A stretch of 64,000 nucleotides of DNA from Actinorugispora endophytica (GTDB taxonomy: Bacteria; Actinomycetota; Actinomycetes; Streptosporangiales; Streptosporangiaceae). Of the stretch, positions 1 through 64,000 are shown piece by piece. A model generated the notes under the pieces. That model ran no database searches. It was given only the letters and a program-made list of their open reading frames with translations, and was not told the DNA's origin. The DNA lies in assembly GCF_004363075.1 (NCBI RefSeq), contig NZ_SNYN01000005.1:187696-251695 (forward strand), written 5' to 3'. Within the stretch, counting starts at the first letter, position 1, and each line of letters opens with the position of its first letter. A program made the position numbers and the translations under genes.

Positions 1-408
1 ATGAACGTCTCCGGGCACCGCATCTCCACCACCGAGGTCGAGTCCGCCCTGGTCTCGCACCCCACGGTCGCCGAGGCCGCCGTGGTGGGCGCCTCCGACC
101 CCACGACCGGCCAGGGCATCGTGGCCTTCGTGATCCTGCGCGGCGGCGTCGCCGAGGGCGAGGCGCGGGGCGAGGAGGCCATCGGCGCGCTGCGCGACCA
201 CGTGGCCAAGGAGATCGGCCCGATCGCCAAGCCGCGCCAGATCATGGTGGTGCCCGAGCTGCCCAAGACCCGCTCGGGCAAGATCATGCGCCGCCTGCTG
301 CGCGACGTGGCCGAGAACCGGGAGGTCGGCGACGTCACCACGCTGGCCGACTCCTCGGTGATGGACCTCATCTCGTCGGGCCTCAAGGGGGGCGGCTCCG
401 AAGAGTGA
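1..408 (+). CDS. acs: Acetyl-CoA synthetase (AMP-forming), C-terminal fragment; the 5' end lies outside the window
   Basis: The 135-aa ORF ends in the conserved Acs C-terminal block (...PKTRSGKIMRRLLRDVAEN...) and runs off the window start. Confidence 0.8.
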   Translation: MNVSGHRISTTEVESALVSHPTVAEAAVVGASDPTTGQGIVAFVILRGGVAEGEARGEEAIGALRDHVAKEIGPIAKPRQIMVVPELPKTRSGKIMRRLLRDVAENREVGDVTTLADSSVMDLISSGLKGGGSEE

Positions 409-420
409 TCTAGGACACGA

Positions 421-457
421 CAAAAGGCGCGCCATGCCCGGCATGGTGCGCCTTTTG
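421..457. terminator. Bidirectional rho-independent terminator hairpin after acs
   Basis: AAAGGCGCgCCATGcccggCATGGtGCGCCTTTTGT is a GC-rich stem with A/T tracts on both sides. Confidence 0.5.
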
Positions 458-607
458 TGGTGTTAATCGATGTTACAGGCATATTTCGTCCACCAACAGT
501 GCCCACTTCATTGACACTCGTCACATTGAGCCCACATTCTTTTCGGCATGAACCTGTCAGACAGCCGGACAGCAGGGCAGCCTGGTGTCCCCGGTCGCGT
601 CAGCGCG

Positions 608-1336
608 ATGGAGGCCGTTCTCGCGAACCTGCGCGCGGCGATCGAGAACGGTGAGTTCGCCGTGGGCGCGAAACTCCCTGCCGAGACGGCTCTGGCACGG
701 CGCTACACGGTCAGCCGCTCGGTCATCAGGGAGGCGCTGAGGGCGCTCCAGGCCATCGGCATGACCGTCTCGCGCACCGGCAAGGGGACGTTCGTCCAGG
801 CCGACCGCGCGGTCGAGAACCCCACGTTCGGCTCGTACTCGGCCCGCGACCTGCTGGAGGTCCGGCTGCACGTGGAGATCCCGGTCTCGGGCTACGCGGC
901 GGACCGGCGCACCGAGGACGACCTGGACGCGCTGGGCGACCTGCTGGACCGGATGGCCTCGGAGGCCGACGACACCGACTGGGCCGCGCTGGACACGCTG
1001 TTCCACATCACCGTCGCGCAGGCGTCGGGCAACCCGGTCTTCCGCAGGGTCATCGAGGAGATCCGGGACGCCCTGGCACGCCAGTCGACCTTCGTCAACC
1101 AGATCCACGGGCGCCGGGAGCAGTCCGACACCGAGCACCGGCGCATCGTGGACGCGATCGCCGGCAGGGACCCGGACCGAGCCAGGAAGGCCATGCGCGC
1201 CCACCTCGAGAAGGTCGACACCAGCCTGAACGCCATCGTGCTGCGCGTCCCTCCCCAACCGGCCCGCGCCTCGGAGGGCGCGGACACCGGCCCCGACCAG
1301 CGACCGTCCGCGGGTCCGAAGACCTTCCCGCTCTGA
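608..1336 (+). CDS. GntR-family transcriptional regulator with a FadR-like FCD C-terminal domain
   Basis: The N-terminal wHTH reads AVGAKLPAETALARRYTVSRSVIREALRALQAIG, and the C-terminal helical FCD region carries conserved His/Asp. The ATG at 608 is in frame in the 548..1336 ORF, downstream of an AT-rich promoter-like region at 460-545 that contains TTGACA. Confidence 0.75.
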   Translation: MEAVLANLRAAIENGEFAVGAKLPAETALARRYTVSRSVIREALRALQAIGMTVSRTGKGTFVQADRAVENPTFGSYSARDLLEVRLHVEIPVSGYAADRRTEDDLDALGDLLDRMASEADDTDWAALDTLFHITVAQASGNPVFRRVIEEIRDALARQSTFVNQIHGRREQSDTEHRRIVDAIAGRDPDRARKAMRAHLEKVDTSLNAIVLRVPPQPARASEGADTGPDQRPSAGPKTFPL

Positions 1337-1551
1337 CCCCCGCTACCAGTAGGAGGTTCGACCGCCCATGCGCGCGCGGCCGCCCGGGGGGAGAAGAGGG
1401 CCGCCCGCGAACACCTGACGACTCCTGAAACACCGCACCAGCCGCACCCGACACGTTCCGGCACCGGGCGCTCTCCGAATCCCGGGCCGTGACCGAACCC
1501 CGCACAGGGCACGCTGCCCGACACCCCTTCAATACGGAAAAGATCTCTCTG

Positions 1552-3018
1552 ATGCAAGCCATGACCGACGCGCTCGGCGTCGTGAACGACAACTTCTGGA
1601 CGTTCCTCGTCATTCCGCTGCTGGTGATCGCCAGCCTCTACTTCACCGTGCGCTCGGGAGCCGTGCAGCTCAGGCTCGTACCGGAGATGCTGCGGACCAT
1701 GTTCGAGACGCCCGAGGCCGCCCCGGACGGGAAGAAGGCCATCTCGTCCTTCCAGGCGTTCTCCATCTCGGCGGCGGCCCGGGTGGGCACCGGCAACGTC
1801 GCCGGCGTGGCCATAGCGATCGCGCTGGGAGGCCCCGGCGCGGTCATGTGGATGTGGATCATGAGTATCGTCGCCGGCTCGGCCGCGTTCGTCGAGTCGA
1901 CGCTGGCCCAGCTGTACAAGGTCCGGGACAAGACCGGATACCGGGGCGGTCCCGCCTACTACATGCAGCACGGGCTGAAGGCCCGGTGGCTGGGCGTCAT
2001 CTTCGCCGTCGTCATCACCTTCACCTTCGGCTTCGTCTTCACCTCGGTCCAGTCCAACAGCATCGCCGCCGCTGTGGCCAACTCGGTCTCCACCGTGACC
2101 GGGGCCGAGCCCGGGGCGTGGCTGGCCCCCGCCGTCGGCGTCGCGCTCATGGTCCTGACCGGAGCCGTCATCTTCGGCGGCGTGCGCAGCATCGCGAACG
2201 TGGCGCAGGCGATCGTGCCGTTCATGGCGGCGGTCTACCTCCTCATGGGCATCGCGGTGGTGGCCATGAACATCGAGCAGGTCCCCGCGGTGCTCGCCGA
2301 CATCGTCACCTCCGCGTTCGGCATCCGCCAGATCGGCGCGGCCGGGCTCGGCACCGCCATCATGATGGGGGTCCGCCGCGGGCTGTTCTCCAACGAGGCC
2401 GGAATGGGCTCGGCGCCGAACGCGGGTGCCACGGCCGCGGTGAGCCACCCGGTCAAGCAGGGACTGACGCAGACCTTCGGCATCTACTTCGACACCCTGC
2501 TCGTCTGCTCCATCACCGCGTTCATCATCCTGGTGTCCGACCCGGTCTACGGGGAGCAGGTCGGCGCGGACCTGACCCAGAACGCCTTGGAGGCGAACCT
2601 GGGCTCCTGGTCGCTGCACCTGCTGACCTTCATCATCTTCCTGCTGGCCTTCACCTCGGTGCTGGGCAACTACTACTACGGCGAGTCCAACCTGACCTTC
2701 CTGAGCGCCCGGCCCGCCGTGACGCTCGGGTACCGGGTGGCCTTCCTGCTGGTGCTGTTCCTGGGTGCCGTCGCCTCGCTCAGCCTCGTCTGGACCCTGG
2801 CCGACGTGACGATGGGCGTCATGGTGGTGGTCAACCTGGTCGCCATCATCCCGATGGGCGCGCTGGCGGTCAGGCTGCTCAAGGACTACACCGACCAGCG
2901 GCGCCAGGGCCTGAACCCGGTGTTCACCCGGGACCGGCTGCCCGATGTGGAGGGCGTGCAGTGCTGGGAGCCCCAGCACGAGGAGTCGCGCGCCGAGTCC
3001 GCGCCCGCGGCCGGGTAA
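1552..3018 (+). CDS. agcS: Sodium:alanine symporter (AGCS family)
   Basis: About 10 TM segments and AGCS signature blocks (SFQAFSISAAARVGTGNVAGVA, GLFSNEAGMGSAPNAGA). The start is placed at MQAMTDAL. Confidence 0.8.
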   Translation: MQAMTDALGVVNDNFWTFLVIPLLVIASLYFTVRSGAVQLRLVPEMLRTMFETPEAAPDGKKAISSFQAFSISAAARVGTGNVAGVAIAIALGGPGAVMWMWIMSIVAGSAAFVESTLAQLYKVRDKTGYRGGPAYYMQHGLKARWLGVIFAVVITFTFGFVFTSVQSNSIAAAVANSVSTVTGAEPGAWLAPAVGVALMVLTGAVIFGGVRSIANVAQAIVPFMAAVYLLMGIAVVAMNIEQVPAVLADIVTSAFGIRQIGAAGLGTAIMMGVRRGLFSNEAGMGSAPNAGATAAVSHPVKQGLTQTFGIYFDTLLVCSITAFIILVSDPVYGEQVGADLTQNALEANLGSWSLHLLTFIIFLLAFTSVLGNYYYGESNLTFLSARPAVTLGYRVAFLLVLFLGAVASLSLVWTLADVTMGVMVVVNLVAIIPMGALAVRLLKDYTDQRRQGLNPVFTRDRLPDVEGVQCWEPQHEESRAESAPAAG

Positions 3019-3261
3019 CCACTCCGCGTGCGGGCCCCGGCCGCGGTCCGGGCCGGGGCCCGCGTGCGGGGCAGCCGTCTTCCGAGGGGCCGGGCCGTAT
3101 CGCCGGCTCCCGGGGGCGCCCGCCCCGGAGACCCGCGGGGAGGCCCCCGCCCTCCTGGGGGAGGGGCCCGGATGACCACGGCCCGCGCTCAGGGTCGGCT
3201 CAGGGGCGGGCCAGGGGGCTTCCCGATGGGTTTTCCGGCCCGAGGCGGGCACTCTGAAAGC

Positions 3262-3522
3262 ATGAACGAGAACTTCGGTGGGAAAAGCTTCCGGCGCAGC
3301 AGCAGCAACCGACTCATCACCGGCGTGTGCGGCGGTATCGGCGAGTTCGTCGGGGTCGACGCCAACATCGTCCGCCTCGCCTTCGCCGTTTTCACCCTGC
3401 TGGGCGGCAGCGGTGTCCTGCTCTACATCATCGCCTGGCTGGTGATGCCCGAGGAGGGCGGTCGCTCCTCCGTCATCGAGCACCTCATCCGCACCTTCCA
3501 GGGCAAGGAGTCCAAGCTGTGA
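3262..3522 (+). CDS. PspC-domain membrane protein
   Basis: MNENFGGKSFRRSSSNRLITGVCGGIGEFVGVDANIVRLAFAVFTLLGGSGVLLYIIAWLVMPEE is the canonical PspC motif followed by one TM segment. The ATG at 3262 is in frame in the 3028..3522 ORF. Confidence 0.65.
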   Translation: MNENFGGKSFRRSSSNRLITGVCGGIGEFVGVDANIVRLAFAVFTLLGGSGVLLYIIAWLVMPEEGGRSSVIEHLIRTFQGKESKL

Positions 3523-3710
3523 GCTGGACCCTGCGCGCGAGGTCGGGGCGGGTGCTGAGGCTCCCCCGCGAACTGCTCGACCAGGCGGGGAAGACCGACG
3601 GCCAGGCCCGGTCCGAGCCGTCCCCGCAGGGAGGATCGGGCGCTTCGGACACTCCGGACGGCGCCTGCTCCGGCTAGGGCGCTCCCGCTGCCGTCCGGCC
3701 TGGCCAGGTC

Positions 3711-5078
3711 CTACTGGGACTCGGAGCGGTGCATCAGCTCGACGGTGCCGCGCGAGAGGCGGGACCAGGGGATCGACAGGCCCAGCGCGCCCAGGGAGCC
3801 GAGGGCGCCCGCGGCGACGATGACGGGCTGGCTGCCGGTGAACTCCACCAGGAGGCTGGCCGTCGCGATGCCGATGCCCTGGACGACCTGCAGGCCGGCC
3901 GCCACCAGGCCGAACGCCAGGCCCCGGCCCGCCGCGGGCGCGCACAGGACGAAGGCGGCGTTGGCCACGAACTGGTAGGACGCCGCCATACCCGAGAGCA
4001 CCAGCAGGACCGCCATGAGCCACAGCGGAGGACCGAACACCCAGGCCGTCAACGGCAGCGACGCCGCCACCGCCATCGGGGCCAGGAGGCGCATCCGCGT
4101 CGGGGGGCCGATCAGCCGGGTGAGGACGAGCCCGCCGAACACCGCCCCGACCGACGGGGAGGCCATGATGAGGCCGGCGACCGCCGCGCCTCCGCCGATC
4201 TCGGCGGCCATCGGGTTGGCCAGCCCGTAGGGAACGATGTAGCACCCGGCGAGCCAGGCGAGCAGGGCCAGTGTGCGCAGGTGCGCGTCCCCGAAGACCA
4301 GCCGGGCGCCGCCCCGGACGACCTTCCACAGGCCCGGGCGCTCGGAGCCCTCGACGGTCGGGGCGGGGCGGGACCGCACGCCCAGCGCGATGATGGCCGC
4401 GGAGAGAAGGAAGGTCAGCCCGTTGTAGACGACGGTGGTGCGCGCGTCGACCAGCGCGACCACGGCCCCGCCCGCGGCCAGCCCCACGAGAGTGCCCACC
4501 TGCGTGGTCAGGTTGATGAGCGTGGACCCGGCGACGAAGCGCTCGCCCTGAACGATCTGGGACATCAGCGCCGCGCGCGCCGCCCCGAACGGCAGCATCG
4601 GCAGGACCGAGCAGAACAGCAGCAGCCAGATGCCCCAGACCGGCAACCCGGGGATGCCGATGCACATGACCAGCGCGGCGCGGAGCACGTCGCTGACGAC
4701 CATGACGCTGCGGCGTGGGAACAGGTCGGCCAGACCCGACAGCAGCGGGCCGGCGATGAGGGGCGACAGGAAGGTCAGGGCGAGGGTGAGGCCGCTGGCC
4801 AGGGCGGAGCCCGTCTGCCGGAAGACCAGTACGGTGACGGCGATGTTCAGCAGGTAGTTGCCGGTCATCGAGAGCGCGTGGGCCAGCCACATCACCCGGA
4901 ACTCGCCGACCCGGACCACGTCCCGGTAGCTGTTCCGCCAGTCCGGCCCGGAGGCGTCGCCCTTCGGGGACGGCCTTTCCCCGGTGCCGGCGGTTCCGGT
5001 GACGGCCAGCGACTCGTGGCTCCCCGCGCTCTGACGCGGGATGTCGAAGCCGCGGCTGCCCGTACGTGGATCACGCAC
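3711..5078 (-). CDS. MFS transporter (exact start uncertain)
   Basis: 12-TM pattern with an MFS-type N-terminus (...RNSYRDVVRVGEFRVMWLAHALSMTGN...) and conserved Arg-rich loops. Confidence 0.7.
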   Translation of the reverse strand: MRDPRTGSRGFDIPRQSAGSHESLAVTGTAGTGERPSPKGDASGPDWRNSYRDVVRVGEFRVMWLAHALSMTGNYLLNIAVTVLVFRQTGSALASGLTLALTFLSPLIAGPLLSGLADLFPRRSVMVVSDVLRAALVMCIGIPGLPVWGIWLLLFCSVLPMLPFGAARAALMSQIVQGERFVAGSTLINLTTQVGTLVGLAAGGAVVALVDARTTVVYNGLTFLLSAAIIALGVRSRPAPTVEGSERPGLWKVVRGGARLVFGDAHLRTLALLAWLAGCYIVPYGLANPMAAEIGGGAAVAGLIMASPSVGAVFGGLVLTRLIGPPTRMRLLAPMAVAASLPLTAWVFGPPLWLMAVLLVLSGMAASYQFVANAAFVLCAPAAGRGLAFGLVAAGLQVVQGIGIATASLLVEFTGSQPVIVAAGALGSLGALGLSIPWSRLSRGTVELMHRSESQ

Positions 5079-5265
5079 TCTGACGCCCCCCGCCTTGACT
5101 AACTCTTAGTCGCTATTTGATAACATAGCGTCTCTAGTCAAGGGTTGGGAGCGCAAGCGGTTCAGGGGAAAACACGTCTGATTCGTTGCGTTCGACATGG
5201 TCGGCTTTCCTTTACGGCCCTGATCCGCGCGGTGAGCGTGGAAACAGTCGCCCCGAAAAGACCGG

Positions 5266-5610
5266 CTACGCCCAGCCGAGTTCGTGCAGCCGCTCGTCGT
5301 CGATCCCGAAGTGGTGCGCGATCTCGTGCACGACGGTGATCCGCACCTCGTCCACGACGTCCTCGGCCGTCTCGCAGACCGCGAGGATCTCCCGCCAGTA
5401 GATGAACACCTGGTCGGGCAGCACCCCGCTGTACCCGTCCCCGCGCTCGGTCAGCGGGATGCCCTCGTACAGCCCCAGCAGCCCCGGAACCGGGGGGTCC
5501 TCCGCGATGGTGATCACAACGTTGTCCATGAAGCGGGTCAGCTCGGGTGGGATGGTGTCGAGGGCGTCGGCGACGAGTTCTTCGAACCGCGCACGGGAGG
5601 TTTCGCTCAC
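5266..5610 (-). CDS. Small zinc metallopeptidase-family protein (HExxH)
   Basis: 114 aa beginning VSETSRARFEEL..., with a GTG start at 5610 and a C-terminal HEIAHHFGIDDERLHELGW motif. The upstream in-frame extension in the track is a GC artefact. Confidence 0.7.
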   Translation of the reverse strand: MSETSRARFEELVADALDTIPPELTRFMDNVVITIAEDPPVPGLLGLYEGIPLTERGDGYSGVLPDQVFIYWREILAVCETAEDVVDEVRITVVHEIAHHFGIDDERLHELGWA

Positions 5611-5695
5611 GTCTCGTATTGTGCGGCAGAGGGGTAGTGAAAGCGAAGGGGTGCGGGTGCGGCGTTCCACGGGTGGGAGGGGCGAAGGAGGCGCT

Positions 5696-7276
5696 GTGGA
5701 CCTGAGGGCGGTTCTGTACCGGTTCCACCGGGCCGTCCGTCGGGAGCGCCTGGGCGAGCTGCGGGGGCTGGCCGGGCGCGTCCGCCGGGGCAGGGCCTGG
5801 CGCGCCGGCGCGGTGGTCGTCGCCGCGTTCGTCGGCGGCTGGATCGGCCTGTCCCTGGGCGGCCAGGTGCTCACGCCGATCGGTCCGGCGGACGTCAACC
5901 TCAGCGTCAGCCCCTCGTGGCGCGGCGAGACGGTCCTGAACATCGCCCCCCTCGGCAAGCTCGCCTTCGACACGCACGCCGCGCCGCTGCGCTTCGAGGC
6001 CACGATCGCCGAGATCCGGCTGGCCGCGGCCGAGGAGCTGTTCGAGAACCCCGAGGCGATCAACCGCCTCGGGGCGAGCATCGTCGCCGACCTGCGTCAG
6101 GGGGTCATCGACCTGGCGGTCCAGGCGCTGCTGTTCTCGGTCGCGGGCGCCGCGCTGGTGGCGCTGCTGGTCTTCCGGAGCTGGGTGCGCGCCCTGCTCA
6201 GCGCGGCCGTCTCCCTGGCGGTCCTGGCGGCGGCCGGCGGGGTGACGTACCTCTCCTTCAACCCCGGCGCGATCGCGGAGCCCCGCTACACCGGCCTGCT
6301 GGCGGGCGCGCCCCAGGTGGTGGGCAGCGCGGAGGACGTGATCAACCACTTCTCGGAGTACCAGACGCAGCTGGCGAGCCTGGTGGGCAACGTGTCGCGG
6401 CTGTACGAGGTCACGGCGGCGCTGCCCGTCTACGAGGACGACGGCTCCACGATCCGCGTGCTGCACGTCTCCGACCTGCACCTCAACCCCGCCGCGTGGA
6501 ACGTCGTCGACTCGCTCGTGGAGCAGTTCCAGGCGGACGTGGTCGTGGACTCCGGGGACATCTCCGACCGGGGCAGCGCGGCCGAGGACGTGTTCATGGA
6601 CGAGATCGCGGACCTGGACGTGCCGTACGTGTGGGTCCGCGGCAACCACGACTCGATGGGCACCCAGCGGGCGGTCCAGGCCCAGCCGAACGCGGTGGTG
6701 CTGGACGACGAGATCGCGGAGGTGGCGGGGCTGCGCTTCTACGGCGCGGGCGACCCCCGGTTCACCCCCGACAAGGCGCTGGACAACCCCACGAACGAAG
6801 AGGTCGCCGCGCTCGGCGCGGAGCAGGCGCGCGGTATCGAGGGCGTCGAGCCGCCGGTGGACGTGGCGGTGCTGCACGACCCGCTGCAGGGGGAGGCTTT
6901 CAGCGGGGAGGTGCCGCTGGTGCTGTCCGGGCACGGCCACCGGCGCTGGACCGAGCTGGAGCCCACGGGCACCCGGTTCTTCGTGCAGGGCTCCACGGGA
7001 GGGGCGGGGCTGCGCGGCCTCGACCACGGGGAGGACGAGCCCACCCCGTACGAGGCGTCGGTGCTGTACTTCGACGCCGAGACCAGGCGCCTCCAGGCGT
7101 GGGACGACGTGACCCTGGGCGGTCTGGGGCTGAGCTCGGCCCAGATCGAGCGCCACATCGAGGCCGATCCGACACGCCGGATCACCCCGGCCACCGCCTC
7201 CCCCGCCCCGTCGGGGACTCCCACGCCGTCGGGGACGCCCTCCACGCCCTCCCCACCTGCGGAATCGCCTCGGTAG
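5696..7276 (+). CDS. Membrane-anchored calcineurin-like metallophosphoesterase
   Basis: GTG start preceded by AAGGAGG. N-terminal TM segments are followed by MPE motifs (VLHVSDLHLN, DSGDISDRG, VWVRGNHDS, VLSGHGHRR) and a Pro/Thr/Ser-rich C-terminal tail. Confidence 0.7.
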   Translation: MDLRAVLYRFHRAVRRERLGELRGLAGRVRRGRAWRAGAVVVAAFVGGWIGLSLGGQVLTPIGPADVNLSVSPSWRGETVLNIAPLGKLAFDTHAAPLRFEATIAEIRLAAAEELFENPEAINRLGASIVADLRQGVIDLAVQALLFSVAGAALVALLVFRSWVRALLSAAVSLAVLAAAGGVTYLSFNPGAIAEPRYTGLLAGAPQVVGSAEDVINHFSEYQTQLASLVGNVSRLYEVTAALPVYEDDGSTIRVLHVSDLHLNPAAWNVVDSLVEQFQADVVVDSGDISDRGSAAEDVFMDEIADLDVPYVWVRGNHDSMGTQRAVQAQPNAVVLDDEIAEVAGLRFYGAGDPRFTPDKALDNPTNEEVAALGAEQARGIEGVEPPVDVAVLHDPLQGEAFSGEVPLVLSGHGHRRWTELEPTGTRFFVQGSTGGAGLRGLDHGEDEPTPYEASVLYFDAETRRLQAWDDVTLGGLGLSSAQIERHIEADPTRRITPATASPAPSGTPTPSGTPSTPSPPAESPR

Positions 7277-7381
7277 CGGAGGCTGCGCAAACCACTTTGG
7301 CACTTGGTCCGGATCTCCCCTATGCTTGACCCGTCCCCGACGGCAGGCGAAACGGGAAATGACGACTCGTTCGTCGTCGAG

Positions 7382-7454
7382 GCCCCCATCGTCTAGTGGC
7401 CTAGGACGCCGCCCTTTCAAGGCGGTAACACGGGTTCGAATCCCGTTGGGGGTA
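7382..7454 (+). tRNA. tRNA-Glu (anticodon TTC)
   Basis: Cloverleaf by eye: acceptor GCCCCCA/TGGGGGT, anticodon loop cTTTCaa, T-arm ACGGGTTCGAATCCCGT. Confidence 0.85.
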
Positions 7455-7569
7455 CTGCTCGGTTCGAAGTACTGCTGAAGGTCTGGCAGAATAGAGAACA
7501 GAGCGAAGGACGCGGAACACCTGATAGGATCGGGTTAACGCGAACGAAGCGGACAAATTGAATAAGCAA

Positions 7570-7644
7570 GGTCCTGTGGAGCAGTTTGGAGTGCTCGCCA
7601 CCCTGTCAAGGTGGAGGCCGCGGGTTCAAATCCCGTCAGGACCG
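7570..7644 (+). tRNA. tRNA-Asp (anticodon GTC)
   Basis: Acceptor GGTCCTG/CAGGACC, anticodon loop cTGTCaa, T-arm GCGGGTTCAAATCCCGT. Confidence 0.85.
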
Positions 7645-7679
7645 CTCGCCTCACTGAAAAGTGCGGCCGGGGCCAGGTA

Positions 7680-7753
7680 GCTCAGTCGGTACGAGCGTCC
7701 GCCTGAAAAGCGGAAGGTCGGCGGTTCGACCCCGCCCCTGGCCACATCCATAA
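7680..7753 (+). tRNA. tRNA-Phe (anticodon GAA)
   Basis: Acceptor GGCCAGG/CCTGGCC, D-arm GCTCAGTCGGTACGAGC, anticodon loop cTGAAaa, T-arm GGCGGTTCGACCCCGCC. Confidence 0.85.
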
Positions 7754-7772
7754 GCAGCCAGGAAGCCCGGAA

Positions 7773-7806
7773 CCCTTGCGGTTCCGGGCTTTTTTGACGA
7801 CAACGC
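7773..7806 (+). terminator. Rho-independent terminator after the tRNA cluster
   Basis: AGCCCGGAACCcttgcGGTTCCGGGCT followed by TTTTTTG. Confidence 0.7.
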
Positions 7807-7874
7807 CGACGACAACGCGGTTAGTCGAGGGCACCCCCCAGCTTCCCGAGCGTGCGCAGCGCCCGTTCGGCCCT

Positions 7875-8095
7875 CGCTCGGAATGATCATGGGCTTTCCG
7901 CCCTTTCAGACCCCGAAGCGGGCAGAAAGCCCAAGACCGCTAACGGAACCCCACGCAACGGACATCATGGGCGCGATCTTGACTCGCGCCCGCCGTCGCC
8001 GCCCGTTGTGACCTCGCGATCCGCGTGGCGTGCGGCCGAAAGACCCACCCGAAGCACCGGCACGCCGAACCACCCCCGCTCCGGCAACTCCCTAC
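7875..8095. repeat. Intergenic repeat element, copy A: a near-palindromic hairpin module plus a roughly 100-nt conserved module
   Basis: GGAATGATCAT-GGGCTTTCCGCCC...GGGCAGAAAGCCC, then ...GTGACCTCGCGATCCGCGTGGCG.GCGGCCGAAAGACCCACCCGAAGCACCGG.ACGCCGAACCACCCCCGC. It is near-identical to the element at 18150-18330. Confidence 0.6.
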
Positions 8096-8220
8096 CCCGC
8101 GTTCGGTAGTGAAGTGAAGATACTCAAAGTAGCCGATGATTACTCAACGTGAGTTTCGGGAAGGTGGTGGCCTGGGCCGCGAAGACGCGGCCGGTACGGA
8201 GCAGGGAGAGGAACCGGCAC

Positions 8221-8523
8221 ATGATGGTCCGTCGACTCGTGTCCACCGCCGTTCTCGCGGTCGCAGTTTTTTCCAGTCTGGGATTCAGTTTCGAGTCCTC
8301 GTCGTCAGACGTCGGCAACCGCATCGAATGCGCTTCCCCCTGGGGCGGCGAGACGCGCGGCGGGGTGATCATCGGCGAGCGCTGGGAGGACGACAAGGTC
8401 TCCTACCTGGTGGAGTGGGACGACGGGCGCACCGGCATCGTCACCCGGACCAAGTACTGCATCGTCGTGCCGGACGACTCGGGGTACGGGGAGTACGGCC
8501 GGTCGGTCTCCCCCACGGCGTGA
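8221..8523 (+). CDS. Hypothetical small secreted protein
   Basis: The MMVRRLVSTAVLAVAVFSSLG signal peptide is followed by a roughly 75-aa domain with 2 Cys. A GGGAGAGG RBS lies about 10 nt upstream. Confidence 0.45.
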   Translation: MMVRRLVSTAVLAVAVFSSLGFSFESSSSDVGNRIECASPWGGETRGGVIIGERWEDDKVSYLVEWDDGRTGIVTRTKYCIVVPDDSGYGEYGRSVSPTA

Positions 8524-8668
8524 TTCGGCGAGTAGGGCCGTGCCCGCGATGATCTCGACGTCGGCGTTCCCCGGAACGGACATGTCGGAACGCTGACGTC
8601 GAGATCATCGACTCCCCGCCCCGGAAACCGGCGTGAGAAGTTGATCAAGCCCGACATAATGAACGATC

Positions 8669-9646
8669 GTGATGACTGAATGCGCGATCTACCGCGCGGG
8701 TGGGCGAGAACAGGTCGACGGTGACATCAGTGACGCGCTCGACGCGATCCTGCTCAAGGACGAGGACGCCTTCTGCTGGATCGACCTGCACGAACCCACC
8801 GAGGAGGAGTTCAAGCTCGCCTCGGAGGAGTTGAACCTGCACCCCCTCGCGGTGGAGGACGCGCTCAACTCCCACCAGCGTCCCAAACTGGAGCGGTACG
8901 ACAAGGTCGTGCTCGTCGTCATCAAGGCCCTGACCTATGACGAGGCCACCCAGGACGTCGAGGACGGCGAGATCCTGGTGTTCGTGGGCCGCAACTACGT
9001 GGTGACGGTCCGCCACGGCGACATCGACCCGCTCACCGCCGTCCGGCGCCGCCTCGAAGGCGATCCGGGACTGCTGTCCTTCGGCTCGCCGGTGGTGCTG
9101 TACGGGATCCTGGACGCGGTCGTGGACGAGTACGTGGAGATCGCCGACAAGGTGCAGGAGGCGGTCACCGGCCTGGAGGAGCGCGTGTTCGTCGTCGGCC
9201 GGGGAGCCCTGGCCGCCGACATCTACGCGCTGAAGCGCGAGGTGCTGCAGATGCACAACGCCGTCCAGCCGCTGCTTCCCGTCTGCAACACGCTGCTGGC
9301 CGGAGGGGTGGTGCGGCTCACGCCCGAGGCGGTGCCGTTCTTCCGCGACGTCGCCGACCACGCCACCCACGTCAACGCCAAGATCGAGTCCCTCAACGAG
9401 CTGCTCCCGCAGGTCCTGTCGGCCTACCTGGCCCAGGTCGGCATGCAGCAGAACGACGACGCCCGCAAGATCACCTCGTGGGCCGCGATCATGGCGGTGC
9501 CCACCATGGTCGCCGGTATCTACGGGATGAACTTCACCCACATGCCCGAGCTGAACGAGATGTGGGGCTACCCGATGGCGCTGGGGTTCATCGTGTTCTC
9601 CTGCGTGCTGCTGTTCGTGCTGTTCAAGCGGAGCAGATGGCTCTGA
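8669..9646 (+). CDS. corA: Magnesium/cobalt transporter CorA
   Basis: A cytoplasmic N-terminal domain is followed by 2 C-terminal TM segments with YGMNF (GMN motif) in the first TM loop. Confidence 0.85.
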   Translation: MMTECAIYRAGGREQVDGDISDALDAILLKDEDAFCWIDLHEPTEEEFKLASEELNLHPLAVEDALNSHQRPKLERYDKVVLVVIKALTYDEATQDVEDGEILVFVGRNYVVTVRHGDIDPLTAVRRRLEGDPGLLSFGSPVVLYGILDAVVDEYVEIADKVQEAVTGLEERVFVVGRGALAADIYALKREVLQMHNAVQPLLPVCNTLLAGGVVRLTPEAVPFFRDVADHATHVNAKIESLNELLPQVLSAYLAQVGMQQNDDARKITSWAAIMAVPTMVAGIYGMNFTHMPELNEMWGYPMALGFIVFSCVLLFVLFKRSRWL

Positions 9647-9686
9647 GGCCGTCGCGCCCCGCTCCGGACGGGCTTCCCGGGCGGGG

Positions 9687-10208
9687 CTACTCGGGGAGCC
9701 TGTCCGCGTGGTCGCTCAGCCAGGCGTCCACCTGGGCGCGCTCGTAGCCGCGCAGGGCGACGCGGAAGAGGCCGTCCTTTCGCAGCTGCTCCCGGGTGAC
9801 CGGGGGCCCGGCGGACGGGTCGCCGTCGATGGTGCCGAGGACGCGGCGGGTCAGCGTGTCGACCTGCCGCCGCTCGTAGCCGCGCAGCACCACGTCGAAC
9901 GCGGGCGACCACGGCCCGAGTCCCGGGATCAGGGGCTCCTCCTGGGGGGCGCCGCCGGGGGCCGGGGCGAGGTTGGCCGCGAACCAGTCGTCGACCTGCC
10001 GCCGCTCGTAGCCGCGCGCCACCACGTCGAACGCCGGGACGGCAGCGGGCGTGCCGCCGCCCATGACCTCGGCGACGGCCGCCTCCACCTGCGTGCGCTC
10101 GTAGCCGCGCGGCACCACGTCGAACTCCGGCGCCTGCCCGTCGCCCGGTCCGATATCGCCCATGGCTGCTCCTTTATCCGGTTTTGCCTTCTCTTTGTCG
10201 TTATCCAA
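9687..10208 (-). CDS. DivIVA-domain protein with four tandem F-D-V-V-x-R-G-Y-E-R-x-Q-V-D repeats
   Basis: Four copies of the DivIVA N-terminal motif (FDVVPRGYERTQVEAAV, FDVVARGYERRQVDDWF, FDVVLRGYERRQVDTL, FRVALRGYERAQVDAWL) separated by Pro/Gly-rich linkers. Confidence 0.6.
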   Translation of the reverse strand: MDNDKEKAKPDKGAAMGDIGPGDGQAPEFDVVPRGYERTQVEAAVAEVMGGGTPAAVPAFDVVARGYERRQVDDWFAANLAPAPGGAPQEEPLIPGLGPWSPAFDVVLRGYERRQVDTLTRRVLGTIDGDPSAGPPVTREQLRKDGLFRVALRGYERAQVDAWLSDHADRLPE

Positions 10209-10277
10209 CCATGAACAGTGTCGTCGGAGTGGATACCCGTCCGCGGACCGGCCCCGACGCGGGGAGGGGGGAGAAGT

Positions 10278-10466
10278 TCAGCTCTCGGGGGTGTCGTTCT
10301 TGCTCTTCGCCACGGCGGCGGTCATGGCCGCACCGCTGCCGGAGCCGAGCGCGACCCCGAGCGCGAGCCCCAGCGCCAGGTTGTCCAGGGCGAGACCCAA
10401 CGCGACGCCGGTGGCCAGTCCGGTGCCGATGCCGATGGAGAACGCGCTCGCCATGTTTATTTTCAT
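10278..10466 (-). CDS. Small Gly/Ala-rich membrane peptide (possibly YeaQ/YmgE/GlsB-like)
   Basis: 62 aa of G/A/L-rich hydrophobic sequence with a basic/acidic tail. GGAGG lies 5 nt upstream of the ATG. Confidence 0.35.
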   Translation of the reverse strand: MKINMASAFSIGIGTGLATGVALGLALDNLALGLALGVALGSGSGAAMTAAVAKSKNDTPES

Positions 10467-10605
10467 TGGACCTCCGTGTGCGGTGATTTGTCATGGTTCG
10501 ACGGACGCGCCGCTTATCCGGTTCCCGCTCCCCGTCGCGGGTCCGCCGGCACGGGGGCCCGCCGTGCCGGTCCCCGCAGCGGTCCGGACACGGCAGGCTG
10601 GGGGC

Positions 10606-11331
10606 ATGGGATACCGATACGCGACCGACCGCGAGGACCACACGGATCTGGCCAGCGGACAGGTGCTGCGGTCCGCGCCCGGGTACCCGGGGTTCCCGGT
10701 GCGGCTCGGTTCGGAGCTGGCGCAGCGGGCGATGGCGCGGCTGCCGTCGCGTCCGCTCGTCCTGTGGGACCCGTGCTGCGGCAGCGGCTACCTCGCCACC
10801 GTCGTCGGGCTGCTGCACCGGGACCGGCTGGCACGCGTGCTGGCATCGGACGTCGACGCGGAGGCGGTGCGGCTGGCCGGGCGCAACCTCCGGCTGCTGA
10901 CCGCCGAGGGGCTGGCGGAACGGGCGGCCGAGGCGCGCGGGCGGGCCGCCGGGTTCGGCAAGCCGTCCTACCTGGCCGTGGCCGAGAGCGCGGACCGCCT
11001 CGCGCGCGGGCTCGCCGAGCGCGGCGGGGACCTGGCGCACACGGTGGAGCGGGCCGACGCGTTCGCTCCTTCCGGTCCCCCCGTCCCCGTCGACCTGGTC
11101 CTGACCGACGTCCCCTACGGCGACCTCACGCACTGGTCGGGCGCCCGCCCCGACGCCGAGCCGGTTCCCGCCCTGCTGCGCGCGCTCGCGGCGGTCCTGC
11201 CCGACCACGCGGTGCTCGCCGTGACCGCGCGGACCCGCCGGGTCCCCCTCCCCGGGGGCGTGCCCGCCCTGGAGCGGGCCCGGGTGGGAAACCGCGCGGC
11301 CGTCCTGGTGCGGGCGTCCGACCTGCGCTGA
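10606..11331 (+). CDS. Putative class I SAM-dependent methyltransferase (N6-adenine/N-methyltransferase-like, DVPYG motif)
   Basis: LWDPCCGSGYLATVVG resembles the G-rich motif I and LVLTDVPYGDLTHW resembles the (D/N)PPY-like motif IV. Start placed at MGYRY. Confidence 0.55.
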   Translation: MGYRYATDREDHTDLASGQVLRSAPGYPGFPVRLGSELAQRAMARLPSRPLVLWDPCCGSGYLATVVGLLHRDRLARVLASDVDAEAVRLAGRNLRLLTAEGLAERAAEARGRAAGFGKPSYLAVAESADRLARGLAERGGDLAHTVERADAFAPSGPPVPVDLVLTDVPYGDLTHWSGARPDAEPVPALLRALAAVLPDHAVLAVTARTRRVPLPGGVPALERARVGNRAAVLVRASDLR

Positions 11332-11526
11332 CCCGGAGCCGCGCCCGCGCTCCGCAGGGCCCCGAACGGCCGGCGGCCGACGATGTTCGTCCGGCCGGCC
11401 GTCCTTCGGGCGTGTTCCGGGCAAGCCGAAAACGTTGTTTTCGGGATAAATGTGATTCACGGTGTGAAAGGGGCCAGTAGGCTTTCCCCCCGTCGAAAAC
11501 ACAGGCAACCGTGGAGCGGAGCGTCT

Positions 11527-12303
11527 TTGATCGCGCGGGAACGCGTCCGGGTCTTCGTGGACGCGCGCTGGTTCCAATCGACCATCATCACCCTGATCCT
11601 GGTCAACGGGCTGGTGCTGGGTGCGGAGACCTCGCCCGGGGTGATGGCCGAGCACGGCGTCATGCTGCACCTCGTGGACGTCACGGTCCTCTCGGTGTTC
11701 GTCCTCGAACTCGCGCTGCGCGTCTTCGCCTACCGGGGGGACTTCTTCCGGGATCCGTGGAACTGGTTCGACGTGGTCATCGTCGGCATCGCGCTGCTGC
11801 CCACGTCGGGCCCGTTCGCGGTGCTGCGGGTCCTCCGGGTGCTGCGCGTGCTCCGGCTGCTGTCGGTGATCCCCACCCTCCGGCACGTCGTCGCGGGCCT
11901 GCTCAAGGCGCTGCCGGGGATGGCCTCCATCGCGCTTCTGGTGGGGCTGCTGCTGTACGTGGCCGCGGTGATGGCCACCACGCTGTTCCAGGACATCTCC
12001 CCCGAGTACTTCGGCGACCTGTCCAGCTCGCTGATCACCCTGTTCCAGATCATGACGGGGGACGGCTGGGGCGACATGGCCAAGACCGTGACCGAGCACC
12101 ACCCCTGGGCCTGGTTCTTCTTCGTCTGCTACATCCTCGCCTCCACCTTCATCGCCCTGAACCTCTTCATCGCGGTGGCCGTGGAGGCGCTGGAGCACGA
12201 GGCCGACGAGGACAAGGAGGAGGCCGACTCCCAGCACGCCGAACTCCTCGCCGAGCTGCGCGCCCTGCGCGCCGAGGTCGCCGCGATGCGCGAACGCGCC
12301 TGA
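11527..12303 (+). CDS. Voltage-gated ion channel, single 6-TM domain (ion-transport family; start uncertain)
   Basis: The S4 segment carries an R-x-x repeat (VLRVLRVLRVLRLL), the pore region reads TLFQIMTGDGWGDM, and the C-terminal tail is coiled-coil. Confidence 0.65.
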   Translation: MIARERVRVFVDARWFQSTIITLILVNGLVLGAETSPGVMAEHGVMLHLVDVTVLSVFVLELALRVFAYRGDFFRDPWNWFDVVIVGIALLPTSGPFAVLRVLRVLRVLRLLSVIPTLRHVVAGLLKALPGMASIALLVGLLLYVAAVMATTLFQDISPEYFGDLSSSLITLFQIMTGDGWGDMAKTVTEHHPWAWFFFVCYILASTFIALNLFIAVAVEALEHEADEDKEEADSQHAELLAELRALRAEVAAMRERA

Positions 12304-12589
12304 GGGGCTTCGGGAACGCCCACTCCCCGACCCTCGGAATACCCCTTGGGGGTATGGTGGTTCGTGAGGGGGAGAACCGAGGCCGTGGTCGGGGCGGGAG
12401 CCCCTGGGAGGAAGGTGCGGTTGTGGGCGTTCTGGGAAGGCTGGGGGTCTACGGGCTGGTGCTCGTGGCCGGGTTCGGGGGCGCGTTCTGGGTGGGGGCG
12501 CTGGTCGGGCCGGTCGTGCCCGAACCCCCGGCCGCGCACGAGCAGGAGCAGGTCCGGCACGAGGACTCGGGTTCGCACGAGGAGGCGCG

Positions 12590-14842
12590 ATGAGCGGCGG
12601 AACGGCGACGGACCGGGTCGAACTGGCCATCGGCGGCATGACCTGCGCGTCGTGTGCCAACCGGGTCGAACGCAAGCTCAACAAGCTCGACGGCGTGACC
12701 GCGAGCGTCAACTACGCCACCGAGAAGGCGCGGGTCGAGTACGGCGGTGACGTCACCACCGACGACCTGATCGCCCAGGTCGAGAAGGCCGGGTACACCG
12801 CCGCGCTGCCCCGGCCGCCCCGGTCCGAGGACGCCGGGAGCGGCGCCGCCGAGGCGGACCCCGTCGGGGCCCTGCGCACCCGGCTCGTCGTCAGCGCGCT
12901 GCTCTCCGCACCCGTCGTCGCCATGGCGATGGTCCCGGCGCTGCAGTTCACCTACTGGCAGTGGGCGTCGCTGACCCTGGCCGCCCCGGTCCTGGTGTGG
13001 GGCGCGCTGCCGTTCCACGCCGCCGCGTGGAAGAACCTCAGGCTCGGCGAGGCCACCATGGACACCCTCGTGTCCATGGGCACCCTGGCCGCCTTCGCGT
13101 GGTCGCTGTACGCGCTGTTCCTGGGGAGCGCGGGCGTCCCCGGGATGACGCACCCGTTCGAGTTCACCATCGCGCGCGTGGACGGCTCCGCCAACATCTA
13201 CCTGGAGGTCGCCGCCGGGGTCACCACCTTCATCCTGGCCGGGCGCTACTTCGAGGCCCGCTCCAAGCGCAGGGCCGGGGCGGCGCTGCGCGCCCTCATG
13301 GAACTCGGCGCCAAGGAGGTGTCCCGCCTGCGCGACGGCCGCGAGGAGCGCGTCAGCGTGGACGCCCTCGCCGTCGGGGACCGCTTCGTGGTCCGCCCCG
13401 GGGAGAAGATCGCCACCGACGGCGCCGTCACCGAGGGCACGTCCGCCGTCGACATGAGCATGCTCACCGGTGAGTCCGTGCCGGTCGAGGTCGGTCCCGG
13501 AGACACCGTCGCGGGCGCCACCGTCAACGCGGGCGGCCGGATCGTCGTGCGCGCCACCCGCGTGGGCTCCGACACCCGGCTCGCCCAGATGGCCCGCCTG
13601 GTGGAGGAGGCGCAGAGCGGCAAGGCCGAGATCCAGCGCCTCGCCGACCGCGTCTCGGGCGTGTTCGTCCCGGTCGTGATCGTCCTGGCCGTGGCCACGC
13701 TCGGCTTCTGGCTGGGCACGGGCGGCCCGGTGGCGGCCGCGTTCACCGCCGCCGTCGCGGTGCTCATCATCGCCTGCCCGTGCGCCCTGGGCCTGGCCAC
13801 CCCCACCGCGCTGCTGGTGGGGACGGGTCGCGGCGCCCAGCTCGGCATCCTCGTCAAGGGCCCCGAGGTCCTGGAGAGCACCCGCCGCGTCGACACGGTC
13901 GTGCTCGACAAGACCGGCACCGTCACCACCGGCCGCATGACGCTGACCGGTGTGCGCACCGCCGACGGCGAGGACGAGGCCGAGGTGCTGCGCCTGGCGG
14001 GGGCGGTGGAGAACGCCTCCGAGCACCCCGTCGCCCAGGCGGTCGCGCGCGGCGCGGCCGAGCGGACCGGCCGACTCGAACCGGTGTCGGACTTCGCGAG
14101 CACCGAGGGCCTGGGGGTGCACGGGGTGGTGGACGGCCACGCCGTCGTCGTGGGGCGGGCCGCGCTGCTGGCCGAGTGGTCCGTCACCCTGCCCGAGGAG
14201 CTGGAGAGGGCCAAGGCCGACGCCGAGGCCGGGGGCGCCACCGCGGTCGCGGTCGGCTGGGACGGGCGCGCCCGCGCGGTCCTGACCGTCGCCGACGCGG
14301 TCAAGCCGACCAGTGCCCGGGCCGTCGGGCAGCTCCGCTCCCTGGGACTCACCCCGATCCTGCTCACCGGCGACAACGAGGCGGTGGCGCGCTCGGTGGC
14401 CGCGCGGGTCGGCATCGAGCAGGTCATCGCGGAGGTGCTGCCCGCGGACAAGGTGGACGTGGTCAAGCGGCTCCAGGACGAGGGGCGGACCGTCGCGATG
14501 GTCGGCGACGGCGTGAACGACGCCGCGGCCCTGGCGCAGGCCGACCTCGGCCTGGCGATGGGGACCGGCACCGACGCCGCGATCGAGGCGGGCGACCTCA
14601 CCCTGGTCCGCGGCGACCTGCGCGCCGCCGCCGACGCCATCCGGCTGTCCCGCCGCACCCTGGGCATCATCAGGGGCAACCTGTTCTGGGCCTTCGCCTA
14701 CAACGTGGCCGCCCTGCCGCTGGCCGCGGCGGGTCTGCTCAACCCCATGATCGCGGGTGCGGCCATGGCGTTCTCCAGCGTCTTCGTCGTCAGCAACAGC
14801 CTTCGGCTGCGCGGATTCAAGCCGATGGACGACGCCTCCTGA
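12590..14842 (+). CDS. copA: Copper-translocating P1B-type ATPase with an N-terminal HMA domain
   Basis: [15 protein letters not shown] (HMA), CPC in TM6, [21 protein letters not shown]. Confidence 0.9.
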
Positions 14843-14899
14843 GGCCCCGGAGGGCGCGGGCGTCCGGGCACCGGTGGAGACCCGGTGCCCGGACGCGGA

Positions 14900-15544
14900 T
14901 CAGACCGGGCGGGCCGGCGGGCGGTCCTCACCGGTGATCCACGTGTACACCGCCGCCGCGGTCGACTCGACCGGGGCGGTGGTGGTGTCCAGCAGGGACA
15001 GCGGCGGGGACAGCCGCTCGGCGTTCTCGTCGATCCAGGCCGCGTACTCCAGCATCTCCGCGATACGCGGCTCGTCCCACTGGCGCCAGGCCGGGCGGTT
15101 CCGCAACCGCTCGGCCAGCACGTCCGGATCGCAGACCAGGGACAGGTAGCGGATCTCGGAGAACAGCGCGCGCTCGGGCAGCGGCTCGAACTCGGGCGGC
15201 GCGACCGTGCCGCACAGCACCGCGGGACGGCCGCTCTGGTGGATCATCGCGATCATCCGCAGCCAGGCCGAACGGAACAGCCGGTGGTCGTCCGCGGGGT
15301 CGCGGAGCCCGGCCAGCCACAGCACGTCCTGTTCGAGCAGCACGTACCGGTCCGCCAGCCAGGGCGCCAGAAGTCGGGCGACCGTCGACTTCCCGGTGCC
15401 GCTGGGGCCGGTCACGCAGTACACCGGCAACCGCAGGAACGGCTGCCGGTGGCCGCAGTCGGCACAGCAGACCACGGGGCCGTCGGGATCGACCACAGGG
15501 ACATCGGTGCGCGCGCCGCAGCGCGCGCAGATCAACAGGTTCAC
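14900..15544 (-). CDS. P-loop NTPase/kinase-like protein with an N-terminal zinc ribbon
   Basis: CARCG...CCADCG Cys pairs are followed by a Walker A motif (GPSGTGKST). Confidence 0.55.
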   Translation of the reverse strand: MNLLICARCGARTDVPVVDPDGPVVCCADCGHRQPFLRLPVYCVTGPSGTGKSTVARLLAPWLADRYVLLEQDVLWLAGLRDPADDHRLFRSAWLRMIAMIHQSGRPAVLCGTVAPPEFEPLPERALFSEIRYLSLVCDPDVLAERLRNRPAWRQWDEPRIAEMLEYAAWIDENAERLSPPLSLLDTTTAPVESTAAAVYTWITGEDRPPARPV

Positions 15545-15559
15545 TGGAAGCCGGTCGAA

Positions 15560-15898
15560 TCAGTCGAAGAGGTCTTCCAGGAAACTCTTGCGACGCTTCT
15601 GGTGGCCGTACGGGCGGGGTGAGTCGGAGTAGCCGTACGGGCCGGGGGAGTCGGGACGGCCCCGGTAGGGCTTGGGCGAGTCGGGCCGGTGGTGGTAGCC
15701 CGGAGCGGGCGCGCCGTAGGGCGCGGCCGCGGCCGGGGGCGGCGGGGGCGGTGCGGTGTAGTGGCGCTGCTCGGCGGCGGCGATCTGCTCCATCTCACCG
15801 GCGTCGAGGAAGACCCCGCGGCAGCGCTCGCACTGGTCGATGTGGACGCCCATGCGGTCGTAGGTGTGCATTCGGCCTTGGCATTTGGGACAAGTCAC
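15560..15898 (-). CDS. TFIIB-type zinc-ribbon protein with a Pro/Tyr-rich tail
   Basis: MTCPKCQGRMHTYDRMGVHIDQCERCRGVFLD, followed by PYG/PYR repeats. Confidence 0.6.
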   Translation of the reverse strand: MTCPKCQGRMHTYDRMGVHIDQCERCRGVFLDAGEMEQIAAAEQRHYTAPPPPPPAAAAPYGAPAPGYHHRPDSPKPYRGRPDSPGPYGYSDSPRPYGHQKRRKSFLEDLFD

Positions 15899-16135
15899 GA
15901 GCCCATGTTACGCAAGGGAGCGGTCAAGGGGGGCTAAGTAGGCGGGCGGGTTGATCACGAGGTGCTTTCCCGGGCGCCGTTCACCGAGGATCGGCAGGTC
16001 GCGAGGGTGGACGGGGCCGGAAAGGGGCGAAGACACCCCGGCTGGGGCGTTCGCGATGTCCTGCGGCCTTCTAAAATCCGAAGTTGGCGCTGTGCCGGTG
16101 TGGCCGCGCTCGTCTCCGGACCGAGGAAGCCGCCC

Positions 16136-17839
16136 ATGAGCACTGAACCCCCCGAGCCCTCCGATTCCCCCGAGCCTCCGGATCTCCTCCTCTCCGGTCG
16201 GTACCGGTTGTCCCGACTCATCGGCGAGGGCGGGATGGGGCGCGTCTGGGAGGGCGTCGACGAACTCCTGGACCGGCCGGTGGCCATCAAGGAGCTCACC
16301 ATCAACGAGCACCTGCCCCCCAGGGAGATCGAGGTGATGCGGGCGCGGATGCTGCGCGAGGCCCGCAGCGCCGCCCAGCTCAGCCACCCGTCGATCATCA
16401 CCGTGTTCGACGTGGTGGAGAAGGACGGCTTCCCGTGGATCGTCATGGAGCTCGTCCGGGGGCAGTCCCTCAGCGAGATCATCAAGGAGCAGGGGTCCAT
16501 CAGCCCCGAGCGCGCCGCGAACATCGGCCTCCAGGTGGCGGCGGGCCTGGCGGTCGCGCACCAGCGCGGGATCGTGCACCGCGACATCAAGCCCGGCAAC
16601 GTGCTCGTGGCCAAGGGCGACCGCGCGGTCCTCACGGACTTCGGCATCGCCCGTCTGGAGGGCAGCAGCCGCCTCACCCGCACCGGGAACCTCCTGGGAT
16701 CGCCCAGCTACCTCGCGCCCGAGCAGGCGCGGGGCGAGGCCGCCGGGCCGGCCACCGACATGTGGTCGCTCGGCACCACCCTGTACGCGGCGGTGCACGG
16801 CTCCCCGCCGTTCCAGCGCTCCACCCCGATGGCGACGCTCACCGCGGTCGTGGTCGACGACGTGCCCCCGCCCCTCAAGGCGGGCCCGCTGCGGCCGCTC
16901 CTGGAGGAGCTGCTCGACAAGGACCCGGAGGGGCGGCCCACCGTCCACGAGGCCGCCGAGACGCTCCAGCAGATCGTCATGGAGGCGCCGCGCGGGGCGC
17001 TGGCCGCCCCCGAACCGCCGGTCCGGGCGGAGCGGACCATGACCATCCCGGTGGGGTCCGTGGCGGCGGAGCCCGAGGTCTCGGAGAACACCGACTCGCT
17101 GCCCGTCCTGCCGCCGGGGAAGGGGCGCGGCGGTGGCGGGCTCGGCCTCCTCGCCCTGACCGGGCTGGCGGTGCTGGTGGTGGCGGCGGTGATCGCGGCC
17201 GTGGTGCTCCTGGTCCCCCCTGCCGGCGGCGCCGACCCCGGCGGGTCGGACCCCGGTGGGGCGGAACCGTCCACCGGGGCCGTGCCCGAGGAGTCGCGGT
17301 CCGCGGTGGAGTCGGCCCCCGAGTCGTCCGCTCCGCCCGAGCCCAGCCCTGAGGGAGAGGAGGCGGACGACGACGAGGAGGAGGACGACTACAGCGGTCC
17401 GCCGCTGGACCGGCACGAGGACTCCACCGGCTTCTCCCTCGACGTCCCCGAGGACTGGGACGTCGACCGCGAGGGCAGCAGCGTCTTCTTCCGCAACCCC
17501 GACGGCGGCTACCTCCAGGTCGACCAGACCGACTCCCCGGGGCCCGACGCCAAGGCGGACTGGGAGGTCCAGGAGCAGGGCGCCGGGGGGCGCTTCCCGA
17601 ACTACGACCTGATCGGGATCGAGGACGTCGACGACGCCTCCATGGACCGCTACGCCACCGCCGCCGACTGGGAGTTCACCTTCACCAGCGGCGACCGCGA
17701 GATGCACGCGGTGAACCGGGGCTTCCACACCGAGGAGAAGGGCTACGCGCTGTTCCTGGTGTACCCGGAGGACGACTGGGAGGACACCGGGGCCGAGATC
17801 CTCGACAGGATGTCCGAGAGCTTCGAACCGGCGGCCTGA
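16136..17839 (+). CDS. Ser/Thr protein kinase with TM and an extracytoplasmic C-terminal domain
   Basis: The ATG at 16136 is preceded by GAGGAAG. Hanks motifs are present: GEGGMGRVW, AIK, HRDIKPGN, DFG, SPSYLAPE. A TM helix lies near residues 350-375. Confidence 0.85.
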   Translation: MSTEPPEPSDSPEPPDLLLSGRYRLSRLIGEGGMGRVWEGVDELLDRPVAIKELTINEHLPPREIEVMRARMLREARSAAQLSHPSIITVFDVVEKDGFPWIVMELVRGQSLSEIIKEQGSISPERAANIGLQVAAGLAVAHQRGIVHRDIKPGNVLVAKGDRAVLTDFGIARLEGSSRLTRTGNLLGSPSYLAPEQARGEAAGPATDMWSLGTTLYAAVHGSPPFQRSTPMATLTAVVVDDVPPPLKAGPLRPLLEELLDKDPEGRPTVHEAAETLQQIVMEAPRGALAAPEPPVRAERTMTIPVGSVAAEPEVSENTDSLPVLPPGKGRGGGGLGLLALTGLAVLVVAAVIAAVVLLVPPAGGADPGGSDPGGAEPSTGAVPEESRSAVESAPESSAPPEPSPEGEEADDDEEEDDYSGPPLDRHEDSTGFSLDVPEDWDVDREGSSVFFRNPDGGYLQVDQTDSPGPDAKADWEVQEQGAGGRFPNYDLIGIEDVDDASMDRYATAADWEFTFTSGDREMHAVNRGFHTEEKGYALFLVYPEDDWEDTGAEILDRMSESFEPAA

Positions 17840-17864
17840 CAAGCCGGGCGGGGAGCAGGGCGAA

Positions 17865-17899
17865 GGGCCGGGACGCCCGCACGCGTCCCGGCCCTTCTA
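17865..17899 (+). terminator. Terminator hairpin after the kinase gene
   Basis: GGGCCGGGACGCccgcaGCGTCCCGGCCC followed by TTCTAT. Confidence 0.5.
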
Positions 17900-18149
17900 T
17901 GGGGGGCTCAGCCTCAGGGCGAGCCGTTCCGGGTAAGTGTTCGGCCGCCGGACCGGGTCCGGCGGGCTCCCTCCGTGGTGTGAACGGTGGCCGCCCGGGT
18001 GGGAGGAGTGGGAGGACGGCCACCGCACAACGAGGGGATCTGTCGTCGACTTTTTGGGAGCGCTCCCAAGTGGTCGGTTCCCATTATTTGTGACTTGCTT
18101 CATATATGTCAATGGGTCCCGTGGGTCCGCTTTACGAGGATTTCGTTGA

Positions 18150-18330
18150 CGGTCGTGGGCTTTCTGCCCGTTTCGGGGCCTTGAAGGGCGGAAAGCCCGT
18201 GATCATTCCGGGTGGGAGCGGGGCCGGCCCGCACCCGCCGCCGCCCGCCGTGACCTCGCGATCCGCGTGGCGAGAGGCCGAAGGACCCACCCGAAGCACC
18301 GGTGCGCGAAACACCCCCGCGCCGGCGCCT
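18150..18330. repeat. Intergenic repeat element, copy B (same family as 7875-8095)
   Basis: GGGCTTTCTGCCC...GGGCGGAAAGCCC-GTGATCATTCC, then GTGACCTCGCGATCCGCGTGGCGAGAGGCCGAAGGACCCACCCGAAGCACCGGTGCGCGAAACACCCCCGC. The hairpin-plus-ATGATCAT module is inverted relative to copy A. Confidence 0.6.
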
Positions 18331-18332
18331 CC

Positions 18333-19727
18333 CTAGCGGCGGGTCAGGTACTTCCCGGCGGCCTCGGTGTAGCGTTCGCGGACCCAGGGGGTGGGGGCGG
18401 CCTCGAAGCGCTCGGTGCGGGACGGCTGCTCGGTCCAGTGCGGGGGCTCGCCGGCCCCCGAGAGGACCCAGGCGGCCTGGCGGGCCGCTCCGTCGGCGAC
18501 GCGCTCGCCGGGGCCCGGGGCCAGCACGGGTACCCCGAACACTCCGGGGGCGATCCGGCGCACCGCCTCGGACCGCGCGGCGCCGCCGATCAGCCGGACG
18601 TTCTCGACCGCGACGCCCTGCGCGGCCAGGGCGTCCAGGCAGGCCGCCATCCCGCACAGCACGCCCTCCACCGCGGCCCGCGCGAGGTTCTCCCGGGTGG
18701 AGTTGGCCAGGGTCAGCCCGTGCAGCGCTCCCGAGGAGTCGGGCAGGTTGGGCGTGCGCTCGCCCTCCAGGTAGGGGACGAACACCAGCCCCCGCGCCCC
18801 GGGCTCGGCGCTCAGCGCCAGGTCGTCGAGCCCGGCCGGGGTCACGCCGAGCATCCGCGCCGCCGCGTCCAGCACGCGGGCCGCGTTGAGCGTGCACACC
18901 AGCGGCAGGAACGCCCCGGTCGCGTCGGCGAACCCGGCCACGAGCCCGCTGGGGTCGTTCGCCTGCCGGGCGGAGCGCGCGAACGCGGTGCCCGAGGTGC
19001 CCAGGGACACCACCACGTCGTCGCCCGCGGTCAGTCCCAGGGACGCCGCCGCGTTGTCGCCCGCGCCCGGGCCGATCACCGGTCCGCCGCCGCGCGCGAC
19101 GGCCTCCGAGGGGCCCGCCACCCGGGGGAGCAGGACGTCGTGCCCCAGGGCGCGGGTCAGCAGGTCGCGGCGGTAGTCGTCGGTGCGCCCGTCGAAGTAG
19201 CCGGTCCCCGAGGCGTCGGAGCGGTCGGTGACGAGGTCGGCGATGTCGGTGGAGCCGGACAGCCTCCAGGTCAGCCAGTCGTGCGGGAGGCACACCGCCG
19301 CCGTCCTGGCGGCGGCCCCGGGTTCGTGCTCGGCCAGCCAGCGCAGCTTGGTGACGGTGAAGGAGGCCACCGGGACGGCGCCCACCGCCTCGGACCAGTA
19401 CTCCGCCCCCAGCTCGGCCACCAGGTCCGACGCGGCCCCGGCCGAGCGCGTGTCGTTCCACAGCAGCGCGGGCCGGACGACCCGGCCGCGCTCGTCGAGG
19501 CAGATCATGCCGTGCTGCTGGCCCGCGATGCTGACCGCGTCCACGTCGTCGAGCCCGCCGGCCTCGGCCAGGGCCTCGCCCAGCGCGTCCCACCAGTGGG
19601 CCGGGTCGACCTCGGTCCCGCCCGGATGGCCGGACCGCCCGTTGCGGACCAGGCGGCCGGTCCCGGCGTCGCGGACCACGACCTTGCAGGACTGGGTTGA
19701 GGAGTCCACTCCGGCGACCAGTGCCAT
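18333..19727 (-). CDS. xylB: Xylulokinase (FGGY carbohydrate kinase)
   Basis: [18 protein letters not shown]...[10 protein letters not shown]...LLWNDTRS... are FGGY N- and C-terminal domain signatures. Confidence 0.85.
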
Positions 19728-19845
19728 GACCCACCATTTCCGTCGAGCGGTTCGAACCGGCGCGCATCAACCTATCCGCTGCCGTGAGCCGGTGACGAGG
19801 GGTGCGGGCCGCCGGATCCGCCGACCGGCGCGGCTTCGGGGCGCC

Positions 19846-20841
19846 TCAGGCCAGCAGGCTCCGGGCCGTCTCCGCGTCGGTGACCACGGTGGAGACCAGC
19901 CCGCTGCGCAGCATCACCCCCACGGCCTCGGCCTTGTCCGGCCCCCCGGCCACCGCGATGACCTCGGGGACGGCGCGCAGCTGCTCGACGCCGACGCCGA
20001 TCAGGCGGTCCGTGAGGGGGGTGCGCACCCACCGGCCCTCGACGTCGAACAGCTGGCCGGAGACCTCGGCGCGCACCCCCAGGTCCCGGTACTCCTCGCG
20101 CGCCTCCGGATCGAGGCTCTGGTAGACGGTGGAGCTCCGCTCGTCCCAGCCGCCGATGGCCACGACCGCCTTGGTCAGCCGGTCGAAGTGGGCGAACGCC
20201 GAGGCGATGCCGGGGTCCTCGCGCAGGGCGCGCGCGGTGGTGGCGTCGGGCACGATCAGCGGCGCGTAGATGGGGTAGGCGGTCCCGCCGGACAGCTGGG
20301 CGGCCCGGCGCACGGTCTCCACCGAGCCCTCGTCCCCCGTGCGGTGCGAGAAGACCCCGCCCAGCTGCACCGTCGTGCACCGCGCGAGCCGGGTCAGCTC
20401 GGCTCCCATGATGTTGATGGTGCGGCCCCAGGCCAGGCCGAGCACGTCGCCGTCCTCGACGATCTCGCCGAGCAGGTCGGCGGCCGTGGCCCCCAGCTGC
20501 TGGCGGGTCTGGACGGGGTCCTCGAACCCGGTCACGACGATGGCGCGGTCCAGGCCGTGGGCGGCGCGCAGCCGGTCGGAGAGGTCCGCGTCGATCTGCG
20601 AGGGCAGCCGGATGGAGATCCGGACGATGCCGGTGTCGCGGGCGATGTCGAGCGCGCGGGCCACCTTGAACCGGCTGAGCCCGAACTCCTCCGCGATCTC
20701 CACCTTGGAGCGCCCGTCCAGGTAGAACCGGCGCGCGATGGTGGAGACCAGGACGGTCTCCGCGGGCCCTCTGGTCGTGGCCTTCTCCTTCTGCGGGGGG
20801 TTCACCGGGGTGTCGGGCCGCCGCGCGTCAGGCGCGCTCAT
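19846..20841 (-). CDS. SorC/DeoR-family sugar-binding transcriptional regulator
   Basis: An N-terminal HTH (VEIAEEFGLSRFKVARAL) is followed by a SorC sugar-binding domain. Confidence 0.8.
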   Translation of the reverse strand: MSAPDARRPDTPVNPPQKEKATTRGPAETVLVSTIARRFYLDGRSKVEIAEEFGLSRFKVARALDIARDTGIVRISIRLPSQIDADLSDRLRAAHGLDRAIVVTGFEDPVQTRQQLGATAADLLGEIVEDGDVLGLAWGRTINIMGAELTRLARCTTVQLGGVFSHRTGDEGSVETVRRAAQLSGGTAYPIYAPLIVPDATTARALREDPGIASAFAHFDRLTKAVVAIGGWDERSSTVYQSLDPEAREEYRDLGVRAEVSGQLFDVEGRWVRTPLTDRLIGVGVEQLRAVPEVIAVAGGPDKAEAVGVMLRSGLVSTVVTDAETARSLLA

Positions 20842-20849
20842 CTGATAAC

Positions 20850-20950
20850 CAAACCGCTCATTCGCAAATCATACGTTGACATCCCGTTTCCGATGGGCTT
20901 TCAATGGCATCAATCAAATGTGTGATCTACCGCTCATTTGAGCGGTCTAC
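20850..20950. promoter_or_regulatory. Divergent promoter/operator region with two AACCGCTCATT boxes
   Basis: This lower-GC 100-bp stretch lies between the divergent sorC-like and dehydrogenase genes. The ACCGCTCA motif occurs at about 20853 and again within the palindrome ACCGCTCAtttGAGCGGT at about 20930. Confidence 0.4.
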
Positions 20951-21965
20951 CGTGGGAGTACGTGTGCGCGCAGCGATCATCGAACAGCCCGGTTCCATCA
21001 CCGTCGGCGACCGCCCCGACCCCTCGCCCGCCCCCGACGGAGTCGTGCTGAAGGTGGGCGCCTGCGGGATCTGCGGCACCGACCTGCACATCGCCGACGG
21101 CGAGTTCCCGCCCAGCCCCTACCCGCTGGTCCCCGGACACGAGTTCGCCGGGGAGGTCGTCGCGGTCGGTGAGCACGCCCCCGGCGGCCTGCGCGTCGGC
21201 GACCGCGTCGCCGTGGACCCGTCGCTCTTCTGCGGCCACTGCCGTTTCTGCCGGGCCGGGCGCGGAAACCTCTGCGCGAACTGGGGCGCCATCGGCGACA
21301 CCGTGGACGGCGCCTTCGCCGAGTACGTGGCCGCGCCCGCCGTGAACTGCTACCGGATCCCCGGGGAGATGACCTACCGGCAGGCCGCCGCCGTCGAGCC
21401 GCTGTCCTGCGCCGTGCACGGCGTGCGCCGCGTCGGCGTGCGGCCCGGTGAGCGCTTCCTCCTGGTCGGCGCCGGGACGATGGGCCTGCTCCTGCAGCAG
21501 CTGCTCCAGGACGGCGGGGCCGCCGTCACCATGGTCGACCGCAACCGCGACCGCCTCAAGATCGCCGCCGACCTCGGCGCCGTCGCCACCGCGACCGACG
21601 TCGCCGACCTGGGCGACGAGCGCTTCGAGGCCGCCGTGGACGTCACCGGTGCGCCGCCCGCCATCGAGGCCGCGTTCGGCGCGCTCCAGCGCGGCGGCCG
21701 CCTGCTCGTCTTCGGGGTCGCCGCCGACGACGCCCGCGTGGACCTCTCCCCGTTCCGCATCTACAACGACGAGATCACCGTCGTGGGCTCCATGGCCGTG
21801 CTCAACAGCTACGGCGCCGCCCTCGACCTCCTCGCCTCGGGCCGGGTGCGCGTCGACCCGCTGCTCAGCCACGCCCTGCCGCTCGGGGACTTCCCCGCGG
21901 CCCTCGACCTCATGCGCTCGGGAGCGGGCGTGAAGGTGCAGGTCACGCCCGGTACCGACAACTGA
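20949..21965 (+). CDS. Zn-dependent polyol dehydrogenase (MDR superfamily; sorbitol/xylitol dehydrogenase-like; start approximate)
   Basis: GACGICGTDLHI, GHEFAGEV, a structural-Zn Cys cluster (CGHCRFCRAGRGNLC) and a Rossmann motif (LLVGAGTMG). Confidence 0.8.
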   Translation, partial: TVGVRVRAAIIEQPGSITVGDRPDPSPAPDGVVLKVGACGICGTDLHIADGEFPPSPYPLVPGHEFAGEVVAVGEHAPGGLRVGDRVAVDPSLFCGHCRFCRAGRGNLCANWGAIGDTVDGAFAEYVAAPAVNCYRIPGEMTYRQAAAVEPLSCAVHGVRRVGVRPGERFLLVGAGTMGLLLQQLLQDGGAAVTMVDRNRDRLKIAADLGAVATATDVADLGDERFEAAVDVTGAPPAIEAAFGALQRGGRLLVFGVAADDARVDLSPFRIYNDEITVVGSMAVLNSYGAALDLLASGRVRVDPLLSHALPLGDFPAALDLMRSGAGVKVQVTPGTDN

Positions 21966-22003
21966 TCCCGCGTCGGCAACGCCCCTGGAGGAAGGAGGAC
22001 CCG

Positions 22004-23359
22004 ATGCGCACGACGCTGCCCCCGCTCGCCGCGCTCTGCACGGGAACGCTGCTGCTCTCCGGCTGCGCCGGAGCCGGAGCGCTCCCGGCGGGCACGGACG
22101 GCACCACGCTCGTCATCGCCATCGTCGCCAACCCGCAGATGCAGGACGCCGTCTCGCTCCAGTCGGAGTTCGAGGCCGAGAACCCGGGCGTCTCCGTGAA
22201 GTTCGTCAGCCTGCCCGAGAACGAGGCCCGCGCCAAGATCACCACCTCCATCGCCACCGGCGGCGGCGAGTTCGACGCGGTCATGATCAGCAACTACGAG
22301 ACCCGCCAGTGGGCCGGGTACGGCTGGCTGGAGAACCTCCAGCCCTACATCGACGCCACCGACGGCTACGACGACGCCGACTTCATCCCCTCCATCCGCG
22401 AGGACCTCTCCCACGAGGGCGACATGTACTCCGTCCCCTTCTACGGGGAGTCCTCCTTCCTCGCCTACCGCACCGACCTCTTCGAGGAGGCGGGCCTGGA
22501 GATGCCGGAGAACCCCACCTGGGACGAGGTCGCGGAGCTGGCCGCCGAACTCGACGACCCCGAGGCGGGGGTCGCGGGCGTCTGCCTGCGCGGCCTGGCG
22601 GGCTGGGGCGAGGTGCTGGCCCCGTTCAACAGCCTCCTCAACACCTTCGGCGGGCGCTGGTACGACGAGGACTGGAACGCCCAGCTGGACTCGCCCGAGT
22701 TCCGCGAGGCCGCCGGGTTCTACGTGGACCTGGTCCGCGAGCACGGCCAGGCCGGCGCGGCCAACAGCGGGTTCGGCGACTGCCTGAACCGCTACAGCCA
22801 GGGCCGCGCCGCGATGTTCTACGACTCCACCTCCATGGTCAGCACCGTCGAGGACCCCGACTCCAGCACCGTCGTCGGCCTGAGCGGCTACGCCCCCGCG
22901 CCCGTCGCCGAGAGCGGCTACGGGGGATGGCTCTACACCTGGTCGCTGGGCATCCCGGCCACGTCCGAGCACAAGGACGAGGCGTGGGCGTTCCTGTCCT
23001 GGATGACCGACAAGGACTACATCCGCACCGTCGGCGAGGAGTACGGCTGGCAGCGCGTCCCGCCCGGCAACCGCCTGTCCACCTTCGAGATCCCCGAGTA
23101 CCAGGAGGCCGCCGGAGCCTACGCCGGCCCCATGCTCCAGGGCATCGAGAACGCGGACCCCGAGAACCCCGGGACGCGGCCGGTCCCCTACACCGGCATC
23201 GGCTTCCTCGCCATCCCCGAGTTCCAGGACCTGGGCACCCGGGTCAGCCAGCAGCTCAGCGCCGCGATCGCCGGGCGCGTCACCGTGGACGAGGCGTTGG
23301 AGCAGAGCCAGCGGTACGCCCAGACCGTGGGAGACGCGTACAAGGAGGAGGACCGATGA
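22004..23359 (+). CDS. ABC sugar/polyol transporter substrate-binding lipoprotein (family 1)
   Basis: Lipobox (LLLSGCAG) and a family-1 extracellular solute-binding-protein fold. Confidence 0.8.
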   Translation: MRTTLPPLAALCTGTLLLSGCAGAGALPAGTDGTTLVIAIVANPQMQDAVSLQSEFEAENPGVSVKFVSLPENEARAKITTSIATGGGEFDAVMISNYETRQWAGYGWLENLQPYIDATDGYDDADFIPSIREDLSHEGDMYSVPFYGESSFLAYRTDLFEEAGLEMPENPTWDEVAELAAELDDPEAGVAGVCLRGLAGWGEVLAPFNSLLNTFGGRWYDEDWNAQLDSPEFREAAGFYVDLVREHGQAGAANSGFGDCLNRYSQGRAAMFYDSTSMVSTVEDPDSSTVVGLSGYAPAPVAESGYGGWLYTWSLGIPATSEHKDEAWAFLSWMTDKDYIRTVGEEYGWQRVPPGNRLSTFEIPEYQEAAGAYAGPMLQGIENADPENPGTRPVPYTGIGFLAIPEFQDLGTRVSQQLSAAIAGRVTVDEALEQSQRYAQTVGDAYKEEDR

Positions 23360-24288
23360 GCGCCGCCACCGGAACGGCGCCCGCGCCGCGCGCCCGCGCG
23401 GCCGAGCGCGCCCAGGGCTGGGCGCTGCGCGCGCCGCTGCTGCCCGCGCTGGTCTTCACGGTCGTCGTCACCCAGCTTCCGTTCCTGGTCACGGTCTTCT
23501 ACTCGCTGCAGTCGTGGAACCTGCTGCGGCCCGGCTCGCGGACCTTCGTCGGCCCGGCCAACTACCTCGCCGTCTTCACCGACGCGCAGTTCCTCGGCGC
23601 GGCGTCCAACACCGTCCTGTTCACCGCCGCCTGCGTGCTGGTCTCGATGGCGCTGGGCGTCGGCCTGGCGATGCTGCTGGACCGCCGCTTCCCCGGGCGG
23701 GGCGTGGTGCGGACCCTGCTGATCACACCGTTCCTGATCATCCCGGTGGCCACCGCGCTCCTGTGGAAGACCACCATGTTCGACCCGGTGTTCGGGCTGG
23801 TCGGGTTCGTCCTGACCCCGTTCGGGCTGGGCGACGTGGACTGGGTGTCGCAGTACCCGCTCGTCTCGGTGGTCACCGCGATGGTCTGGCAGTGGACCCC
23901 GTTCATGATGCTGCTGGTGCTGGCCGGACTGCAGAGCCAGGGCCGCGACGTCATCGAGGCGGGCCAGGTGGACGGCGCGAGCCGGTGGCAGATGTTCGTC
24001 GGGATCACGCTGCCGCACCTGCGCCGCTACATCGAGCTCGGCGTGCTGCTGGGCTCGATCTACGTGGTCAACACCTTCGACACGATCTACATGATGACCC
24101 AGGGCGGGCCGGGCACCGCCAGCGCCAACCTGCCCTTCTACATCTACCAGCGGACCTTCCTCGGGTTCGACATCGGCCAGTCCGCCGCCATGGGCGTGGT
24201 CGTGGTCGTCGGCACCATCATCGTGGCCACGCTCGCGCTGCGGCTCATCTTCCGCTCGTTCATGTCCGCCCAGGAGGGGATCTCGTGA
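23356..24288 (+). CDS. ABC transporter permease (MalF-like)
   Basis: An ATGA overlap with the upstream stop, AAGGAGGAGG RBS, 6 TM segments and an EAA-like loop. Confidence 0.8.
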   Translation: MSAATGTAPAPRARAAERAQGWALRAPLLPALVFTVVVTQLPFLVTVFYSLQSWNLLRPGSRTFVGPANYLAVFTDAQFLGAASNTVLFTAACVLVSMALGVGLAMLLDRRFPGRGVVRTLLITPFLIIPVATALLWKTTMFDPVFGLVGFVLTPFGLGDVDWVSQYPLVSVVTAMVWQWTPFMMLLVLAGLQSQGRDVIEAGQVDGASRWQMFVGITLPHLRRYIELGVLLGSIYVVNTFDTIYMMTQGGPGTASANLPFYIYQRTFLGFDIGQSAAMGVVVVVGTIIVATLALRLIFRSFMSAQEGIS

Positions 24289-25184
24289 CGGCCGAAGCCC
24301 TGGTGAAACCCGACGCGGCGGCCCCCCGCGCCACCCGGGCCCCCGCGCCGCCGACCGCCCGGCCGCGCCGCCGGGGCGCGGTCGGGGCCGCCGCCCTGAC
24401 CACGGCGACCTGGGCGATCGCCCTGGTGTTCGTGTCCCCGGCGCTGTGGCTGGCGCTGACCGCGTTCAAGCAGGAGGGCGACGCGGCCACCGATCCGCCC
24501 AAGCTCTTCTTCGAGCCGACCCTCGACCAGTTCCGCACCGTACTCGCCTCGGACTTCCTGCCCTACCTGGGGAACTCCCTGACCGCGACGCTGCTCTCCA
24601 CCCTGCTGGTGCTGCTGCTGGGCGTCCCCGCCGCCTACGCGCTGTCGATCCGGCCGGTCCGGCGCACCCAGGACGTCCTGTTCTTCTTCATCTCCACCAA
24701 GATGCTGCCGGTGGTCGCGGTGGTGGTCCCGCTGTACGTGGCCGCCGCCCGGCTCTCGATGCTGGACAACATCTGGACCCTGGTCGTCCTCTACACCGCC
24801 ATGAACCTGCCCATCGCGGTGTGGATGCTGCGCTCCTTCTTCCTGGAGGTGCCCAGGAGCATCATCGAGGCGGCGAGCATGGAGGGGGCGGGGCTGCCCC
24901 GCGTGCTCTGGTCGGTGATGCTGCCCGTCATGGCGCCCGGGGTCGCCGCGACCGCGCTGATCTGCATGATCTTCTCGTGGAACGAGTTCTTCCTCGCGGT
25001 GAACCTGACCGCCTCGCAGGCCGCCACGGTGCCGGTGTTCATGGTCGGGTTCATCACCAGCGAGGGGCTGTTCTGGGCCCAGCTCGCCGCCGCGGCGACG
25101 CTGGCCTCCCTGCCCATCGTGGTCATCGGCTGGACCGCCCAGCGCCAACTGGTGCGCGGGCTGTCCATGGGGGCGGTGAAGTAG
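24285..25184 (+). CDS. ABC transporter permease (MalG-like)
   Basis: GTGA overlap with the upstream stop, 6 TM segments, EAA motif (IEAASMEGAGLPRV). Confidence 0.8.
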   Translation: MTAEALVKPDAAAPRATRAPAPPTARPRRRGAVGAAALTTATWAIALVFVSPALWLALTAFKQEGDAATDPPKLFFEPTLDQFRTVLASDFLPYLGNSLTATLLSTLLVLLLGVPAAYALSIRPVRRTQDVLFFFISTKMLPVVAVVVPLYVAAARLSMLDNIWTLVVLYTAMNLPIAVWMLRSFFLEVPRSIIEAASMEGAGLPRVLWSVMLPVMAPGVAATALICMIFSWNEFFLAVNLTASQAATVPVFMVGFITSEGLFWAQLAAAATLASLPIVVIGWTAQRQLVRGLSMGAVK

Positions 25185-25223
25185 GGGCCGGGGGACGCCC
25201 GGGAAAACCTGTTGCGCGGAGAC

Positions 25224-25255
25224 GGCCCGCCCGGATTCAATCGACCGGGCGGGCC
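25224..25255 (+). terminator. Terminator hairpin after the ABC permease operon
   Basis: GGCCCGCCCGGattcaatcgaCCGGGCGGGCC. Confidence 0.45.
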
Positions 25256-25480
25256 GCCGCCGGATCCGACGGCGCCCGCGGTTCCTTCGTCCTCCGGGAA
25301 AGCGGTGAGTCTGTGGCCAGGCCTTCGGTGAGCGTCGTCCGCCTCCTCGGGGAGGGGCACCGCTCGGCCCGGTGACCGTACCGGTCGCCAATCCGATCCG
25401 GCCCCTCGCGGAGGCGGCGGGCGGCGCGACACGTCTGTCCCGTGTTCTCGCCCGACCTTTCCCGCAAGGAGCAACCCACC

Positions 25481-25870
25481 GTGTCACGACGACGCGACGA
25501 CCGTTCCCACTCCCGTCCGCGCGCCCGCCAGGGCGCCGAGTCGTTCCGCTGCCTGCACTGCCGCCTCGACGTGTCCATGAGCGCGCCGGGCACCGCCCAC
25601 CGCAACCACTGCCCGAACTGCCTGCACAGCAAGCACGTGGACGACCGCGTCCCGGGCGACCGGGCGTCGGACTGCCACTCCCGCATGGAGCCCATCTCCA
25701 TCGCGGTGCGCGGCGACGGCGAATGGGTGATCATCCACCGCTGCACCGGCTGCGACGAGCTGAGCGCCAACCGGACCGCGGGCGACGACAACCCGCTGCT
25801 GCTGGTGGGCATGGCCACCCGCCCGCTCGCCAGGCCCCCGTTCCCCTTGGAGCGCCTGGCCATGCTCTGA
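25481..25870 (+). CDS. RNHCP-domain protein
   Basis: The GTG start is preceded by AAGGAG. The sequence HRNHCPNCLHSKHVDD plus CxxC pairs is the RNHCP zinc-ribbon signature. Confidence 0.65.
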   Translation: MSRRRDDRSHSRPRARQGAESFRCLHCRLDVSMSAPGTAHRNHCPNCLHSKHVDDRVPGDRASDCHSRMEPISIAVRGDGEWVIIHRCTGCDELSANRTAGDDNPLLLVGMATRPLARPPFPLERLAML

Positions 25871-25948
25871 CCGGGCGAACCCCGCGAAGAAGGCCGCGCC
25901 CGGACCACTGGGTCCGGGCGCGGCCCCCACCGCCCCGCCGGAAGCCCG

Positions 25949-28900
25949 CTACTCCTTGAAGCCCCGGGCCGCCCGGGTGATGGCGGTCTCGACCGCTCCG
26001 ACGCGGTCGGCGAGGAGGCCCACCGCGCCCACGGCGCGGGACAGGGGGTCGTCGTCCGCGCCGCCCAGCGCCCGGGCGCGGAGGAAGGCGGCCTTCACCT
26101 CCGCCCAGCGGGCCCGCTGCTCCTCGGTCATGCGGCCGCGCAGCTCCGCCAGCTTCAGCAGGTTGGCCTCCGCGCCCGAGGTGAGGGTCTGCGCCTCGCC
26201 CCGGTAGTGGTCGTCGATCACCGCCTCCAGCTCGGCGTCGTTCATCACCGGGACGATGCGCTCGGCCAGCTTGTTCATGTTCCGGTAGGAGCCCTGCAGT
26301 CGGAACGGCGGCTCCGTCCGCGAGGCGTCCGACTGCGCCGCCGACGCGATGTAGGCGCGGTTGTTGGCCAGCACCACCTCCTGGACCCGCAGCAGCTTGC
26401 GCAGCACCGACAGGATCTGGTCCAGCTCCACCGACGAGTACGGGTGCGCGAGCCGGTCGGGCCGCACGCCCTCGTCGCCGCGCGCCATGCGCACCAGGAG
26501 CCGCACGTCCCCGCGTTCGCGGGTGGACAGCGGGGCCAGCACCGGGTTGGAGGTCAGCGCGTTCTCGACGTAGCTCAGCGCGAACAGCTCCTCCCGTCCG
26601 CTCAGCACGTCGCCCAGGTTCCACACGTCGGCGCGGTTGGCGAGCATGTCCGGGACCCGGAACCGCTTGCCCTCCTCGGTGTACGGGTTGCCGGCCATGC
26701 ACACCGCGAACCGCTTGCCGCGCAGGTCGTAGGTCCGCGTGCGGCCCTCCCACACGCCCTCCATCCGGCGCTGGCCGTCGCACAGCGAGATGAACTTCTG
26801 CAGCAGCTCCGGAGACGTGTGCTGGATGTCGTCCAGGTACAGAAGCACGTTGTTCCCGGCCTCCAGGGCGAACGAGATCTTCTCGACCTCCTGGCGCGCG
26901 GTCGCGTCGGGCGCCTCCGCCGGGTCCACCGAGGTCACCGCGTGCCCCAGCGACGGGCCGTTCACCTTCACGAACACCAGGCCCAGGCGGCTCGCCACGT
27001 ACTCCATCAGCGTGGTCTTGCCGTAGCCGGGCGGGGAGACGAGCAGCAGCAGCCCCATCTGGTCGGTGCGCTTGGCGTCGCCCGCCGCCCCCAGCTGCTT
27101 GGCGAGGTTGTCGCCGATCAACGGCAGGTACACCTCGTCGAGCAGCTGGTTGCGCACGAACGAGCTCATCACCGTGGGCCGGTACTCGTCCAGCCGCAGC
27201 CGCGCGCGCTCGGCGGCCACCAGTTCGTTGCGCCGCCGCTGGTAGGCGCGGTACGCGGGGACGCGCTCCGCGCGGAAGAGCCGGGTACGCTCCAGGGTCT
27301 CGTCCAGGCGCAGCTCCAGGCGCCGCCCGCGCACGCGCGGGTGCGCCCCGAGCAGCCCCTCGACCACCGTCGACAGCGGGCCGTCGCACTCGTACCGCTC
27401 CAGGTCCGGGGCCAGTTCGAGCGCGACCGCCTCGGGCAGGTCCGCGTCCTCGCCGGGGCGCTCCGCAGAGGCCAGGTACGCCCCCAGCCACGCCGCCACC
27501 AGCTGGTGCCGCGCCGCCAGGTCGGGCCCCAGCGCCGCGAGGTCGGCGTCGAGCTCCCCGCGCGCGGCCACGCCCAGGCTCCGGCGGAACCGCTCCACGA
27601 GCGAGCGGGCGCCGGAGCCCGCCGCGAACCCGGCGGGACCGGTCCCCGAGGCGAGCTCCTCGAACAGGTACTCGCCCGCCTGGGAGGTGCCGTCGGCGTA
27701 GGCGGCGGTGAGCCCCGCCCCCTCCAGGAACACCGCGACGGCCGCGCCCAGCTCGGCGGACAGCTCGCCGACCGCGCCGCCGCGCCCGAAGCCGAACACC
27801 GAGCGGGCCCGCGCCAGCGAGCGCGCCCGCGTGGCCCAGGACCGCTTCGCCGCGTCCCGCGCGCCGAACGCCCAGAACAGCTGCGCCGCCGCGCGGGCGG
27901 CGCGCGGGTAGCGCAGCAGCCCCGCCCCGCCGTGCAGCCGCAGCAGCGCACCCAGGACGAGGGCCGCGTCGTGGTCGTGGACGCCGCGCTCGTACCCCTC
28001 GTCGTAGCGGGACTCGGCGGCCCCGCGCACCACGGCCAGCAGCGCGTCGGGGTCCTCGGCGGCCTCGCGCAGCGCCGCCGCGGTGGTCCCGCCCTCACCC
28101 GCCTCGGCGTCGGCCAGGACCGCCGCGGCCAGGAACTCCGCCCGGTACACCTGGGGCGTCTCCGACACCAGGTGCTGCTCCCAGAACGGCCGGGTCTCGT
28201 CGAAGCCCTCGGCCGCCACCGGCGAGCGGTAGTCGGTCCCGGTGATGCTGAACGCCATCCGCCCGTCGTGCGGCACCAGCGTCAGGTCGAGCGGCTGGGT
28301 GTTCACCGCGAACCGGTGCGGCCCCAGCCGGACCGACTCGCCGCCGTCGGTGAACAGGTCGAGGCGGTCGCGCAGCGCCCGGCCGGCCTCCTGGCGGGCC
28401 GACTTGACCCGCCCCTCGACCTCCTCGGCGCGCACCTGGTCGCCGAGCGCGCGCAGCTCGTCGGCGGTGGAGCGGAGCCTGGCCACCATGGGGTCCGAGG
28501 CGAAGTAGGTGTTCACCTCGTCGACGGAGCCCAGCGACGCCGCCCGGCGGCGCACGCTGCCCAGGACGCGCTCGGCGGACTCGGCGAGCCGGTCCGCGCG
28601 GCGGACGCGCTCGTCCAGCAGGGCCTGCTTACGCCCGCTGAACGCCTCGTAGACGTCCTCGCGCTTGGCCTCCAGCTCGTCCAGGAAGTCGTCGAACTCC
28701 CCGAAGCGCGACTCCAGGTTCTCCACCTGGAGCATCAACCGCCCCAGCTGCTCGTCGCACGCCTCGGGGGTGTCGGCCATCGCGATCGCGCCGGTCACCG
28801 CCTGGCCCAGCAGCGCGAACTCCGCCGCGAACGCCGCCCGCCCCTCGGCGGCCAGCAGCTCCCGGCGCCGCGCGGCCAGGGTGGCGCGGGCCCGGTTGAC

Positions 28901-30919
28901 CGAGCCCAGCACCTCGCCGATGCGCTCCAGGATGCGCGTGCGCACGGTCGCGTCGGCGATGTCGAGCGAGCCGACGACCTCGGTGACGGTCTCCAGGCCC
29001 TCGGTCTGCTCGGCTAGCCGTGCCTCGACGGGCGCGGCGTCCGCGACGGTGGCGATGGCCTCGGCCCCGGCGATCAGCGCGGCCACGTCGGCGTGGTAGC
29101 CGGTGAAGGCGTCGTCCCCGCTCAGGAACTCCACCGCCCGCCGCCCGGCCGAGGCCAGGTCGTCCACGAGCGTCCCGGCGAGCGCGTCCAGCCGGCCGGT
29201 GTCGACGTAGCGCAGCTCGCGCAGCGTCTCCAGGCGCCCCTGGGACCGGCGCAGCTCGGCCAGGCGGCGCACCCACTCGTCCGCCGAGGCGGGCGCCTCG
29301 CCGCGTACCCGGCGCACCAGCGCGGTGACGTCGCTCCCGGCCTCGTCCAGGGCCGCGGCCGCCCGCGCGGTCAACGACTGGACCTTCTCGAACTCGTCCA
29401 GCACCTGACCGGCGGTGGCCCGCACCCGGGTGAGCGGTTCGCGCAGGTCGCCCAGGTCGGCGTCGCCCAGCCAGTGGTACTGGTCCAGGGTCCGCCGGCA
29501 GGCCGCGATCAGCCCTTCGAACACGCGGGCGGAGGGCGCCATCTCGTCGACCATCCGGGCCACCGACAGCGCGTCGGAGACGCCCCGGACCAGGTCGGCG
29601 TTGCCGACCCGCTCCAGCGGGCCGGTGCCCACGGGCTGGCGGGCGGCGTAGGCGTCGGACTGGAACGGGGTCCGCCACACCTGCATGGGGTGGACCCGGG
29701 TGGGCTCCTCCGACAGGGCGCGGAACACCACCATGGTCCCGTCGTCGAAGACCGAGTACCCGTGGCAGGTGATCGGGTTGGCGACCTCCTTGCGGATCAC
29801 GTTGTACGGCAGCAGCAGGCTGCGGCCGTCGGCCCGGGAGTGGAAGACGTACAGCACGTCCTCGCCGTTGGGCGAGCGGACCAGCTGCTGGAACTCCAGG
29901 TCCGCCACGTCGGTGTCGAAGGTCCTGGCCACCCCGGTGGACAGGTAGAAGCCGCCGGGGAAGATCAGGCCCTGGTCCTCGGGCAGCCGCTGGCAGGCCT
30001 GCCCGATGCCGTCCAGGCGGACCACGTCCCGGGTGCGCGTGTTGAACACCAGGTACCGGTGCTCGGTCTCCTTGTAGGGCAGGACGCGCAGCAGGATGAG
30101 CGGGCCCACCCGGGCGTGCGCGACGCTCGCGTCGGCCAGGCTCTGCAGCGGCTCGGCCACCGGCTCGCTGTAGACGCCCTCGCCGGTCTCGGTGTTGTTC
30201 TCGACCTTGACGGTGAGGTCGCCGCCGACCGTCTCCACGAACAGCTCGTCGGCGATGGAGATGTGCGGGTGGCGGCCGACGACGTGGTCCTCGCGGGTGG
30301 CCTCCACCCAGGCGAGGTCCTGCCGCGGCGGGAAGACGTGGTCCCGCTCGCCCTTGTTGTCCAGGTAGGACAGGCCCCCGTCGGGGCCCACGCGCCAGCG
30401 CAGCACCCGGATGTCGGAGGTGGCGGGCCCGGTCTGGAAGACCGCCAGCAGCCGGCCCTCGACGCGGCGCAGCTGGAGCAGCCGGGTGTCGCGGAAGTAC
30501 CGGTACAGCTCGGCGAAGTCCTTGCGGAACCGCTCGTCGTCCAGCAGCTCGGGCAGTTCGCCCGGACCGGCGTCGGCGAAGGCGAAGGCGTCGTCCTCGG
30601 ACGTGAAGCGGTGCAGCGAGAGGACGTCCTCGACGCGCGTCTCGGACCTGAGGCCGATGAAGACGTTGTAGCCGAACAGCATGAGGCCGCCCGCGGGCAC
30701 GATGTCGCGCGGCACGCAGTTGTGCGCGGTGCGGATCCGCTCGGTGCCCAGCAGCGTCAGTTCGGTGCCGCCGAAGACGCCCAGGCGCGCGGCGTTCAGC
30801 GCCTCGGCGCGCCGGGCCAGCTCGGCGGCCTGCTCGCCCAGCCGGGCCCGGAGCACCTCGAAGGTGCCCATGTCGAGCCCGGCCCGGTCGTCGTCCGGCG
30901 TCGTGACGAGGTCGGTCAC
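25949..30919 (-). CDS. Giant (1656 aa) flotillin-associated protein: an unassigned roughly 1150-aa N-terminal region plus a C-terminal MoxR/dynein-like AAA+ ATPase module
   Basis: Single uninterrupted frame. The GTG start lies 7 nt after the flotillin stop. Walker A (LLLVSPPGYGKTTLMEYV) and Walker B (VLLYLDDIQH) both lie in the C-terminal 450 aa, and I recognise no domain in the first roughly 1150 aa. Confidence 0.8.
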   Translation of the reverse strand: MTDLVTTPDDDRAGLDMGTFEVLRARLGEQAAELARRAEALNAARLGVFGGTELTLLGTERIRTAHNCVPRDIVPAGGLMLFGYNVFIGLRSETRVEDVLSLHRFTSEDDAFAFADAGPGELPELLDDERFRKDFAELYRYFRDTRLLQLRRVEGRLLAVFQTGPATSDIRVLRWRVGPDGGLSYLDNKGERDHVFPPRQDLAWVEATREDHVVGRHPHISIADELFVETVGGDLTVKVENNTETGEGVYSEPVAEPLQSLADASVAHARVGPLILLRVLPYKETEHRYLVFNTRTRDVVRLDGIGQACQRLPEDQGLIFPGGFYLSTGVARTFDTDVADLEFQQLVRSPNGEDVLYVFHSRADGRSLLLPYNVIRKEVANPITCHGYSVFDDGTMVVFRALSEEPTRVHPMQVWRTPFQSDAYAARQPVGTGPLERVGNADLVRGVSDALSVARMVDEMAPSARVFEGLIAACRRTLDQYHWLGDADLGDLREPLTRVRATAGQVLDEFEKVQSLTARAAAALDEAGSDVTALVRRVRGEAPASADEWVRRLAELRRSQGRLETLRELRYVDTGRLDALAGTLVDDLASAGRRAVEFLSGDDAFTGYHADVAALIAGAEAIATVADAAPVEARLAEQTEGLETVTEVVGSLDIADATVRTRILERIGEVLGSVNRARATLAARRRELLAAEGRAAFAAEFALLGQAVTGAIAMADTPEACDEQLGRLMLQVENLESRFGEFDDFLDELEAKREDVYEAFSGRKQALLDERVRRADRLAESAERVLGSVRRRAASLGSVDEVNTYFASDPMVARLRSTADELRALGDQVRAEEVEGRVKSARQEAGRALRDRLDLFTDGGESVRLGPHRFAVNTQPLDLTLVPHDGRMAFSITGTDYRSPVAAEGFDETRPFWEQHLVSETPQVYRAEFLAAAVLADAEAGEGGTTAAALREAAEDPDALLAVVRGAAESRYDEGYERGVHDHDAALVLGALLRLHGGAGLLRYPRAARAAAQLFWAFGARDAAKRSWATRARSLARARSVFGFGRGGAVGELSAELGAAVAVFLEGAGLTAAYADGTSQAGEYLFEELASGTGPAGFAAGSGARSLVERFRRSLGVAARGELDADLAALGPDLAARHQLVAAWLGAYLASAERPGEDADLPEAVALELAPDLERYECDGPLSTVVEGLLGAHPRVRGRRLELRLDETLERTRLFRAERVPAYRAYQRRRNELVAAERARLRLDEYRPTVMSSFVRNQLLDEVYLPLIGDNLAKQLGAAGDAKRTDQMGLLLLVSPPGYGKTTLMEYVASRLGLVFVKVNGPSLGHAVTSVDPAEAPDATARQEVEKISFALEAGNNVLLYLDDIQHTSPELLQKFISLCDGQRRMEGVWEGRTRTYDLRGKRFAVCMAGNPYTEEGKRFRVPDMLANRADVWNLGDVLSGREELFALSYVENALTSNPVLAPLSTRERGDVRLLVRMARGDEGVRPDRLAHPYSSVELDQILSVLRKLLRVQEVVLANNRAYIASAAQSDASRTEPPFRLQGSYRNMNKLAERIVPVMNDAELEAVIDDHYRGEAQTLTSGAEANLLKLAELRGRMTEEQRARWAEVKAAFLRARALGGADDDPLSRAVGAVGLLADRVGAVETAITRAARGFKE

Positions 30920-30926
30920 CGGCGCG

Positions 30927-33074
30927 TCACCGCTTCAGCGCGTGCGCGTCGAGTTCGGACAGCGGCTTGTCGGCCACGCCCAGCCGCCGCGCGGACCGCA
31001 GCAGGTCGGAGAGGCCGGCGGAGTCGGGGCCGCCCGAGTCGATCAGCTTGAGCAGCAGGGCCGACAGGGTGAGGTTCCTGACGTCCTCGGAGTCCACCGA
31101 CCCCAGCAGCCGGGACAGGTCCCGGGTGAAGTCCTGGGAGCCGTCCAGCCACGCCCCGGCCAGGGACTGGGCGGTCGCGGAGTTCTCCATGAAGCCGTCC
31201 ACGGCCTTGCCGACGCTGATCGAGTTGACGATGCGGTCGAAGAACATCCCGTCGCCGCCGACGATGTCGATGTCGGCGCTCTCCAGGCCCTTGCCCAGCA
31301 CGCTGGCCTGGGCCTCGGCGACCCGGCGCTGGACGTCGATCCCGGCCAGGCGGACCTCCTTCTCGGCCTCCAGGCGCAGGCGGTACTCCTCGTGGTCGCG
31401 GGTGGCGTCGTCGAGCGCGGCCATCGCCTCGGCCTTGTCGGTGATGCCCTCGGCCTCGGCCTTGAGCTTCTCGCGGATCTGCGTGGCCTCCGACATCGCC
31501 TTCTCGCGGTCGGCCAGGGCCTGGGCGAGCCCGACCTTCTCGACCTTCTCGGCCTGCGCCTGGGCCTGCTCGCGGTCGGCGACGGCCTGGGCGAGCCCGA
31601 GCTTCTCGATCTCCTCGGCCTGGGCGAGCGCCTTCTCGCGCCGGACGACCGCCTCGGCGCGGCCGGTCTTCTCCAGGGCCGCGGCGTCGCGCTCGCGGAC
31701 CTGGACCTCGGCCAGCCCGTCGGCGGCGGCCTCGGCCTGGCGGCCCTCGGCGAGGCGGATGCTCGCGGCGGCGTCCAGCTCGGCGGCCCGCTGGCGCGCC
31801 TCGGCCAGGGTCAGCTGCTCGCGGGCGGAGTGCTCGGCGGCCTGCGCGGCGGCCTCGGCGGCCTTGATGTCCTTGACCAGCTTCTCCTGCGCCTCGCCCT
31901 CGGCGAGGATGACCGCGGACTGGCGGTGGCGCTCGGCCTCCTCCAGCACGCGCAGCTTCTTGATGTTCTCCTCCTGCTCGGCGACGGTCCTGTCGACGGC
32001 GATGCGCTCGCGGATGGCCTCGGCGATCTCGCGCTTCTCGGCCTCCAGCTCCTTGTCCTTGGCGATGCGCGACAGGTCGGTCTCGCGCTCGCGGGCGATG
32101 ACCTCCAGCAGGCGGTCCTTCTCGATGCGCTCGGTCTCGATCGCGATGACCCGCTCGCGGTTCTTCTCGGCCACCGCGATCTCGCGGTCCCGGTTCTCGC
32201 GCTGGACGCCGAGCTCCTGGTCGGCGCGGATGCGCGCGGCCTGGGACTTGAGCAGCTCGTCGGCGCGCACGATCTCGGTCTCGGCCTCGGCGCGGGCGCG
32301 CAGCGACTCCACCTCGCGCTTCTGCCTGGTCTCGGCCTCCTCGCGGCGGCGCTCCAGCTCCAGGATGGTCTCGCGCGCCTCGACGTTCTGGCGCTCGAGC
32401 TCCTTCTCCTCGTTGCGGCGGTGCTCGTTGGTGCTGATGCTCTGCAGCGCGGTCAGCTCGGTGATCTTGCGGATGCCCTGGGCGTCCAGGATGTTCGCCG
32501 AGTCGAGCTGGGTCATCGGGGTCTGCTCGAGGTAGTCGATGGCCGCGTCCTCGAGGCTGTAGCCGTTGAGGTCGGTGCCGATGACGTGGATGATCCGGTC
32601 GCGGAACTCGTCGCGCTTTGTGTAGAGGTCCTCGAAGTCGAGGTGCTTGCCGACGGTCTTGAGCGCCTCGGAGAACTTCGCGTTGAACAGCTCCTGGAGG
32701 GTGGACTGGTCGCTGGCGCGCTCGGTGCCGATGGCCTGGGCGACCTTGATGACGTCCTCGGTGGTCTTGTTGACCCGGACGAAGAAGGTGATGCGGATGT
32801 CCGCGCGGATGTTGTCCCGGCAGATCAGGCCCTCCTTGCCGGTCCGGGCGATGTCGATCGTCTTCACCGAGATGTCCATGACCTCGGCCTTGTGCAGGAC
32901 CGGCAGCACGACGGCGCCGGTGAAGGTGACGTCCACCTTCGTGACCTTGGAGACGATCAGGGCCTTGCCCTGCTCGACCTTGCGGAACAGGCGGCTGATG
33001 ACGAACAGCAGCCCCAGGAGGACGAGGAGGAGGACGGCGATGAGCACGCCGACCCCTGCGGTGATTGTTTCCAT
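30927..33074 (-). CDS. Flotillin (SPFH/band-7) family protein with a very long coiled-coil
   Basis: An N-terminal TM segment and SPFH domain (KALIVSKVTKVDVTFTGAVVLPVLHKAEVMDISVKTIDI) are followed by an E/A/R-rich coiled-coil of more than 300 aa, typical of YqiK/FloT. Confidence 0.9.
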   Translation of the reverse strand: METITAGVGVLIAVLLLVLLGLLFVISRLFRKVEQGKALIVSKVTKVDVTFTGAVVLPVLHKAEVMDISVKTIDIARTGKEGLICRDNIRADIRITFFVRVNKTTEDVIKVAQAIGTERASDQSTLQELFNAKFSEALKTVGKHLDFEDLYTKRDEFRDRIIHVIGTDLNGYSLEDAAIDYLEQTPMTQLDSANILDAQGIRKITELTALQSISTNEHRRNEEKELERQNVEARETILELERRREEAETRQKREVESLRARAEAETEIVRADELLKSQAARIRADQELGVQRENRDREIAVAEKNRERVIAIETERIEKDRLLEVIARERETDLSRIAKDKELEAEKREIAEAIRERIAVDRTVAEQEENIKKLRVLEEAERHRQSAVILAEGEAQEKLVKDIKAAEAAAQAAEHSAREQLTLAEARQRAAELDAAASIRLAEGRQAEAAADGLAEVQVRERDAAALEKTGRAEAVVRREKALAQAEEIEKLGLAQAVADREQAQAQAEKVEKVGLAQALADREKAMSEATQIREKLKAEAEGITDKAEAMAALDDATRDHEEYRLRLEAEKEVRLAGIDVQRRVAEAQASVLGKGLESADIDIVGGDGMFFDRIVNSISVGKAVDGFMENSATAQSLAGAWLDGSQDFTRDLSRLLGSVDSEDVRNLTLSALLLKLIDSGGPDSAGLSDLLRSARRLGVADKPLSELDAHALKR

Positions 33075-33129
33075 GGGGGGTCCTAGCGATCGGTGGGCGA
33101 ACTGGCGATCGGTGCGGGTGCGGGCCGGG

Positions 33130-33778
33130 TCAGGAGACGGGGCGGTCCGGGTCGAGTTCGGCGTCGTAGGCCGTGACCCAGAAGAACGCCCCGGCGTCGT
33201 CGTACTCGAAGATCAGGGCGGTGCTGCCCGAGGTGAGGGGGTCGTCGCCGTTCTGGCGGACCTGGACGAGCGCGGTGGAGCCGTCGGCGGAGGACACCTC
33301 GGCCTGGCCGAAGTCCTTGTCCACCCGCCCGGTCCTGATCACGCAGACCCGGCCGACGAAGTCGCGCTGGGAGGGCTCGCGGCCGTCGGGGGCGAAGCGG
33401 CGCCACAGCACGGCGAGGAGGCTGGTCGCGGCCCAGGCGCAGACCAGCGCGATCGCGAGCACGACGACGCCCAGCGCGACGACCATCGGGGAGGAGAGGT
33501 CGGCGCCGTCCAGGAGCGCGGCGCCGGTGAGGCTGGTGAACCAGGAGACGGCGATCACGAGCGAGAGTGACACGGTGACGGGTATCCCTCCGAGGCCGAT
33601 GCCCGACATGAACCCGGCGAAGCCGCCCGCTTCGGCGCCTTCGTCGACGTCGGCGTCGAGCAGGTCGAGGCCGAGGGCGCCCAGGACCACCATGACCCAG
33701 TAGCCGATGACGACGATTAAGGCGAAGCTGAACAGGGCCGTGGGGAAACCGAGCGCTGCGGACAGGAATTCACTCATA
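33130..33778 (-). CDS. NfeD-like membrane protein (YqiJ/YuaF type), the flotillin partner
   Basis: N-terminal TM helices are followed by a C-terminal OB-fold region (GRVCVIRTGRVDKDFGQAEVSSADGSTALVQVR). The stop lies 55 nt upstream of the flotillin start. Confidence 0.75.
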
Positions 33779-34122
33779 CCGGTCTGTTGAGCCCCTCCAC
33801 GCGGGAGCCGGATCCGGGAAGCGGCCGCCGGTTCCGGAACCGTCCGCAGGGCGGAATCCACCGAGCGGCCCTTCCGGCCGCAACGCCCTGTCCGCGACCG
33901 GTCACCTGCCCGGTCGGGACGCCCGGTCTCCCGGACGTGCCGACCGGACCGGCAGCGCCCGCATCCGTCCTCCGCGATCGTCGCGGGTGACGTTCATGCG
34001 CTTCTAGGACGTGCCGGGGTGAAATCCGGTTCCCACCTTTTGCGGTGTTTTCTCCGCAGTGGACGCGGGCCGCGGCCGGGCCGGGGGGCGCCGCCCGGGG
34101 TCCGGCCCGTCGCCGGTGCGGG

Positions 34123-37026
34123 TCAGACGCGCCAGAGGGCCCCGCCGTCGGTGCCGTACAGCACGGCGTCGCCGTCGTCCTGGACGACCAGGCGGGTTCC
34201 CGGGTTGCCCGAGGTCCCGCTGTTCCAGAGCCGGTGGCCGTCGGCGTCGTAGAGGACGAGGTCGCCGTCCTCCTCCAGGTGCAGGACCCCGACGGAGGCG
34301 CCGTGGGTGCCCGTCGCCCACAGGGCGCGCCCGCGCGGCCCCCGGTAGAGGACGAGGTTGCCGTCGTGCTGGTAGACGAGGTGGTACTCGCCCGAGGCCG
34401 AGTCCAGCGCCCCCGGGGTCATGACCTGGCCGCCCAGCATCGTGTCGCCCCGGGCGGGCGGCCCCTCGGGCAGGGGGCGCCGTACGACCTCGGTGTCGGT
34501 GGCCCACAGCTCCTCGTCGTCCTCGCCGTACAGGACGACGTTGCCGTCGCCCCGGACGACCAGGCGCGCGCCGGGGTTCTCCTCGGTTCCGCTGTTCCAG
34601 ACCAGGTCGCCGTCGGCGTCGTAGAGGACGAGGTCGCCGTCCTCCTCCAGGTGCAGGACCCCGACGGACGAGCCGTAGGTGTCCGACGCCCACAGGGCGC
34701 TGCTGGAGCCGGTCCGGTAGAGGACGAGGTTGCCGTCGTGCTGGTGGGCGAGGTGGTACTCGCCGGAGGCGGAGGTGAGGGTGCCGCGCCGGAGGGTCTG
34801 GCCGGGCAGCATCGTGTCGCCCTGGGCGGGCGGCCCCTCGGGCAGCCTGCTCGCCTGCGCCGTGCCGGTGTGCCACAGCCGCCGGCCCGCCTCGTCGAGG
34901 AGGACGAGGTCGCCGTCGTCCCGGACGACCAGGCGCGCGCCGGGGTTGCCGGAGGTGCCGCTGCGCCAGACGGGGGCGCCGCCGCTGTTGTACAGGACGA
35001 GGTCGCCGTCCTCCCCCAGGTGCAGGACCCCGACGGAGGCGCCGTACGTGTCCGTCGCCCACAGGGCGTGGCCGTGGGAGCCCCGGTAGAGGACGAGGTT
35101 GCCGTCGTGCTGGTGGGCGAGGTGGTACTCGCCCGAGGCGGAGGAGAGGGACCCGCGCCGGAGGACCTGGCCGGGCAGGACCGTGTCGCCCTGGGCGGGC
35201 GGCCCCTCGGGGAGGGGGCGCCGGACGGTGTCGGTGTGCCACAGCCGCTCGCCCGCCTCGTCGAGGAGGACGAGGTCGCCGTCGTCCCGGACGACCAGGC
35301 GCGCGCCGGGGCTGCCGGAGGTGCCGCTGCGCCAGACGGGGGCGCCGCCGGCGTCGTGGAGGACGAGCTCGCCGTCCTCGTGCAGCGCCAGGGCCCCGAT
35401 CGAGGCGCCCTGGGTGTCGGACGCCCACATGGCGTTGCCGCGGGGGCCCTGGTAGAGGACGAGGTTGCCGTCGTACTGGTAGACGAGGTGGTACTCGCCC
35501 GAGGCCGAGGAGAGCGACCGCGGCCCCAGGACCTGGCCGGGCAGCATCGTGTCGCCCTGCGCGGGCGGCCACTCCGACAGCGGGTACCGGGCGGTGCGTG
35601 TGGCCCACAGCGGCCTGCCGTCGGCGTCGTGCAGCGCGAGGTCGCCGTCGTCCCGGACGACCAGGCGCGCGCCCGGAAGCCCCGAGGTGCCGGTGCGCCA
35701 GACGGGGGCGCCGTCGGCGTCGTGGAGGACGACGTCGCCGTCCTCGTGCAGGGCGAGGGCCCCGACCGAGGCCCGGCGGGTGCCGGACGTCCACAGGGCG
35801 TGGTCGTCGCTGTCCCGGTAGAGGGCGAGGTCGCCGTCGTTCTGGTGGACGAGCGTGTACTCGCCGGAGGCGGAGGTGAGGGACTGGCGTCGGAGGGTCT
35901 GGCCGCGCAGCAGCGCGTCGCCCCGCGCGTGCGGGCCCTCGGGGAGGGGGCGCCGGACGGTGCCGGTGGCCCACAGCCGCTCGCCCGCCCCGTCGTACAG
36001 CACGACGTCGCCGTCGTCCCGGACGACCAGGCGCGCGCCCGGGCTGCCCGCGGTCCCGGTGCTCCAGACCTCGTCCCCCCGGGCGTTGTGGAGCACCAGG
36101 TCGCCGTCCTCGCGCAGGGCGAGGCGCAACGTCCCCCCGCGGTGCCTCCCGGTCTCCCACAGGGACCGGCCGTCGTGGTCGCGGTACAGCACGACGTTGC
36201 CGTCGTTCTGGTGGACGAGCGTGTACTCGCCGGAGGCGGAGGTGAGGGACTGGCGCCGGAGGGTCTGGCCGGGCAGCATCGTGTCGCCCCGGGCGTGCGT
36301 GCCGGCTCCGGCGGGGGGCGGCGGGAGCGGGGCGGCGGCGGGGGAGTCGGCGACGCCGAGCTCCGCGGGGGTCTCCCACTCCAGGTGCTCGCGCTCCTCG
36401 TCGGCGGGGTCGCCCTTGGCGGGGACCGGGAGGTAGCCGCTGTCCCCGGTGACCGGTTCGCCCCGGTCCCGGTATCGCCACAGTCCCGCCGGCCTTCCGT
36501 CGTGCATGGCGTCCGCGACGTCGGCGAGCAGGTGGGCGAGGCTCGGCCACTCGGCGGGCTCGTCGTTGGCGTCGTCGTGGCGCCAGCTCATGACGCAGCC
36601 CTGCCGGGGGCCCTCGCGCAGGTCGACGAACATGTGGTCGCCCGACCCGTCGGCGGCGATCGGGACGAAGTACTCGGAGTAGTGCGGGGGAGGGGTCCCG
36701 GCCTCGCCGTCGCCGTCGCCGTCGTGTGCCGGGTCCGCGAACCCGCTGTCGGCTCCTCTGGACTCCAGGGCCGCACCCCGGATGGAGGCGACCTCGCCGA
36801 GCCCGATGGAGGCGTGGTCGGGAGGGAACACCGTGAGGTCGTCGAAGCGCGGCATCCGCCACCACGCCACCAGGTCGGGGGGAAGGGGGAACCCGAGGGC
36901 CTCCTCTTCGAGGCGGCGGACCTCCTCGTCGGTCGGCGGCTCCCGCCGCAGCTCCGGACTCCCGGGCACGTTCGCGTCCAGCCAGTCGAGGACGCGCTTC
37001 CATGACTCTTCCACTGAGGGGTACAT
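34123..37026 (-). CDS. SUKH (Smi1/Knr4) domain protein fused to six tandem bulb-type (monocot mannose-binding-type) lectin domains
   Basis: The N-terminal 200 aa carry WKRVLDWLDANVP...LGFPLPPDLVAWW...EYFVPIAADGSGDHMFVDL, a SUKH-1/SMI1_KNR4 signature with no signal peptide. A Pro-rich linker follows, then six repeats of about 123 aa each beginning GDTMLPGQ..L....SL.SASGEY.L..Q.DGN.VLY (the QxDxNxVxY motif) with degenerate second and third subdomain motifs (HEDGDLVLH, VVRDDGDLVLY). The DNA shows a period of about 369 bp. Confidence 0.75.
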   Translation of the reverse strand: MYPSVEESWKRVLDWLDANVPGSPELRREPPTDEEVRRLEEEALGFPLPPDLVAWWRMPRFDDLTVFPPDHASIGLGEVASIRGAALESRGADSGFADPAHDGDGDGEAGTPPPHYSEYFVPIAADGSGDHMFVDLREGPRQGCVMSWRHDDANDEPAEWPSLAHLLADVADAMHDGRPAGLWRYRDRGEPVTGDSGYLPVPAKGDPADEEREHLEWETPAELGVADSPAAAPLPPPPAGAGTHARGDTMLPGQTLRRQSLTSASGEYTLVHQNDGNVVLYRDHDGRSLWETGRHRGGTLRLALREDGDLVLHNARGDEVWSTGTAGSPGARLVVRDDGDVVLYDGAGERLWATGTVRRPLPEGPHARGDALLRGQTLRRQSLTSASGEYTLVHQNDGDLALYRDSDDHALWTSGTRRASVGALALHEDGDVVLHDADGAPVWRTGTSGLPGARLVVRDDGDLALHDADGRPLWATRTARYPLSEWPPAQGDTMLPGQVLGPRSLSSASGEYHLVYQYDGNLVLYQGPRGNAMWASDTQGASIGALALHEDGELVLHDAGGAPVWRSGTSGSPGARLVVRDDGDLVLLDEAGERLWHTDTVRRPLPEGPPAQGDTVLPGQVLRRGSLSSASGEYHLAHQHDGNLVLYRGSHGHALWATDTYGASVGVLHLGEDGDLVLYNSGGAPVWRSGTSGNPGARLVVRDDGDLVLLDEAGRRLWHTGTAQASRLPEGPPAQGDTMLPGQTLRRGTLTSASGEYHLAHQHDGNLVLYRTGSSSALWASDTYGSSVGVLHLEEDGDLVLYDADGDLVWNSGTEENPGARLVVRGDGNVVLYGEDDEELWATDTEVVRRPLPEGPPARGDTMLGGQVMTPGALDSASGEYHLVYQHDGNLVLYRGPRGRALWATGTHGASVGVLHLEEDGDLVLYDADGHRLWNSGTSGNPGTRLVVQDDGDAVLYGTDGGALWRV

Positions 37027-37070
37027 GCGCGGCACTCTGCCAGTGAACGGTGACAGGAAGGCGAACCTCC

Positions 37071-37132
37071 GCCGATCTTGACCTTTTCGGGGTCTCGACT
37101 GCGGCTGAGACCCCGAAAAGGTCAAGATCGGC
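37071..37132. repeat. Palindromic intergenic repeat (family P), copy 1; contains the stop codon of the DUF559 gene
   Basis: GCCGATCTTGACCTTTTCGGGGTCTC-gactgcggct-GAGACCCCGAAAAGGTCAAGATCGGC. Confidence 0.7.
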
Positions 37133-38060
37133 GAGGAAGTGAGAGCTCGCGCCGGAGGTAGGCGAGGATCGCGGTGTTCGCGGGGTGGAGGTCGGCCTGG
37201 GTGCAGACGTAGAGGTCCCAGCCGAGGTCCTTGACGGCGTTGCGGCGTGCCGCGTCCTCGCGCCACCTTTCGCGGTGCACGACCCCGTCGTACTCGACGG
37301 CGATCCGCTGTTCCCGGTAGCCGAGGTCGAGGCGGGCCACGTGTCGGCCGGACGGGGCGAACAGGTTGATCTGGGCCTCGGGGCGGGGAAGCCCCGCCCG
37401 TACGAGCTTCATCCGCAGCCGGGACTCGCCGGGGGACTCGCTCGCGGGTTCGGCCTGCTCCGCGACGAGGACGGCGCGTCGGATCCCGCGCCACCCGGCG
37501 AAGCGTTCGTGTCGCGCGTGGTCGGCCAGCTCCTCGGGTGTGAACAACCCGAGGTGGGTGAGCGCGTCCACCGCGACGACCGCTTCCGTGTCGTTCCCGC
37601 CCGGACCGGTCCTGCGCGCGAGGTCGAGTCCGGTGCGCAGGGGGGTGGTGGCGAGCAACCCCGCGAACCGCGTCACGTCTTCGGGGAGCAGCTCGGCGCG
37701 CCGGATCGACAGGCCGCGCCGCGGTCTCATCGGAGCACCTCGCGGCAGGGTGATCTCCAGGGGGTCGTTCCACCGGCGGATGTCCGCCCCGTACAGCCAG
37801 GCCGCGGTGCTCCCGCTGAGGACGGCCCCCTCCGGCAGGACGAGCGCGAGCGCGTGGACGCGCTGCTCGATGGTGTCGGGCAGTCCGGCGAACACGTAGA
37901 CGTCGCGCAGCAGCCGACGCCAGCAGCCGCTCCGCAGCTGCTCCGCGGTCAACGTCCCCTTCCGGCACGCTTCGGTGCCGCGGAACGGGCCTGTTCTGAG
38001 GGGTTCGGGAATCTCCGGGAGGGTTGGCATGTGTCCAGGGTGCGGCCGACCGCCGTCCAC
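37122..38060 (-). CDS. DUF559 (Vsr-like endonuclease domain) protein with an AbiEi-like N-terminal region
   Basis: The C-terminus reads EQRIAVEYDGVVHRERWREDAARRNAVKDLGWDLYVCT, typical of actinobacterial DUF559 proteins. Start is GTG at 38060 or ATG at 38030. Confidence 0.7.
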   Translation of the reverse strand: MDGGRPHPGHMPTLPEIPEPLRTGPFRGTEACRKGTLTAEQLRSGCWRRLLRDVYVFAGLPDTIEQRVHALALVLPEGAVLSGSTAAWLYGADIRRWNDPLEITLPRGAPMRPRRGLSIRRAELLPEDVTRFAGLLATTPLRTGLDLARRTGPGGNDTEAVVAVDALTHLGLFTPEELADHARHERFAGWRGIRRAVLVAEQAEPASESPGESRLRMKLVRAGLPRPEAQINLFAPSGRHVARLDLGYREQRIAVEYDGVVHRERWREDAARRNAVKDLGWDLYVCTQADLHPANTAILAYLRRELSLPRRS

Positions 38061-38080
38061 CGGGGATGCCTGTCCACAAC

Positions 38081-38152
38081 CCCTTGTTGATCTTGACCTT
38101 TTCGGGGTCTCAACCGCGGTTGAGACCCCGAAAAGGTCAAGATCAACAAGGG
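38081..38152. repeat. Palindromic intergenic repeat (family P), copy 2; a perfect 72-bp palindrome
   Basis: CCCTTGTTGATCTTGACCTTTTCGGGGTCTCAACCGCGGTTGAGACCCCGAAAAGGTCAAGATCAACAAGGG. Confidence 0.75.
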
Positions 38153-38163
38153 AGGGGTGCGGG

Positions 38164-38793
38164 CTACTCGACGATCAGGACTTCCAGGGTCCTCGGGCCG
38201 TGGACGCCCTCGACGCGGTCGAGTTCGATGTCGCTGGTGGCCGAGGGGCCGCTGATCCAGGTGAGGGGGCGGGACGGGTCCAGGCGGCTGACGGCGTCGG
38301 GGACGTCCGGCACGATCTGGTCGACGCGGACCACGCACAGGTGGTAGTCGGGCACGAGGGTGAGGGCCCGCCGCCCCTGGGCCGGGCCCGCGTCCAGCAC
38401 GATCGTGCCGGTCTCGGCGGCGACCACGGCGCAGCCGGTGAGCACGCCGTCCGCCGCGTCGAGGGCGGCGATGTCGAGCGCCTCGTCGGTGAGCACGGCC
38501 GCGTCGACGCGGCTCGTCCACTCCCCGGGCAGGTCCGTGGGCACCACCACGCGCCCGACCGAGCGCCGCGCCAGCGCGGCGGCGATCTCCTCGGGCAGGT
38601 CGGCCTCCGACACCCGGCGGGTCAGCGCCTTGTAGTCCTCCAGGCGGTCGACCAGCAGCTCGACCAGCTCCACGGGGGTGTGCGCGCGGGCGTAGCCGCG
38701 CGGCACCGCGACGTCCTCGGGCTCCTCGGCGCGCGGCACGTCCGCCAACGCCGCCCGCACCCGGGCCAGGACCCGTTCACGTGATCCGCTCAT
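38164..38793 (-). CDS. lutC: Lactate utilisation protein C (LutC/YkgG, DUF162)
   Basis: MSGSRERVLARVRAAL..., ending ...TLEVLIVE. The ATGA start overlaps the lutB stop. Confidence 0.8.
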   Translation of the reverse strand: MSGSRERVLARVRAALADVPRAEEPEDVAVPRGYARAHTPVELVELLVDRLEDYKALTRRVSEADLPEEIAAALARRSVGRVVVPTDLPGEWTSRVDAAVLTDEALDIAALDAADGVLTGCAVVAAETGTIVLDAGPAQGRRALTLVPDYHLCVVRVDQIVPDVPDAVSRLDPSRPLTWISGPSATSDIELDRVEGVHGPRTLEVLIVE

Positions 38794-40229
38794 CGGCCGC
38801 CTCCCTTCTTCTTCTCCTTCTCGTGCCCGGCCCACCAGTCGCGGAAGGACTCGGCCGGGATGTCGGGGATGTCGCGGGTGTCGGTCCAGGCCGCGCCCGG
38901 ACCCGGCAGCCGCCGGGGCACCAGGTTGCGCGCCCTGCCCGCCGCGCGCTGGGCCAGGCCCAGCCGCTTCTCGTCGCCCAGAACCCACCCGGCCGCGCCC
39001 ATGGCGGCGCGCTCGGCGGCGTGCCCCTTGCCCTGGGTGACCTTGCCGCGCAGGTGGACCAGCACCTCGGGGATGTCGATCGCGACCGGGCACACCTCGT
39101 AGCACGCGCCGCACAGCGACGAGGCGTACGGCAGGGAGGCATCCAGCTCCGAGGAGGTGCCGCGCAGCTGCGGGGTGAGGATCGCGCCGATGGGGCCCGG
39201 GTACACCGAGCCGTAGGCGTGGCCGCCCGCGCGCTCGTACACGGGGCAGATGTTCAGGCAGGCCGAGCAGCGGATGCAGCGCAGCGACTGGCGTCCGACC
39301 TCGTCGGCGAGGACGTCGGTGCGGCCGTTGTCCAGCAGCACCAGGTGGAACTCCCGCGGCCCGTCGCCGGGGGTCACGCCGGTCCAGGTGGAGGTGTACG
39401 GGTTCATCCGCTCGCCGGTGGAGGAGCGCGGCAGCAGCTGCATGAACACCTCCAGGTCCTGCCAGGTGGGCACGAGCTTCTCGATCCCCACCACCGAGAT
39501 CAGCGTCTCGGGCAGGGTCAGGCACATCCGGCCGTTCCCCTCGGACTCCAGCACCACCAGGGTCCCGGTGTCGGCGACGGCGAAGTTCGCCCCGGACACC
39601 GCGACCCTGGTGGTGAGGAACTTCTCGCGCAGGTGCACCCGGGCGGCCTCGGCGAGCGCGCGGGGGTCGTCGCTGAGGTCCTCGGGCGCGGGCACGCCCC
39701 AGTCGCTCATGGTGCGGTCGAAGATCTCGCGGATCTCGGCGCGGTTGCGGTGGATCGCCGGGACGAGGATGTGGGAGGGGCGGTCCTCCCCGAGCTGCAC
39801 GATGAGCTCGGCCAGGTCCGTCTCGTACGCGGTGATCCCGGCCTCGGCGAGGGCCTCGTTGAGCTCGATCTCCTGGGTGGCCATCGACTTGACCTTGACC
39901 ACCTCGGTCTCGCCGGTCGCCTTGACCAGGCGGGTGACGATGGCGTTGGCCTCGGCGGCGTCCGCGGCCCAGTGCACGTGGCCCCCGGCGGCGGTGACCG
40001 TCTCCTCCAGCCGCTCCAGGTAGACGTCCAGGTGGCGCAGGGTGCGGTCCTTGATGGCCTTGCCCGCCGCGCGCAGCTCGGCCCAGTCGTCGAGCTCGCC
40101 GACCACCGAGGCGCGCCTGCCGCGGATGGTGTGGGTGGCCTTGCGCAGGTTGTGGCGCAGCTGGGCGTCGCCGGTGGCGATCCCGGCGGCCTGCGGGAAC
40201 GGGGGCATCCCCAGGAAAGTTCCGCTCAC
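38790..40229 (-). CDS. lutB: Lactate utilisation protein B (LutB/YkgF, Fe-S oxidoreductase)
   Basis: The GTG start (with AAGGAG RBS) overlaps the lutA stop as GTGA. Two 4Fe-4S ferredoxin motifs are present (CIRCSACLNICPVY, CGACYEVCPVAIDIP), together with a DUF162-like domain. Confidence 0.85.
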   Translation of the reverse strand: MSGTFLGMPPFPQAAGIATGDAQLRHNLRKATHTIRGRRASVVGELDDWAELRAAGKAIKDRTLRHLDVYLERLEETVTAAGGHVHWAADAAEANAIVTRLVKATGETEVVKVKSMATQEIELNEALAEAGITAYETDLAELIVQLGEDRPSHILVPAIHRNRAEIREIFDRTMSDWGVPAPEDLSDDPRALAEAARVHLREKFLTTRVAVSGANFAVADTGTLVVLESEGNGRMCLTLPETLISVVGIEKLVPTWQDLEVFMQLLPRSSTGERMNPYTSTWTGVTPGDGPREFHLVLLDNGRTDVLADEVGRQSLRCIRCSACLNICPVYERAGGHAYGSVYPGPIGAILTPQLRGTSSELDASLPYASSLCGACYEVCPVAIDIPEVLVHLRGKVTQGKGHAAERAAMGAAGWVLGDEKRLGLAQRAAGRARNLVPRRLPGPGAAWTDTRDIPDIPAESFRDWWAGHEKEKKKGGGR

Positions 40230-40963
40230 AGGGCGGGCTCCTTCTCGGTCGAGGCCAGGATCTCGGCCAGGTGCATGACCCGTACCCCCGATCGCTGGCG
40301 GTCCATCGTGCCGCCGATGTGCATGAGGCAGGAGTTGTCGACCGCGCACAGCACCTCGGCGCCGGTGTCGGCGACGTGCCGGGCCTTGTCCGAGCCCATC
40401 GCCGCGGACACGGCCTCGTTCTTCACCGCGAAGGTGCCGCCGAAGCCGCAGCACTCCTCGGCGCCCTCCAGCTCCACGAGCTCCAGCCCGCGCACCGCGC
40501 GCAGCAGCCGGGTGGGGCGGTCGCCCAGGCCCAGCATGCGCAGGCCGTGGCAGGTGGGGTGGTAGGTGACCTTGTGCGGGAAGTACGCGCCCACGTCGGT
40601 GACGCCGAGGACGTCCACCAGGAGCTCGGACAGGTCCAGGACGCGGGGGCCCAGCTCGGCGGACGCGCGCTCCAGGCGGCTGCCGGGCTCGCCCAGCTTG
40701 CGGTAGTTGTCGCGGACCATGGCCGCGCACGACCCGGACGGGGCGAGGACCACGTCGTAGTCGGCGAAGGTCTCCACGAAGCGCACCGCGAGCTTCTGCG
40801 CGTCGCGGCGGTACCCGGTGTTGTAGTGCATCTGCCCGCAGCAGGTCTGCGAGGGCGGGAACACCACCTCGTGCCCCAGCCGCTCCAGCAGCCGGACGAC
40901 GGCCTGCCCGGTGCCGGGGAACAGGGTGTCGTTCACGCAGGTGATGAACAGTGCGATCCGCAT
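40226..40963 (-). CDS. lutA: Lactate utilisation protein A (LutA/YkgE, cysteine-rich CCG-domain oxidoreductase)
   Basis: MRIALFITCVNDTLFP...CCGQ...HPTCH...ECCGFGGTFAV are CCG-domain signatures. Confidence 0.85.
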   Translation of the reverse strand: MRIALFITCVNDTLFPGTGQAVVRLLERLGHEVVFPPSQTCCGQMHYNTGYRRDAQKLAVRFVETFADYDVVLAPSGSCAAMVRDNYRKLGEPGSRLERASAELGPRVLDLSELLVDVLGVTDVGAYFPHKVTYHPTCHGLRMLGLGDRPTRLLRAVRGLELVELEGAEECCGFGGTFAVKNEAVSAAMGSDKARHVADTGAEVLCAVDNSCLMHIGGTMDRQRSGVRVMHLAEILASTEKEPAL

Positions 40964-41506
40964 GGGCCTCCCCACCTCATGGTGAACACGAACGCGAGCC
41001 CGGGATTGATCGGACCAATGCGGAATCTACCAGCCGTTCTTGCTTGAAACGAGAGCTGGGCGAGGGGTTAGGGGAAAATTGGTCTGAGGACTTCGCGTTC
41101 GCGAGTGGCCGGACACCCCTCGCCCCCGGCGGTCCCGGAAGCCGGGAGCCGGCGGGTCCCGCGGACCCGACCGCGGAACGGCCTGTCTCGCGGCCGTCCA
41201 GAGGCCTTCGGCCCGCAGGTCGACGCGTTTCCTCTCACATGGTGAGACGGCTGGACGGAATGCTGAGACTGTGGTTAACCTCGTTGGCATGGTTGAGCTC
41301 GTCTCCCGTCGACACGTCGACTACGCCCGCGTGAGCAGCATGCTCTGTCGGGCCGCGGCCTGACAGCAGGCACGCCCCGCCGCGCCCCTTTCCCACCGGC
41401 GCGCCGCCGACCACCCCGTTTCCCCGGACCAGCCGACCGCACCGGCGCGGCGTCCGTCCGCGCGCGGTCCCCAGTCCACCGAGCAGTGCGTTTCGACAGG
41501 AGCATC

Positions 41507-42856
41507 ATGACCGCCGAAGCCCCCGACACCACGCCCGCGCCCGAGCCCACCGCGCCCGAGACCGGCGAGTGGTCGTTCGAGACCAAGCAGATCCACGCCG
41601 GAGCCCAGCCGGACCCGGCCACGGGCGCGCGGGCCACGCCGATCTACCAGACCACCTCGTACGTCTTCCGGGACACCCAGCACGGCGCGGACCTGTTCAG
41701 CCTCGCCGAGCCCGGCAACATCTACACCCGGATCATGAACCCCACGCAGGACGTGCTGGAGCAGCGCGTGGCGGCACTGGAGGGCGGCGTCGCCGCGGTC
41801 GCGTTCGCGTCGGGCATGGCGGCCACCACCGCGGCCTTCCTCAACCTGGTCGGCGCGGGCGACCACATCGTGGCCAGCCCGTCCCTGTACGGCGGCACCT
41901 ACAACCTCCTGCGCTACACGCTTCCCAAGCTCGGCGTCGAGGTGACCTTCGTCGAGGACCAGGACGACCTCGACGCCTGGCGCTCGGCCGCCCGGGACGA
42001 CACCAAGCTGTTCTTCGCCGAGAGCCTGGCCAACCCCGGCAGCAACGTGCTGGACATCCGGGGCCTGGCGGACGTCGCCCACGACATCGGCCTTCCGCTG
42101 GTCGTGGACAACACCGTGCCGACGCCCTACCTGCTGCGCCCGATCGAGCACGGCGCGGACGTCGTGGTCCACTCGGCCACCAAGTACCTCGGCGGCCACG
42201 GAACCGCCGTGGCGGGCGTCGTCGTGGACGGCGGCACCTTCGACTTCGGCGCGCACGGCGCCCGCTTCCCCGGGTTCGTCGAGCCCGACCCCAGCTACAA
42301 CGGGCTGAAGTACTGGGAGGCGCTGGGCCCCGGCGCGTTCGCCGCCAAGCTGAGGGTGCAGCTGCTGCGCGACACCGGCGCGGCCATCGCCCCGCTGAAC
42401 AGCTTCCTGATCCTGCAGGGCATCGAGACGCTGTCGCTGCGCATGGAGCGGCACGTGTCCAACACCCAGGCGCTCGCCGAGTGGCTGGAGTCCCGCGACG
42501 AGGTGGAGAAGGTCTACTACGCGGGCCTGCCCTCCAGCCCGCACCACGCCGCCGCCCGGAAGTACCTGCCGAACGGCACGGGCGCCATCGTCTCCTTCGA
42601 CCTGCGCGGCGGCGTCGAGGCGGGCCGGGCGTTCGTGGACGGCACCGAGCTGTTCAGCCAGCTCGTCAACATCGGCGACGTGCGCAGCCTCATCGTCCAC
42701 CCGGCCAGCACCACGCACGGCCAGCTGTCCCCCGAGGAGCGGCTGGCCGCGGGCGTCACCCCGGGCCTGGTGCGGCTCGCCGTGGGCCTGGAGAACCTGG
42801 ACGACCTGCGGGCGGACCTGGAGGCGGGACTGCGCGCCGCCAAGGCGTACCAGTGA
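41507..42856 (+). CDS. metY: O-acetylhomoserine aminocarboxypropyltransferase (sulfhydrylase), PLP-dependent
   Basis: AGGAGcatcATG start. TKQIHAG, IYQTTSY, a Cys/Met-metabolism PLP motif ([11 protein letters not shown]) and C-terminal LVRLAVGLE. Confidence 0.9.
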
Positions 42857-43989
42857 CCGACGGCGCCGCCGTTCCCCCTCCCGCCGCCGGTGCGTGGCGG
42901 GAGGGGGACCCGCCCGGGAACCGGCGCTGGACCGGGGCCGGGCCGCTCCGGCTGGAGTCGGGGGCCGAGCTGCCCGACGTGCGCCTGGCGTACGAGACGT
43001 GGGGGACGCTCGACGCGGACCGCTCCAACGCGGTCCTGGTGCTGCACGCGCTGACCGGCGACAGCCACGTCGCGGGGCCCGAGGGGCCCGGCCACCCGAG
43101 CCCCGGCTGGTGGGAGGGGCTGGTCGGCCCCGGCCTGCCGCTGGACACCGACCGTTACTTCGTCGTCGCGCCCAACGTGCTCGGCGGCTGCCAGGGCAGC
43201 ACCGGCCCCGCGTCGACGGCGCCCGACGGGCGGCCCTGGGGCTCCCGGTTCCCCCGGATCACCATCCGGGACACCGTCGCGGCCGAACTGGCGCTGGCCG
43301 ACGCGCTGGGCGTGGCCGAGTGGGCGGCGGTCGTCGGCGGCTCCATGGGCGGGATGCGCGCCCTGGAGTGGGCGGCGGGGCACCCCGGGCGGGTGGCGCG
43401 CCTGCTGCTGCTGGCCTGCCCCGCCGCGAGCTCCGCGCGGCAGATCGCGTGGGCCGCGCCGCAGCTGCACGCCGTCCGGTCCGACCCGGACTGGCACGGC
43501 GGCGACTACCACGACCGTCCCGGCCCGGGGCCGGTCGCCGGACTGGGGATCGCCCGGCGGATCGCGCACATCACCTACCGGGGGGCCGGGGAGCTCGACG
43601 AGCGCTTCGGCCGCCTCGCCCAGGACGGCGAGGACCCGATGGGCGGCGGCCGGTTCGCGGTGGAGTCCTACCTGGACCACCACGCGGCCAAGCTGGCCCG
43701 CCGCTTCGACGCGGGCAGCTACGTGCTGCTCACCGAGGCCATGAACACCCACGACGTGGGCCGGGGCCGGGGCGGCGTCCCCCGGGCGCTGGGCCGGGTC
43801 GCCGCGCGCACCGTGGTCGGCGGGGTGGGCAGCGACCACCTGTACCCGCTCGCGCGGCAGGAGGAGCTGGCGGCGGGCATCCCCGGCGCGGACGGGCTCC
43901 GGCTGATCGACTCGGCGGCCGGGCACGACGGCTTCCTGGTGGAGATCGACCAGGTGGCGGCGCTGGTCAAGGAACTCCTGGCGGACTGA
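42853..43989 (+). CDS. metX: Homoserine O-acetyltransferase
   Basis: The GTG start overlaps the metY stop as GTGA. LVLHALTGDSHVAG and GGSMGGM (nucleophile elbow) indicate an alpha/beta-hydrolase MetX-type enzyme. Confidence 0.85.
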   Translation: MTDGAAVPPPAAGAWREGDPPGNRRWTGAGPLRLESGAELPDVRLAYETWGTLDADRSNAVLVLHALTGDSHVAGPEGPGHPSPGWWEGLVGPGLPLDTDRYFVVAPNVLGGCQGSTGPASTAPDGRPWGSRFPRITIRDTVAAELALADALGVAEWAAVVGGSMGGMRALEWAAGHPGRVARLLLLACPAASSARQIAWAAPQLHAVRSDPDWHGGDYHDRPGPGPVAGLGIARRIAHITYRGAGELDERFGRLAQDGEDPMGGGRFAVESYLDHHAAKLARRFDAGSYVLLTEAMNTHDVGRGRGGVPRALGRVAARTVVGGVGSDHLYPLARQEELAAGIPGADGLRLIDSAAGHDGFLVEIDQVAALVKELLAD

Positions 43990-44037
43990 GCGCCGGGGCG
44001 GCCGCCGACCGGCTCCGGCGGGCCGTACGATCGACCC

Positions 44038-44931
44038 GTGTCCGCGACGGAGGAGTTCGAGGCGCAGCGGCCGCGGCTGCTCGCGCTGGCGTACCGGCTG
44101 CTGGGATCGGCGAGCGAGGCCGAGGACGCGGTGCAGGACGCCTTCCTGCGCTGGAACGCCGCCGACCGCGCGCTGATCGGGACGCCCGCGGCCTGGCTGG
44201 CCAAGGTGCTCACCAACCTGTGCCTGAACCGGCTCGACTCCGCGCGGGCCCGGCGGGAGCGGTACGTGGGGTCGTGGCTGCCCGAACCGGTCCTCACCGC
44301 CGACCCCGCGCCCGGGCCGCTGGAGACCGCCGAGCTGCGCGAGTCGGTGTCGATGGCGTTCCTGGTGCTGCTGGAGCGGTTGACTCCCCCCGAACGGGCG
44401 GTGTTCGTGCTGCGCGAGGCGTTCGGCTACGGGCACCGCGAGATCGCCGACATCCTCGACGTCACCGAGTCCGCCTCCCAGCAGCTCCACCACCGCGCCC
44501 GCCTGCGCCTGGGCCGGGACCGGCCCCGGTTCGAGGCGTCGGCGCCGGAGCGGCGGCGGGTCGTCGAGCGCTTCCTGGCGGCCGCGGCCGACGGGGACAT
44601 GGCTGGGCTGGAGCGGCTGCTCGCCGCCGACGTCGTGTCCTGGACCGACGGCGGCGGCAAGGTCAGGAGGGCGGCCCGGCGCCCGGTCACGGGGGCCGCC
44701 AAGGTCGCCAGGCTCTTCGTCATCGGTGTGCTGGGAGGACTCCCCGAGGGCGCGGAGATCCGGATCGTCGAGGTCAACGGCCAGCCCGCCCTCGTCGGCC
44801 TTCTCGGTGGCCGCCCGTTCGGCGTCGTACTGCCCGAGGTGGCCGACGGCCTCGTCACGGCGGTCCGCGTCGTCGCCAACCCGGACAAACTGGAGTACCT
44901 GGCGGGGCAGCTCGCCGCCTCCGGGGCCTGA
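44038..44931 (+). CDS. ECF sigma factor of the ECF41 (SigJ-like) type with a SnoaL-like C-terminal extension
   Basis: Sigma-2 and sigma-4 regions plus the ECF41 hallmark YVGSWLPEP, in a roughly 297-aa protein with no adjacent anti-sigma gene. Confidence 0.8.
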   Translation: MSATEEFEAQRPRLLALAYRLLGSASEAEDAVQDAFLRWNAADRALIGTPAAWLAKVLTNLCLNRLDSARARRERYVGSWLPEPVLTADPAPGPLETAELRESVSMAFLVLLERLTPPERAVFVLREAFGYGHREIADILDVTESASQQLHHRARLRLGRDRPRFEASAPERRRVVERFLAAAADGDMAGLERLLAADVVSWTDGGGKVRRAARRPVTGAAKVARLFVIGVLGGLPEGAEIRIVEVNGQPALVGLLGGRPFGVVLPEVADGLVTAVRVVANPDKLEYLAGQLAASGA

Positions 44932-45097
44932 CCCGGTGCTTCCCCCGATGACCCCGGGGATCGCCATGTGGCGCGGGTCACTCCTCTTTCGCTCCCCTGT
45001 TCCGTCATGGATCGGGCCGCCGCCCGGTTCAAGAGGTGACAACGACGCACCGTCGCGGGCGCCGGGGAACCGGGTCGCGGGAGAAGGGCAGGGGAGA

Positions 45098-46285
45098 GTG
45101 TTGGCGCATCGAATCGTGGTCATCGGGGCCGGCTATTCGGGTCTGGCGGCGGCCGGCCGGGCGGCACGCCGGGCCGGAACACCGGGAGCGGAGGTGACGC
45201 TGGTGAACGCCGCGCCGCACTTCGTCGAACGGGTCCGGCTGCACCAGCTCGCCGCCGGGCAGGAGCCGCGCGAGCGGCCGCTGCGGGACGCGCTGCGCGG
45301 ATCGGGGGCGGAGCTGGTCGTGGGCCGGGTCACCGGCCTGGACCCGGGCCGCCGCGAGGTGCTCGTGGACACCGGGGCCGGATCCGACTCCCTGCCCTAC
45401 GACACGCTGGTGTACGCCCTGGGCAGCGCCGCCGGGACCGGCGGGGTCCCGGGCGCGGCCGAGCACGCCCTGTCCGTGTCCACCGGACCCGAGGCGCGCC
45501 GCTCGCACGCGCGGATCGCCGGACTCGCCTCGGGCGGCGGTTCGGTCGCCGTCGTGGGCGGCGGGCTGACCGGCGTCGAGGCGGCCGCCGAACTCGCCGA
45601 GAGCCACCCGGGTCTGCGGGTGCGGCTGCTGACCAGCGGGGAGCCGGGCGCGGCGCTGTCGGAGCGGGGCCGTCGCCACCTGGACGGGGCGCTGGAGCGG
45701 CTGGGCGTCGACGTCCGCGCGAACAGCAGGGTCGTCCGGGTGGACGGGAGCGGGCTCACGCTGGCCGACGGCGCGTCCGTGCCCGCCGACGCGGTGCTGT
45801 GGAGCACCGGTTTCGCGGTCCCCGACATCGCCGAGCGGGCCGGGCTGGCCGTGGACGCGTCCGGCCGCGTCCTGGTGGACGAGCGGCTGCGCGCCGTCTC
45901 CGACCCCGACGTCTACGCGGTGGGCGACGCCGCCCTCGTGACCGGCCCGTCCGGGATCCCGCTGCGGATGGCGTGCGCGACGGGGCTGCCCATGGGGCTG
46001 TACGCCGCCGACGCGATCACCGGCCGCCTGGCCGGGCGGGAACCCGCCCCGTTCCGGTTCCGGTACTACGCCCAGTGCGTGAGCCTGGGCCGCCGCGACG
46101 GCCTGATCCAGTTCGTCGACGCCGACGACACCGCCCGCGAGTCCGTGCTCACCGGCCGCGCCGCGGCCCGGGTCAAGGAGGCGGTCGTCCGGGGCGCCGC
46201 CTGGGCGGCCCGCAACCCCGGCCCCTACACGCCGCGCGCCCGCCGCGCCCGGAGCGCCGCCCGCCCCGAGGCGGTGCTCCGCTGA
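45098..46285 (+). CDS. FAD/NAD(P)-binding oxidoreductase (NDH-2-like pyridine-nucleotide-disulfide oxidoreductase family)
   Basis: Two dinucleotide-binding motifs (IVVIGAGYSGLAAA, VAVVGGGLTGVEAAAEL) and YAVGDAA. Confidence 0.7.
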   Translation: MLAHRIVVIGAGYSGLAAAGRAARRAGTPGAEVTLVNAAPHFVERVRLHQLAAGQEPRERPLRDALRGSGAELVVGRVTGLDPGRREVLVDTGAGSDSLPYDTLVYALGSAAGTGGVPGAAEHALSVSTGPEARRSHARIAGLASGGGSVAVVGGGLTGVEAAAELAESHPGLRVRLLTSGEPGAALSERGRRHLDGALERLGVDVRANSRVVRVDGSGLTLADGASVPADAVLWSTGFAVPDIAERAGLAVDASGRVLVDERLRAVSDPDVYAVGDAALVTGPSGIPLRMACATGLPMGLYAADAITGRLAGREPAPFRFRYYAQCVSLGRRDGLIQFVDADDTARESVLTGRAAARVKEAVVRGAAWAARNPGPYTPRARRARSAARPEAVLR

Positions 46286-46375
46286 CCGTCCGCCGGACCG
46301 CGGCGCGCCGGAGGGACCCCCGGCGCGCCGCGGCCCGTGCGGCGCGCCCGCGGACCACCGCACGTCCGAGCCCCT

Positions 46376-48976
46376 CTACGCGCCCGCCGTCGGAGGGTGT
46401 CTGACCACCTTGTGGATGGTGTCGGCGGCCAGAAGGGCCGGGACCACGCACAGGATGGCGGGCCAGGAGATGGCGGGAGGAGCGGTGCCGCCCAGGTGGC
46501 CGGGCAGCGGGGGGAGGAGAAGGAAGACCGGCAGCGCCAGCAGCCCCGCCCCGAGCGCGGCCGGGAGCAGGGGGTCTCCCGCCCAGGGCACGGTGTCGAA
46601 CGGGTCGGTCTCGCTGCGGCACGCCAGCGCGGTGGCCGCCTGGCCCAGCGCGACCGTGGCGAAGGCGGCTCCCGACGCCGCCGCCAGCAGGGCGGGGCCG
46701 GGGACCGCCCCCCACGTCCAGCCGCCGGTCAGCAGGGCGATGACGAAGGCGAACACGGTGACGGCGGCCGCCAGCGGTCCCAGGACGCCCAGGGACCGCG
46801 CGACCAGTCGCCGGTCGATGAGCGTGGCCCCGGCCGGCGTCCTCCCGCGCATGGCGCGCCGGTCGGGGGGCTCCGCGCCCAGCGCGAGCGCGGTGAGCAG
46901 GCCGGTCCCGAGGTCCAGGGCGAGGATCTGCAGGACGCCCAGCGCGAGCGGGACGGCGCCGCCGGTCAGCGCCCACACGAGGAACGGCGCGAGTTCGGCG
47001 GTGCCCGCCACGAGGTGGTGGGTGAGGAGGCGGCGGACGTTGCCGAGGGCGGCGCGGCCCAACTCGACGGCGGAGACGAGTTCCTGGAGATGGTCGTCGA
47101 GGAGGACGAGGTCGGCCGCCTCCCGGGCGGCGTCCGTACCCGAGGCGCCCAAGGCCACGCCGATGTCCGCCCGGCGCAGCGCGGGCCCGTCGTGGGCGCC
47201 GCCGCAGACCGTCGCCACGACGTGGCCCCGGTGCTGGAGGGCGACGGTGACGCGCAGCCTGTCCTCGGGGGTGGCGCGGGCGACCACGACCCCGTCCCGG
47301 TCCAGCAGCTCGCCGAGGTCCCGCAGGTCGTCGGGTAGCTCCGCGCCGGTCACCACCAGCGGGGGGTCCGCGGCGAGCCCGGCCTCGCGCGCCACGGCGA
47401 GGGCGGTCCCCGGATGGTCGCCGGTCACCAGCGCCGTCCGGACGCCCGCCCGGCGGAAGCGGGCGACGGCGGCGGACGCGCCGGCGCGCGGCGGGTCCGC
47501 CAGAGCGGCCAGCCCCAGCAGGGTGAGGTCCCGTTCGGCGTCGTCGGCGCCGTCGGGAGGGGCCGACGACGGGGCCGCGTCGCGCCGGGCCACGGCCAGC
47601 ACCCGCAGGCCGCGCGCCGTCATCCCGGAGAGCGCGGGCGCCGCGGCGGAGGAGTTCCCGCAGAGCGGCAGCACCGCCTCGGGGGCGCCCGCGACGTGCA
47701 CCGCGCCTCCGGCGACGGCCGACGCCCGGCGCCGGCGCGGGTCGAACGGGTGGCGGCGCGGCACGGGGGGAGCGGAGCGGTCGACCCCCGCTCGGGCGGC
47801 CAGGGCGAGCAGGGCCGCCTCCGTCGGGTCCCCCCTCGGATGCCACCGGTGGTCGGCGGACCGGAACGCCGCGCCGGAGCCGAGCACCGCCGTCTCGGCG
47901 ACCGCCCGGACGGCGGCCAGGGCGGGGGCGCCGCCCGCGAGTCCGCCTCCGGGGGAGTCCACGGCGCCCTCGACCCGCACGGTCCCCGCCGGGGTCCACA
48001 CCTCGATCACCGACATCTCGCCGCGGGTCAGGGGCCCGGTCGTCCCGGTGCAGACGAAGGACACCGAGCCGATCCGCTCCACCGCCTCCGGGCGGCGTAC
48101 CGGCGCGCCGTGCCGGGCCATCCGCCGCGCGGTCCACGTCAGGGACAGCGTCACAGCGGGGAGAAGCCCCTGCGGCACGAGCGCCACGGCCGCGCCGACG
48201 CCGATCAGGAGGCTGTCGGCCGCCGAGGCGCCCAGCGCCGTCGCGACGACGGCGAACAGCACGCCGACCCCCGCCGCGGCCACCGCGACGAGCGCGGACA
48301 GGTCCCGCAGGTCCAGTGTCAGGGGACCGGCCGGGCGGCGGGCCTCGCGGGGCCGGGCGGCGGTCCGGCCGAGCCGGGTCCGCGCGCCCGTGGCGGTCAC
48401 GACGCCCTCGGCCTCCCCCTCGACGACGTACGCCCCCGCGTGCGCGGTCGCGCCGTCGGAGAGGCGCGCGGTGGTGCTCCGGCCGTTCGGCGGCGACTCG
48501 TCGAGGACCAGTGAGTGCGCCGAGGCCAGCCGGACGTCGGCCGCGACGCGGTCGCCCGCCGCGAGGAGCACGACGTCGCCGACCACCAGCTCGGCGGCGT
48601 CGACGAAGGCGCGCCGCCCGTCCCGGACCACGGCGGCCGCGGCGGGCGGCACGCCGCGCGGGTGCCGCGCGGCCCGGGCCGCGCGGTATTCCAGGACGAA
48701 CGCGAGCAGACCGTTCGCGACGACCACCACCGCGATGACCGCCGCGACGCGGGGCAGTCCGCCGACGAGCACCAGCAGCGCGGCGCCCCACAGCAGAAGG
48801 GCGAAGAGGCGGGTGAACTCACCCGCCAGCAGTGTGAACGGGACGGGCCACCGGGGAGGCGGCAACGCGTTCGGGCCGTCCCGGCGCAGCCGTTCGGCGG
48901 CCTCGGCGCCGGTCAGACCCGTGCGCGCGGATTCCGGTGGCCCCGCTCCGGGATCAGCCCCCGCGTCGTGCGCCAT
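46376..48976 (-). CDS. P-type ATPase paralog (type-II-like architecture) with degenerate catalytic motifs; a possible pseudo-enzyme
   Basis: Cation_ATPase_N (GLTGAEAAERLRRDGPNALP), about 10 TM segments and TGD (LVTGDHPGTA) are present. However, the TGES position reads LDESPP, DKTGT reads CTGTTGPLT with no Asp, and GDGVNDAPAL reads GGAHDGPAL. The long frame is continuous. Confidence 0.7.
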   Translation of the reverse strand: MAHDAGADPGAGPPESARTGLTGAEAAERLRRDGPNALPPPRWPVPFTLLAGEFTRLFALLLWGAALLVLVGGLPRVAAVIAVVVVANGLLAFVLEYRAARAARHPRGVPPAAAAVVRDGRRAFVDAAELVVGDVVLLAAGDRVAADVRLASAHSLVLDESPPNGRSTTARLSDGATAHAGAYVVEGEAEGVVTATGARTRLGRTAARPREARRPAGPLTLDLRDLSALVAVAAAGVGVLFAVVATALGASAADSLLIGVGAAVALVPQGLLPAVTLSLTWTARRMARHGAPVRRPEAVERIGSVSFVCTGTTGPLTRGEMSVIEVWTPAGTVRVEGAVDSPGGGLAGGAPALAAVRAVAETAVLGSGAAFRSADHRWHPRGDPTEAALLALAARAGVDRSAPPVPRRHPFDPRRRRASAVAGGAVHVAGAPEAVLPLCGNSSAAAPALSGMTARGLRVLAVARRDAAPSSAPPDGADDAERDLTLLGLAALADPPRAGASAAVARFRRAGVRTALVTGDHPGTALAVAREAGLAADPPLVVTGAELPDDLRDLGELLDRDGVVVARATPEDRLRVTVALQHRGHVVATVCGGAHDGPALRRADIGVALGASGTDAAREAADLVLLDDHLQELVSAVELGRAALGNVRRLLTHHLVAGTAELAPFLVWALTGGAVPLALGVLQILALDLGTGLLTALALGAEPPDRRAMRGRTPAGATLIDRRLVARSLGVLGPLAAAVTVFAFVIALLTGGWTWGAVPGPALLAAASGAAFATVALGQAATALACRSETDPFDTVPWAGDPLLPAALGAGLLALPVFLLLPPLPGHLGGTAPPAISWPAILCVVPALLAADTIHKVVRHPPTAGA

Positions 48977-49228
48977 GGCCGGCGCGGCGCGGACGGGGCG
49001 CGCCGCGGAGTCGGGTGCGGTGTGCGGGAGCAGCCATCTCGGACCTTCCTTCCGGCCGGTGTCCGTCGTGCCGCCGCGTGGCCGAGAAGCGCGGGGCATC
49101 TCCACTACCCGGGATCGTCCGCGGCTACTCGGGGCCGTCCGGCTCCCCTCGGACCTGCCTGTCCCCGCCCGGGGGTGCCGCGCGGCGCCGGCTCTCGATT
49201 TCAGGGGGAATCACACTTGTTTGGATCC

Positions 49229-49261
49229 GTTAACTACTTTATGATCCATAAAGTAGTTAAC
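49229..49261. promoter_or_regulatory. Perfect 13-7-13 palindromic operator in an AT-rich promoter region
   Basis: GTTAACTACTTTAtgatccaTAAAGTAGTTAAC lies about 25 nt upstream of a GAAGGAG RBS and the ATG of the membrane-protein/regulator operon. Confidence 0.6.
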
Positions 49262-49284
49262 CAGAGCGAAAGAAGGAGTGCGTG

Positions 49285-49713
49285 ATGGCGGAGGAGTCCC
49301 GTCTCTCCCGGGAGGACATCGACAGGGCCGAGCGGCTGCGTGTCCGGACGGCCGCCGCCGGACGGTGGTACAGCGGGTACCTGGTCGTGGTCGGTCTGCT
49401 CTCGGCGGCGCTGGTCGTCGCGGTGGAGGCGTTCTTCCCCGACGGCCCCGCCCGCTTGACGGCCTGTGGGGTGTGGTTCCTGGTGGCGCTCGCGGCCGGC
49501 TGGTGGGCCGAGACCCGCCAGGTGCGCCCGCGAGGGGCGACACGCTTCTTCACGGCCGCCGGAGTGGTATGGCTCGTCGGCTACCTGCTGCTCGTCGGCC
49601 CGCTGGTGCGCTGGCGGTTCGACGACTCGCTCGTGGCGTGGAGCCTGGCGTCCGCGGCGCTGTCGCTGCCCTTCGCCGCGGCCGCGCTGTGGATGCGGGG
49701 GAGGAACCGGTGA
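49285..49713 (+). CDS. Small 4-TM membrane protein (hypothetical)
   Basis: GAAGGAG RBS and 4 hydrophobic helices. The stop overlaps the next gene's GTG as GTGA. Confidence 0.5.
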   Translation: MAEESRLSREDIDRAERLRVRTAAAGRWYSGYLVVVGLLSAALVVAVEAFFPDGPARLTACGVWFLVALAAGWWAETRQVRPRGATRFFTAAGVVWLVGYLLLVGPLVRWRFDDSLVAWSLASAALSLPFAAAALWMRGRNR

Positions 49714-50069
49714 GTCATTTGCGACGTGAGCTGGACCAGGTCATCCACTCGCCGGTGCGGTTCTCGATCGTCGCCGCGCTCACCTCGGTGGAACGGGCCG
49801 AGTTCGGCTACATCCGCGACATGGTCGAGATCAGCGACTCCTCCCTGTCGCAGCACGTCACCACGTTGGAGAAGGCGGGCTACCTGAAGGTCGTCAAAAC
49901 CCAGGCGGGGCGGCGCGCCAAGACCTGGATCGGCCTCACCCCGCAGGGCAGGGCGGCGTTCCGCAACCACGTGGCCGTGCTCAACCGGATCGCCGAGGCC
50001 GCGCCGACGGAGCCCGCCGGTGACGGGGGCGGTACGGACCCCGAGGACGGCGGACGGCCGTCGCGCTGA
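49710..50069 (+). CDS. Winged-helix transcriptional regulator (HTH_34/ArsR-MarR-like)
   Basis: HSPVRFSIVAALTSVERAEFGYIRDMVEISDSSLSQHVTTLEKAGYLKV is a wHTH. The gene is translationally coupled to the upstream membrane protein. Confidence 0.6.
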   Translation: MSHLRRELDQVIHSPVRFSIVAALTSVERAEFGYIRDMVEISDSSLSQHVTTLEKAGYLKVVKTQAGRRAKTWIGLTPQGRAAFRNHVAVLNRIAEAAPTEPAGDGGGTDPEDGGRPSR

Positions 50070-50113
50070 CGCGGGATCCGCACCGCCGGGGCGGGGCCGG
50101 GCGGCCGCCCGGC

Positions 50114-50752
50114 TCAGTCCTCGCTGTGGTGGACGGTGATCGACTCCAGGACGACGTCGTGGGACGGGCGGTCCGAGGAGTCGGTCGGGATCGCCGAGAT
50201 GGCGGCGACCACGTCGTGGCCGGACTGGTCGGCGACCTCGCCGAAGACGGTGTGCAGCCCGTCCAGGTGGGGGGTCGGCGCGGACGTGATGAAGAACTGC
50301 GACCCGTTGGTGTCGGGGCCCGAGTTGGCCATGGCCAGCCTGCCGGGCTCGTCGAACGTCAGGCCGGGGTCGATCTCGTCGGGGAAGGAGTAGCCGGGGC
50401 CTCCCATGCCGGTGCCCAGCGGGTCCCCGCCCTGGATCATGAAGTCGGGGATGACGCGGTGGAAGACCGTCCCGTCGTAGAACCGGTCCGATCCGGTCTC
50501 GGGGTTGGTGGCCTTGCCGCCCTCGGCCAGCCCGACGAAGTTGGCGACCGTCTCGGGCGCCTGCTCGGGGAACAGCACGACCTCGATGTCGCCCTCGCTG
50601 GTGTGCAGTGTCGCCCCCGTGACATCGGGGACCGGTACGGACGAGCCGCCGGAGGTCTGGGGCGGCGGGGCGTCCTGGGACTGGCAGGCCGTCGCGGCGA
50701 GGAGAACGGTGCTGAGCAGGCCTGCCGCCGCGGTCGTGGCGAAACGGTTCAT
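50114..50752 (-). CDS. Cyclophilin-type peptidyl-prolyl isomerase lipoprotein
   Basis: Lipobox (LAATAC), [31 protein letters not shown]. Confidence 0.8.
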
Positions 50753-50980
50753 CGTGGGTGTTCTCCGGCTGGTGGGGATCGTCCGAGCCCCCACAGGGTA
50801 GCGCCACGAACGCGGACCGCAGCGACCGCACCCGCCGGCCGTGTCGTCCCCGGCCCCGGAAGCGGGGGCCCCGGGGAGGACGGCCCGCCGGGCCCCGGTC
50901 GGGGAGGAGCCGTCGGGCCCGCCGCCGCCCGCCGCAGTCGTCGTCCGGGACGGGCCGCCCGGGCCTCCTCCGGGCGGTCG

Positions 50981-51274
50981 TCAGCCGCCCGCGACGGAGG
51001 GCAGCACCCGGATCTCGGCCCCTTCCCGGACCGGGGTGTCCAGACCGGACACCGCGCGGCACTCGTCGTCGTCCACGAAGACGTTGACGTAGCGCCGCAG
51101 GCGGCCCCGCTCGTCGCGGAGGCGCCGGTCCAGGCGCGGGTGGCGGAGCGCGAGCTCGTCCAGGACGTCGCGCAGCCGGGCGGTCCCGTCGGCGCCGCCC
51201 AGCGGTATGTCGATCCTCGCCGCCCCGCTGGACTCGACGCGGAGCACCTGCGGGAGGAACACGGTCACAGTCAT
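50981..51274 (-). CDS. MoaD/ThiS-family ubiquitin-like protein ending in Gly-Gly
   Basis: 97 aa with a beta-grasp-like pattern and the C-terminus ...IRVLPSVAGG. Confidence 0.65.
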   Translation of the reverse strand: MTVTVFLPQVLRVESSGAARIDIPLGGADGTARLRDVLDELALRHPRLDRRLRDERGRLRRYVNVFVDDDECRAVSGLDTPVREGAEIRVLPSVAGG

Positions 51275-51397
51275 GGCGCCGGCCCGTCTCTCCTGAGTGG
51301 TTTCGGGTGGGTGGGAGGCCCCCGCCGCGCGCTGCTCCGCGCGGCGGGGCTCTTTCCTGAAGGGTGGTCGGGCCCGGAGCGATCTGAGGGACACCGT

Positions 51398-52498
51398 CTA
51401 GACCTCGATCGCGCGCACGCACAGGACGTCGGGCAGGTGCGCGGCGACCTGCCGCCACTCCGCGTCGTCGTCGGTGGTCACGTAGACGTCCCCCGACCGG
51501 GTGCCGAAGTAGAACCCCGGAACGTCCGCGCCGTCGGTGCAGGCGCCGTCGCGCAGCACGATGCCGAAGTAGGGGTCGGCGGGAAGCCCGCCGTTCACGG
51601 GCCGCCAGGTGGCGCCGCCGTCGTCGGTGCGGTGAACCTGCAGCCGGTTGCCGGGCGGAAGGTGCACCGCCTCGCTGACCACCGGGAAGTTCAGCGCCGT
51701 GCCGGGGGCGTGCGGGTGCGCGACCAGGGCGAACCCGAAGTCGCTGGGCAGCCCCTCGGCGATGGACTCCCAGCCGGAGGCCGGGTCGGCGCTGCGGTAG
51801 ACGCCGTGGTGGTTCTGCGCGTAGAACCCGCCGTCGGCGGCGACCGCCACCTTGTGGACGCACTGCCCGTACTCGGGGGTCTCCTCGGGCAGGAACGTGG
51901 TGGTGATGCCCCGGTTCGCGGGGGACCACGTCCTGCCGTCGTCGCGGGTCTGGTAGACGCCGCCGGTGGACATGGCCACGGTCATGGCGAGCGGGTCGGT
52001 CTCGGCGGCGCGGACCCTGCCGGGCAGCACGGTGTGGATGGCCGCGCCGCCGGCGCCGGGGAACCAGTTGGCCCGGTGCGGGTGGTCCCACAGCGCCCGG
52101 ACCAGTTCGAAGCTCTCCCCGCCGTCGGCGGACCGGAACAGCGCGTGCGGCTCGACCCCGGCGTACACGGTGTCCGGCTCGTCGCCGAAGGCGAACTGCC
52201 AGACCCGGGCGAACGAGTCCTCGACATCGGGGGGAAAGGCGATCGGCGCCGCGTCCGGTTCGCGCCAGGTGGCCCCCAGGTCGTCGCTGGACCACACGCT
52301 GGGGCCGAAGTGCGAGCTCTCGGCCCCGACCAGGATCCGGCGGTTGTGCGGGTTGACGCCGACCGCGTACACCGCCGCGACGTTGATGTGGTCCTCGGAG
52401 TCGAGCCGGAGCGGGCCGCTGACCTCCCAGCCGCGACGGTCGTCGCTGATCGCGCGGAAGAGCCCCTTGCGTGTGCCGATGACCAGGAGAAAAGCCAT
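51398..52498 (-). CDS. BNR/Asp-box repeat (sialidase-like beta-propeller) protein
   Basis: Repeated SxDxGxTW Asp-box motifs (SSDDLGATW, TRDDGRTW, RTDDGGATW, SADGGESF). Confidence 0.65.
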   Translation of the reverse strand: MAFLLVIGTRKGLFRAISDDRRGWEVSGPLRLDSEDHINVAAVYAVGVNPHNRRILVGAESSHFGPSVWSSDDLGATWREPDAAPIAFPPDVEDSFARVWQFAFGDEPDTVYAGVEPHALFRSADGGESFELVRALWDHPHRANWFPGAGGAAIHTVLPGRVRAAETDPLAMTVAMSTGGVYQTRDDGRTWSPANRGITTTFLPEETPEYGQCVHKVAVAADGGFYAQNHHGVYRSADPASGWESIAEGLPSDFGFALVAHPHAPGTALNFPVVSEAVHLPPGNRLQVHRTDDGGATWRPVNGGLPADPYFGIVLRDGACTDGADVPGFYFGTRSGDVYVTTDDDAEWRQVAAHLPDVLCVRAIEV

Positions 52499-52708
52499 GA
52501 TCGCCTCCGAGGTTGACGGGTACCGACACTGTGACACACGGCTACGACAATTCCGCCTCGTGCCGCTGCCCCGCTTTCCGGGGCCGCGCTCGGGAGGGGC
52601 CGCCGCGCGGGTCCGCCGCCCGCAGGGGGCCGGGGGGATACCGTGGATGGCCCCGCACCGGTCGGAACCGGTCGAGCCCCGGGAACCGCGGAGACGGGAG
52701 ACGACGCG

Positions 52709-53947
52709 ATGCTGCGGCGAACCACCATCACGACCGTTCTCAGGCGGGCGCTGCTCGGCCTGCTCGCGGCGCAGGTCGCGGTGGTCGTCGGCCTCGTCGG
52801 CATCGACACCTGGCGCAAGCGGATCCGTCCCGGACGGGTGGAGTTCCCCACGACCGAGCCGACGGACATCCCGGTCGGCGAGACGGTCGTCACGCCCTAC
52901 ACCTACGGCGAGCACCTCTACGCCGACATGCTCGACGCGATCCGGTCCGCGCGGCACCGCATCCTGCTGGAGTCGTTCATCTTCAAGGGCGACGAGGTGG
53001 GGAAGGAGTTCAAGCGCGCGCTGATCGACGCCGCGGACCGGGGCGTCGAGGTCTTCGTGATCTACGACGGGTTCGCCAACCTCGTCGTGCGGCCGTCCTT
53101 CTTCCGGTTCCCGCCCTCGGTGCACGTCATCCGCTACCCGGTGATCCGGCCGGGGCTCCTGCTGCTGAACGTGCGCAAGTCCGGCCGCGACCACCGCAAG
53201 ATCCTGACCGTGGACGGCGGGATCGGGTTCGTCGGCGGCTACAACATCGGCTCGGTGTACGCCACGGAGTGGCGGGACACGCACCTGCGGCTGGTCGGAC
53301 CGGCGGTGTGGGAGCTGGAGAACGCGTTCTCCGACTTCTGGAACTCCAACCGGGGGAGCGGGCAGCCGCGGCTCGACGACGTGGGCACCGAGCACTGGAA
53401 CGCGCGGATCCGCGCGCACCGCAACGTGCCCGAGGTGCTCATCTACCCCATCCGCGCGATGTACCTGGAGGCGATCGACCGGGCCAGGGACCACATCTAC
53501 ATCACCCAGGCGTACTTCATCCCCGATCGCGAGATCCTGGGCGCCCTGGTCGCGGCGGCCCGGCGCGGGGTGGACGTGCGAATCCTGGTCCCCGAGTACT
53601 CGAACCACGTCGTGGCGGACTGGCTGTCACGCGGCTTCTACTCGGCGCTGCTGCGCGGGGGCGTGACCCTGCTGCTGTTCCAGGAGGCCATGGTGCACGC
53701 CAAGACCGCCACCATCGACGGCCAGTGGAGCACGGTCGGCACCGCCAACGTCGACCGGTTGAGCCTCACCGGGAACTACGAGATCAACGTGGAGGTCTTC
53801 GACAGAGAGGTCGCGGCCCACCTCGAGGGGGTCTTCGCCAACGACAGCACCAACGCGCGCCGGTTGACGGAGGAGGAGTGGCGCCGCCGCCCGTTCGTGG
53901 CCAAGTTCAGCGAGACGGTCCTCGTCCCCTGGCGGCCCTTTCTCTGA
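52709..53947 (+). CDS. cls: Cardiolipin synthase/phospholipase D family with 2 HKD motifs
   Basis: HRKILTVDG and HAKTATIDG HKD motifs, with N-terminal TM segments. Confidence 0.8.
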   Translation: MLRRTTITTVLRRALLGLLAAQVAVVVGLVGIDTWRKRIRPGRVEFPTTEPTDIPVGETVVTPYTYGEHLYADMLDAIRSARHRILLESFIFKGDEVGKEFKRALIDAADRGVEVFVIYDGFANLVVRPSFFRFPPSVHVIRYPVIRPGLLLLNVRKSGRDHRKILTVDGGIGFVGGYNIGSVYATEWRDTHLRLVGPAVWELENAFSDFWNSNRGSGQPRLDDVGTEHWNARIRAHRNVPEVLIYPIRAMYLEAIDRARDHIYITQAYFIPDREILGALVAAARRGVDVRILVPEYSNHVVADWLSRGFYSALLRGGVTLLLFQEAMVHAKTATIDGQWSTVGTANVDRLSLTGNYEINVEVFDREVAAHLEGVFANDSTNARRLTEEEWRRRPFVAKFSETVLVPWRPFL

Positions 53948-54128
53948 CCGGGTTCCGCGTCGAAGCCCTCGATGCTCTTGACGCCATCGCCCCACGAAAC
54001 GGACGTCGCAGGGCGTTGACGTCGAGATCACCGAAGGCGGCGGTGCGAATCCGGCGGTCGAACCTCGGCGAGGCCCGCCGGGCGGGGGGCCGGGAACGCC
54101 CGGCCCCCTCGGCCCACCGGCGGACACG

Positions 54129-54449
54129 TCACCGCGGCGGCATCCCGCGGTTCGTGGCGGGCGAACTGCCGTGGGCCTGCTTGCCCTTGCGCAGTCCGAG
54201 CAGCCCCAGGAGCCCGAGCAGCCCGAGCAGGCCCCACAGGCCCCAGTCGCCGTTGTCGTCCTCGTTCTCGCCGGTGTTGGTGTTGGTGTTGCCGGGGGTC
54301 TGCTGCGCCAGGTCCGCGCCCGGGGCGTGGACGGCCGAGGAGACCGCCGCCCGGTCCGCCGTCGTCGTGTCCGCCGAGGCGGAGGCGGTGGCGAGCGGGG
54401 CGATTACCAGGGAAACGGCCAGACCGAATGCGACAAGAAGCTTTCTCAT
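54129..54449 (-). CDS. Small secreted acidic protein with a C-terminal WGLWGLLGLLGLLGLLGL hydrophobic anchor and basic tail
   Basis: Signal peptide (MRKLLVAFGLAVSLVIAPLATASA), a Thr/Asn/acidic middle region, then a hydrophobic segment followed by RKGK. There is no LPXTG. Confidence 0.4.
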   Translation of the reverse strand: MRKLLVAFGLAVSLVIAPLATASASADTTTADRAAVSSAVHAPGADLAQQTPGNTNTNTGENEDDNGDWGLWGLLGLLGLLGLLGLRKGKQAHGSSPATNRGMPPR

Positions 54450-54739
54450 GACTCCCCCGAAGTGTGGGAACAGTTCTCGGTTGCGCCTTTTGGCGTTTTT
54501 GGACCCTATTCGAGTCTCCTGTTCCTGGTTTCCCCAGGTCGGAGGGGTAAACCTGATTCTGTTGGCGTTGGATAAAGAATTGGTCGGCTCCCCCGGGGGG
54601 ACGGCGTGTCGCGGTGAGGGGGCGAATCGGTTCTTTGTCTTTTTGGATTTCTTTCTCTTTCCGTGGCGAAGGGGTGGCGCGTCCGGCGGCGGGCGGGACG
54701 CGCCCCCGCGTCCGGGACCCCTCGCGGTCGCGCTAGTCT

Positions 54740-54766
54740 ATGACCGTAAGAACCAAAACGGTCATG
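54740..54766. promoter_or_regulatory. Putative TetR operator palindrome
   Basis: ATGACCGTaagaaccaaaACGGTCAT lies immediately upstream of the TetR start. Confidence 0.5.
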
Positions 54767-54774
54767 GAGTTCGC

Positions 54775-55479
54775 ATGGTACGAGCGGGGGCGGAGCGGTC
54801 GGGGCGGATCCTCGACGCGGCGGCGGAGCTGATCGCCCGGTACGGATACGGCAAGACCAGCGTCAGCGACATCGCGCGGACCGCCGGGATCGCCAAGGGC
54901 GCGGTCTACCAGGAGTTCGAGAGCAAGGAAGCGGTCCTGGAGGCCCTGCTGGCCCGCCAGACCGAGCGCCTGGCGCGGGCGGCGACCGAGGCCGTGCTGG
55001 CGGACCCGGAGGGCGGACGGCTGTCGGCCGTCTACCGGCACACGCTCCGCGCGCTCGCCGCGGACCCGCTCATGCGGGCGCTGTACACCGCGGACAGCCG
55101 CGTCCTGGGCGACGTCGTGCGGGGACGCGGTCCCGACCGCTACGCTCCCCGGCAGCGCTGGGCGGTGGAGTTCGTCGCGCGCATGCAGGAGGCCGGACTG
55201 GTCCGGGGCGACCTGGACGCGGCCGCCGTCGCGCACGTGCTCGCCGTCATCTCGACCGGGCTGATCACCGTCGGGTCCGCCGTCGGCTCCGAGGCGGCCC
55301 CGCCCCTGGAGGCCACCATCGAGGCGATCGGCGCCCTGGTCGCGGGCGGCTTCGAGGGCGACCCCTCCGCCGACCCGGCCGAGGGCCGGCGCGCCTTCAC
55401 CGGCCTCGTCACCGGTGTCTTCCCCGGCTCGGGAACCGAGCCGTCCGCCCCTTCGACGGGAACTGAGGCCGGCCCGTGA
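54775..55479 (+). CDS. TetR-family transcriptional regulator
   Basis: N-terminal HTH reads GYGKTSVSDIARTAGIAKGAVYQEFESKEAVL. Confidence 0.8.
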   Translation: MVRAGAERSGRILDAAAELIARYGYGKTSVSDIARTAGIAKGAVYQEFESKEAVLEALLARQTERLARAATEAVLADPEGGRLSAVYRHTLRALAADPLMRALYTADSRVLGDVVRGRGPDRYAPRQRWAVEFVARMQEAGLVRGDLDAAAVAHVLAVISTGLITVGSAVGSEAAPPLEATIEAIGALVAGGFEGDPSADPAEGRRAFTGLVTGVFPGSGTEPSAPSTGTEAGP

Positions 55480-56336
55480 CGCTCGACGCCGTGACCACGC
55501 ACGACACCGAGGTCTCCCACGGACCGATCCGCTACCACCGCGCGGGGGAGTCCGGCCCGGCGGTGGTGCTGCTGCACGGGGCCATGCTCGACACCGCCCC
55601 GCTCACCTGGGGACGGGCGATCCCCGCGTTGCGGGACGGGTACCGGGTGTTCGCGCCCGACTGGCCGCGCCACGGCGGCAGCCGCCCATGGCACGGCCCC
55701 ACCGACCAGGCCGGCCTGGAGGACGTCCTGGCCGAGCTGATGGACCAGTGGGAACTGCCGACCGCGCGCCTGGTCGGGCTCTCCCTGGGCGGCGGGATCG
55801 CCGCCGGGTTCGCGGCCCGCCGACCCGACCGCGTCGAACGGCTGGTACTCGTCGCCCCGGGCGGGATGGAGGGCAGGCGGGTCGCGCAGGGATCGACCTA
55901 CCTGTACCTGCGGGCCCCCGGTCTGCTGCGGCTCACCACCGGACTGTTCGCCCGGAGCCCGCGGCTGGTCCGCGCCTCGATCGCGTCCGCGCTGGTGGAG
56001 GGGGAGCGGAACCCGGACTTCGACGGGATCGTCGCGCTGGCGAACGCGGAGATGGAGGCCAAGCGGGCGGCGGGGGAACTCGTCATGGACGACTGGCAGA
56101 TCCGCTCCTACGGATGGCGCCGCATGCGCACCGACCTGCGGCCGCTGCTGCCGCGCGTCGCCTGCCCGACGCTGGTGGTGCGCGGCGACGAGGACTCCGC
56201 CGTCCCGCTGCGCGCGGTGGAGGAGACGGCCCGGCTCATCCCCGGCGCCGACCTGCTGCGCGTCCCCGGAGCAGGGCACATGCTGCCCCGGGACCGCCCC
56301 GAGGAGTTCCACGCCGCCCTGCGCGCCTTCCTCTGA
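55476..56336 (+). CDS. Alpha/beta hydrolase
   Basis: VVLLHGAML, nucleophile elbow GLSLGG. The start overlaps the TetR stop. Confidence 0.75.
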   Translation: MTLDAVTTHDTEVSHGPIRYHRAGESGPAVVLLHGAMLDTAPLTWGRAIPALRDGYRVFAPDWPRHGGSRPWHGPTDQAGLEDVLAELMDQWELPTARLVGLSLGGGIAAGFAARRPDRVERLVLVAPGGMEGRRVAQGSTYLYLRAPGLLRLTTGLFARSPRLVRASIASALVEGERNPDFDGIVALANAEMEAKRAAGELVMDDWQIRSYGWRRMRTDLRPLLPRVACPTLVVRGDEDSAVPLRAVEETARLIPGADLLRVPGAGHMLPRDRPEEFHAALRAFL

Positions 56337-56351
56337 CCGGGCGGGAGGGGC

Positions 56352-57398
56352 TCACAGGTCGATGACGGTCTTCACCTCGTCGCCGTCGGGCTCGAACGCC
56401 TCCAGCGCGCGGTCCAGCGGCAGCCGCCGGGTGATCATCCGCTCCAGCCAGGAGCGGTCGGCCCGGGCCAGCGCCAGCGCGGCCAGCCCGTAGTGCCGCA
56501 GGTTGGCGTTGACGGACCCGAAGACCACGTCGTTCTCCAGCACGATCCCGCGGTTGAGCGCACCGGCGTCGACGCCGGTGCGGGGGCCGCCCGACGAGAC
56601 GCCGGTGAGGCAGACGATCCCGGCGCGCGCGTTGTCGGCCACCACGTTCAGGACGACATCGGGCGCGCCGGTGGCCTCGATGACCACGTCCGGCCTGGTC
56701 CGGGCGGTGACCTCCGAGACGGGCGCGGTGTGGTAGGCCGCGCCGAGGCCGGCGACCAGGCCGGGCTTGGCCCCCGCCCCGACCCGGTCCAGGACGTGCA
56801 CGTCGAGGCCGCGCTGGGTGCCCAGCAGGGCGGCCAGCAGGCCGATCGGCCCGGCGCCGGTGACGAGCAGGCGGCGCGGCTCGAACCAGGACCGGCCGCC
56901 GATCCTCTCGATGTGCTCCCACGCCTTGGCGACGACCGTGGCGGGCTCCAGCAGCACGCCGACGCGCTCCAGCTCCGGGTCGATCCCGACCGCGTAGTCG
57001 GCCTCCACCGTCCACCGCTGCGCGCCGTAGCCGTGGACGCCCTTGATCCCGCGCTCGGTGAACCGGCCGTTGCGGCACATGTCGAACTCGCCGCGCGCGC
57101 ACGCGCCGCACGGCACCGGGTCCGGCCGCCGCACGACGCCGACCACCAGGTCGCCCGGCGCGAAGCCGCTCCCCGGTGGCGCCTCGCGCACCCGGCCGAG
57201 CGACTCGTGCCCCAGGACCAGCCGCTCCTCGCCGGGCGGCGCCTCGCCGTAGTCGCCTCGGGCGATCTCCCGATCGGTGCCGCAGACGCCCACCGCGACG
57301 CCGTCGACGAGCAGCTCCCCCTCGCCCGCCACCGGCGGTTCGACCTCGCTCACCTCCACCGATCCGGGCTTGAGCGGTGTCACGGTCAGAGCGCGCAT
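56352..57398 (-). CDS. Glucose 1-dehydrogenase-like Zn-dependent MDR dehydrogenase
   Basis: GVCGTDREI, GHESLGRV, LVTGAGPIGLLAA. Confidence 0.75.
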   Translation of the reverse strand: MRALTVTPLKPGSVEVSEVEPPVAGEGELLVDGVAVGVCGTDREIARGDYGEAPPGEERLVLGHESLGRVREAPPGSGFAPGDLVVGVVRRPDPVPCGACARGEFDMCRNGRFTERGIKGVHGYGAQRWTVEADYAVGIDPELERVGVLLEPATVVAKAWEHIERIGGRSWFEPRRLLVTGAGPIGLLAALLGTQRGLDVHVLDRVGAGAKPGLVAGLGAAYHTAPVSEVTARTRPDVVIEATGAPDVVLNVVADNARAGIVCLTGVSSGGPRTGVDAGALNRGIVLENDVVFGSVNANLRHYGLAALALARADRSWLERMITRRLPLDRALEAFEPDGDEVKTVIDL

Positions 57399-57475
57399 GG
57401 TCGTCTCCCGGTTCCGGTCTCGGACGGCTTCCCGGACGGGCTACCCCGATGCCGGGAGGGCACGCCCGGGGCGCC

Positions 57476-58701
57476 TCACCCGCGTCCGCGCCGCCACCGC
57501 GGACGGCGCGGACGCGCCCCCTCCCCCCGAGGGAACCGGGGCCGCCACGCCGTCCACGGCAGCCACGGCACCGCCGTCGGATGGGTGACCTCCGCCTCGC
57601 CGCTCTCGTCCCGCAGGATCTCCTCGGCGTCCTCGGCCTCGATCCCGGCGAACAGCATGATGTCGATGGCCACCAGCTGCACGGCCAGGTGCGTGGCAGC
57701 GGTCAGGGGGTCGTCGGCCGAGACGCGGTCGCTGAACGGGCGGGCGGCCTCGGTCGCCTGGTCGACCGCGTACTGGCGCGCGGCGCGGTCGCTGAGGTCG
57801 CCGGCCAGAACGTCGAGCGCGGACGCCATGGCGCGCACCGCCGGCGCGAGTTCCCGGCGTTCGTCCAGGCTCATGGACGTGGTGGTCCGGGCGAGCGACA
57901 GGCAGCTCTCGGCGAGGAGGATGAGCCGGTCGATCTTCTCGTCCTCGTGCAGGATCGGCCGCAGGTCCCCCCACCGGATGGTGGACGTGCGCATGGCGAG
58001 TTGGCTGCTCTCCCGCGCGCTGCTGAGCTCGGCCATGGGCTGGCTCAGTTCGCCCAGCCGGTTGATCATCTCCCGGGTGAGCGGCTGCTCCCGTTCCAGC
58101 ATGTGCTCGGTGAGGGTGAGCATGCGGGACATCTCCGCCAGCGCCGCCGCCTCGGTGCGGCGCAGCAGGGCGACCAGCCGCACGGGGAACAGCAGCTGAC
58201 TGGTCACGAGGGCCACACCGGCCCCGATCAGCGCGTCGGTGAGCCGCCACAGGCCGTACTCGCCGTTGGCGATGACCACGGTGAGGATCGCGCCGGCGGC
58301 GGCCTGGGCGATCACCATCCGTTCGGCGCCGATCGCGACCGCGACCGTCATCGCGATGAAGGCGGCGGCCGCCAGGGACAGGTGGCCGTCACCGAAGACG
58401 GTGCCCATCACCTCGCCCACGGGGATGCCCACGACGACGCCCAGCAGCAGCCGGATGGCGTTGACCCCCCGCTCCCCGCCCGAGGAGTTGAGCGAGACGA
58501 GCGCCGCGATCGGCGCGAAGAACGGGGCGTGCCCGGGGGTGAGGCCCACCGCGATGACCCACGCCACCGTCGCCGCGGCGGTGACCAGCAGCACCGACCC
58601 GATGTTGAGGGACACGCGCTCCAGCACCGCCGAACCGGTGGCGGCCGCCCACAGCCGCCCCGAGTGGATGAGCGTGCGCGTGTTCCGCATGGGCCTCCGC
58701 A
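57476..58701 (-). CDS. FUSC/aromatic-acid-exporter-family membrane protein
   Basis: An N-terminal multi-TM region is followed by a long helical cytoplasmic domain. The in-frame upstream extension in the track is a GC artefact. Confidence 0.55.
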
Positions 58702-58819
58702 TGGCGTCGGTGCCCGGTCCCGGGCGCCGGGACCGCGGCCGGACTGGCGACACCCAGCCAGTACCCCCGTGCCGTTGCCACGAACGTCCGCCGCCAGAGG
58801 TCCCGGCGCGCTTCCGCCG

Positions 58820-58880
58820 GTGATCGCGGCCTCTCCGGGGCCTCAAAAGCGGTTGGGACCCCGGAAAGGCCACGATCACC
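58820..58880. repeat. Degenerate copy of palindromic repeat family P
   Basis: GTGATCGcGGCCtctCCGGGGCCTCAAAAGCGGTTGGGACCCCGGaaaGGCCaCGATCAC has the same core as the 37.1 and 38.1 kb copies (CGGGGyCTCAA..GCGGTTGrGACCCCG). Confidence 0.55.
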
Positions 58881-58887
58881 GAGAGGG

Positions 58888-61800
58888 CTAGGACGCGCCC
58901 GCGCGGCAGTCGGGGCAGCGGACCGGGCGGCGGCCCCGGCCGGTGTGGGTGAACCCGGCGCCGCAGTCGCGGCAGGTGAGAGCGGGTGGGGAGGGCCGGT
59001 CGGCCGCCTCGGGAAGGGGCCCGGCCGCCGGTTCCGGCTCGGCGCGGGAGGGCGGGGCGAACCGGGGGAGCCGGTGGACGTGCGCCCTCCCCCGGGGCAG
59101 GGCGCTCTCGGCGAGTTCCGCGATGTGCCGGTGGTGGGTGAGGACCACCACCTGGAACTGCTCGGCCAGCTCGTCGAGCACCGCGAGGCCCGCCGCGCTC
59201 CGCTCGTCGTCGAAGGTCATGAAGATGTCGTCCACGATGAACGGCATGGCCTGCCCCGACACCGCGTAGCGCTCCAGCGAGGCCAGCCGCAGCGCGAGGT
59301 ACAGCTGGTCGCCGGTGCCCTCGCTCAGCGCGGAGACCTCCTCCTGCGCGCCGGTGTCGCGGACCACCCGCAGGACGTTCCGGCCGCCGTCGTCGAGCTC
59401 GGGGCGCAGCTCGGTGAACCGCCCCAGGGTCAGGGACCGGAAGAACCCCTCCGCCCGGCGCAGGATGGGGTCCTGGTTCTCCCTGCGGTACGCCTCCACG
59501 CAGCGCAGCAGCACCTCGCGGGCGATGGTCAGCCGCACGTACTCCTCGGCGCGGTCGGTGATCTCGGCGCGGACCGCCGCCAGCTCGTCGGACGCCGCCG
59601 CGGCCTCCGCCGAACCGTCGATCCGGTCGAGTTCGGCCTTGGCCCGGGTCCGCTCCTCGTTCGCGGCGTCGCGCCGCCCCTCCAGCTCCTCGACCCGCCG
59701 GCCCACCTCCTCGAGGTGGTTGTCCAGGTCCGGCTCGGTGAGCCCGTCGGCCTGCTCCTCCAGTGCCGGGATCGCGCCGTGCACGGCCAGCTGCTTCTCG
59801 TCGTGGGCGATCTGCCGCCGCAGTGACGCGGCCTCGTCGGCGCGGCCGATCGCGGCGCGCAGCCCGGCGGTGTCGGGAACCCCGGTCTCGGCGAGGAGCG
59901 CCCCGAGGGCCTCCTCCGTGCTCTCCTCCTCGGCCCGCGCCTCGCGCAGGGCCTCCTCGCGCCCCCGGATGTTCCCGGTCAGCTCGGCGCGCCGCCGCAC
60001 GGCCTCGATGTTGGCGAGGACCCGCTGCTCCAGGGCCTCCAGGGCCACGGAGCGCTCGGCCCAGCCGTCGGGCGGCTCCACGCCGCACTCCGCGAACGCC
60101 GCCTCCAGCCGCTCCCCGAAGGCGGAGACCTCGGCCCGCAGCTCCTCGGCCCGCAGCTCCGACCCGCGCGCCCTCTCCAGCAGCTCGGCGACGTCGGCGA
60201 GCCGGTCCAGGTCGGCCTGGACGGACTCCGGAGCGGCGGAGGGGGCGAACCCGGCGGGTTCGACGGCCTCGGCCCACTGGCGCTCCCACTCGGAGAGAGC
60301 CGCCTCCGCCTCGGTCTGGTCGTCCAGGAGCCTGGCCAGGTCCCGCTCCGCGGACTCCACGCGCAGCAGCGCCGCGGCGCGGTCCTCGGCGGCCCCGCGG
60401 CGCTCGGCGAGTTCGCCGTCGGCGAGTTCGCGCAGCTGGGGCAGCAGCGCGACGCTGCGGCCCACCCCGGCCCCGGCCTGCGCGGCCAGCGGCTCCAGGG
60501 CGACGCCCGCCCCGGTGAGCAGCGACGCCAGCTGGTCGATGAGGGTGTCGGCGGTCTCGACCAGCCGTTCGAGCTCGGCGTGGCGGGCGGTGCGCTCGCT
60601 GTGCAGCGCGCGGAGCCGGTCCAGCCGGTCGAGCACGTCCTCGGCGGCCCCCACCTGGGGGGCGGGCAGCGCCTCGGACGGCCACAGCTCCTCCCAGCCC
60701 TGTTCCAGGGCGTCCTGGACCCGGTCGAGGTCGGCCAGCTCCTCGTCGATCCGGTCGAGTTCGAGCGTCCTGTCGCGGACGCTCCCCTCCAGCTGGTACC
60801 GCTCGGCGACCCGCTCGGCGTTCTGCCACAGCCGGTCGGCGAGCGCATCGGCGGCCTCCAGCGCCGCCTCGTAGGCGGTGAGCGCGGAGCCGTCCGCCCC
60901 GCCCGCGCGGACCCGCCGCCACAGCCCGTCGCGTTCGGCGCGCGCGGCGGCGAGGTCGGCGGCGCTGGGCGGGTTGTCGCCGGCCCGCAGCGCCTCCAGC
61001 CTGCCGTCGGCCTTGTCCAGTTCGGTCCGGGCCCTGGAACGGGCCCTGCGCCGCTCCCTGCGCTCGTCTTCGAGGTCGTCGAACCGCTTGAGGTGCGCCT
61101 TGACCTCGGAACGGCCGGGGGCTGCGGACTTCAGCAGGGTCTCGGGCTCCTCGCCCGCCCAGCCCGCCTCGGCGAGCAGCGCGGCGATCCGCGCGTCGGT
61201 CCCGGTCAGGTCGTCGTGGGCGCGGGGCAGGTCGGCGTCCAGGGCCGGGGGGAACTCCGACAGGACCGTTTCGAGCAGGTCGTGGCCGACGGCCTCGGCG
61301 AGCGCGTCGAGGCCGCGCCGCGCCGCCTCGACGTCCTCGCCCTTGGCCGCGCTCTGCCTGCGGGCGTTCTCGACGCGGGCGACCAGGCCCGGGTGCTTCT
61401 GGGCGAGCGCGGTGATCCGGTCGGCGGCCGCGGCGGCCACGGTGAACGACCCGGGGTCCTCGACGGAGGCGCCGGGGCGGGTCCGGCGCAGCAGCCGCTC
61501 GGCGCCGGCGCGGGCGTCGGCCGCCTCCCGGGACAGCGCGGCGAGGTCGTTGTCCGCGCTCTCCACCTTCGCGGCGGACTTGACCAGCGCGGACACGGAC
61601 CTGGCCGCGCCCGTCAGGCGCTCGTCGACGTGCAGCGCGCCCAGCTCGTCCTTCTGGGCCTGTAGGTCGTCCTCGGCCTGCCTGCGCTTCTGCCGGGCGA
61701 GAACGGCCTTCTGCTCCAGTCCGTGCAGCCGCTCGGTGGCGTCGTCGGCGGCGAGGGGCCCCTCGGCGGTGAGCGCGGCGAGGCTCTCGCGGGCCAGGGC

Positions 61801-62541
61801 GCGCGTGCGCAGCAGCGGAAGGGCCGACGCCAGCCGGTTCAGCCGCCCCTGCTCGTCGCGTTCGGCCCGGAGCCGGTCGCCCAGTTCGGCGAACCGCTTC
61901 TCGGCGGCCTCCACGGCCGTGCGCAGCTTCACGAACTCGGCGGGGAGCGTCTGCCTCTCCCGGACCGTCCGGTCCAGCCGCCGGTACTCGCCGAGCGCCC
62001 TGTTGATGCCCGGGTTCTGGCCGCGCAGCAGGAAGAGCTCGCGGCGCCGGTCCTCCAGCCGGTCCAGCACGGAGGCCAGGTCCTGGCTCGACCGCGCGGA
62101 GAACAGCGCCTGGCCGATGTCGCCCTCGCCCTTGAGCAGGCTCTCGCCGCCCTGCTTCAGCTCGGCGAGGGTCAGCGCGAACGTGTTCGTGAAGACGTCC
62201 TTGGTGATCCCGTGCAGGAAGCCCAGCAGCCGGTCCTCGTCGAGCGGGGTCCCGTCCGGGCCGGTCAGGTCGTTCTTGCGGCGCTTGTGCCGGACGAAGT
62301 CCAGGACCGCGCCGTCGCCGTCGGTGATCTCCGCGCCCAGCCGCAGGGCCGTGATGTCGTGCACGAACCCGTACCGGCTGCGCAGGTCGATCCCGTAGAA
62401 CAGCTGGTTCAGGGCCTCCAGCGCGGTGCTCTTGCCCGCCTCGTTGGGGCCGTGGACGACGTGGACGCCGGGCGCGTCCAGGGGCAGGCTCAACCCGCTG
62501 AAGGGGCCGAACGCGGTCAGGTCGAGGCGGTTGATCCTCAT
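58888..62541 (-). CDS. SbcC-like AAA ATPase (Rv1278/YhaN-like) with a C-terminal Cys4 zinc ribbon
   Basis: ATGA start overlapping the sbcD-like stop. Walker A (VVHGPNEAGKSTALEA), about 900 aa of coiled-coil, and a D-loop/Walker B (PFIVDDIFMTFDDERS). The C-terminus reads CRDCG...CPDC. Confidence 0.8.
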   Translation of the reverse strand: MRINRLDLTAFGPFSGLSLPLDAPGVHVVHGPNEAGKSTALEALNQLFYGIDLRSRYGFVHDITALRLGAEITDGDGAVLDFVRHKRRKNDLTGPDGTPLDEDRLLGFLHGITKDVFTNTFALTLAELKQGGESLLKGEGDIGQALFSARSSQDLASVLDRLEDRRRELFLLRGQNPGINRALGEYRRLDRTVRERQTLPAEFVKLRTAVEAAEKRFAELGDRLRAERDEQGRLNRLASALPLLRTRALARESLAALTAEGPLAADDATERLHGLEQKAVLARQKRRQAEDDLQAQKDELGALHVDERLTGAARSVSALVKSAAKVESADNDLAALSREAADARAGAERLLRRTRPGASVEDPGSFTVAAAAADRITALAQKHPGLVARVENARRQSAAKGEDVEAARRGLDALAEAVGHDLLETVLSEFPPALDADLPRAHDDLTGTDARIAALLAEAGWAGEEPETLLKSAAPGRSEVKAHLKRFDDLEDERRERRRARSRARTELDKADGRLEALRAGDNPPSAADLAAARAERDGLWRRVRAGGADGSALTAYEAALEAADALADRLWQNAERVAERYQLEGSVRDRTLELDRIDEELADLDRVQDALEQGWEELWPSEALPAPQVGAAEDVLDRLDRLRALHSERTARHAELERLVETADTLIDQLASLLTGAGVALEPLAAQAGAGVGRSVALLPQLRELADGELAERRGAAEDRAAALLRVESAERDLARLLDDQTEAEAALSEWERQWAEAVEPAGFAPSAAPESVQADLDRLADVAELLERARGSELRAEELRAEVSAFGERLEAAFAECGVEPPDGWAERSVALEALEQRVLANIEAVRRRAELTGNIRGREEALREARAEEESTEEALGALLAETGVPDTAGLRAAIGRADEAASLRRQIAHDEKQLAVHGAIPALEEQADGLTEPDLDNHLEEVGRRVEELEGRRDAANEERTRAKAELDRIDGSAEAAAASDELAAVRAEITDRAEEYVRLTIAREVLLRCVEAYRRENQDPILRRAEGFFRSLTLGRFTELRPELDDGGRNVLRVVRDTGAQEEVSALSEGTGDQLYLALRLASLERYAVSGQAMPFIVDDIFMTFDDERSAAGLAVLDELAEQFQVVVLTHHRHIAELAESALPRGRAHVHRLPRFAPPSRAEPEPAAGPLPEAADRPSPPALTCRDCGAGFTHTGRGRRPVRCPDCRAGAS

Positions 62542-63776
62542 CGGGGGCCCTCCAGCGCGGCGACGAGCAGTTCCACGGCCTCCCCGGCCATCCGGTCGGG
62601 CCAGCCCTCGTCGCCGAGGAAGCCCCTGAGCTCGGTCGGCAGCTTGGCCTCCAGCTGGGTGCCCCGGACGATGGACGCCACCTCCCCGGGGTCCGCGCGC
62701 AGGGCGTCCCCGGCCGCGCGCACGCTCTCCAGGAGCCCGGCGACGTGCTCGGGGTCCGCCTTCTCCCCGGGGCGGGTCGTGGCGATCCGCACCTTCTCGA
62801 CCCACAGGGACTCGTGCTCCTGGCTGAGGCGGCGGACCTCGCTGGTGAAGGACTCCCGGTCGCCGACCAGCGCCGCGTGGACCTCGCTCTCCCCCGTCGC
62901 GACGATCCGCACGGCGTGCGCCCGGTCGGGGTCGTCGCCGAACTCGGCGGCGAGCCGCTCCTCGATGAGGCGGGTGGCGTCGCCGCGGTCGCGGGCGTCG
63001 GTCATGTCGACCCGGACCTCGTGCCAGCGGGCGGCGGTGTCCAGGTCGTGGTGCTCGGGCTCGCCGACGACGCTCAGGCCGTCCACGGTGACGAGGGTGC
63101 AGCCCTTCGCGCCGGTCTCGCCCGCGTGCCGCCCCTGGGTGTTGCCGGGGAACACCACGTGCGTGCCGTCGGCGTGCTGGACCGAGCGCTTGTGGATGTG
63201 CCCCAGCGCCCAGTACTGGTAGCCGTGCGCGGCGAGCTGGTTCACCGTGCAGGGCGCGTAGTTGTCGTGCCCGGGGCTGCCGGTCAGCGCGGTGTGCAGC
63301 AGCCCGACGTTGAACAGGTCGTCCCGCGCCGCCGGGTAGCGCTCGGCGAGGTTGTCGGTGACGTCGCGCTGCGCGAAGCTCTGCCCGTGCACGGCGAGGC
63401 CGAGGTCGTCGCGCTCGACCGTCTCGGCCTCGCCGCTGGCGAACCGGTGCACGTTGTCGGGGAGGCTCAGTTCCCGGGTCATCTTGTTCTCGGCGTCGTG
63501 GTTGCCGGAGATCATGAACACCGGGATGTCGGCCTCGCGCAGCCGCGCCATCTGGTTGGTGAAGAACAGCCCGGTGTTGAAGTCCCGCCAGGTGCCGTCG
63601 TAGACGTCCCCGGCCAGCAGCACGGCCGCGACCCGCTCCCGCAGCGCCAGTTCGACGAGGTTCTCCACCGCCCGCCGCGTGGCCCCGCGCATCTGCTCGA
63701 CGGGCGCGCCCTCGTATCGGGCCAGCCCGTGCATGGGGCTGTCGATATGGAGGTCGGCGGCGTGCAGGAGCTTCAT
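62538..63776 (-). CDS. SbcD-like DNA-repair exonuclease (metallophosphoesterase)
   Basis: MKLLHAADLHIDSP, GDVYDG, ISGNHD, GHIH. Confidence 0.85.
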   Translation of the reverse strand: MKLLHAADLHIDSPMHGLARYEGAPVEQMRGATRRAVENLVELALRERVAAVLLAGDVYDGTWRDFNTGLFFTNQMARLREADIPVFMISGNHDAENKMTRELSLPDNVHRFASGEAETVERDDLGLAVHGQSFAQRDVTDNLAERYPAARDDLFNVGLLHTALTGSPGHDNYAPCTVNQLAAHGYQYWALGHIHKRSVQHADGTHVVFPGNTQGRHAGETGAKGCTLVTVDGLSVVGEPEHHDLDTAARWHEVRVDMTDARDRGDATRLIEERLAAEFGDDPDRAHAVRIVATGESEVHAALVGDRESFTSEVRRLSQEHESLWVEKVRIATTRPGEKADPEHVAGLLESVRAAGDALRADPGEVASIVRGTQLEAKLPTELRGFLGDEGWPDRMAGEAVELLVAALEGPR

Positions 63777-64000
63777 AGGGGGAGATCCTCCTCGGACGCG
63801 TGGACAGAGCCTTCCAGAATGTCACAGTAGCCACGCGCGCCCGCCCCTTTCACACGAACCGGAACCGGTGTCCCCACGCGGCCAGGAGGACGGCGATCCG
63901 CCGGAGCCGGGACGGGCGGGTCTTGCGGGCGTAGTAGGCGGGTGTGGCGTGGGCGGGCCAGTGGTCGCCGTGTCGGTGGGTCCCGGCGGCGATGGCGCGC

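What the first reader, a model, noticed from the sequence alone, without database searches (positions are those of the whole stretch)
7875..8095. Second repeat family: a near-palindromic hairpin plus a conserved roughly 100-nt module, present after the tRNA cluster and again at 18.15-18.33 kb
Both copies sit in noncoding gaps. Copy A follows the tRNA-Phe terminator. Copy B lies between the convergent kinase and xylB genes. Both share a GGGCTTTC(C/T)GCCC...GGGC(A/G)GAAAGCCC hairpin next to ATGATCAT. They also share a roughly 100-nt block reading GTGACCTCGCGATCCGCGTGGCG..GGCCGAA.GACCCACCCGAAGCACCGG..CG...A.CACCCCCGC. The hairpin module is inverted between the two copies. This could be a small RNA gene family or a miniature mobile element.
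Basis: seen in the sequence. Interest (0 to 1): 0.5.

Follow-up and report, generated by a model that had tools for sequence, protein, structure and literature searches.

The report
Two-copy hairpin-plus-linker intergenic repeat
Two non-coding gaps 10 kb apart in this Actinorugispora endophytica segment share a strand-specific hairpin, flipped between the copies, next to a roughly 110-base unstructured block; the repeat is real but looks like an ordinary species-restricted intergenic repeat, not a conserved RNA gene.

Summary
Module C (7985-8096 and 18227-18336, same orientation) is 87% identical over 102 nt (E about 3e-30). Module H (7866-7951 and 18138-18223) is 86% identical only when one copy is reverse-complemented (E about 6e-20). 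The 64-kb window holds no further copy.

The window comes from Actinorugispora endophytica. Neither module is present at the matching positions in Nocardiopsis ansamitocini or Thermobifida halotolerans. Neither matches any Rfam family, plasmid or phage record.

H folds into a 25-pair hairpin on one strand only: the minus strand at copy A and the plus strand at copy B. On that strand every non-Watson-Crick position is a G.U pair (50 of 50 cells paired, against 40 of 50 on the other strand). H has no U-tract. It weakly resembles another palindrome family in the window whose copies sit at stop codons.

C shows no stable fold and no conserved reading frame, and its differences fit plain drift.

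Best reading, at moderate confidence: a REP/BIME-like or TRIT-like mosaic in which H is an RNA-level hairpin repeat and C is linker DNA copied with it. A small-RNA gene, a single duplication scar and a transposon remnant remain possible. I could not measure the genome-wide copy number. Interest is low to moderate.

The parts
7866..7951 (-). Module H, copy A. An 86-nt quasi-palindrome. On the minus strand it forms a 25-pair hairpin (core GGGCUUUCUGCCC ... GGGCGGAAAGCCC, with a small apical stem-loop in the 16-nt centre). The stem is followed by AUGAUCAUUCC, so there is no U-tract.
   Evidence: MFE is -53.7 kcal/mol on the minus strand against -37.2 on the plus strand for 7855-7960.
7952..7984 (.). 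Spacer present only in copy A. An 8-bp stem-loop (GGGCGCGA / TCGCGCCC) runs from the spacer into the start of module C.
   Evidence: Read. No counterpart in copy B.
7985..8096 (+). Module C, copy A. A roughly 110-nt non-coding block (GTGACCTCGCGATCCGCGTGGCG ... GACCCACCCGAAGCACCGG ... CTCCCTA). It has the same orientation as copy B.
   Evidence: (D11).
18138..18223 (+). Module H, copy B, inverted relative to copy A. The well-paired (sense) hairpin is on the plus strand.
   Evidence: MFE is -48.9 (plus) against -36.5 (minus).
18227..18336 (+). Module C, copy B. It abuts H directly. Its last bases, CTAG, overlap the xylB stop codon on the minus strand.
7671..7796 (+). Context for copy A: tRNA-Phe plus a hairpin and T-run read as its own terminator. 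Similarity to Thermobifida halotolerans stops right after this point.
   Evidence: tRNA-Phe. (hairpin and T-run, read by eye; the terminator scan did not list it). (90% identity over window 7300-7792, then none).
18333..19727 (-). Context for copy B: xylB (xylulokinase). Its product is 100% identical to the Actinorugispora endophytica protein.
37070..37133 (.). Possibly related palindrome family D9. Other copies are at 38081-38152 and about 58820-58887. Its arms share GATC-NTG-RSC-TTT and TTCGGGGTC with H.
   Evidence: best non-self H hits, E 0.09-0.2; single-arm p 0.0005-0.015.

Best explanation
This is a species-restricted, low-copy mosaic intergenic repeat built from two separable modules.

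Module H is a long quasi-palindrome that works as a single-stranded, most likely RNA, hairpin on one defined strand: minus at copy A, plus at copy B. I place it in the same general class as the other sequence-conserved palindromes that sit at stop codons in this window. That class also includes mycobacterial TRIT and enterobacterial REP: hairpins without a U-tract that block read-through or protect RNA 3' ends, and that spread as repeats in either orientation.

Module C is non-coding, unstructured linker or passenger DNA, comparable to the non-palindromic motifs of BIME mosaics. It was copied together with H between two variable intergenic sites 10 kb apart.

Shown: the repeat, the inversion of H, the strand asymmetry of H, the lack of structure and coding signal in C, and the absence of both modules from the two relatives examined.

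Inferred: that H acts at the RNA level as a terminator or insulator, that C is passive, and that H can be re-inserted as an independent unit.
For: 1. H is strand-specific. On the sense strand 50 of 50 cells form standard pairs. On the opposite strand 40 of 50 do. All 7 non-Watson-Crick pair positions are G.U on the same strand. Four changes between the copies are A-U to G-U, and one is a G-C to A-U double change.
2. The energy gap between the strands is 12-16 kcal/mol at both loci.
3. H is truly inverted relative to C, including its outer stem and flanks.
4. The other repeated palindromes in the window (D9, D16) lie 0-24 nt from stop codons. The D9 copies are the best non-self hits of the H profile.
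5. C folds no better than shuffles on either strand. It carries a 1-nt indel after which nucleotide similarity continues.
6. ORFs across the repeat have low GC3: 0.70 for the 85-aa ORF 7852-8109 that spans copy A, against 0.87-0.99 for real genes.
7. The 13 differences in C are spread so that the 23- and 19-nt perfect runs are about what 87% identity predicts (my estimate).
8. Both copies lie where relatives differ. A RimK-like gene sits in N. ansamitocini where the copy B gap is. Similarity to T. halotolerans stops right after the tRNA-Phe hairpin and T-run.
9. The gene next to copy A has no homologue outside this species.
10. TRIT shows that actinobacteria can carry a genus-restricted, sequence-conserved palindromic terminator-like repeat: 147 copies, mostly bidirectional (PMC3152330).
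Against: - Only two copies are visible, and they are 10 kb apart. This fits a single local duplication as well as it fits a repeat family.
- The genome outside the window could not be searched. The NCBI assembly of this species did not come up in the look-ups.
- H lies 127 and 135 nt from the nearest stop codon or tRNA end, unlike the D9 and D16 palindromes.
- At both loci the nearest gene reading toward H meets the weaker, antisense version of the hairpin.
- H has no U-tract. The title of PMC3993855 states that mycobacterial RNA polymerase requires a U-tract at intrinsic terminators. Termination by H is therefore not assured.
- The link between H and D9 rests on short arm similarities and is marginal.
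Confidence: 0.4

Rival explanations
1. A one-off complex local duplication with no function. During a rearrangement, for example the loss of the RimK-like gene at site B or the gain of the species-specific block at site A, about 200 nt of intergenic DNA was copied between the two sites. A template switch or a two-fragment insertion copied H from the opposite strand. The copies have since drifted.
For: - Only two copies exist, 10 kb apart.
- H and C have the same divergence, 86% and 87%, as expected for one event.
- The differences in C look neutral.
- Both sites are rearrangement points relative to other genera.
- No homologue was found anywhere else.
Against: - The changes in H since the split all keep pairing on one strand, which suggests continued selection on the hairpin.
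- The spacer differs between the copies: 33 nt in A and about 3 nt in B.
- Neutral non-coding DNA surviving to 13% divergence is not the default in bacteria.
- A Logan contig of the same genome ends inside C at window position 8070. The longest exact stretch shared by A and B that I can read in the alignment is only about 23 nt. If Logan's assembly word is about 31 nt (from my memory, not checked here), copy B alone would not cause that break. This is a weak hint of a third copy.
Confidence: 0.3
2. Small-RNA paralogues. The minus-strand reading of C followed by the H hairpin is a roughly 200-230-nt transcript. At copy A it would be a free-standing sRNA ending at the sense H hairpin. At copy B it would be a 3'-UTR-derived RNA of xylB ending at H.
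For: - On the minus strand C is followed by a stable hairpin at both loci.
- At copy B, C begins exactly at the xylB stop codon, so it is almost certainly transcribed as a 3' UTR.
- H shows RNA-type G.U asymmetry.
- Small minus-strand stems in C tolerate the observed changes. The loop change in GGUC(U/C)UUCGGCC is one example (my reading).
Against: - C has no fold stability beyond shuffles (z +1.9 for A and -1.1 for B on the minus strand).
- No compensatory change is seen in C.
- Rfam has no match.
- No promoter-like site lies upstream of C on the minus strand at copy A.
- At copy B the hairpin faces this transcript in its weaker orientation.
- There is no conservation in N. ansamitocini or T. 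halotolerans.
Confidence: 0.17
3. A remnant of a transposable element, either a MITE or a solo end of an insertion sequence that targets or carries the hairpin. H would be a subterminal hairpin and C the terminal non-coding end.
For: - Both copies sit in variable DNA.
- H occurs in either orientation.
- An 8-bp direct repeat, CGCCCGTT, flanks H plus spacer in copy A (7860-7867 and 8000-8007, read).
Against: - I saw no terminal inverted repeats at the unit ends (by eye).
- No flanking duplication exists in copy B.
- An 8-mer repeat in 73% GC DNA within 140 nt is weak evidence.
- No transposase was found among the ORFs scanned near the copies.
- There is no match in plasmid or phage records.
- C lacks the strong structure expected of transposon guide-RNA scaffolds.
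Confidence: 0.1

Closest known systems
TRIT (Tuberculosis Rho-independent terminator motif) of Mycobacterium (Gardner et al. 2011, PMC3152330)
   Same: - Found in an actinobacterium.
- A sequence-conserved, GC-rich palindromic hairpin repeated at many loci.
- Restricted to one genus.
- Lies near gene ends, and no classical U-tract is emphasised.
- The D9 and D16 palindromes of this window sit at or within 24 nt of stop codons in the same way.
   Different: - TRIT has 147 copies, is largely bidirectional, and centres about 8 nt inside the coding sequence.
- H is seen twice, is strongly one-stranded, lies 127-135 nt from the nearest gene end, and is coupled to a 110-nt non-palindromic block.
- I did not compare the sequences, because no TRIT model was available.
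REP / BIME / REPIN elements of proteobacteria, with RAYT transposases
   Same: - Imperfect extragenic palindromes found in both orientations.
- In BIMEs they are combined with conserved non-palindromic linker motifs into mosaics.
- Proposed roles include transcript 3'-end protection and termination.
   Different: - REPs are 20-40 bp, are present in hundreds of copies, and carry a GTAG or CGTC tag (PMC3733652).
- H is 86 nt with a 25-pair stem and has no conserved GTAG or CGTC.
- Its copy number is unknown, and no RAYT gene was seen.
Canonical intrinsic (Rho-independent) terminators
   Same: A stable GC-rich hairpin in an intergenic region, between convergent genes at copy B.
   Different: H has no U-tract after the stem. 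The scans found no terminator-like site at H.
MITEs (miniature inverted-repeat transposable elements)
   Same: A small non-coding repeat of roughly 200-235 nt in intergenic DNA that relatives lack.
   Different: No terminal inverted repeats, no consistent target-site duplication, and internal module orientation that differs between the copies.

Membership tests
Any Rfam 15 RNA family | Covariance-model match at or near the family's gathering score | tested here: not met
   The gathering scan of the whole window found only 3 tRNAs. Permissive scans of both loci gave only chance-level hits, E at least 0.35 and far below gathering scores.
Structured small RNA (generic) | Fold more stable than shuffled sequence, and pairs kept through compensatory changes | tested here: inconclusive
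   Met for H: z from -2.7 to -3.7, and 25 pairs with 100% of cells paired on one strand, including 1 double and 4 single compatible changes. Not met for C: z from -1.3 to +1.9. Two sequences give no statistical power; 229 of 500 shuffles reach the observed covariation.
REP / REPIN | Conserved GTAG or CGTC tetranucleotide at one end of the palindrome | tested here: not met
   Neither tag is conserved at the stem base. Copy A has none. Copy B has one GACG 5 nt outside the stem that copy A lacks (sequences). The defining feature is taken from PMC3733652.
REP / REPIN | High copy number (tens to hundreds) in extragenic space | not testable with these tools
   There are two copies in 64 kb.
REP / REPIN | A cognate RAYT (Y1 transposase) gene flanked by the repeats | not testable with these tools
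   No such gene is among the ORFs scanned near the copies. The whole genome was not available.
MITE | Terminal inverted repeats at the unit ends | tested here: not met
   The ends of the unit (7861-7890 against 8066-8096, and 18138-18160 against 18306-18336) show no inverted repeat beyond short GC-rich words. This is by eye inspection.
MITE | Target-site duplication flanking each copy | tested here: inconclusive
   CGCCCGTT occurs at 7860-7867 and 8000-8007, flanking H plus spacer in copy A. Copy B has no equivalent.
Canonical intrinsic terminator | GC-rich hairpin followed directly by a U-rich tract | tested here: not met
   The terminator scan found nothing at H in either locus. The tails are AUGAUCAUUCC and GUGAUCAUUCC.
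TRIT-like palindromic terminator repeats | Sequence-conserved palindrome positioned at the stop codon of genes | tested here: not met
   H lies 127 nt from the xylB stop and 135 nt from the tRNA-Phe end. The D9 and D16 palindromes do sit 0-24 nt from stops. Sequence membership in TRIT itself was not tested.
Protein-coding gene or pseudogene fragment | Conserved reading frame, gene-like codon bias, or similarity to a neighbouring gene in relatives | tested here: not met
   A 1-nt indel is followed by continued nucleotide similarity. GC3 is 0.70 for ORF 7852-8109 against 0.87-0.99 in genes. Similarity of copy B to the N. ansamitocini RimK-like 5' region is not significant (p=0.15).

The most novel reading that the evidence does not exclude
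H, together with the D9 palindromes of this window, could belong to a previously undescribed, Nocardiopsaceae-restricted superfamily of long, strand-specific palindromic repeats carrying an internal GATC. These would spread as independent units in either orientation, sometimes dragging linker blocks such as C. A so-far unidentified enzyme would mobilise them. One candidate worth testing is the AbiEi-like ORF at 37122-38060, which is bracketed by two D9 palindromes in the way REPs bracket RAYT genes.
Probability: 0.1. Interest if true: 0.6.

Novelty: new member of a known kind. Interest (0 to 1): 0.25.

Why it matters
If the best reading holds, this adds one more lineage-restricted palindromic repeat to a class already known from enterobacteria (REP/BIME) and mycobacteria (TRIT). 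It would be useful mainly for annotating transcript ends and rearrangement points in Nocardiopsaceae genomes.

Two details are worth a specialist's glance:
- The hairpin is built for one strand only, and that strand flips between the two copies.
- It travels with a 110-nt non-palindromic block.

Only if many copies and a dedicated mobilising enzyme were found would it bear on the open question of how such repeats spread in high-GC Gram-positive bacteria.

Tried and rejected
1. Known RNA family. Rfam at gathering threshold and in permissive mode gave nothing.

2. Homologues elsewhere.
- Plasmid and phage blastn found nothing (and for the D9 palindrome).
- Three viral scans found nothing.
- A genome-collection scan for GGCCGAANGACCCACCCGAAG gave 0 hits.
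- A metagenome scan for GACCTCGCGATCCGCGTGGCG gave 30 hits with no similarity to C beyond the 21-mer. From reading the flanks, most look like coding sequence in which the word reads Asp-Leu-Ala-Ile-Arg-Val-Ala.

3. Source genome. Exact-protein look-ups did not return the NCBI assembly. Only a 1.8-kb Logan contig came back.

4. C as the degraded 5' end of the RimK-like gene that N. ansamitocini has at site B. Copy B is not significantly similar (p=0.15). Copy A's p=0.004 rests on a GC-rich low-complexity stretch. Rejected.

5. C or H as coding sequence. No conserved frame exists, there is an indel, and GC3 is low. Rejected.

6. The 10.2-kb interval between the direct C copies as an integrated element. 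Window 11527-18336 of that interval is syntenic with N. ansamitocini, there is no tRNA-Phe 3'-end repeat, and no integrase turned up among the ORFs scanned with Pfam. Rejected.

7. Similarity extending beyond the modules into the xylB 3' end or the flanks. Not significant.

8. H as an invertible switch. I saw no flanking inverted repeats shared by both copies (by eye). Rejected.

9. My own hairpin-finding script was faulty and missed known palindromes. I replaced it with the repeat finder.

Full report
**Observation.**
The two loci are as described. Within the window the shared sequence splits into two modules.

- Module C is direct. 7993-8094 against 18235-18335 is 87% identical over 102 nt, E=2.7e-30 (D11). 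A two-sequence profile extends it to 7985-8096 and 18227-18337.
- Module H matches only when one copy is reverse-complemented. 7879-7951 against 18210-18138 is 86% over 73 nt, E=5.6e-20 (I1: 91-nt arms, 80% complementary).

Because H is itself a near-palindrome, I checked that the inversion is not an illusion. The same-orientation alignment is much weaker (77% over 48 nt, E=0.04). An oriented profile scores 90 and 86.5 bits in one orientation against 16 and 15 bits in the other. The core words of both modules occur exactly twice in 64 kb, with none expected from shuffles.

**Source and context.**
- The xylB product is 100% identical to the Actinorugispora endophytica xylulokinase. The window has 73% G+C.
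- Copy A lies in the 476-nt gap between tRNA-Phe and a small gene at 8221-8523. By eye, tRNA-Phe is followed by its own hairpin and T-run. The terminator scan did not list that site.
- The small gene has no homologue outside this species.
- Copy B lies in the 493-nt gap between a Ser/Thr kinase gene and xylB, which converge.
- No transposase or integrase turned up among the ORFs I scanned with Pfam near the two copies.

**Comparison with relatives.**
- Window 11527-25181 is syntenic with Nocardiopsis ansamitocini. That species has a RimK-like gene exactly where the copy B gap lies, and it has neither H nor C.
- In Thermobifida halotolerans the tRNA Glu-Asp-Phe cluster and the hairpin after tRNA-Phe are 90% identical to window 7300-7792. 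Similarity then stops abruptly.
- Both copies therefore sit in DNA that differs between genera.
- Rfam, plasmid, phage and viral-contig searches gave no hit.
- A scan of one genome per species for a 21-mer of C gave 0 hits. The 30 metagenome hits to another 21-mer of C show no similarity to C beyond the word itself.
- The NCBI assembly of the source species did not come up in the look-ups. Copy number outside the window remains unknown.

**Module H.**
On the minus strand at A and the plus strand at B, H folds into the same 25-pair hairpin with a small apical stem-loop.
- On that strand all 50 cells (25 pairs in 2 copies) are standard pairs. On the complementary strand only 40 of 50 are.
- All 7 positions that are not Watson-Crick are G.U on the same strand.
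- The differences that arose between the copies are four A-U to G-U changes and one G-C to A-U double change. None breaks a pair.
- Minimum free energies differ by 12-16 kcal/mol between the strands at both loci.
- With two sequences the covariation controls have no power. If G.U and A.C outcomes were equally likely at each of 7 sites, the one-sidedness would have a chance of about 1 in 64 (my estimate).

H is therefore best read as a single-stranded, most likely RNA, element with a defined sense strand, and that strand is opposite at the two loci. It has no U-tract, and the terminator scan does not pick it up.

**Relation to other palindromes in the window.**
- Two further repeated palindrome families exist. 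D9 has copies at 37070-37133, 38081-38152 and about 58820-58887. D16 has copies at 8547-8610 and 53965-54034.
- They lie 0-24 nt from stop codons.
- The D9 copies are the best non-self hits of the H profile (E 0.09-0.2).
- Single arms of H and D9 share GATC-NTG-RSC-TTT and TTCGGGGTC (p 0.0005-0.015, but these comparisons are not independent). D16 shows no such similarity.
- The loci I fetched from three relatives hold ordinary GC-rich hairpins but none of these families.

A distant relationship between H and D9 is possible but not proven.

**Module C.**
- Neither strand folds better than shuffled sequence (z from -1.3 to +1.9).
- There is a 1-nt indel after which nucleotide similarity continues, so no reading frame is conserved.
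- GC3 of the 85-aa ORF 7852-8109 that spans copy A is 0.70, against 0.87-0.99 for genes.
- The 13 differences are spread such that perfect runs of 23 and 19 nt are about what 87% identity predicts (my estimate).
- Similarity does not extend beyond the block.
- C is not a remnant of the RimK-like gene.

On present evidence C looks like passively copied non-coding DNA.

**Mechanism.**
The best-supported reading is a mosaic intergenic repeat.
- H is a strand-specific RNA hairpin of the palindromic-repeat class. The closest analogues are TRIT in mycobacteria (147 genus-restricted, mostly bidirectional copies near gene ends; PMC3152330) and REP/BIME in enterobacteria.
- C is a non-palindromic linker copied with it.
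- The sense hairpin would block plus-strand read-through into the antisense of xylB at copy B. It would block minus-strand read-through into the antisense of the tRNA cluster at copy A. This step is inferred, not shown.
- The title of PMC3993855 states that mycobacterial RNA polymerase requires a U-tract at intrinsic terminators. Termination by H is therefore uncertain.

Rivals are a one-off complex duplication without function (0.30), minus-strand sRNA paralogues made of C plus an H terminator (0.17), and a transposon remnant (0.10).

The equal divergence of H and C and the 10-kb spacing favour a single local event. The pair-preserving changes in H argue against pure drift. So, weakly, does a Logan contig of the same genome that breaks inside C at window 8070.

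**Verdict.**
The feature is real and correctly described, and it is confined to one species as far as I could search. There is no evidence for a conserved RNA gene or a classical miniature transposon. It is most likely a new member of the known class of palindromic intergenic repeats. Interest is low to moderate. The decisive test, copy number and distribution in the complete genome, could not be run here.

Noticed in passing
window 37070-37133, 38081-38152, 37122-38060: Two nearly identical long palindromes (27- and 36-bp perfect arms, GATCTTGACCTTTTCGGGGTCTC...) bracket a 312-aa minus-strand ORF. The ORF has a weak AbiEi_1 hit and no NCBIfam name. The layout recalls REPs bracketing a RAYT gene. 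A third, more diverged copy at about 58820-58887 starts at the stop codon of ORF 58239-58823.
   Followed up: partly
window 8547-8610 and 53965-54034: A second palindrome family (GATGATCTCGACGTC...GACGTCGAGATCATC, 74% identical between copies). Each copy lies 18-24 nt after a stop codon: the species-only small gene at 8221-8523 and a PLD-domain gene.
   Followed up: partly
window 17862-18112, minus strand: A strong promoter-like site (TTGACA, 18 nt, AATAAT; 11 of 12 matches) at 18112-18083 points away from the repeat. By eye it would drive a roughly 210-nt non-coding transcript. That transcript would contain a hairpin with a C-rich loop (about 17988-18027) and end at a GC-rich hairpin at 17866-17895. 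This is a candidate small RNA. It has no Rfam match.
   Followed up: partly
window 17840-18332, compared with L001 11436-12290: N. ansamitocini has a 284-aa RimK-like gene between the kinase gene and xylB. A. endophytica lacks it and has the hairpin-rich gap that holds copy B instead.
   Followed up: yes
window 7793 to about 11380: The block after the tRNA-Phe hairpin has no counterpart at the same position in T. halotolerans or N. ansamitocini. It holds the species-only gene at 8221-8523, then CorA, a DivIVA-like ORF and an AviRa-type rRNA methyltransferase. No integrase and no repeat of the tRNA 3' end were found.
   Followed up: partly
window 34118-36312: Six tandem 366-nt repeats (75-87% identical to the reference copy) inside a large minus-strand ORF. 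They encode repeated units of about 122 aa.
   Followed up: no
window 9726-10130: Tandem repeats of 132 nt (one spacing is 93 nt; up to 94% identical) inside the DivIVA-like minus-strand ORF 9687-10208. The Logan contig of this genome ends inside them.
   Followed up: no
L099 (Logan SRR8552498), start corresponds to window 8070: A short-read assembly contig of the same genome begins inside module C. The longest exact stretch shared by copies A and B that I can read in the alignment is about 23 nt. The break may therefore reflect a third, closer copy elsewhere in the genome, or simply poor coverage of GC-rich DNA.
   Followed up: partly
L004-L062 (contigs CAWGFZ01..., Acidobacteriaceae MAG): The unspecific hairpin scan turned up a high-copy palindromic repeat in one Acidobacteriaceae genome (GGCTTTCCGCCCACTGC...GCAGTGGGCGGAAAGCC, with conserved flanks, about two dozen loci). 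It is unrelated to H apart from the stem word.
   Followed up: no

Follow-up and report, generated by a model that had tools for sequence, protein, structure and literature searches.

The function of bacterial flotillins is still debated. SPFH scaffolds are repeatedly paired with AAA+ machines, as are HflK/C with FtsH and prohibitin with the m-AAA protease. The MoxR type of ATPase normally has a VWA protein as its partner and serves to remodel protein complexes. The E. coli yqiJ-yqiK and B. subtilis yuaF-floT (NfeD2-FloT) operons encode a short NfeD-like protein with three transmembrane (TM) segments, followed by a TM-anchored flotillin. We know of no giant ATPase at either locus.

The closest described system is an operon found by comparative genomics by Ravi et al. 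(mSystems 2024; PMC11237479), which is often joined to CesT/Tir-PspA and also occurs without it. Those authors read the operon as a PspA-linked sub-membrane assembly system and proposed a chaperone-like role for band-7 partners. In their account the ATPase is present only "in some cases", and is given no Pfam family, clade, structure or quantitative synteny. The SPFH survey of Hinderhofer (2009) does not mention an ATPase partner, and our literature search found no mention of DUF3686, PF12458 or "flotillin + DNA repair ATPase". The search also found no experimental study of the operon, and no interaction, localisation, expression or phenotype data for any member.

The window is the whole 64,000-nucleotide stretch that was analysed (Actinorugispora endophytica, contig NZ_SNYN01000005.1, positions 187,696 to 251,695). 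The features considered here are listed below in window coordinates.

34123..37026, minus strand, SUKH-lectin protein gene, 967 aa
33130..33777, minus strand, small membrane protein gene of YqiJ/YuaF (short NfeD-like) type, 215 aa
30927..33074, minus strand, flotillin gene, 715 aa
25949..30919, minus strand, ATPase gene, 1656 aa from a GTG at 30919 (the NCBI version has 1640 aa from an ATG at 30871)
29474..30823, minus strand, DUF3686 region of the ATPase, divergent β-propeller-like, with an N-terminal helix before it (Pfam PF12458, AlphaFold, Foldseek)
28355..29620, minus strand, spectrin-like helical-bundle repeats of the ATPase, including Pfam DUF7902 at 28859..29113
26432..27148, minus strand, AAA+ module of the ATPase, MoxR/dynein type
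27011..27037, minus strand, Walker A SPPGYGKTT in the AAA+ module
26819..26836, minus strand, Walker B LDDIQH in the AAA+ module
26675..26692, minus strand, sensor-1 GNPYTE in the AAA+ module
26627..26653, minus strand, Arg-containing motif PDMLANRAD in the AAA+ module
25376..25870, plus strand, RNHCP-domain gene, next downstream of the ATPase gene and convergent to it

Gene order and domain architectures in the window are the same as in the published operon (PMC11237479; type example Dokdonia donghaensis ANH61663.1), without the CesT/Tir-PspA dyad and the PLD gene. The sequence-only reading of this DNA could not relate the giant ATPase to any described flotillin accessory protein. The partner has in fact been described, as the gene association is already known in silico. 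The value of the present analysis therefore lies in quantified synteny, fold assignments and motif observations and not in discovery. Compared with yqiJ-yqiK and yuaF-floT, the order of the small protein and flotillin genes is the same and the window flotillin is longer.

The four minus-strand reading frames and their spacers of 345, 55 and 7 nt agree with the sequence-only reading. The flotillin–ATPase spacer is 7 nt from the GTG start and 55 nt from the ATG start. GC3 is 0.86-0.99 in all four frames. An AGGA lies about 9 nt 5' of the flotillin ATG, and a clear Shine-Dalgarno sequence is absent at both candidate ATPase starts (GTG 30919 and ATG 30871). A scan of the minus strand showed no terminator-like site between the genes. 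The sigma-70 promoter scan gave zero matches, as expected for an actinomycete with 72% GC. An AbiEi-like gene lies near the operon in this window, as it does in some Micromonospora-type loci.

The tie between ATPase and flotillin was examined in 91 related loci. Orthologs that are not syntenic with flotillin had been named in advance as the observation that would count against it. Flotillin was found directly 5' of the ATPase gene, on the same strand, in 87/88 loci with usable upstream sequence, so the coupling stands. This count comprises 82/83 scanned loci with upstream sequence plus five further loci; in three of these five (L090-L092) the flotillin was assigned by gene size and position because the upstream genes there had no Pfam match. 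The sole exception is a Bacteroidota genome, Aureibacter (L084), which has a solo ATPase without an adjacent flotillin. A start codon lies within -8 to +19 nt of the flotillin stop in 33/82 loci. Synteny persists where ATPase identity has fallen to ∼27–32%. The operon occurs in at least nine phyla (named taxa in Actinomycetota, Myxococcota, Pseudomonadota, Bacillota, Fusobacteriota, Bacteroidota and Deinococcota, and further members in Acidobacteriota and Planctomycetota) and is not actinobacteria-specific. The genes for long flotillin and giant ATPase nearly always stand together, on one strand and in a fixed order.

A gene for a YqiJ/YuaF-type protein usually precedes this pair. Homologs of the small protein were detected 5' of flotillin in 68/86 loci using a profile scan. 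The five loci added later have a gene of fitting size and position at that place, and the homologs from loci L087 and L088 align with the window protein. About 13 Streptomyces loci are without the gene, and the core of the operon is therefore flotillin plus ATPase.

A hydropathy scan of the small protein showed three hydrophobic stretches, which suggests about three TM segments; the C-terminal part is a soluble domain. The earlier "NfeD-like" call needs correction. A 12-sequence profile found YuaF/NfeD2 (2K14) as its top PDB match with the whole soluble domain aligned, at E = 0.07 (0.073). Sequence scores stay below threshold; the window protein has no Pfam match even at E = 5, and searched alone it has no match in the PDB. 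Its Deinococcus homolog scores 16.8 bits against Pfam NfeD (PF01957), for which the cut-off is 29.1. Proteins of the NfeD family have a C-terminal OB-fold domain that binds partners.

The flotillin has the layout of its class, with an N-terminal membrane anchor (a single TM segment within aa 1-34), an SPFH domain (Pfam Band_7, 36.4 bits, cut-off 23.6, aa 32-175) and then a long putative coiled coil. The last assignment is inferred from composition, since the ∼400 residues after the SPFH domain are rich in Glu, Ala and Arg. A conserved C-terminal region follows. The FloT equivalog model NF058507 of NCBIfam gave 18.9 bits against a cut-off of 700, and a PDB sequence search with the flotillin alone gave no match. 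By its sequence the window flotillin is a subfamily distinct from FloT. YqiK-type flotillins align with it over the SPFH domain only (25-48% coverage). In the plasmid collection, flotillin matches at ≥80% coverage occurred only in the 13 plasmid/replicon records that also carry the ATPase. The partnership of this flotillin subfamily with the ATPase is essentially obligate.

The ATPase is 100% identical to an NCBI protein from Actinorugispora endophytica (P0001) named "DNA repair ATPase". No TM segment is predicted, and the protein is taken to be soluble. It has >5,540 homologs, with 463 clusters (50% identity) below E = 1e-30. Identity is 60-82% over 1,640 aa among actinomycete families, and homologs in other phyla are still recognisable at ∼27%. 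The N-terminal part had been described as unassigned sequence. This is now true only of the remainder, as DUF3686 (PF12458; 714 bits, cut-off 25) covers aa 33-482 with model positions 1-448 of 448, and DUF7902 covers aa 603-687. The C-terminal module matches Pfam AAA and AAA_5.

Structure prediction used an alignment of 46 rows. For the DUF3686 region the AlphaFold model has a pLDDT of 88.8, and in it a helix at residues 3-33 is followed by β-strands across 39-400. Foldseek matched this region to the propellers of WD40 proteins (DCAF1), paraoxonase and prolyl-oligopeptidase with E ∼1e-5 and probability 1.0, though TM-scores were only 0.3-0.4. The structure models show a predicted layout of N-terminal helix, β-propeller, spectrin-like repeats, helical region and one MoxR/dynein-type AAA+ module. 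Fold matches of the last are MoxR/dynein AAA+ modules, as the sequence-only reading had proposed. The AAA+ core has a β-hairpin preceding sensor 1 and comes closest to the MoxR/dynein/midasin group. A PDB sequence search with the ATPase gave weak P-loop matches only, and with the 46-sequence full-length profile nothing reached E < 0.001.

The module departs from the canonical MoxR-type Walker B, hhhhDE. Its LDDIQH has D-D and no catalytic Glu, and is invariant in 46 diverse sequences. From this motif the module may hydrolyse ATP slowly or be a nucleotide switch, and not a motor. MoxR family members (CbbQ, NorQ, RavA) have ∼270-500 aa, a D-E Walker B and a VWA/MIDAS partner, whereas the window ATPase has 1,640 aa, an invariant D-D and a flotillin partner. 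No VWA/MIDAS gene was found as an operon partner in any locus with inspected Pfam-annotated genes.

The operon, known from its genes, can be likened to HflK/C-FtsH and prohibitin-m-AAA protease, where an SPFH scaffold is functionally coupled to a membrane AAA+ ATPase. FtsH and the m-AAA enzymes, however, are membrane-anchored proteases of the classical AAA clade. The window ATPase is soluble and of the MoxR/dynein group, has no protease domain and carries the predicted propeller and spectrin-like repeats. A functional analogy can also be drawn with PspA/Vipp1/ESCRT-III and Vps4-type ATPases, which share a membrane-bound polymeric scaffold, a dedicated ATPase and a context of envelope stress. 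Here the scaffold is SPFH and not ESCRT-III, nor is the ATPase a classical-clade AAA protein of Vps4 type with an MIT domain.

Operons of the window type are directly linked to PspA genes in several phyla. The order in a Chitinophagaceae locus (L092) is CesT_Tir, PspA, YqiJ-like, flotillin and ATPase (PF12458), exactly the published arrangement (PMC11237479). On pQBR103, YjfI, PspA, rhomboid, YjfK, YjfL, YjfM and YjfC precede the triad of small protein, flotillin and ATPase. The triad follows LytTR and LiaF in Clostridium intestinale (L090), and in one further locus (L083) a PspA gene lies 6 kb downstream. Across unrelated phyla, envelope-stress genes (PspA/CesT or LiaF) are recurrent neighbours of the operon. 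Two PspA queries and one YjfI query found no match by tblastn in the window and the actinomycete loci, a weak test as PspA proteins diverge fast. This result fits the "abbreviated operon" without PspA of Ravi et al. (PMC11237479).

We lean towards the reading that the three genes are one operon, two of them its core, and that they encode a sub-membrane assembly built on flotillin together with an ATP-driven partner of its own, which would remodel the scaffold or its clients under envelope stress. An envelope-stress machine is the most likely product of the operon. By analogy with other SPFH proteins, flotillin, aided by the YqiJ-like protein, would assemble into an oligomer, shaped as a cage or patch, on the cytoplasmic side of the membrane. 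The ATPase would oligomerise through its AAA+ ring and dock on flotillin through the propeller and spectrin-like arms. ATP binding and hydrolysis could then drive assembly, disassembly or remodelling of the scaffold or of the proteins it holds. The role would be membrane maintenance under envelope stress, possibly with a PspA encoded elsewhere. The "membrane-microdomain machine" of the sequence-only reading is likewise something that we infer. Points against the envelope-stress assembly are the D-D Walker B, the missing VWA partner, the solo ATPase of Aureibacter and the failure of the weak tblastn test to find PspA near actinomycete operons. A flotillin subfamily that comes with its own ATPase, very large and highly conserved, would be a concrete handle for asking whether some flotillin assemblies go through an energy-driven cycle and how they tie in with the Psp/Lia envelope-stress response.

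A possible though rather doubtful alternative is a chaperone or quality control system, in which the flotillin cage serves as a compartment for membrane proteins that are unfolded or being assembled, and the ATPase acts on these clients by MoxR-like maturation or extraction, and not on the scaffold. The structural neighbours of the ATPase are MoxR-type ATPases, a type in which CbbQ and NorQ bring about the maturation or activation of other complexes. FloA-NfeD of S. aureus is reported to stabilise unfolded proteins in microdomains (PMC11222466), and the chaperone-like role proposed for band-7 partners (PMC11237479) points the same way. Against this, neighbours vary between loci so that no conserved client gene adjoins the operon, and no VWA/MIDAS adaptor is present.

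The remodelling assembly that we favour can also be taken further, to a form that we regard as unlikely. Flotillin and ATPase might be a megadalton ATP-driven membrane-skeleton machine, in which a MoxR/dynein-like ring bears six long spectrin-like arms whose propeller tips grip the flotillin cage, and which mechanically remodels, buds or repairs membrane patches. If true, bacteria would possess an analogue of scaffold-plus-ATPase systems such as ESCRT-III/Vps4, made of unrelated components, and bacterial flotillins would gain an energy-dependent cycle.

It is very improbable that the operon is an anti-phage or conflict system. It would then be an accessory mobile membrane defence module, with the ATPase as the sensor of infection and the flotillin/YqiJ pair acting to disturb the membrane. 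Megaplasmids and accessory replicons do carry the operon, examples being pQBR103, Deinococcus, Hymenobacter and Streptomyces linear plasmids. It is patchy in Vibrio, with HipA, RNA-ligase/kinase and TelA genes flanking the locus, and the AbiEi-like gene mentioned above would also suit such a system. A search of the three proteins against PADLOC-DB 2.0, however, gave only a 15.3-bit P-loop match to IetA and none for flotillin or the small protein, and nuclease, toxin and other effector domains are absent. Moreover, the high identity of the ATPase among many actinomycete families, with flanking housekeeping genes that vary by locus, is what one sees for a cellular function maintained by vertical descent.

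The weakest alternative, that the protein is a repair ATPase acting on DNA with flotillin adjacency incidental or tethering a repair factor to the membrane, is hardly credible and already weakly refuted, since its sole support is the NCBI/Pfam name ("DNA repair ATPase" or "ATPase involved in DNA repair") besides P-loop matches to RuvB_N and RuvB that are weak, at 19-21 bits, and fall well short of the cut-offs of 27 to 299, whereas Pfam, NCBIfam and PDB sequence searches detected no DNA-binding, nuclease, SMC or Rad50 domain, the fold matches are propellers, spectrin repeats and MoxR/dynein AAA+ modules, and the invariant neighbours are membrane proteins in a recurrent Psp/Lia context and not repair genes. 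The name presumably stems from coiled-coil similarity to COG0419 SbcC. It is probably a misnomer for the thousands of proteins that carry it, and nothing in the analysis favours it.

The SUKH-lectin gene, left open by the sequence-only reading as a possible member of the unit, is an unrelated neighbour of the operon. It was found in 0/91 related loci and lies 345 nt away, which excludes it from the unit. Its product matches SMI1_KNR4 and B_lectin in Pfam, and the putidacin L1 model of NCBIfam at 389 bits. The mechanically called ORF at 34004..37003 (minus strand) is in the wrong frame and rich in Arg and Pro; the frame that encodes the lectin is that of ORF 34123..38079.

The four genes of the block were identified as ORFs and all four frames were backed by codon-position GC. 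The sequence-only reading had described them as co-directional on the minus strand, and its coordinates and spacers (345, 55 and 7 nt, in the order of transcription) were all reproduced.

34123-37026, minus strand: SUKH-lectin protein
33130-33777, minus strand: small membrane protein, 215 aa
30927-33074, minus strand: flotillin, 715 aa
25949-30919, minus strand: giant ATPase, 1656 aa from a GTG start
25376-25870, plus strand: RNHCP-domain protein (match of 129 bits), immediately downstream of the ATPase

Since the RNHCP gene is convergent, the transcription unit ends with the ATPase. No terminator-like hairpin was found between the genes of the block. The identical NCBI protein from Actinorugispora endophytica begins 16 codons later, at an ATG at 30871 (1640 aa), which would make the flotillin-ATPase spacer 55 nt. 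Neither candidate start has a clear ribosome-binding site.

The sequence-only reading proposed examining whether orthologs of the ATPase are syntenic with flotillin, and this was borne out. A profile-guided scan with one genome per species generated 80 ATPase loci, and 11 more came from other look-ups. An iterated profile search of the first 86 identified a same-strand flotillin of this type directly upstream of the ATPase in 82/86. In three of the remaining four, the contig ends no more than 400 bp from the ATPase start. This leaves one true exception, Aureibacter tunicatorum (Bacteroidota; L084, 7253-12830), the only solo ATPase among the informative loci; a gene with a PRiA4_ORF3 domain lies at the flotillin's usual place. 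The triad of small membrane protein, flotillin and ATPase was also found in five further loci, from pQBR103, Deinococcus, Clostridium intestinale, Haliovirga and Chitinophagaceae, although the upstream genes of three of these (L090-L092) were without a Pfam match and were therefore assigned by size and position only. The flotillin-ATPase arrangement is kept down to ∼27-32% ATPase identity and spans Actinomycetota, Myxococcota, Pseudomonadota, Bacillota, Fusobacteriota, Bacteroidota and Deinococcota; the operon is widespread and not specific to actinobacteria. The family has members in Acidobacteriota and Planctomycetota as well.

Reciprocity could be examined in one collection, 72,556 plasmid/replicon records. 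Full-length flotillin matches came from 13 records, exactly the 13 with the ATPase; another 299 records matched the flotillin only over the SPFH domain. The ATPase-flotillin link is strong, and the pairing of the ATPase with a dedicated long-flotillin subfamily is near-obligate and, in this collection, reciprocal. The YqiJ-like small protein gene is missing from ∼13 Streptomyces loci; in these, a putative regulator gene, divergently transcribed, adjoins the flotillin gene. Flotillin and ATPase thus make up the invariant core, and the YqiJ-like gene is dispensable. The adjoining gene (L053 and L056, ∼4000-5500) encodes ∼374 aa and is a candidate local regulator, probably PucR-like by its sequence.

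In the flotillin, a single N-terminal TM segment and a Band_7/SPFH domain precede ∼400 Glu/Ala/Arg-rich residues that look like a coiled coil. The small protein consists of some three TM segments and a C-terminal soluble domain. Its Pfam search gave no match. A profile of 12 homologs had Bacillus subtilis YuaF (NfeD2, 2K14) as its best PDB match (E = 0.07), and a Deinococcus homolog gave a sub-threshold NfeD match; the earlier NfeD-like label is therefore reasonable but unproven by sequence.

The N-terminal part of the ATPase, previously taken as unassigned, matches DUF3686 (PF12458, "ATPase involved in DNA repair", 714 bits) and DUF7902, in addition to the AAA/AAA_5 matches. No TM segment was predicted in the protein. 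Two AlphaFold models (pLDDT 88.8 and 91.3), based on an alignment of 46 sequences with identities as low as 26%, place an N-terminal helix at aa 3-33, a β-rich domain at aa 39-400 and long helical bundles at aa 418-839, then a small β unit, a further helical region, a single AAA+ module and a helical C-terminus. The modeled architecture is propeller, spectrin-like and MoxR/dynein-type. Invariant motifs are Walker A (SPPGYGKTT), sensor-1 (GNPYTE), an Arg motif (PDMLANRAD) and Walker B (LDDIQH), which carries Asp at the usual position of the catalytic Glu. With its D-D Walker B, the module may act as a slow switch and not as a motor. MoxR ATPases usually have a VWA protein as companion; no VWA partner gene is present with this one.

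The sequence-only reading could not relate the ATPase to any described flotillin partner. The link is in fact not new, and had been published before on the basis of comparative genomics. A four-element operon including CesT/Tir-PspA and a 3-TM YqiJ/YuaF protein was described by Ravi et al. (mSystems 2024; preprint 2020; PMC11237479), whose Table S3 gives the Dokdonia order as CesT_Tir, YqiJ-YuaF, Band-7/flotillin, and β-propeller plus coiled-coil plus AAA. The Chitinophagaceae locus (L092) has this arrangement with a PF12458 ATPase, so the ATPase family is the same; the window holds the abbreviated form of the operon. Literature searches found no experimental paper on any family member. Added here are the near-obligate pairing, the dispensability of the YqiJ-like gene, the ATPase architecture with its invariant D-D Walker B, further PspA and LiaF linkages, and the exclusion of the lectin gene. 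We felt that the operon is well suited to experimental work on the function of bacterial flotillins.

On pQBR103 the triad follows YjfI, PspA, rhomboid, YjfK, YjfL, YjfM and YjfC in a single co-directional array. Immediately upstream of the triad are CesT-PspA in L092 and LytTR and LiaF in C. intestinale (L090), and in L083 a PspA gene is 6 kb away. This context points to envelope stress rather than DNA, and no DNA-related domain was found in the ATPase by any method used. For these two reasons we favor a model, drawn from the synteny, the topology and the folds, in which the ATPase, a soluble protein, would dock on a flotillin assembly on the cytoplasmic side of the membrane and use ATP to remodel the flotillin scaffold or its clients. 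Action on client proteins and not on the scaffold is not separable from the favored model with the present data. The triad could instead be an anti-phage module, as its carriage on plasmids and its Vibrio context would suggest: in Vibrio chagasii (L085, 2000-20800) it sits in an apparent accessory island, between upstream RNA ligase, HD/AAA_33 kinase and R2K ATP-grasp genes and downstream HTH-HipA, TelA, NUDIX, CTP-transferase-like, isochorismatase and NAPRTase genes. However, it has no meaningful PADLOC match and no effector domain, and its vertical conservation in actinomycetes is very high. A true DNA repair function is opposed by the same two observations that favor docking and remodeling, and the "DNA repair" name appears to be a legacy annotation.

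The lectin gene, whose membership of the unit had been left open, was found in 0/91 loci and is excluded. Its product is an unusual fusion of an N-terminal SMI1_KNR4/SUKH domain, weakly matching the PADLOC candidate PDC-M40A, with six tandem B_lectin units of ∼122 aa each (DNA repeats of 366-372 nt, 75-87% identical). The protein matches the NCBIfam model for putidacin L1, a lectin-like bacteriocin, with 389 bits, and no signal peptide or TM segment was found in it. Two Arg/Pro/Gly-rich ORFs that overlap the gene in other frames, 34004-37003 (minus strand, 999 aa) and 34045-37005 (plus strand, 986 aa), were rejected as spurious; such long frames are an artefact of the high GC content and could lead gene calling from ORFs astray. 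Beyond the lectin gene lie the following.

37074-37139 and 38089-38154: two copies of a 66-nt element, 89% identical
37122-38060, minus strand: AbiEi_1/DUF559-like protein, 312 aa (weak AbiEi_1, MTES_1575 and DUF559 endonuclease-like matches), flanked by the two copies

Four Micromonospora/Plantactinospora loci (L001, L011, L027 and L029) also have similar AbiEi-like genes upstream of the triad, at variable positions a few kb away. The 66-nt element holds a near-perfect palindrome of ∼56 nt (GATCTTGACCTTTTCGGGGTCTC...GAGACCCCGAAAAGGTCAAGATC), and the copies may represent terminators, a REP/MITE-like element or a site of recombination.

What the first reader, a model, noticed from the sequence alone, without database searches (positions are those of the whole stretch)
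25949..30919. Giant protein with a large unassigned N-terminal region and a C-terminal AAA+ module
The Walker A and Walker B motifs both lie in the last roughly 450 aa. I could not assign the preceding roughly 1150 aa to any domain. The start codon lies 7 nt after the flotillin stop, which points to co-translation and a functional link.
Basis: partly seen in the sequence, partly recalled or inferred. Interest (0 to 1): 0.6.

Follow-up and report, generated by a model that had tools for sequence, protein, structure and literature searches.

The report
Flotillin-partnered giant AAA+ ATPase ("DNA repair ATPase")
The gene is real, but it is an already catalogued and widespread bacterial protein: a soluble 1656-residue ATPase almost always encoded right after a membrane flotillin gene, never studied experimentally, and probably mislabelled "DNA repair ATPase".

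Summary
The ORF at 25949-30919 (- strand, 1656 aa) is real. The GTG start 7 nt after the flotillin stop is supported, and Walker A (1295-1302) and Walker B (1359-1364) lie near the C-terminus.

The N-terminus is not unassigned. Residues 33-482 match Pfam DUF3686 (E 6.6e-215) and residues 603-687 match DUF7902. An identical protein (from Met17) is in NCBI as "DNA repair ATPase" from Actinorugispora endophytica.

The family occurs in at least 582 species genomes across many phyla. In 74 of 76 informative loci the gene follows a YqiK-like flotillin, itself usually preceded by a YqiJ/YuaF-like membrane protein. Twenty-eight proteobacterial loci add DUF2170-PspA.

This operon was described by comparative genomics in 2024 (PMC11237479). 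I found no experimental work.

Best reading: an ATP-driven remodeller acting with the flotillin/NfeD (and sometimes PspA) membrane scaffold. Nothing supports the DNA-repair label. It is already known as a family, and its function is still open.

The parts
33130..33777 (-). YqiJ/YuaF-like (short NfeD-like) membrane protein, first gene of the cassette. The longest ORF runs to 33861, but homologues start at the Met at 33777.
   Evidence: About three hydrophobic segments followed by a C-terminal soluble part. It is 47-52% identical to the gene at the same position in Micromonospora and Amycolatopsis. A profile of 31 homologues matches E. coli YqiJ with hhalign probability 92%, E 6.7e-7. Pfam is weak: only 1 of 31 members hits YqiJ_N.
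30927..33074 (-). YqiK-like flotillin (TM + SPFH/Band_7 + long coiled coil + C-terminal region), 715 aa
   Evidence: PF01145 E 6.9e-9. TM segment at residues 1-34. 27% identity over 451 aa to E. coli YqiK, E 1e-34. 69-70% identical to the upstream neighbours in L001 and L002.
25949..30919 (-). Giant soluble AAA+ protein, 1656 aa (DUF3686-DUF7902-AAA; named 'DNA repair ATPase' in NCBI)
   Evidence: No TM segment was found.
29474..30823 (-). Pfam DUF3686 (residues 33-482). The all-beta, propeller-like core is residues 55-416 (29672-30757), preceded by helix 19-49.
28355..29656 (-). Long helical rod (residues 422-855), which includes Pfam DUF7902 at 603-687 (28859-29113)
28220..28336 (-). Small beta domain (residues 862-900)
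   Evidence: AF2 model. The conserved motif 'LGxHxFSVNTQxLDLT' is seen.
27413..28210 (-). Helical domain (residues 904-1169). From about residue 1000 on it is the least conserved part of the protein.
   Evidence: AF2 pLDDT ~88. Conservation profile.
26450..27172 (-). AAA+ module (about residues 1250-1490), MoxR/midasin/dynein-like. Walker A 27014-27037; Walker B (DD) 26828-26845; pre-sensor-1 beta hairpin 26714-26767; sensor-1 N1411 within 26681-26701; conserved R1429 within 26627-26647.
25955..26434 (-). C-terminal helical region (residues 1496-1655) carrying the conserved motif EPPFxLQGSYRNMNK (1541-1550 = 26270-26299)
   Evidence: AF2 model. Invariant columns.

Best explanation
The gene encodes a soluble, probably ring-forming, MoxR-clade AAA+ ATPase. 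Each subunit carries a ~1250-residue arm made of a beta-propeller-like head, a spectrin-like helical rod and further helical domains. It is the third gene of a conserved cassette: a YqiJ/YuaF-like 3-TM protein, then a YqiK-like flotillin, then the giant ATPase. The most likely mechanism is as follows. The flotillin and the NfeD-like protein build an oligomeric scaffold on the cytoplasmic face of the membrane. The ATPase docks on this scaffold through its N-terminal propeller and rod. It then uses ATP to assemble, disassemble or remodel the scaffold, or the PspA polymers and client proteins held in it, as part of membrane-stress maintenance. Shown here: the domain architecture, the AAA+ clade, conservation of the active-site motifs, the lack of any TM segment, the conserved synteny, and the recurrent PspA linkage. 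Inferred: physical interaction with flotillin, ring formation, ATP hydrolysis, and what the substrate is.
For: Synteny. The NfeD-like, flotillin and ATPase genes lie on one strand in 74 of 76 informative loci. These come from Actinomycetota, Gamma-, Beta- and Zetaproteobacteria, Myxococcota, Bacteroidota, Verrucomicrobiota, Planctomycetota, Omnitrophota and Clostridia. The flanking genes differ between loci. Gaps are short or the genes overlap. PspA link. Twenty-eight proteobacterial loci and a Flavobacterium contig place DUF2170 or CesT_Tir plus PspA directly upstream. On plasmid pQBR103, genes annotated DUF2491, DUF350, DUF1190 and glutathionylspermidine synthase-like precede the cassette. 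Literature. PMC11237479 describes the same operon and proposes membrane-associated, chaperone-like or ESCRT-like dynamics. ATPase. Walker A SPPGYGKT is present in 70 of 71 full-length representatives down to 30% identity, and Walker B, sensor-1 N and a conserved R after helix 4 are invariant or nearly so. The AAA+ core is the most conserved region. The fold is closest to CbbQ and NorQ, which act on protein complexes. Location. The protein has no TM segment, whereas both partners are membrane proteins.
Against: There is no experimental evidence of any kind, and no paper mentions DUF3686 or PF12458. MoxR ATPases normally work with a VWA partner, and none is in the cassette. Walker B is DD rather than DE in all aligned members, so hydrolysis may be slow or switch-like. 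E. coli has yqiJK without this ATPase, so flotillin does not generally need it. Two Bacteroidota loci (L052, L074) show no flotillin within the 1.45 kb of upstream sequence available.
Confidence: 0.55

Rival explanations
1. It is what the databases call it: a DNA repair ATPase, working like SbcC, Rad50 or SMC on DNA through long coiled coils.
For: The Pfam description of DUF3686 ('ATPase involved in DNA repair') and the NCBI name. There are weak sequence hits to RuvB over the Walker A region only. The protein has a long helical region.
Against: The ATPase is a single AAA+ domain at the C-terminus. It is not a split ABC-type head with an intervening antiparallel coiled coil. The RuvB matches reach 19-21 bits against cut-offs of 282-299. 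No nuclease or DNA-binding domain was found in the protein or the cassette. The conserved neighbours are membrane proteins and PspA. My inference, not tested, is that the name was transferred from coiled-coil similarity.
Confidence: 0.03
2. The cassette is an anti-phage or other conflict system, in which the NTPase senses infection and the membrane partners act as effectors (abortive infection by membrane disruption).
For: Large NTPases with propeller or repeat sensor domains are common in conflict systems (general knowledge). The cassette sits in different genomic contexts. It occurs on a few megaplasmids, including pQBR103. Mobile-element genes are inserted inside it in some loci. In this window a SUKH/lectin protein is the upstream neighbour.
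Against: No significant PADLOC hit: the best is IetA at E 0.0025, over the P-loop only. Sequence conservation is unusually high: 70-82% identity across actinomycete orders and 40-55% between phyla, colinear over 1600 residues. Gene order is stable. Only 13 of 72,556 plasmid records carry it. The surrounding window holds ordinary metabolic and transport genes.
Confidence: 0.1
3. The protein is mainly a structural, nucleotide-switched tether or spacer. Its long rod links flotillin platforms to another cytoplasmic structure or to each other, and ATP binding gates assembly rather than driving mechanical remodelling.
Against: The complete catalytic set other than the Glu is under strong purifying selection: K and T of Walker A, sensor-1 N, and conserved arginines. 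The closest structural relatives are active remodelling ATPases.
Confidence: 0.15

Closest known systems
[quoted passage not shown]
   Same: Same protein family and same gene order. The paper's Dokdonia example reads CesT_Tir -> PspA -> YqiJ-YuaF -> Band-7+CC+Flotillin -> Betapropeller+CC+AAA. I recovered the same context around a DUF3686 protein on a Flavobacterium contig and in 28 proteobacterial loci. The window carries what the paper calls the 'abbreviated operon'.
   Different: There is no CesT/Tir-PspA dyad in this 64-kb window. In the text I read, the paper does not name the Pfam families or the AAA+ clade. Here the module is placed structurally with MoxR, midasin and dynein.
MoxR-family AAA+ ATPases (CbbQ, NorQ, RavA)
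   Different: MoxR proteins are ~270-500 aa and pair with a VWA-domain partner (established knowledge). This one is 1656 aa with a 1250-residue N-terminal arm, has no VWA partner in the cassette, and has DD instead of DE in Walker B. Identity to CbbQ and NorQ is only 15-16%.
Midasin/Rea1 and dynein
   Different: Those proteins have six AAA+ modules in one chain. This one has a single module per chain and would have to oligomerise.
Vps4 with ESCRT-III, and FtsH within HflK/C SPFH cages
   Same: The functional analogy is an AAA+ machine operating on or inside a membrane-bound polymer or cage. PspA is an ESCRT-III relative, and flotillin and HflK/C are SPFH proteins (PMC11237479; PMC11188069).
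E. coli YqiJ-YqiK and B. subtilis YuaF-FloT (NfeD-flotillin pairs)
   Same: The two upstream genes are homologues: YqiK 27% identity, E 1e-34; YqiJ hhalign probability 92%.
   Different: E. coli lacks the ATPase gene: no match in 5,426 complete genomes, and the gene after yqiK is sibD/ibsD. The window's flotillin is ~160 residues longer than YqiK.

Membership tests
Pfam DUF3686 (PF12458) / DUF7902 (PF25472) protein family | Match to the family HMMs above the gathering score | tested here: met
   PF12458: 714 bits against a cut-off of 25, profile positions 1-448 of 448. PF25472: 114 bits against 26, positions 1-85 of 85.
DUF3686-AAA family | Colinear full-length architecture of 1600-1900 aa with a C-terminal P-loop | tested here: met
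   BLASTP alignments cover residues ~15-1650 down to 30% identity. SPPGYGKT is present in 70 of 71 full-length representatives.
AAA+ superfamily | Walker A GxxGxGK[ST] and Walker B hhhhD[DE] | tested here: met
   SPPGYGKT at 1295-1302 and LLYLDD at 1359-1364. Both are invariant. The second acidic residue is Asp, not Glu.
AAA+ superfamily | Alpha-beta-alpha core plus helical lid | tested here: met
AAA+ superfamily | ATP hydrolysis and ring oligomerisation | not testable with these tools
   Needs an ATPase assay and SEC-MALS or cryo-EM.
MoxR / midasin / dynein clade (AAA_5) | Pre-sensor-1 beta-hairpin insert | tested here: met
   Strands 1385-1390 and 1393-1398 lie between the Walker B strand and the sensor-1 strand in the model.
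MoxR / midasin / dynein clade (AAA_5) | Closest structural neighbours belong to the clade | tested here: met
MoxR / midasin / dynein clade (AAA_5) | Helix-2 insert | tested here: inconclusive
   A conserved ~20-residue segment, GPSLGHAVTSVDP..., lies between strand 2 and helix 2, but the model shows it as a loop rather than a hairpin. I had no access to coordinates.
MoxR family proper | VWA/MIDAS-domain partner encoded nearby | tested here: not met
   No VWA hit among the cassette genes or the recurrent neighbours that were scanned.
Classical AAA clade (Vps4/Cdc48/FtsH, PF00004) | Full PF00004 match including the second region of homology, and no pre-sensor-1 hairpin | tested here: not met
SbcC/Rad50/SMC-type 'DNA repair ATPase' | ABC-type head split by an antiparallel coiled coil, with a nuclease or kleisin partner | tested here: not met
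   Both Walker motifs lie within 70 residues of each other in a C-terminal AAA+ fold. There is no SbcD-like neighbour. No SMC or Rad50 family appears in the Pfam or NCBIfam results.
RuvB | Match to the equivalog HMM above its cut-off | tested here: not met
   21.1 and 19.4 bits against cut-offs of 282 and 299, over the P-loop region only.
Flotillin-YqiJ/YuaF-AAA+ operon of PMC11237479 | [quoted passage not shown] | tested here: met
   Conserved in 74 of 76 informative loci.
Flotillin-YqiJ/YuaF-AAA+ operon of PMC11237479 | 3-TM YqiJ/YuaF-type gene upstream of the flotillin | tested here: met
   About three hydrophobic segments. hhalign to E. coli YqiJ: probability 92%, E 6.7e-7. Pfam support is weak, 1 of 31 members.
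Flotillin-YqiJ/YuaF-AAA+ operon of PMC11237479 | CesT/Tir-PspA dyad (full version of the operon) | tested here: not met
   tblastn with a PspA and a DUF2170 protein found nothing in the window. The window therefore holds the 'abbreviated' form that the paper also describes.
Beta-propeller fold (N-terminal domain) | Circular array of four-stranded blades, with structural similarity to known propellers | tested here: inconclusive
Known anti-phage defence systems (PADLOC) | Significant match to a defence-system model | tested here: not met
   Best hit is IetA at E 0.0025 over 29 residues of the P-loop. The flotillin has no hit.

The most novel reading that the evidence does not exclude
The giant MoxR-clade ATPase is the dedicated energy-consuming partner of a bacterial flotillin cage. 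A megadalton ring would reach the membrane scaffold through six propeller-tipped arms and disassemble or reset flotillin/NfeD (and PspA) assemblies, or extract the proteins trapped in them. That would be a bacterial counterpart of Vps4 with ESCRT-III or FtsH with HflK/C, built from a different AAA+ clade. It would give bacterial flotillin, whose molecular function is still debated, a defined ATP-dependent cycle.
Probability: 0.35. Interest if true: 0.7.

Novelty: already known. Interest (0 to 1): 0.35.

Why it matters
The role of bacterial flotillins is still debated. Proposals include scaffold, membrane-fluidity regulator and ATP-independent holdase (for example PMC11222466, listed). This large, very conserved ATPase is encoded directly after one flotillin subfamily in hundreds of species. 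They include Stenotrophomonas maltophilia, Pseudomonas, Xenorhabdus, myxobacteria and most of the actinomycete genera seen here. It offers an obvious but unexplored experimental handle. The practical gains from this check are three. The 'DNA repair ATPase' label that automated annotation has given most named homologues has no support. The AAA+ module belongs structurally with MoxR, midasin and dynein rather than with Vps4 or Cdc48. The NCBI start codon for this gene is probably 16 codons too short. None of this makes the finding new, because the family and its operon are already in Pfam, NCBI and the literature.

Tried and rejected
- **Papers.** Searches for DUF3686, PF12458, 'DNA repair ATPase' with flotillin or SPFH, MoxR with flotillin, and flotillin with Streptomyces and AAA found nothing on this protein.
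- **Papers read.** The SPFH evolution paper and the 2026 P. aeruginosa SPFH paper do not mention it.
- **PDB by sequence.** Searches with the single protein and with a 106-sequence profile hit only the P-loop region of other AAA+ proteins. No solved relative exists.
- **Pfam on the first cassette gene.** No hit for the window's copy, and only 1 of 31 homologues hit YqiJ_N. A PDB profile search for an NfeD/YuaF structure failed. Only hhalign against E. coli YqiJ gave support.
- **Promoter and terminator scan of the cassette.** Uninformative in this high-GC DNA.
- **Structure-prediction input.** The final alignments had 46 rows.
- **Defence reading.** No PADLOC support.
- **DNA-repair reading.** No supporting domain or neighbour.
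- **E. coli.** The ATPase is absent from all 5,426 complete genomes at blastn sensitivity.

Full report
**Observation.** The window has ~73% GC. An ORF of 1656 codons runs on the minus strand from the GTG at 30919 to the stop at 25949. Its codon-position GC pattern is that of a genuine gene (GC3 0.99). The ORF directly upstream (30927-33074, 715 aa) ends in TGA at 30929-30927, exactly 7 nt before the GTG. It is an SPFH/Band_7 protein with one N-terminal hydrophobic segment. It is 27% identical over 451 residues to E. coli flotillin YqiK (E 1e-34). Walker A (SPPGYGKT, 1295-1302) and Walker B (LLYLDD, 1359-1364) lie in the C-terminal fifth of the giant protein.

**Start codon.** An identical protein is in NCBI from Actinorugispora endophytica, but it is annotated from Met17 (1640 aa). 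The 16 extra residues encoded after the GTG (TDLVTT..DDRAGLD) are conserved at protein level in homologues of 82% and 75% identity. Most homologues also keep residues before the GTYE motif. The longer reading is the better one.

**The N-terminus is not unassigned.** Pfam places DUF3686 on residues 33-482 (E 6.6e-215, full profile) and DUF7902 on residues 603-687 (E 3.4e-33). It also gives AAA and AAA_5 matches above threshold at 1291-1416. NCBIfam and PADLOC add only sub-threshold P-loop hits. More than 5,500 homologues were scored. The best 120, from several actinomycete orders, are 70-82% identical, and most of those carrying a name are called 'DNA repair ATPase'. An exhaustive search with residues 1-1200 found 1,377 clusters at 50% identity. 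Full-length members (1,600-1,900 aa) stay colinear down to ~30% identity.

**Structure.** I built two AlphaFold2 models from 46-row alignments spanning 30-80% identity.
- *Residues 1-1200* (mean pLDDT 81.8): a helix (19-49); an all-beta domain of about 28 strands (55-416, pLDDT ~90); a rod of long helices (422-855); a small beta domain (862-900); and a helical domain (904-1169).
- *Residues 1130-1656* (mean pLDDT 86.5): an AAA+ core with a beta hairpin between the Walker B strand and the sensor-1 strand, followed by a lid and a helical C-terminal region.
- *Other searches.* No solved structure is related by sequence beyond the P-loop. The protein has no predicted TM segment.

**Conservation.** The AAA+ core is the most conserved part (top-residue frequency 0.81-0.84). 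The propeller-like domain follows (0.62-0.72), then residues 651-900. Residues 1001-1250 are the least conserved. Walker A, DDIQH, the sensor-1 Asn, an Arg after helix 4 and a C-terminal EPPFxLQGSYR motif are invariant or nearly so across phyla. The second Walker B acid is Asp in all aligned members. I cannot explain this family-specific feature.

**Genomic context.**
- *The window.* A third gene lies upstream of the flotillin on the same strand (33130-33777). It has about three hydrophobic segments and a soluble C-terminal part. Pfam does not recognise it, but a profile of 31 homologues matches E. coli YqiJ (hhalign probability 92%).
- *Other actinomycetes.* The same three genes occur in Micromonospora and Amycolatopsis with unrelated flanks.
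They come from Gamma-, Beta- and Zetaproteobacteria, Myxococcota, Bacteroidota, Verrucomicrobiota, Planctomycetota, Omnitrophota, Clostridia and Actinomycetota.
- *Flotillin synteny.* Of those 80 loci, 76 have enough upstream DNA to judge. In 74 of them the flotillin lies upstream on the same strand. The exceptions are L052 and L074, each with only 1.45 kb of upstream sequence.
- *YqiJ-like gene.* It is detected in 66 of the 68 loci where it could be seen.
- *Gene spacing.* Gaps between flotillin and the ATPase gene are usually under 150 nt, and some genes overlap by 4-8 nt.
- *PspA link.* Twenty-eight proteobacterial loci add DUF2170 and PspA directly upstream. A Flavobacterium contig has CesT_Tir_1, PspA, a 217-aa gene, a 686-aa gene, a 106-aa gene and then the DUF3686 protein. 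On plasmid pQBR103, genes annotated DUF2491, DUF350, DUF1190 and glutathionylspermidine synthase-like precede the cassette.
- *Absence and rarity.* The window has no PspA. Its surroundings are ordinary chromosomal genes. Only 13 of 72,556 plasmid records carry the gene. E. coli has yqiJK but not the ATPase.

**Literature.** Ravi et al. (mSystems 2024, PMC11237479) describe this operon explicitly. [quoted passage not shown] They also note 'abbreviated operons' without PspA that are widespread in bacteria and archaea. Their supplementary table gives the Dokdonia neighbourhood in the same order. They infer a role in membrane-associated assembly and ESCRT-like dynamics. I found no experimental study and no paper that names the Pfam families.

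**Interpretation.** The best-supported reading is a soluble, probably ring-forming, MoxR-clade AAA+ machine. It would work with the flotillin/YqiJ-like membrane scaffold, and with PspA where that is encoded alongside. Its propeller-tipped arm would dock on the scaffold, and ATP would drive remodelling of the scaffold or of the proteins held in it.
- *Shown:* the architecture, the AAA+ clade, motif conservation and synteny.
- *Inferred:* the interaction, ring formation, hydrolysis and the substrate.
- *Rivals:* the database label 'DNA repair ATPase' has no support. There is no ABC-type split head, no nuclease or DNA-binding partner, and only P-loop similarity to RuvB. A defence function is not excluded but is unlikely, given the conservation, the stable gene order, the lack of PADLOC hits and the rarity on plasmids. 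A mainly structural, nucleotide-gated tether remains possible because of the DD Walker B and the helical-bundle rod.

**Verdict.** The feature is already known as a family and as an operon, although it has not been characterised experimentally. Interest is moderate to low for discovery. It would be higher for anyone wanting an entry point into bacterial flotillin function.

Noticed in passing
window 34123-38079 (- strand): A 1318-aa ORF directly upstream of the cassette combines SUKH-1/SMI1-KNR4 (E 2.8e-9), a PQQ-like beta-propeller (E 7.8e-18) and a D-mannose-binding B_lectin domain (E 7.8e-37). Its GC3 (0.86) is lower than that of its neighbours. The architecture is unusual. Its start codon and whether it is a single gene were not checked.
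   Followed up: no
window 25442-25870 (+ strand): A small RNHCP-domain protein (PF12647, E 5e-38) is convergent with the 3' end of the giant gene. It is not conserved next to the cassette in other genomes.
   Followed up: no
window 30871 versus 30919: The NCBI record for the identical protein (P0001, 1640 aa) starts at Met17. Conservation of the upstream 16 residues in P0003 and P0005 suggests the annotated start is 48 nt too far downstream.
   Followed up: yes
window 26828-26845 and all homologues: The Walker B motif is LYLDDIQH, with Asp instead of the usual catalytic Glu, in all aligned members from all phyla. The consequence for hydrolysis is unknown.
   Followed up: partly
L036:7412-7960, L041:7369-7935, L045:7396-7929, L048:7395-7940, L063:7200-7571: In Betaproteobacteria and one Pseudomonas, a ~120-190-aa protein with paired CxxC motifs (a double zinc ribbon by eye) is inserted between the flotillin and ATPase genes. 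The copies are homologous to each other. It may be an extra component of the system.
   Followed up: partly
L006:7622-7861, L011:7599-7841, L013:7555-7815, L063:7640-7879; also L084:7600-7969: A conserved ~80-aa protein (60-86% identical among Pseudomonas and Lysobacter) sits between flotillin and the ATPase gene in some Gammaproteobacteria. A 106-aa gene occupies the same position on a Flavobacterium contig. No family was assigned.
   Followed up: no
L006:13232-13798 and seven other loci (L004, L008, L011, L016, L017, L025, L063): A rhomboid-family intramembrane protease gene (PF01694, E 1.7e-18) lies just downstream of the ATPase gene in 8 gammaproteobacterial loci, on the same strand in 7 of them.
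   Followed up: partly
L083 (pQBR103, NC_009444.1 86.5-97.6 kb): On the Pseudomonas fluorescens SBW25 megaplasmid, genes annotated DUF2491, DUF350, DUF1190 and glutathionylspermidine synthase-like directly precede the cassette. From memory, and not tested here, these resemble the E. coli yjf genes. This would tie the cassette to the polyamine-linked PspA operon class of PMC11237479.
   Followed up: partly
L040:6024-7924; L019:5608-7146; L055:6600-7229; L079:7512-7934: Unrelated genes are inserted between the flotillin and ATPase genes in a few genomes: two PDDEXK_2 transposase-like genes (L040), an NYN-domain protein (L019), a DMP19-like protein (L055) and an unassigned 140-aa ORF (L079). The junction therefore tolerates insertions.
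   Followed up: partly
window 52643-53947 (+ strand): A PLD-like (PLDc_2, E 8.7e-43) protein is encoded 21 kb from the cassette. PMC11237479 notes an HKD phospholipase D inside some proteobacterial versions of the operon. Here the distance makes a link doubtful.
   Followed up: no
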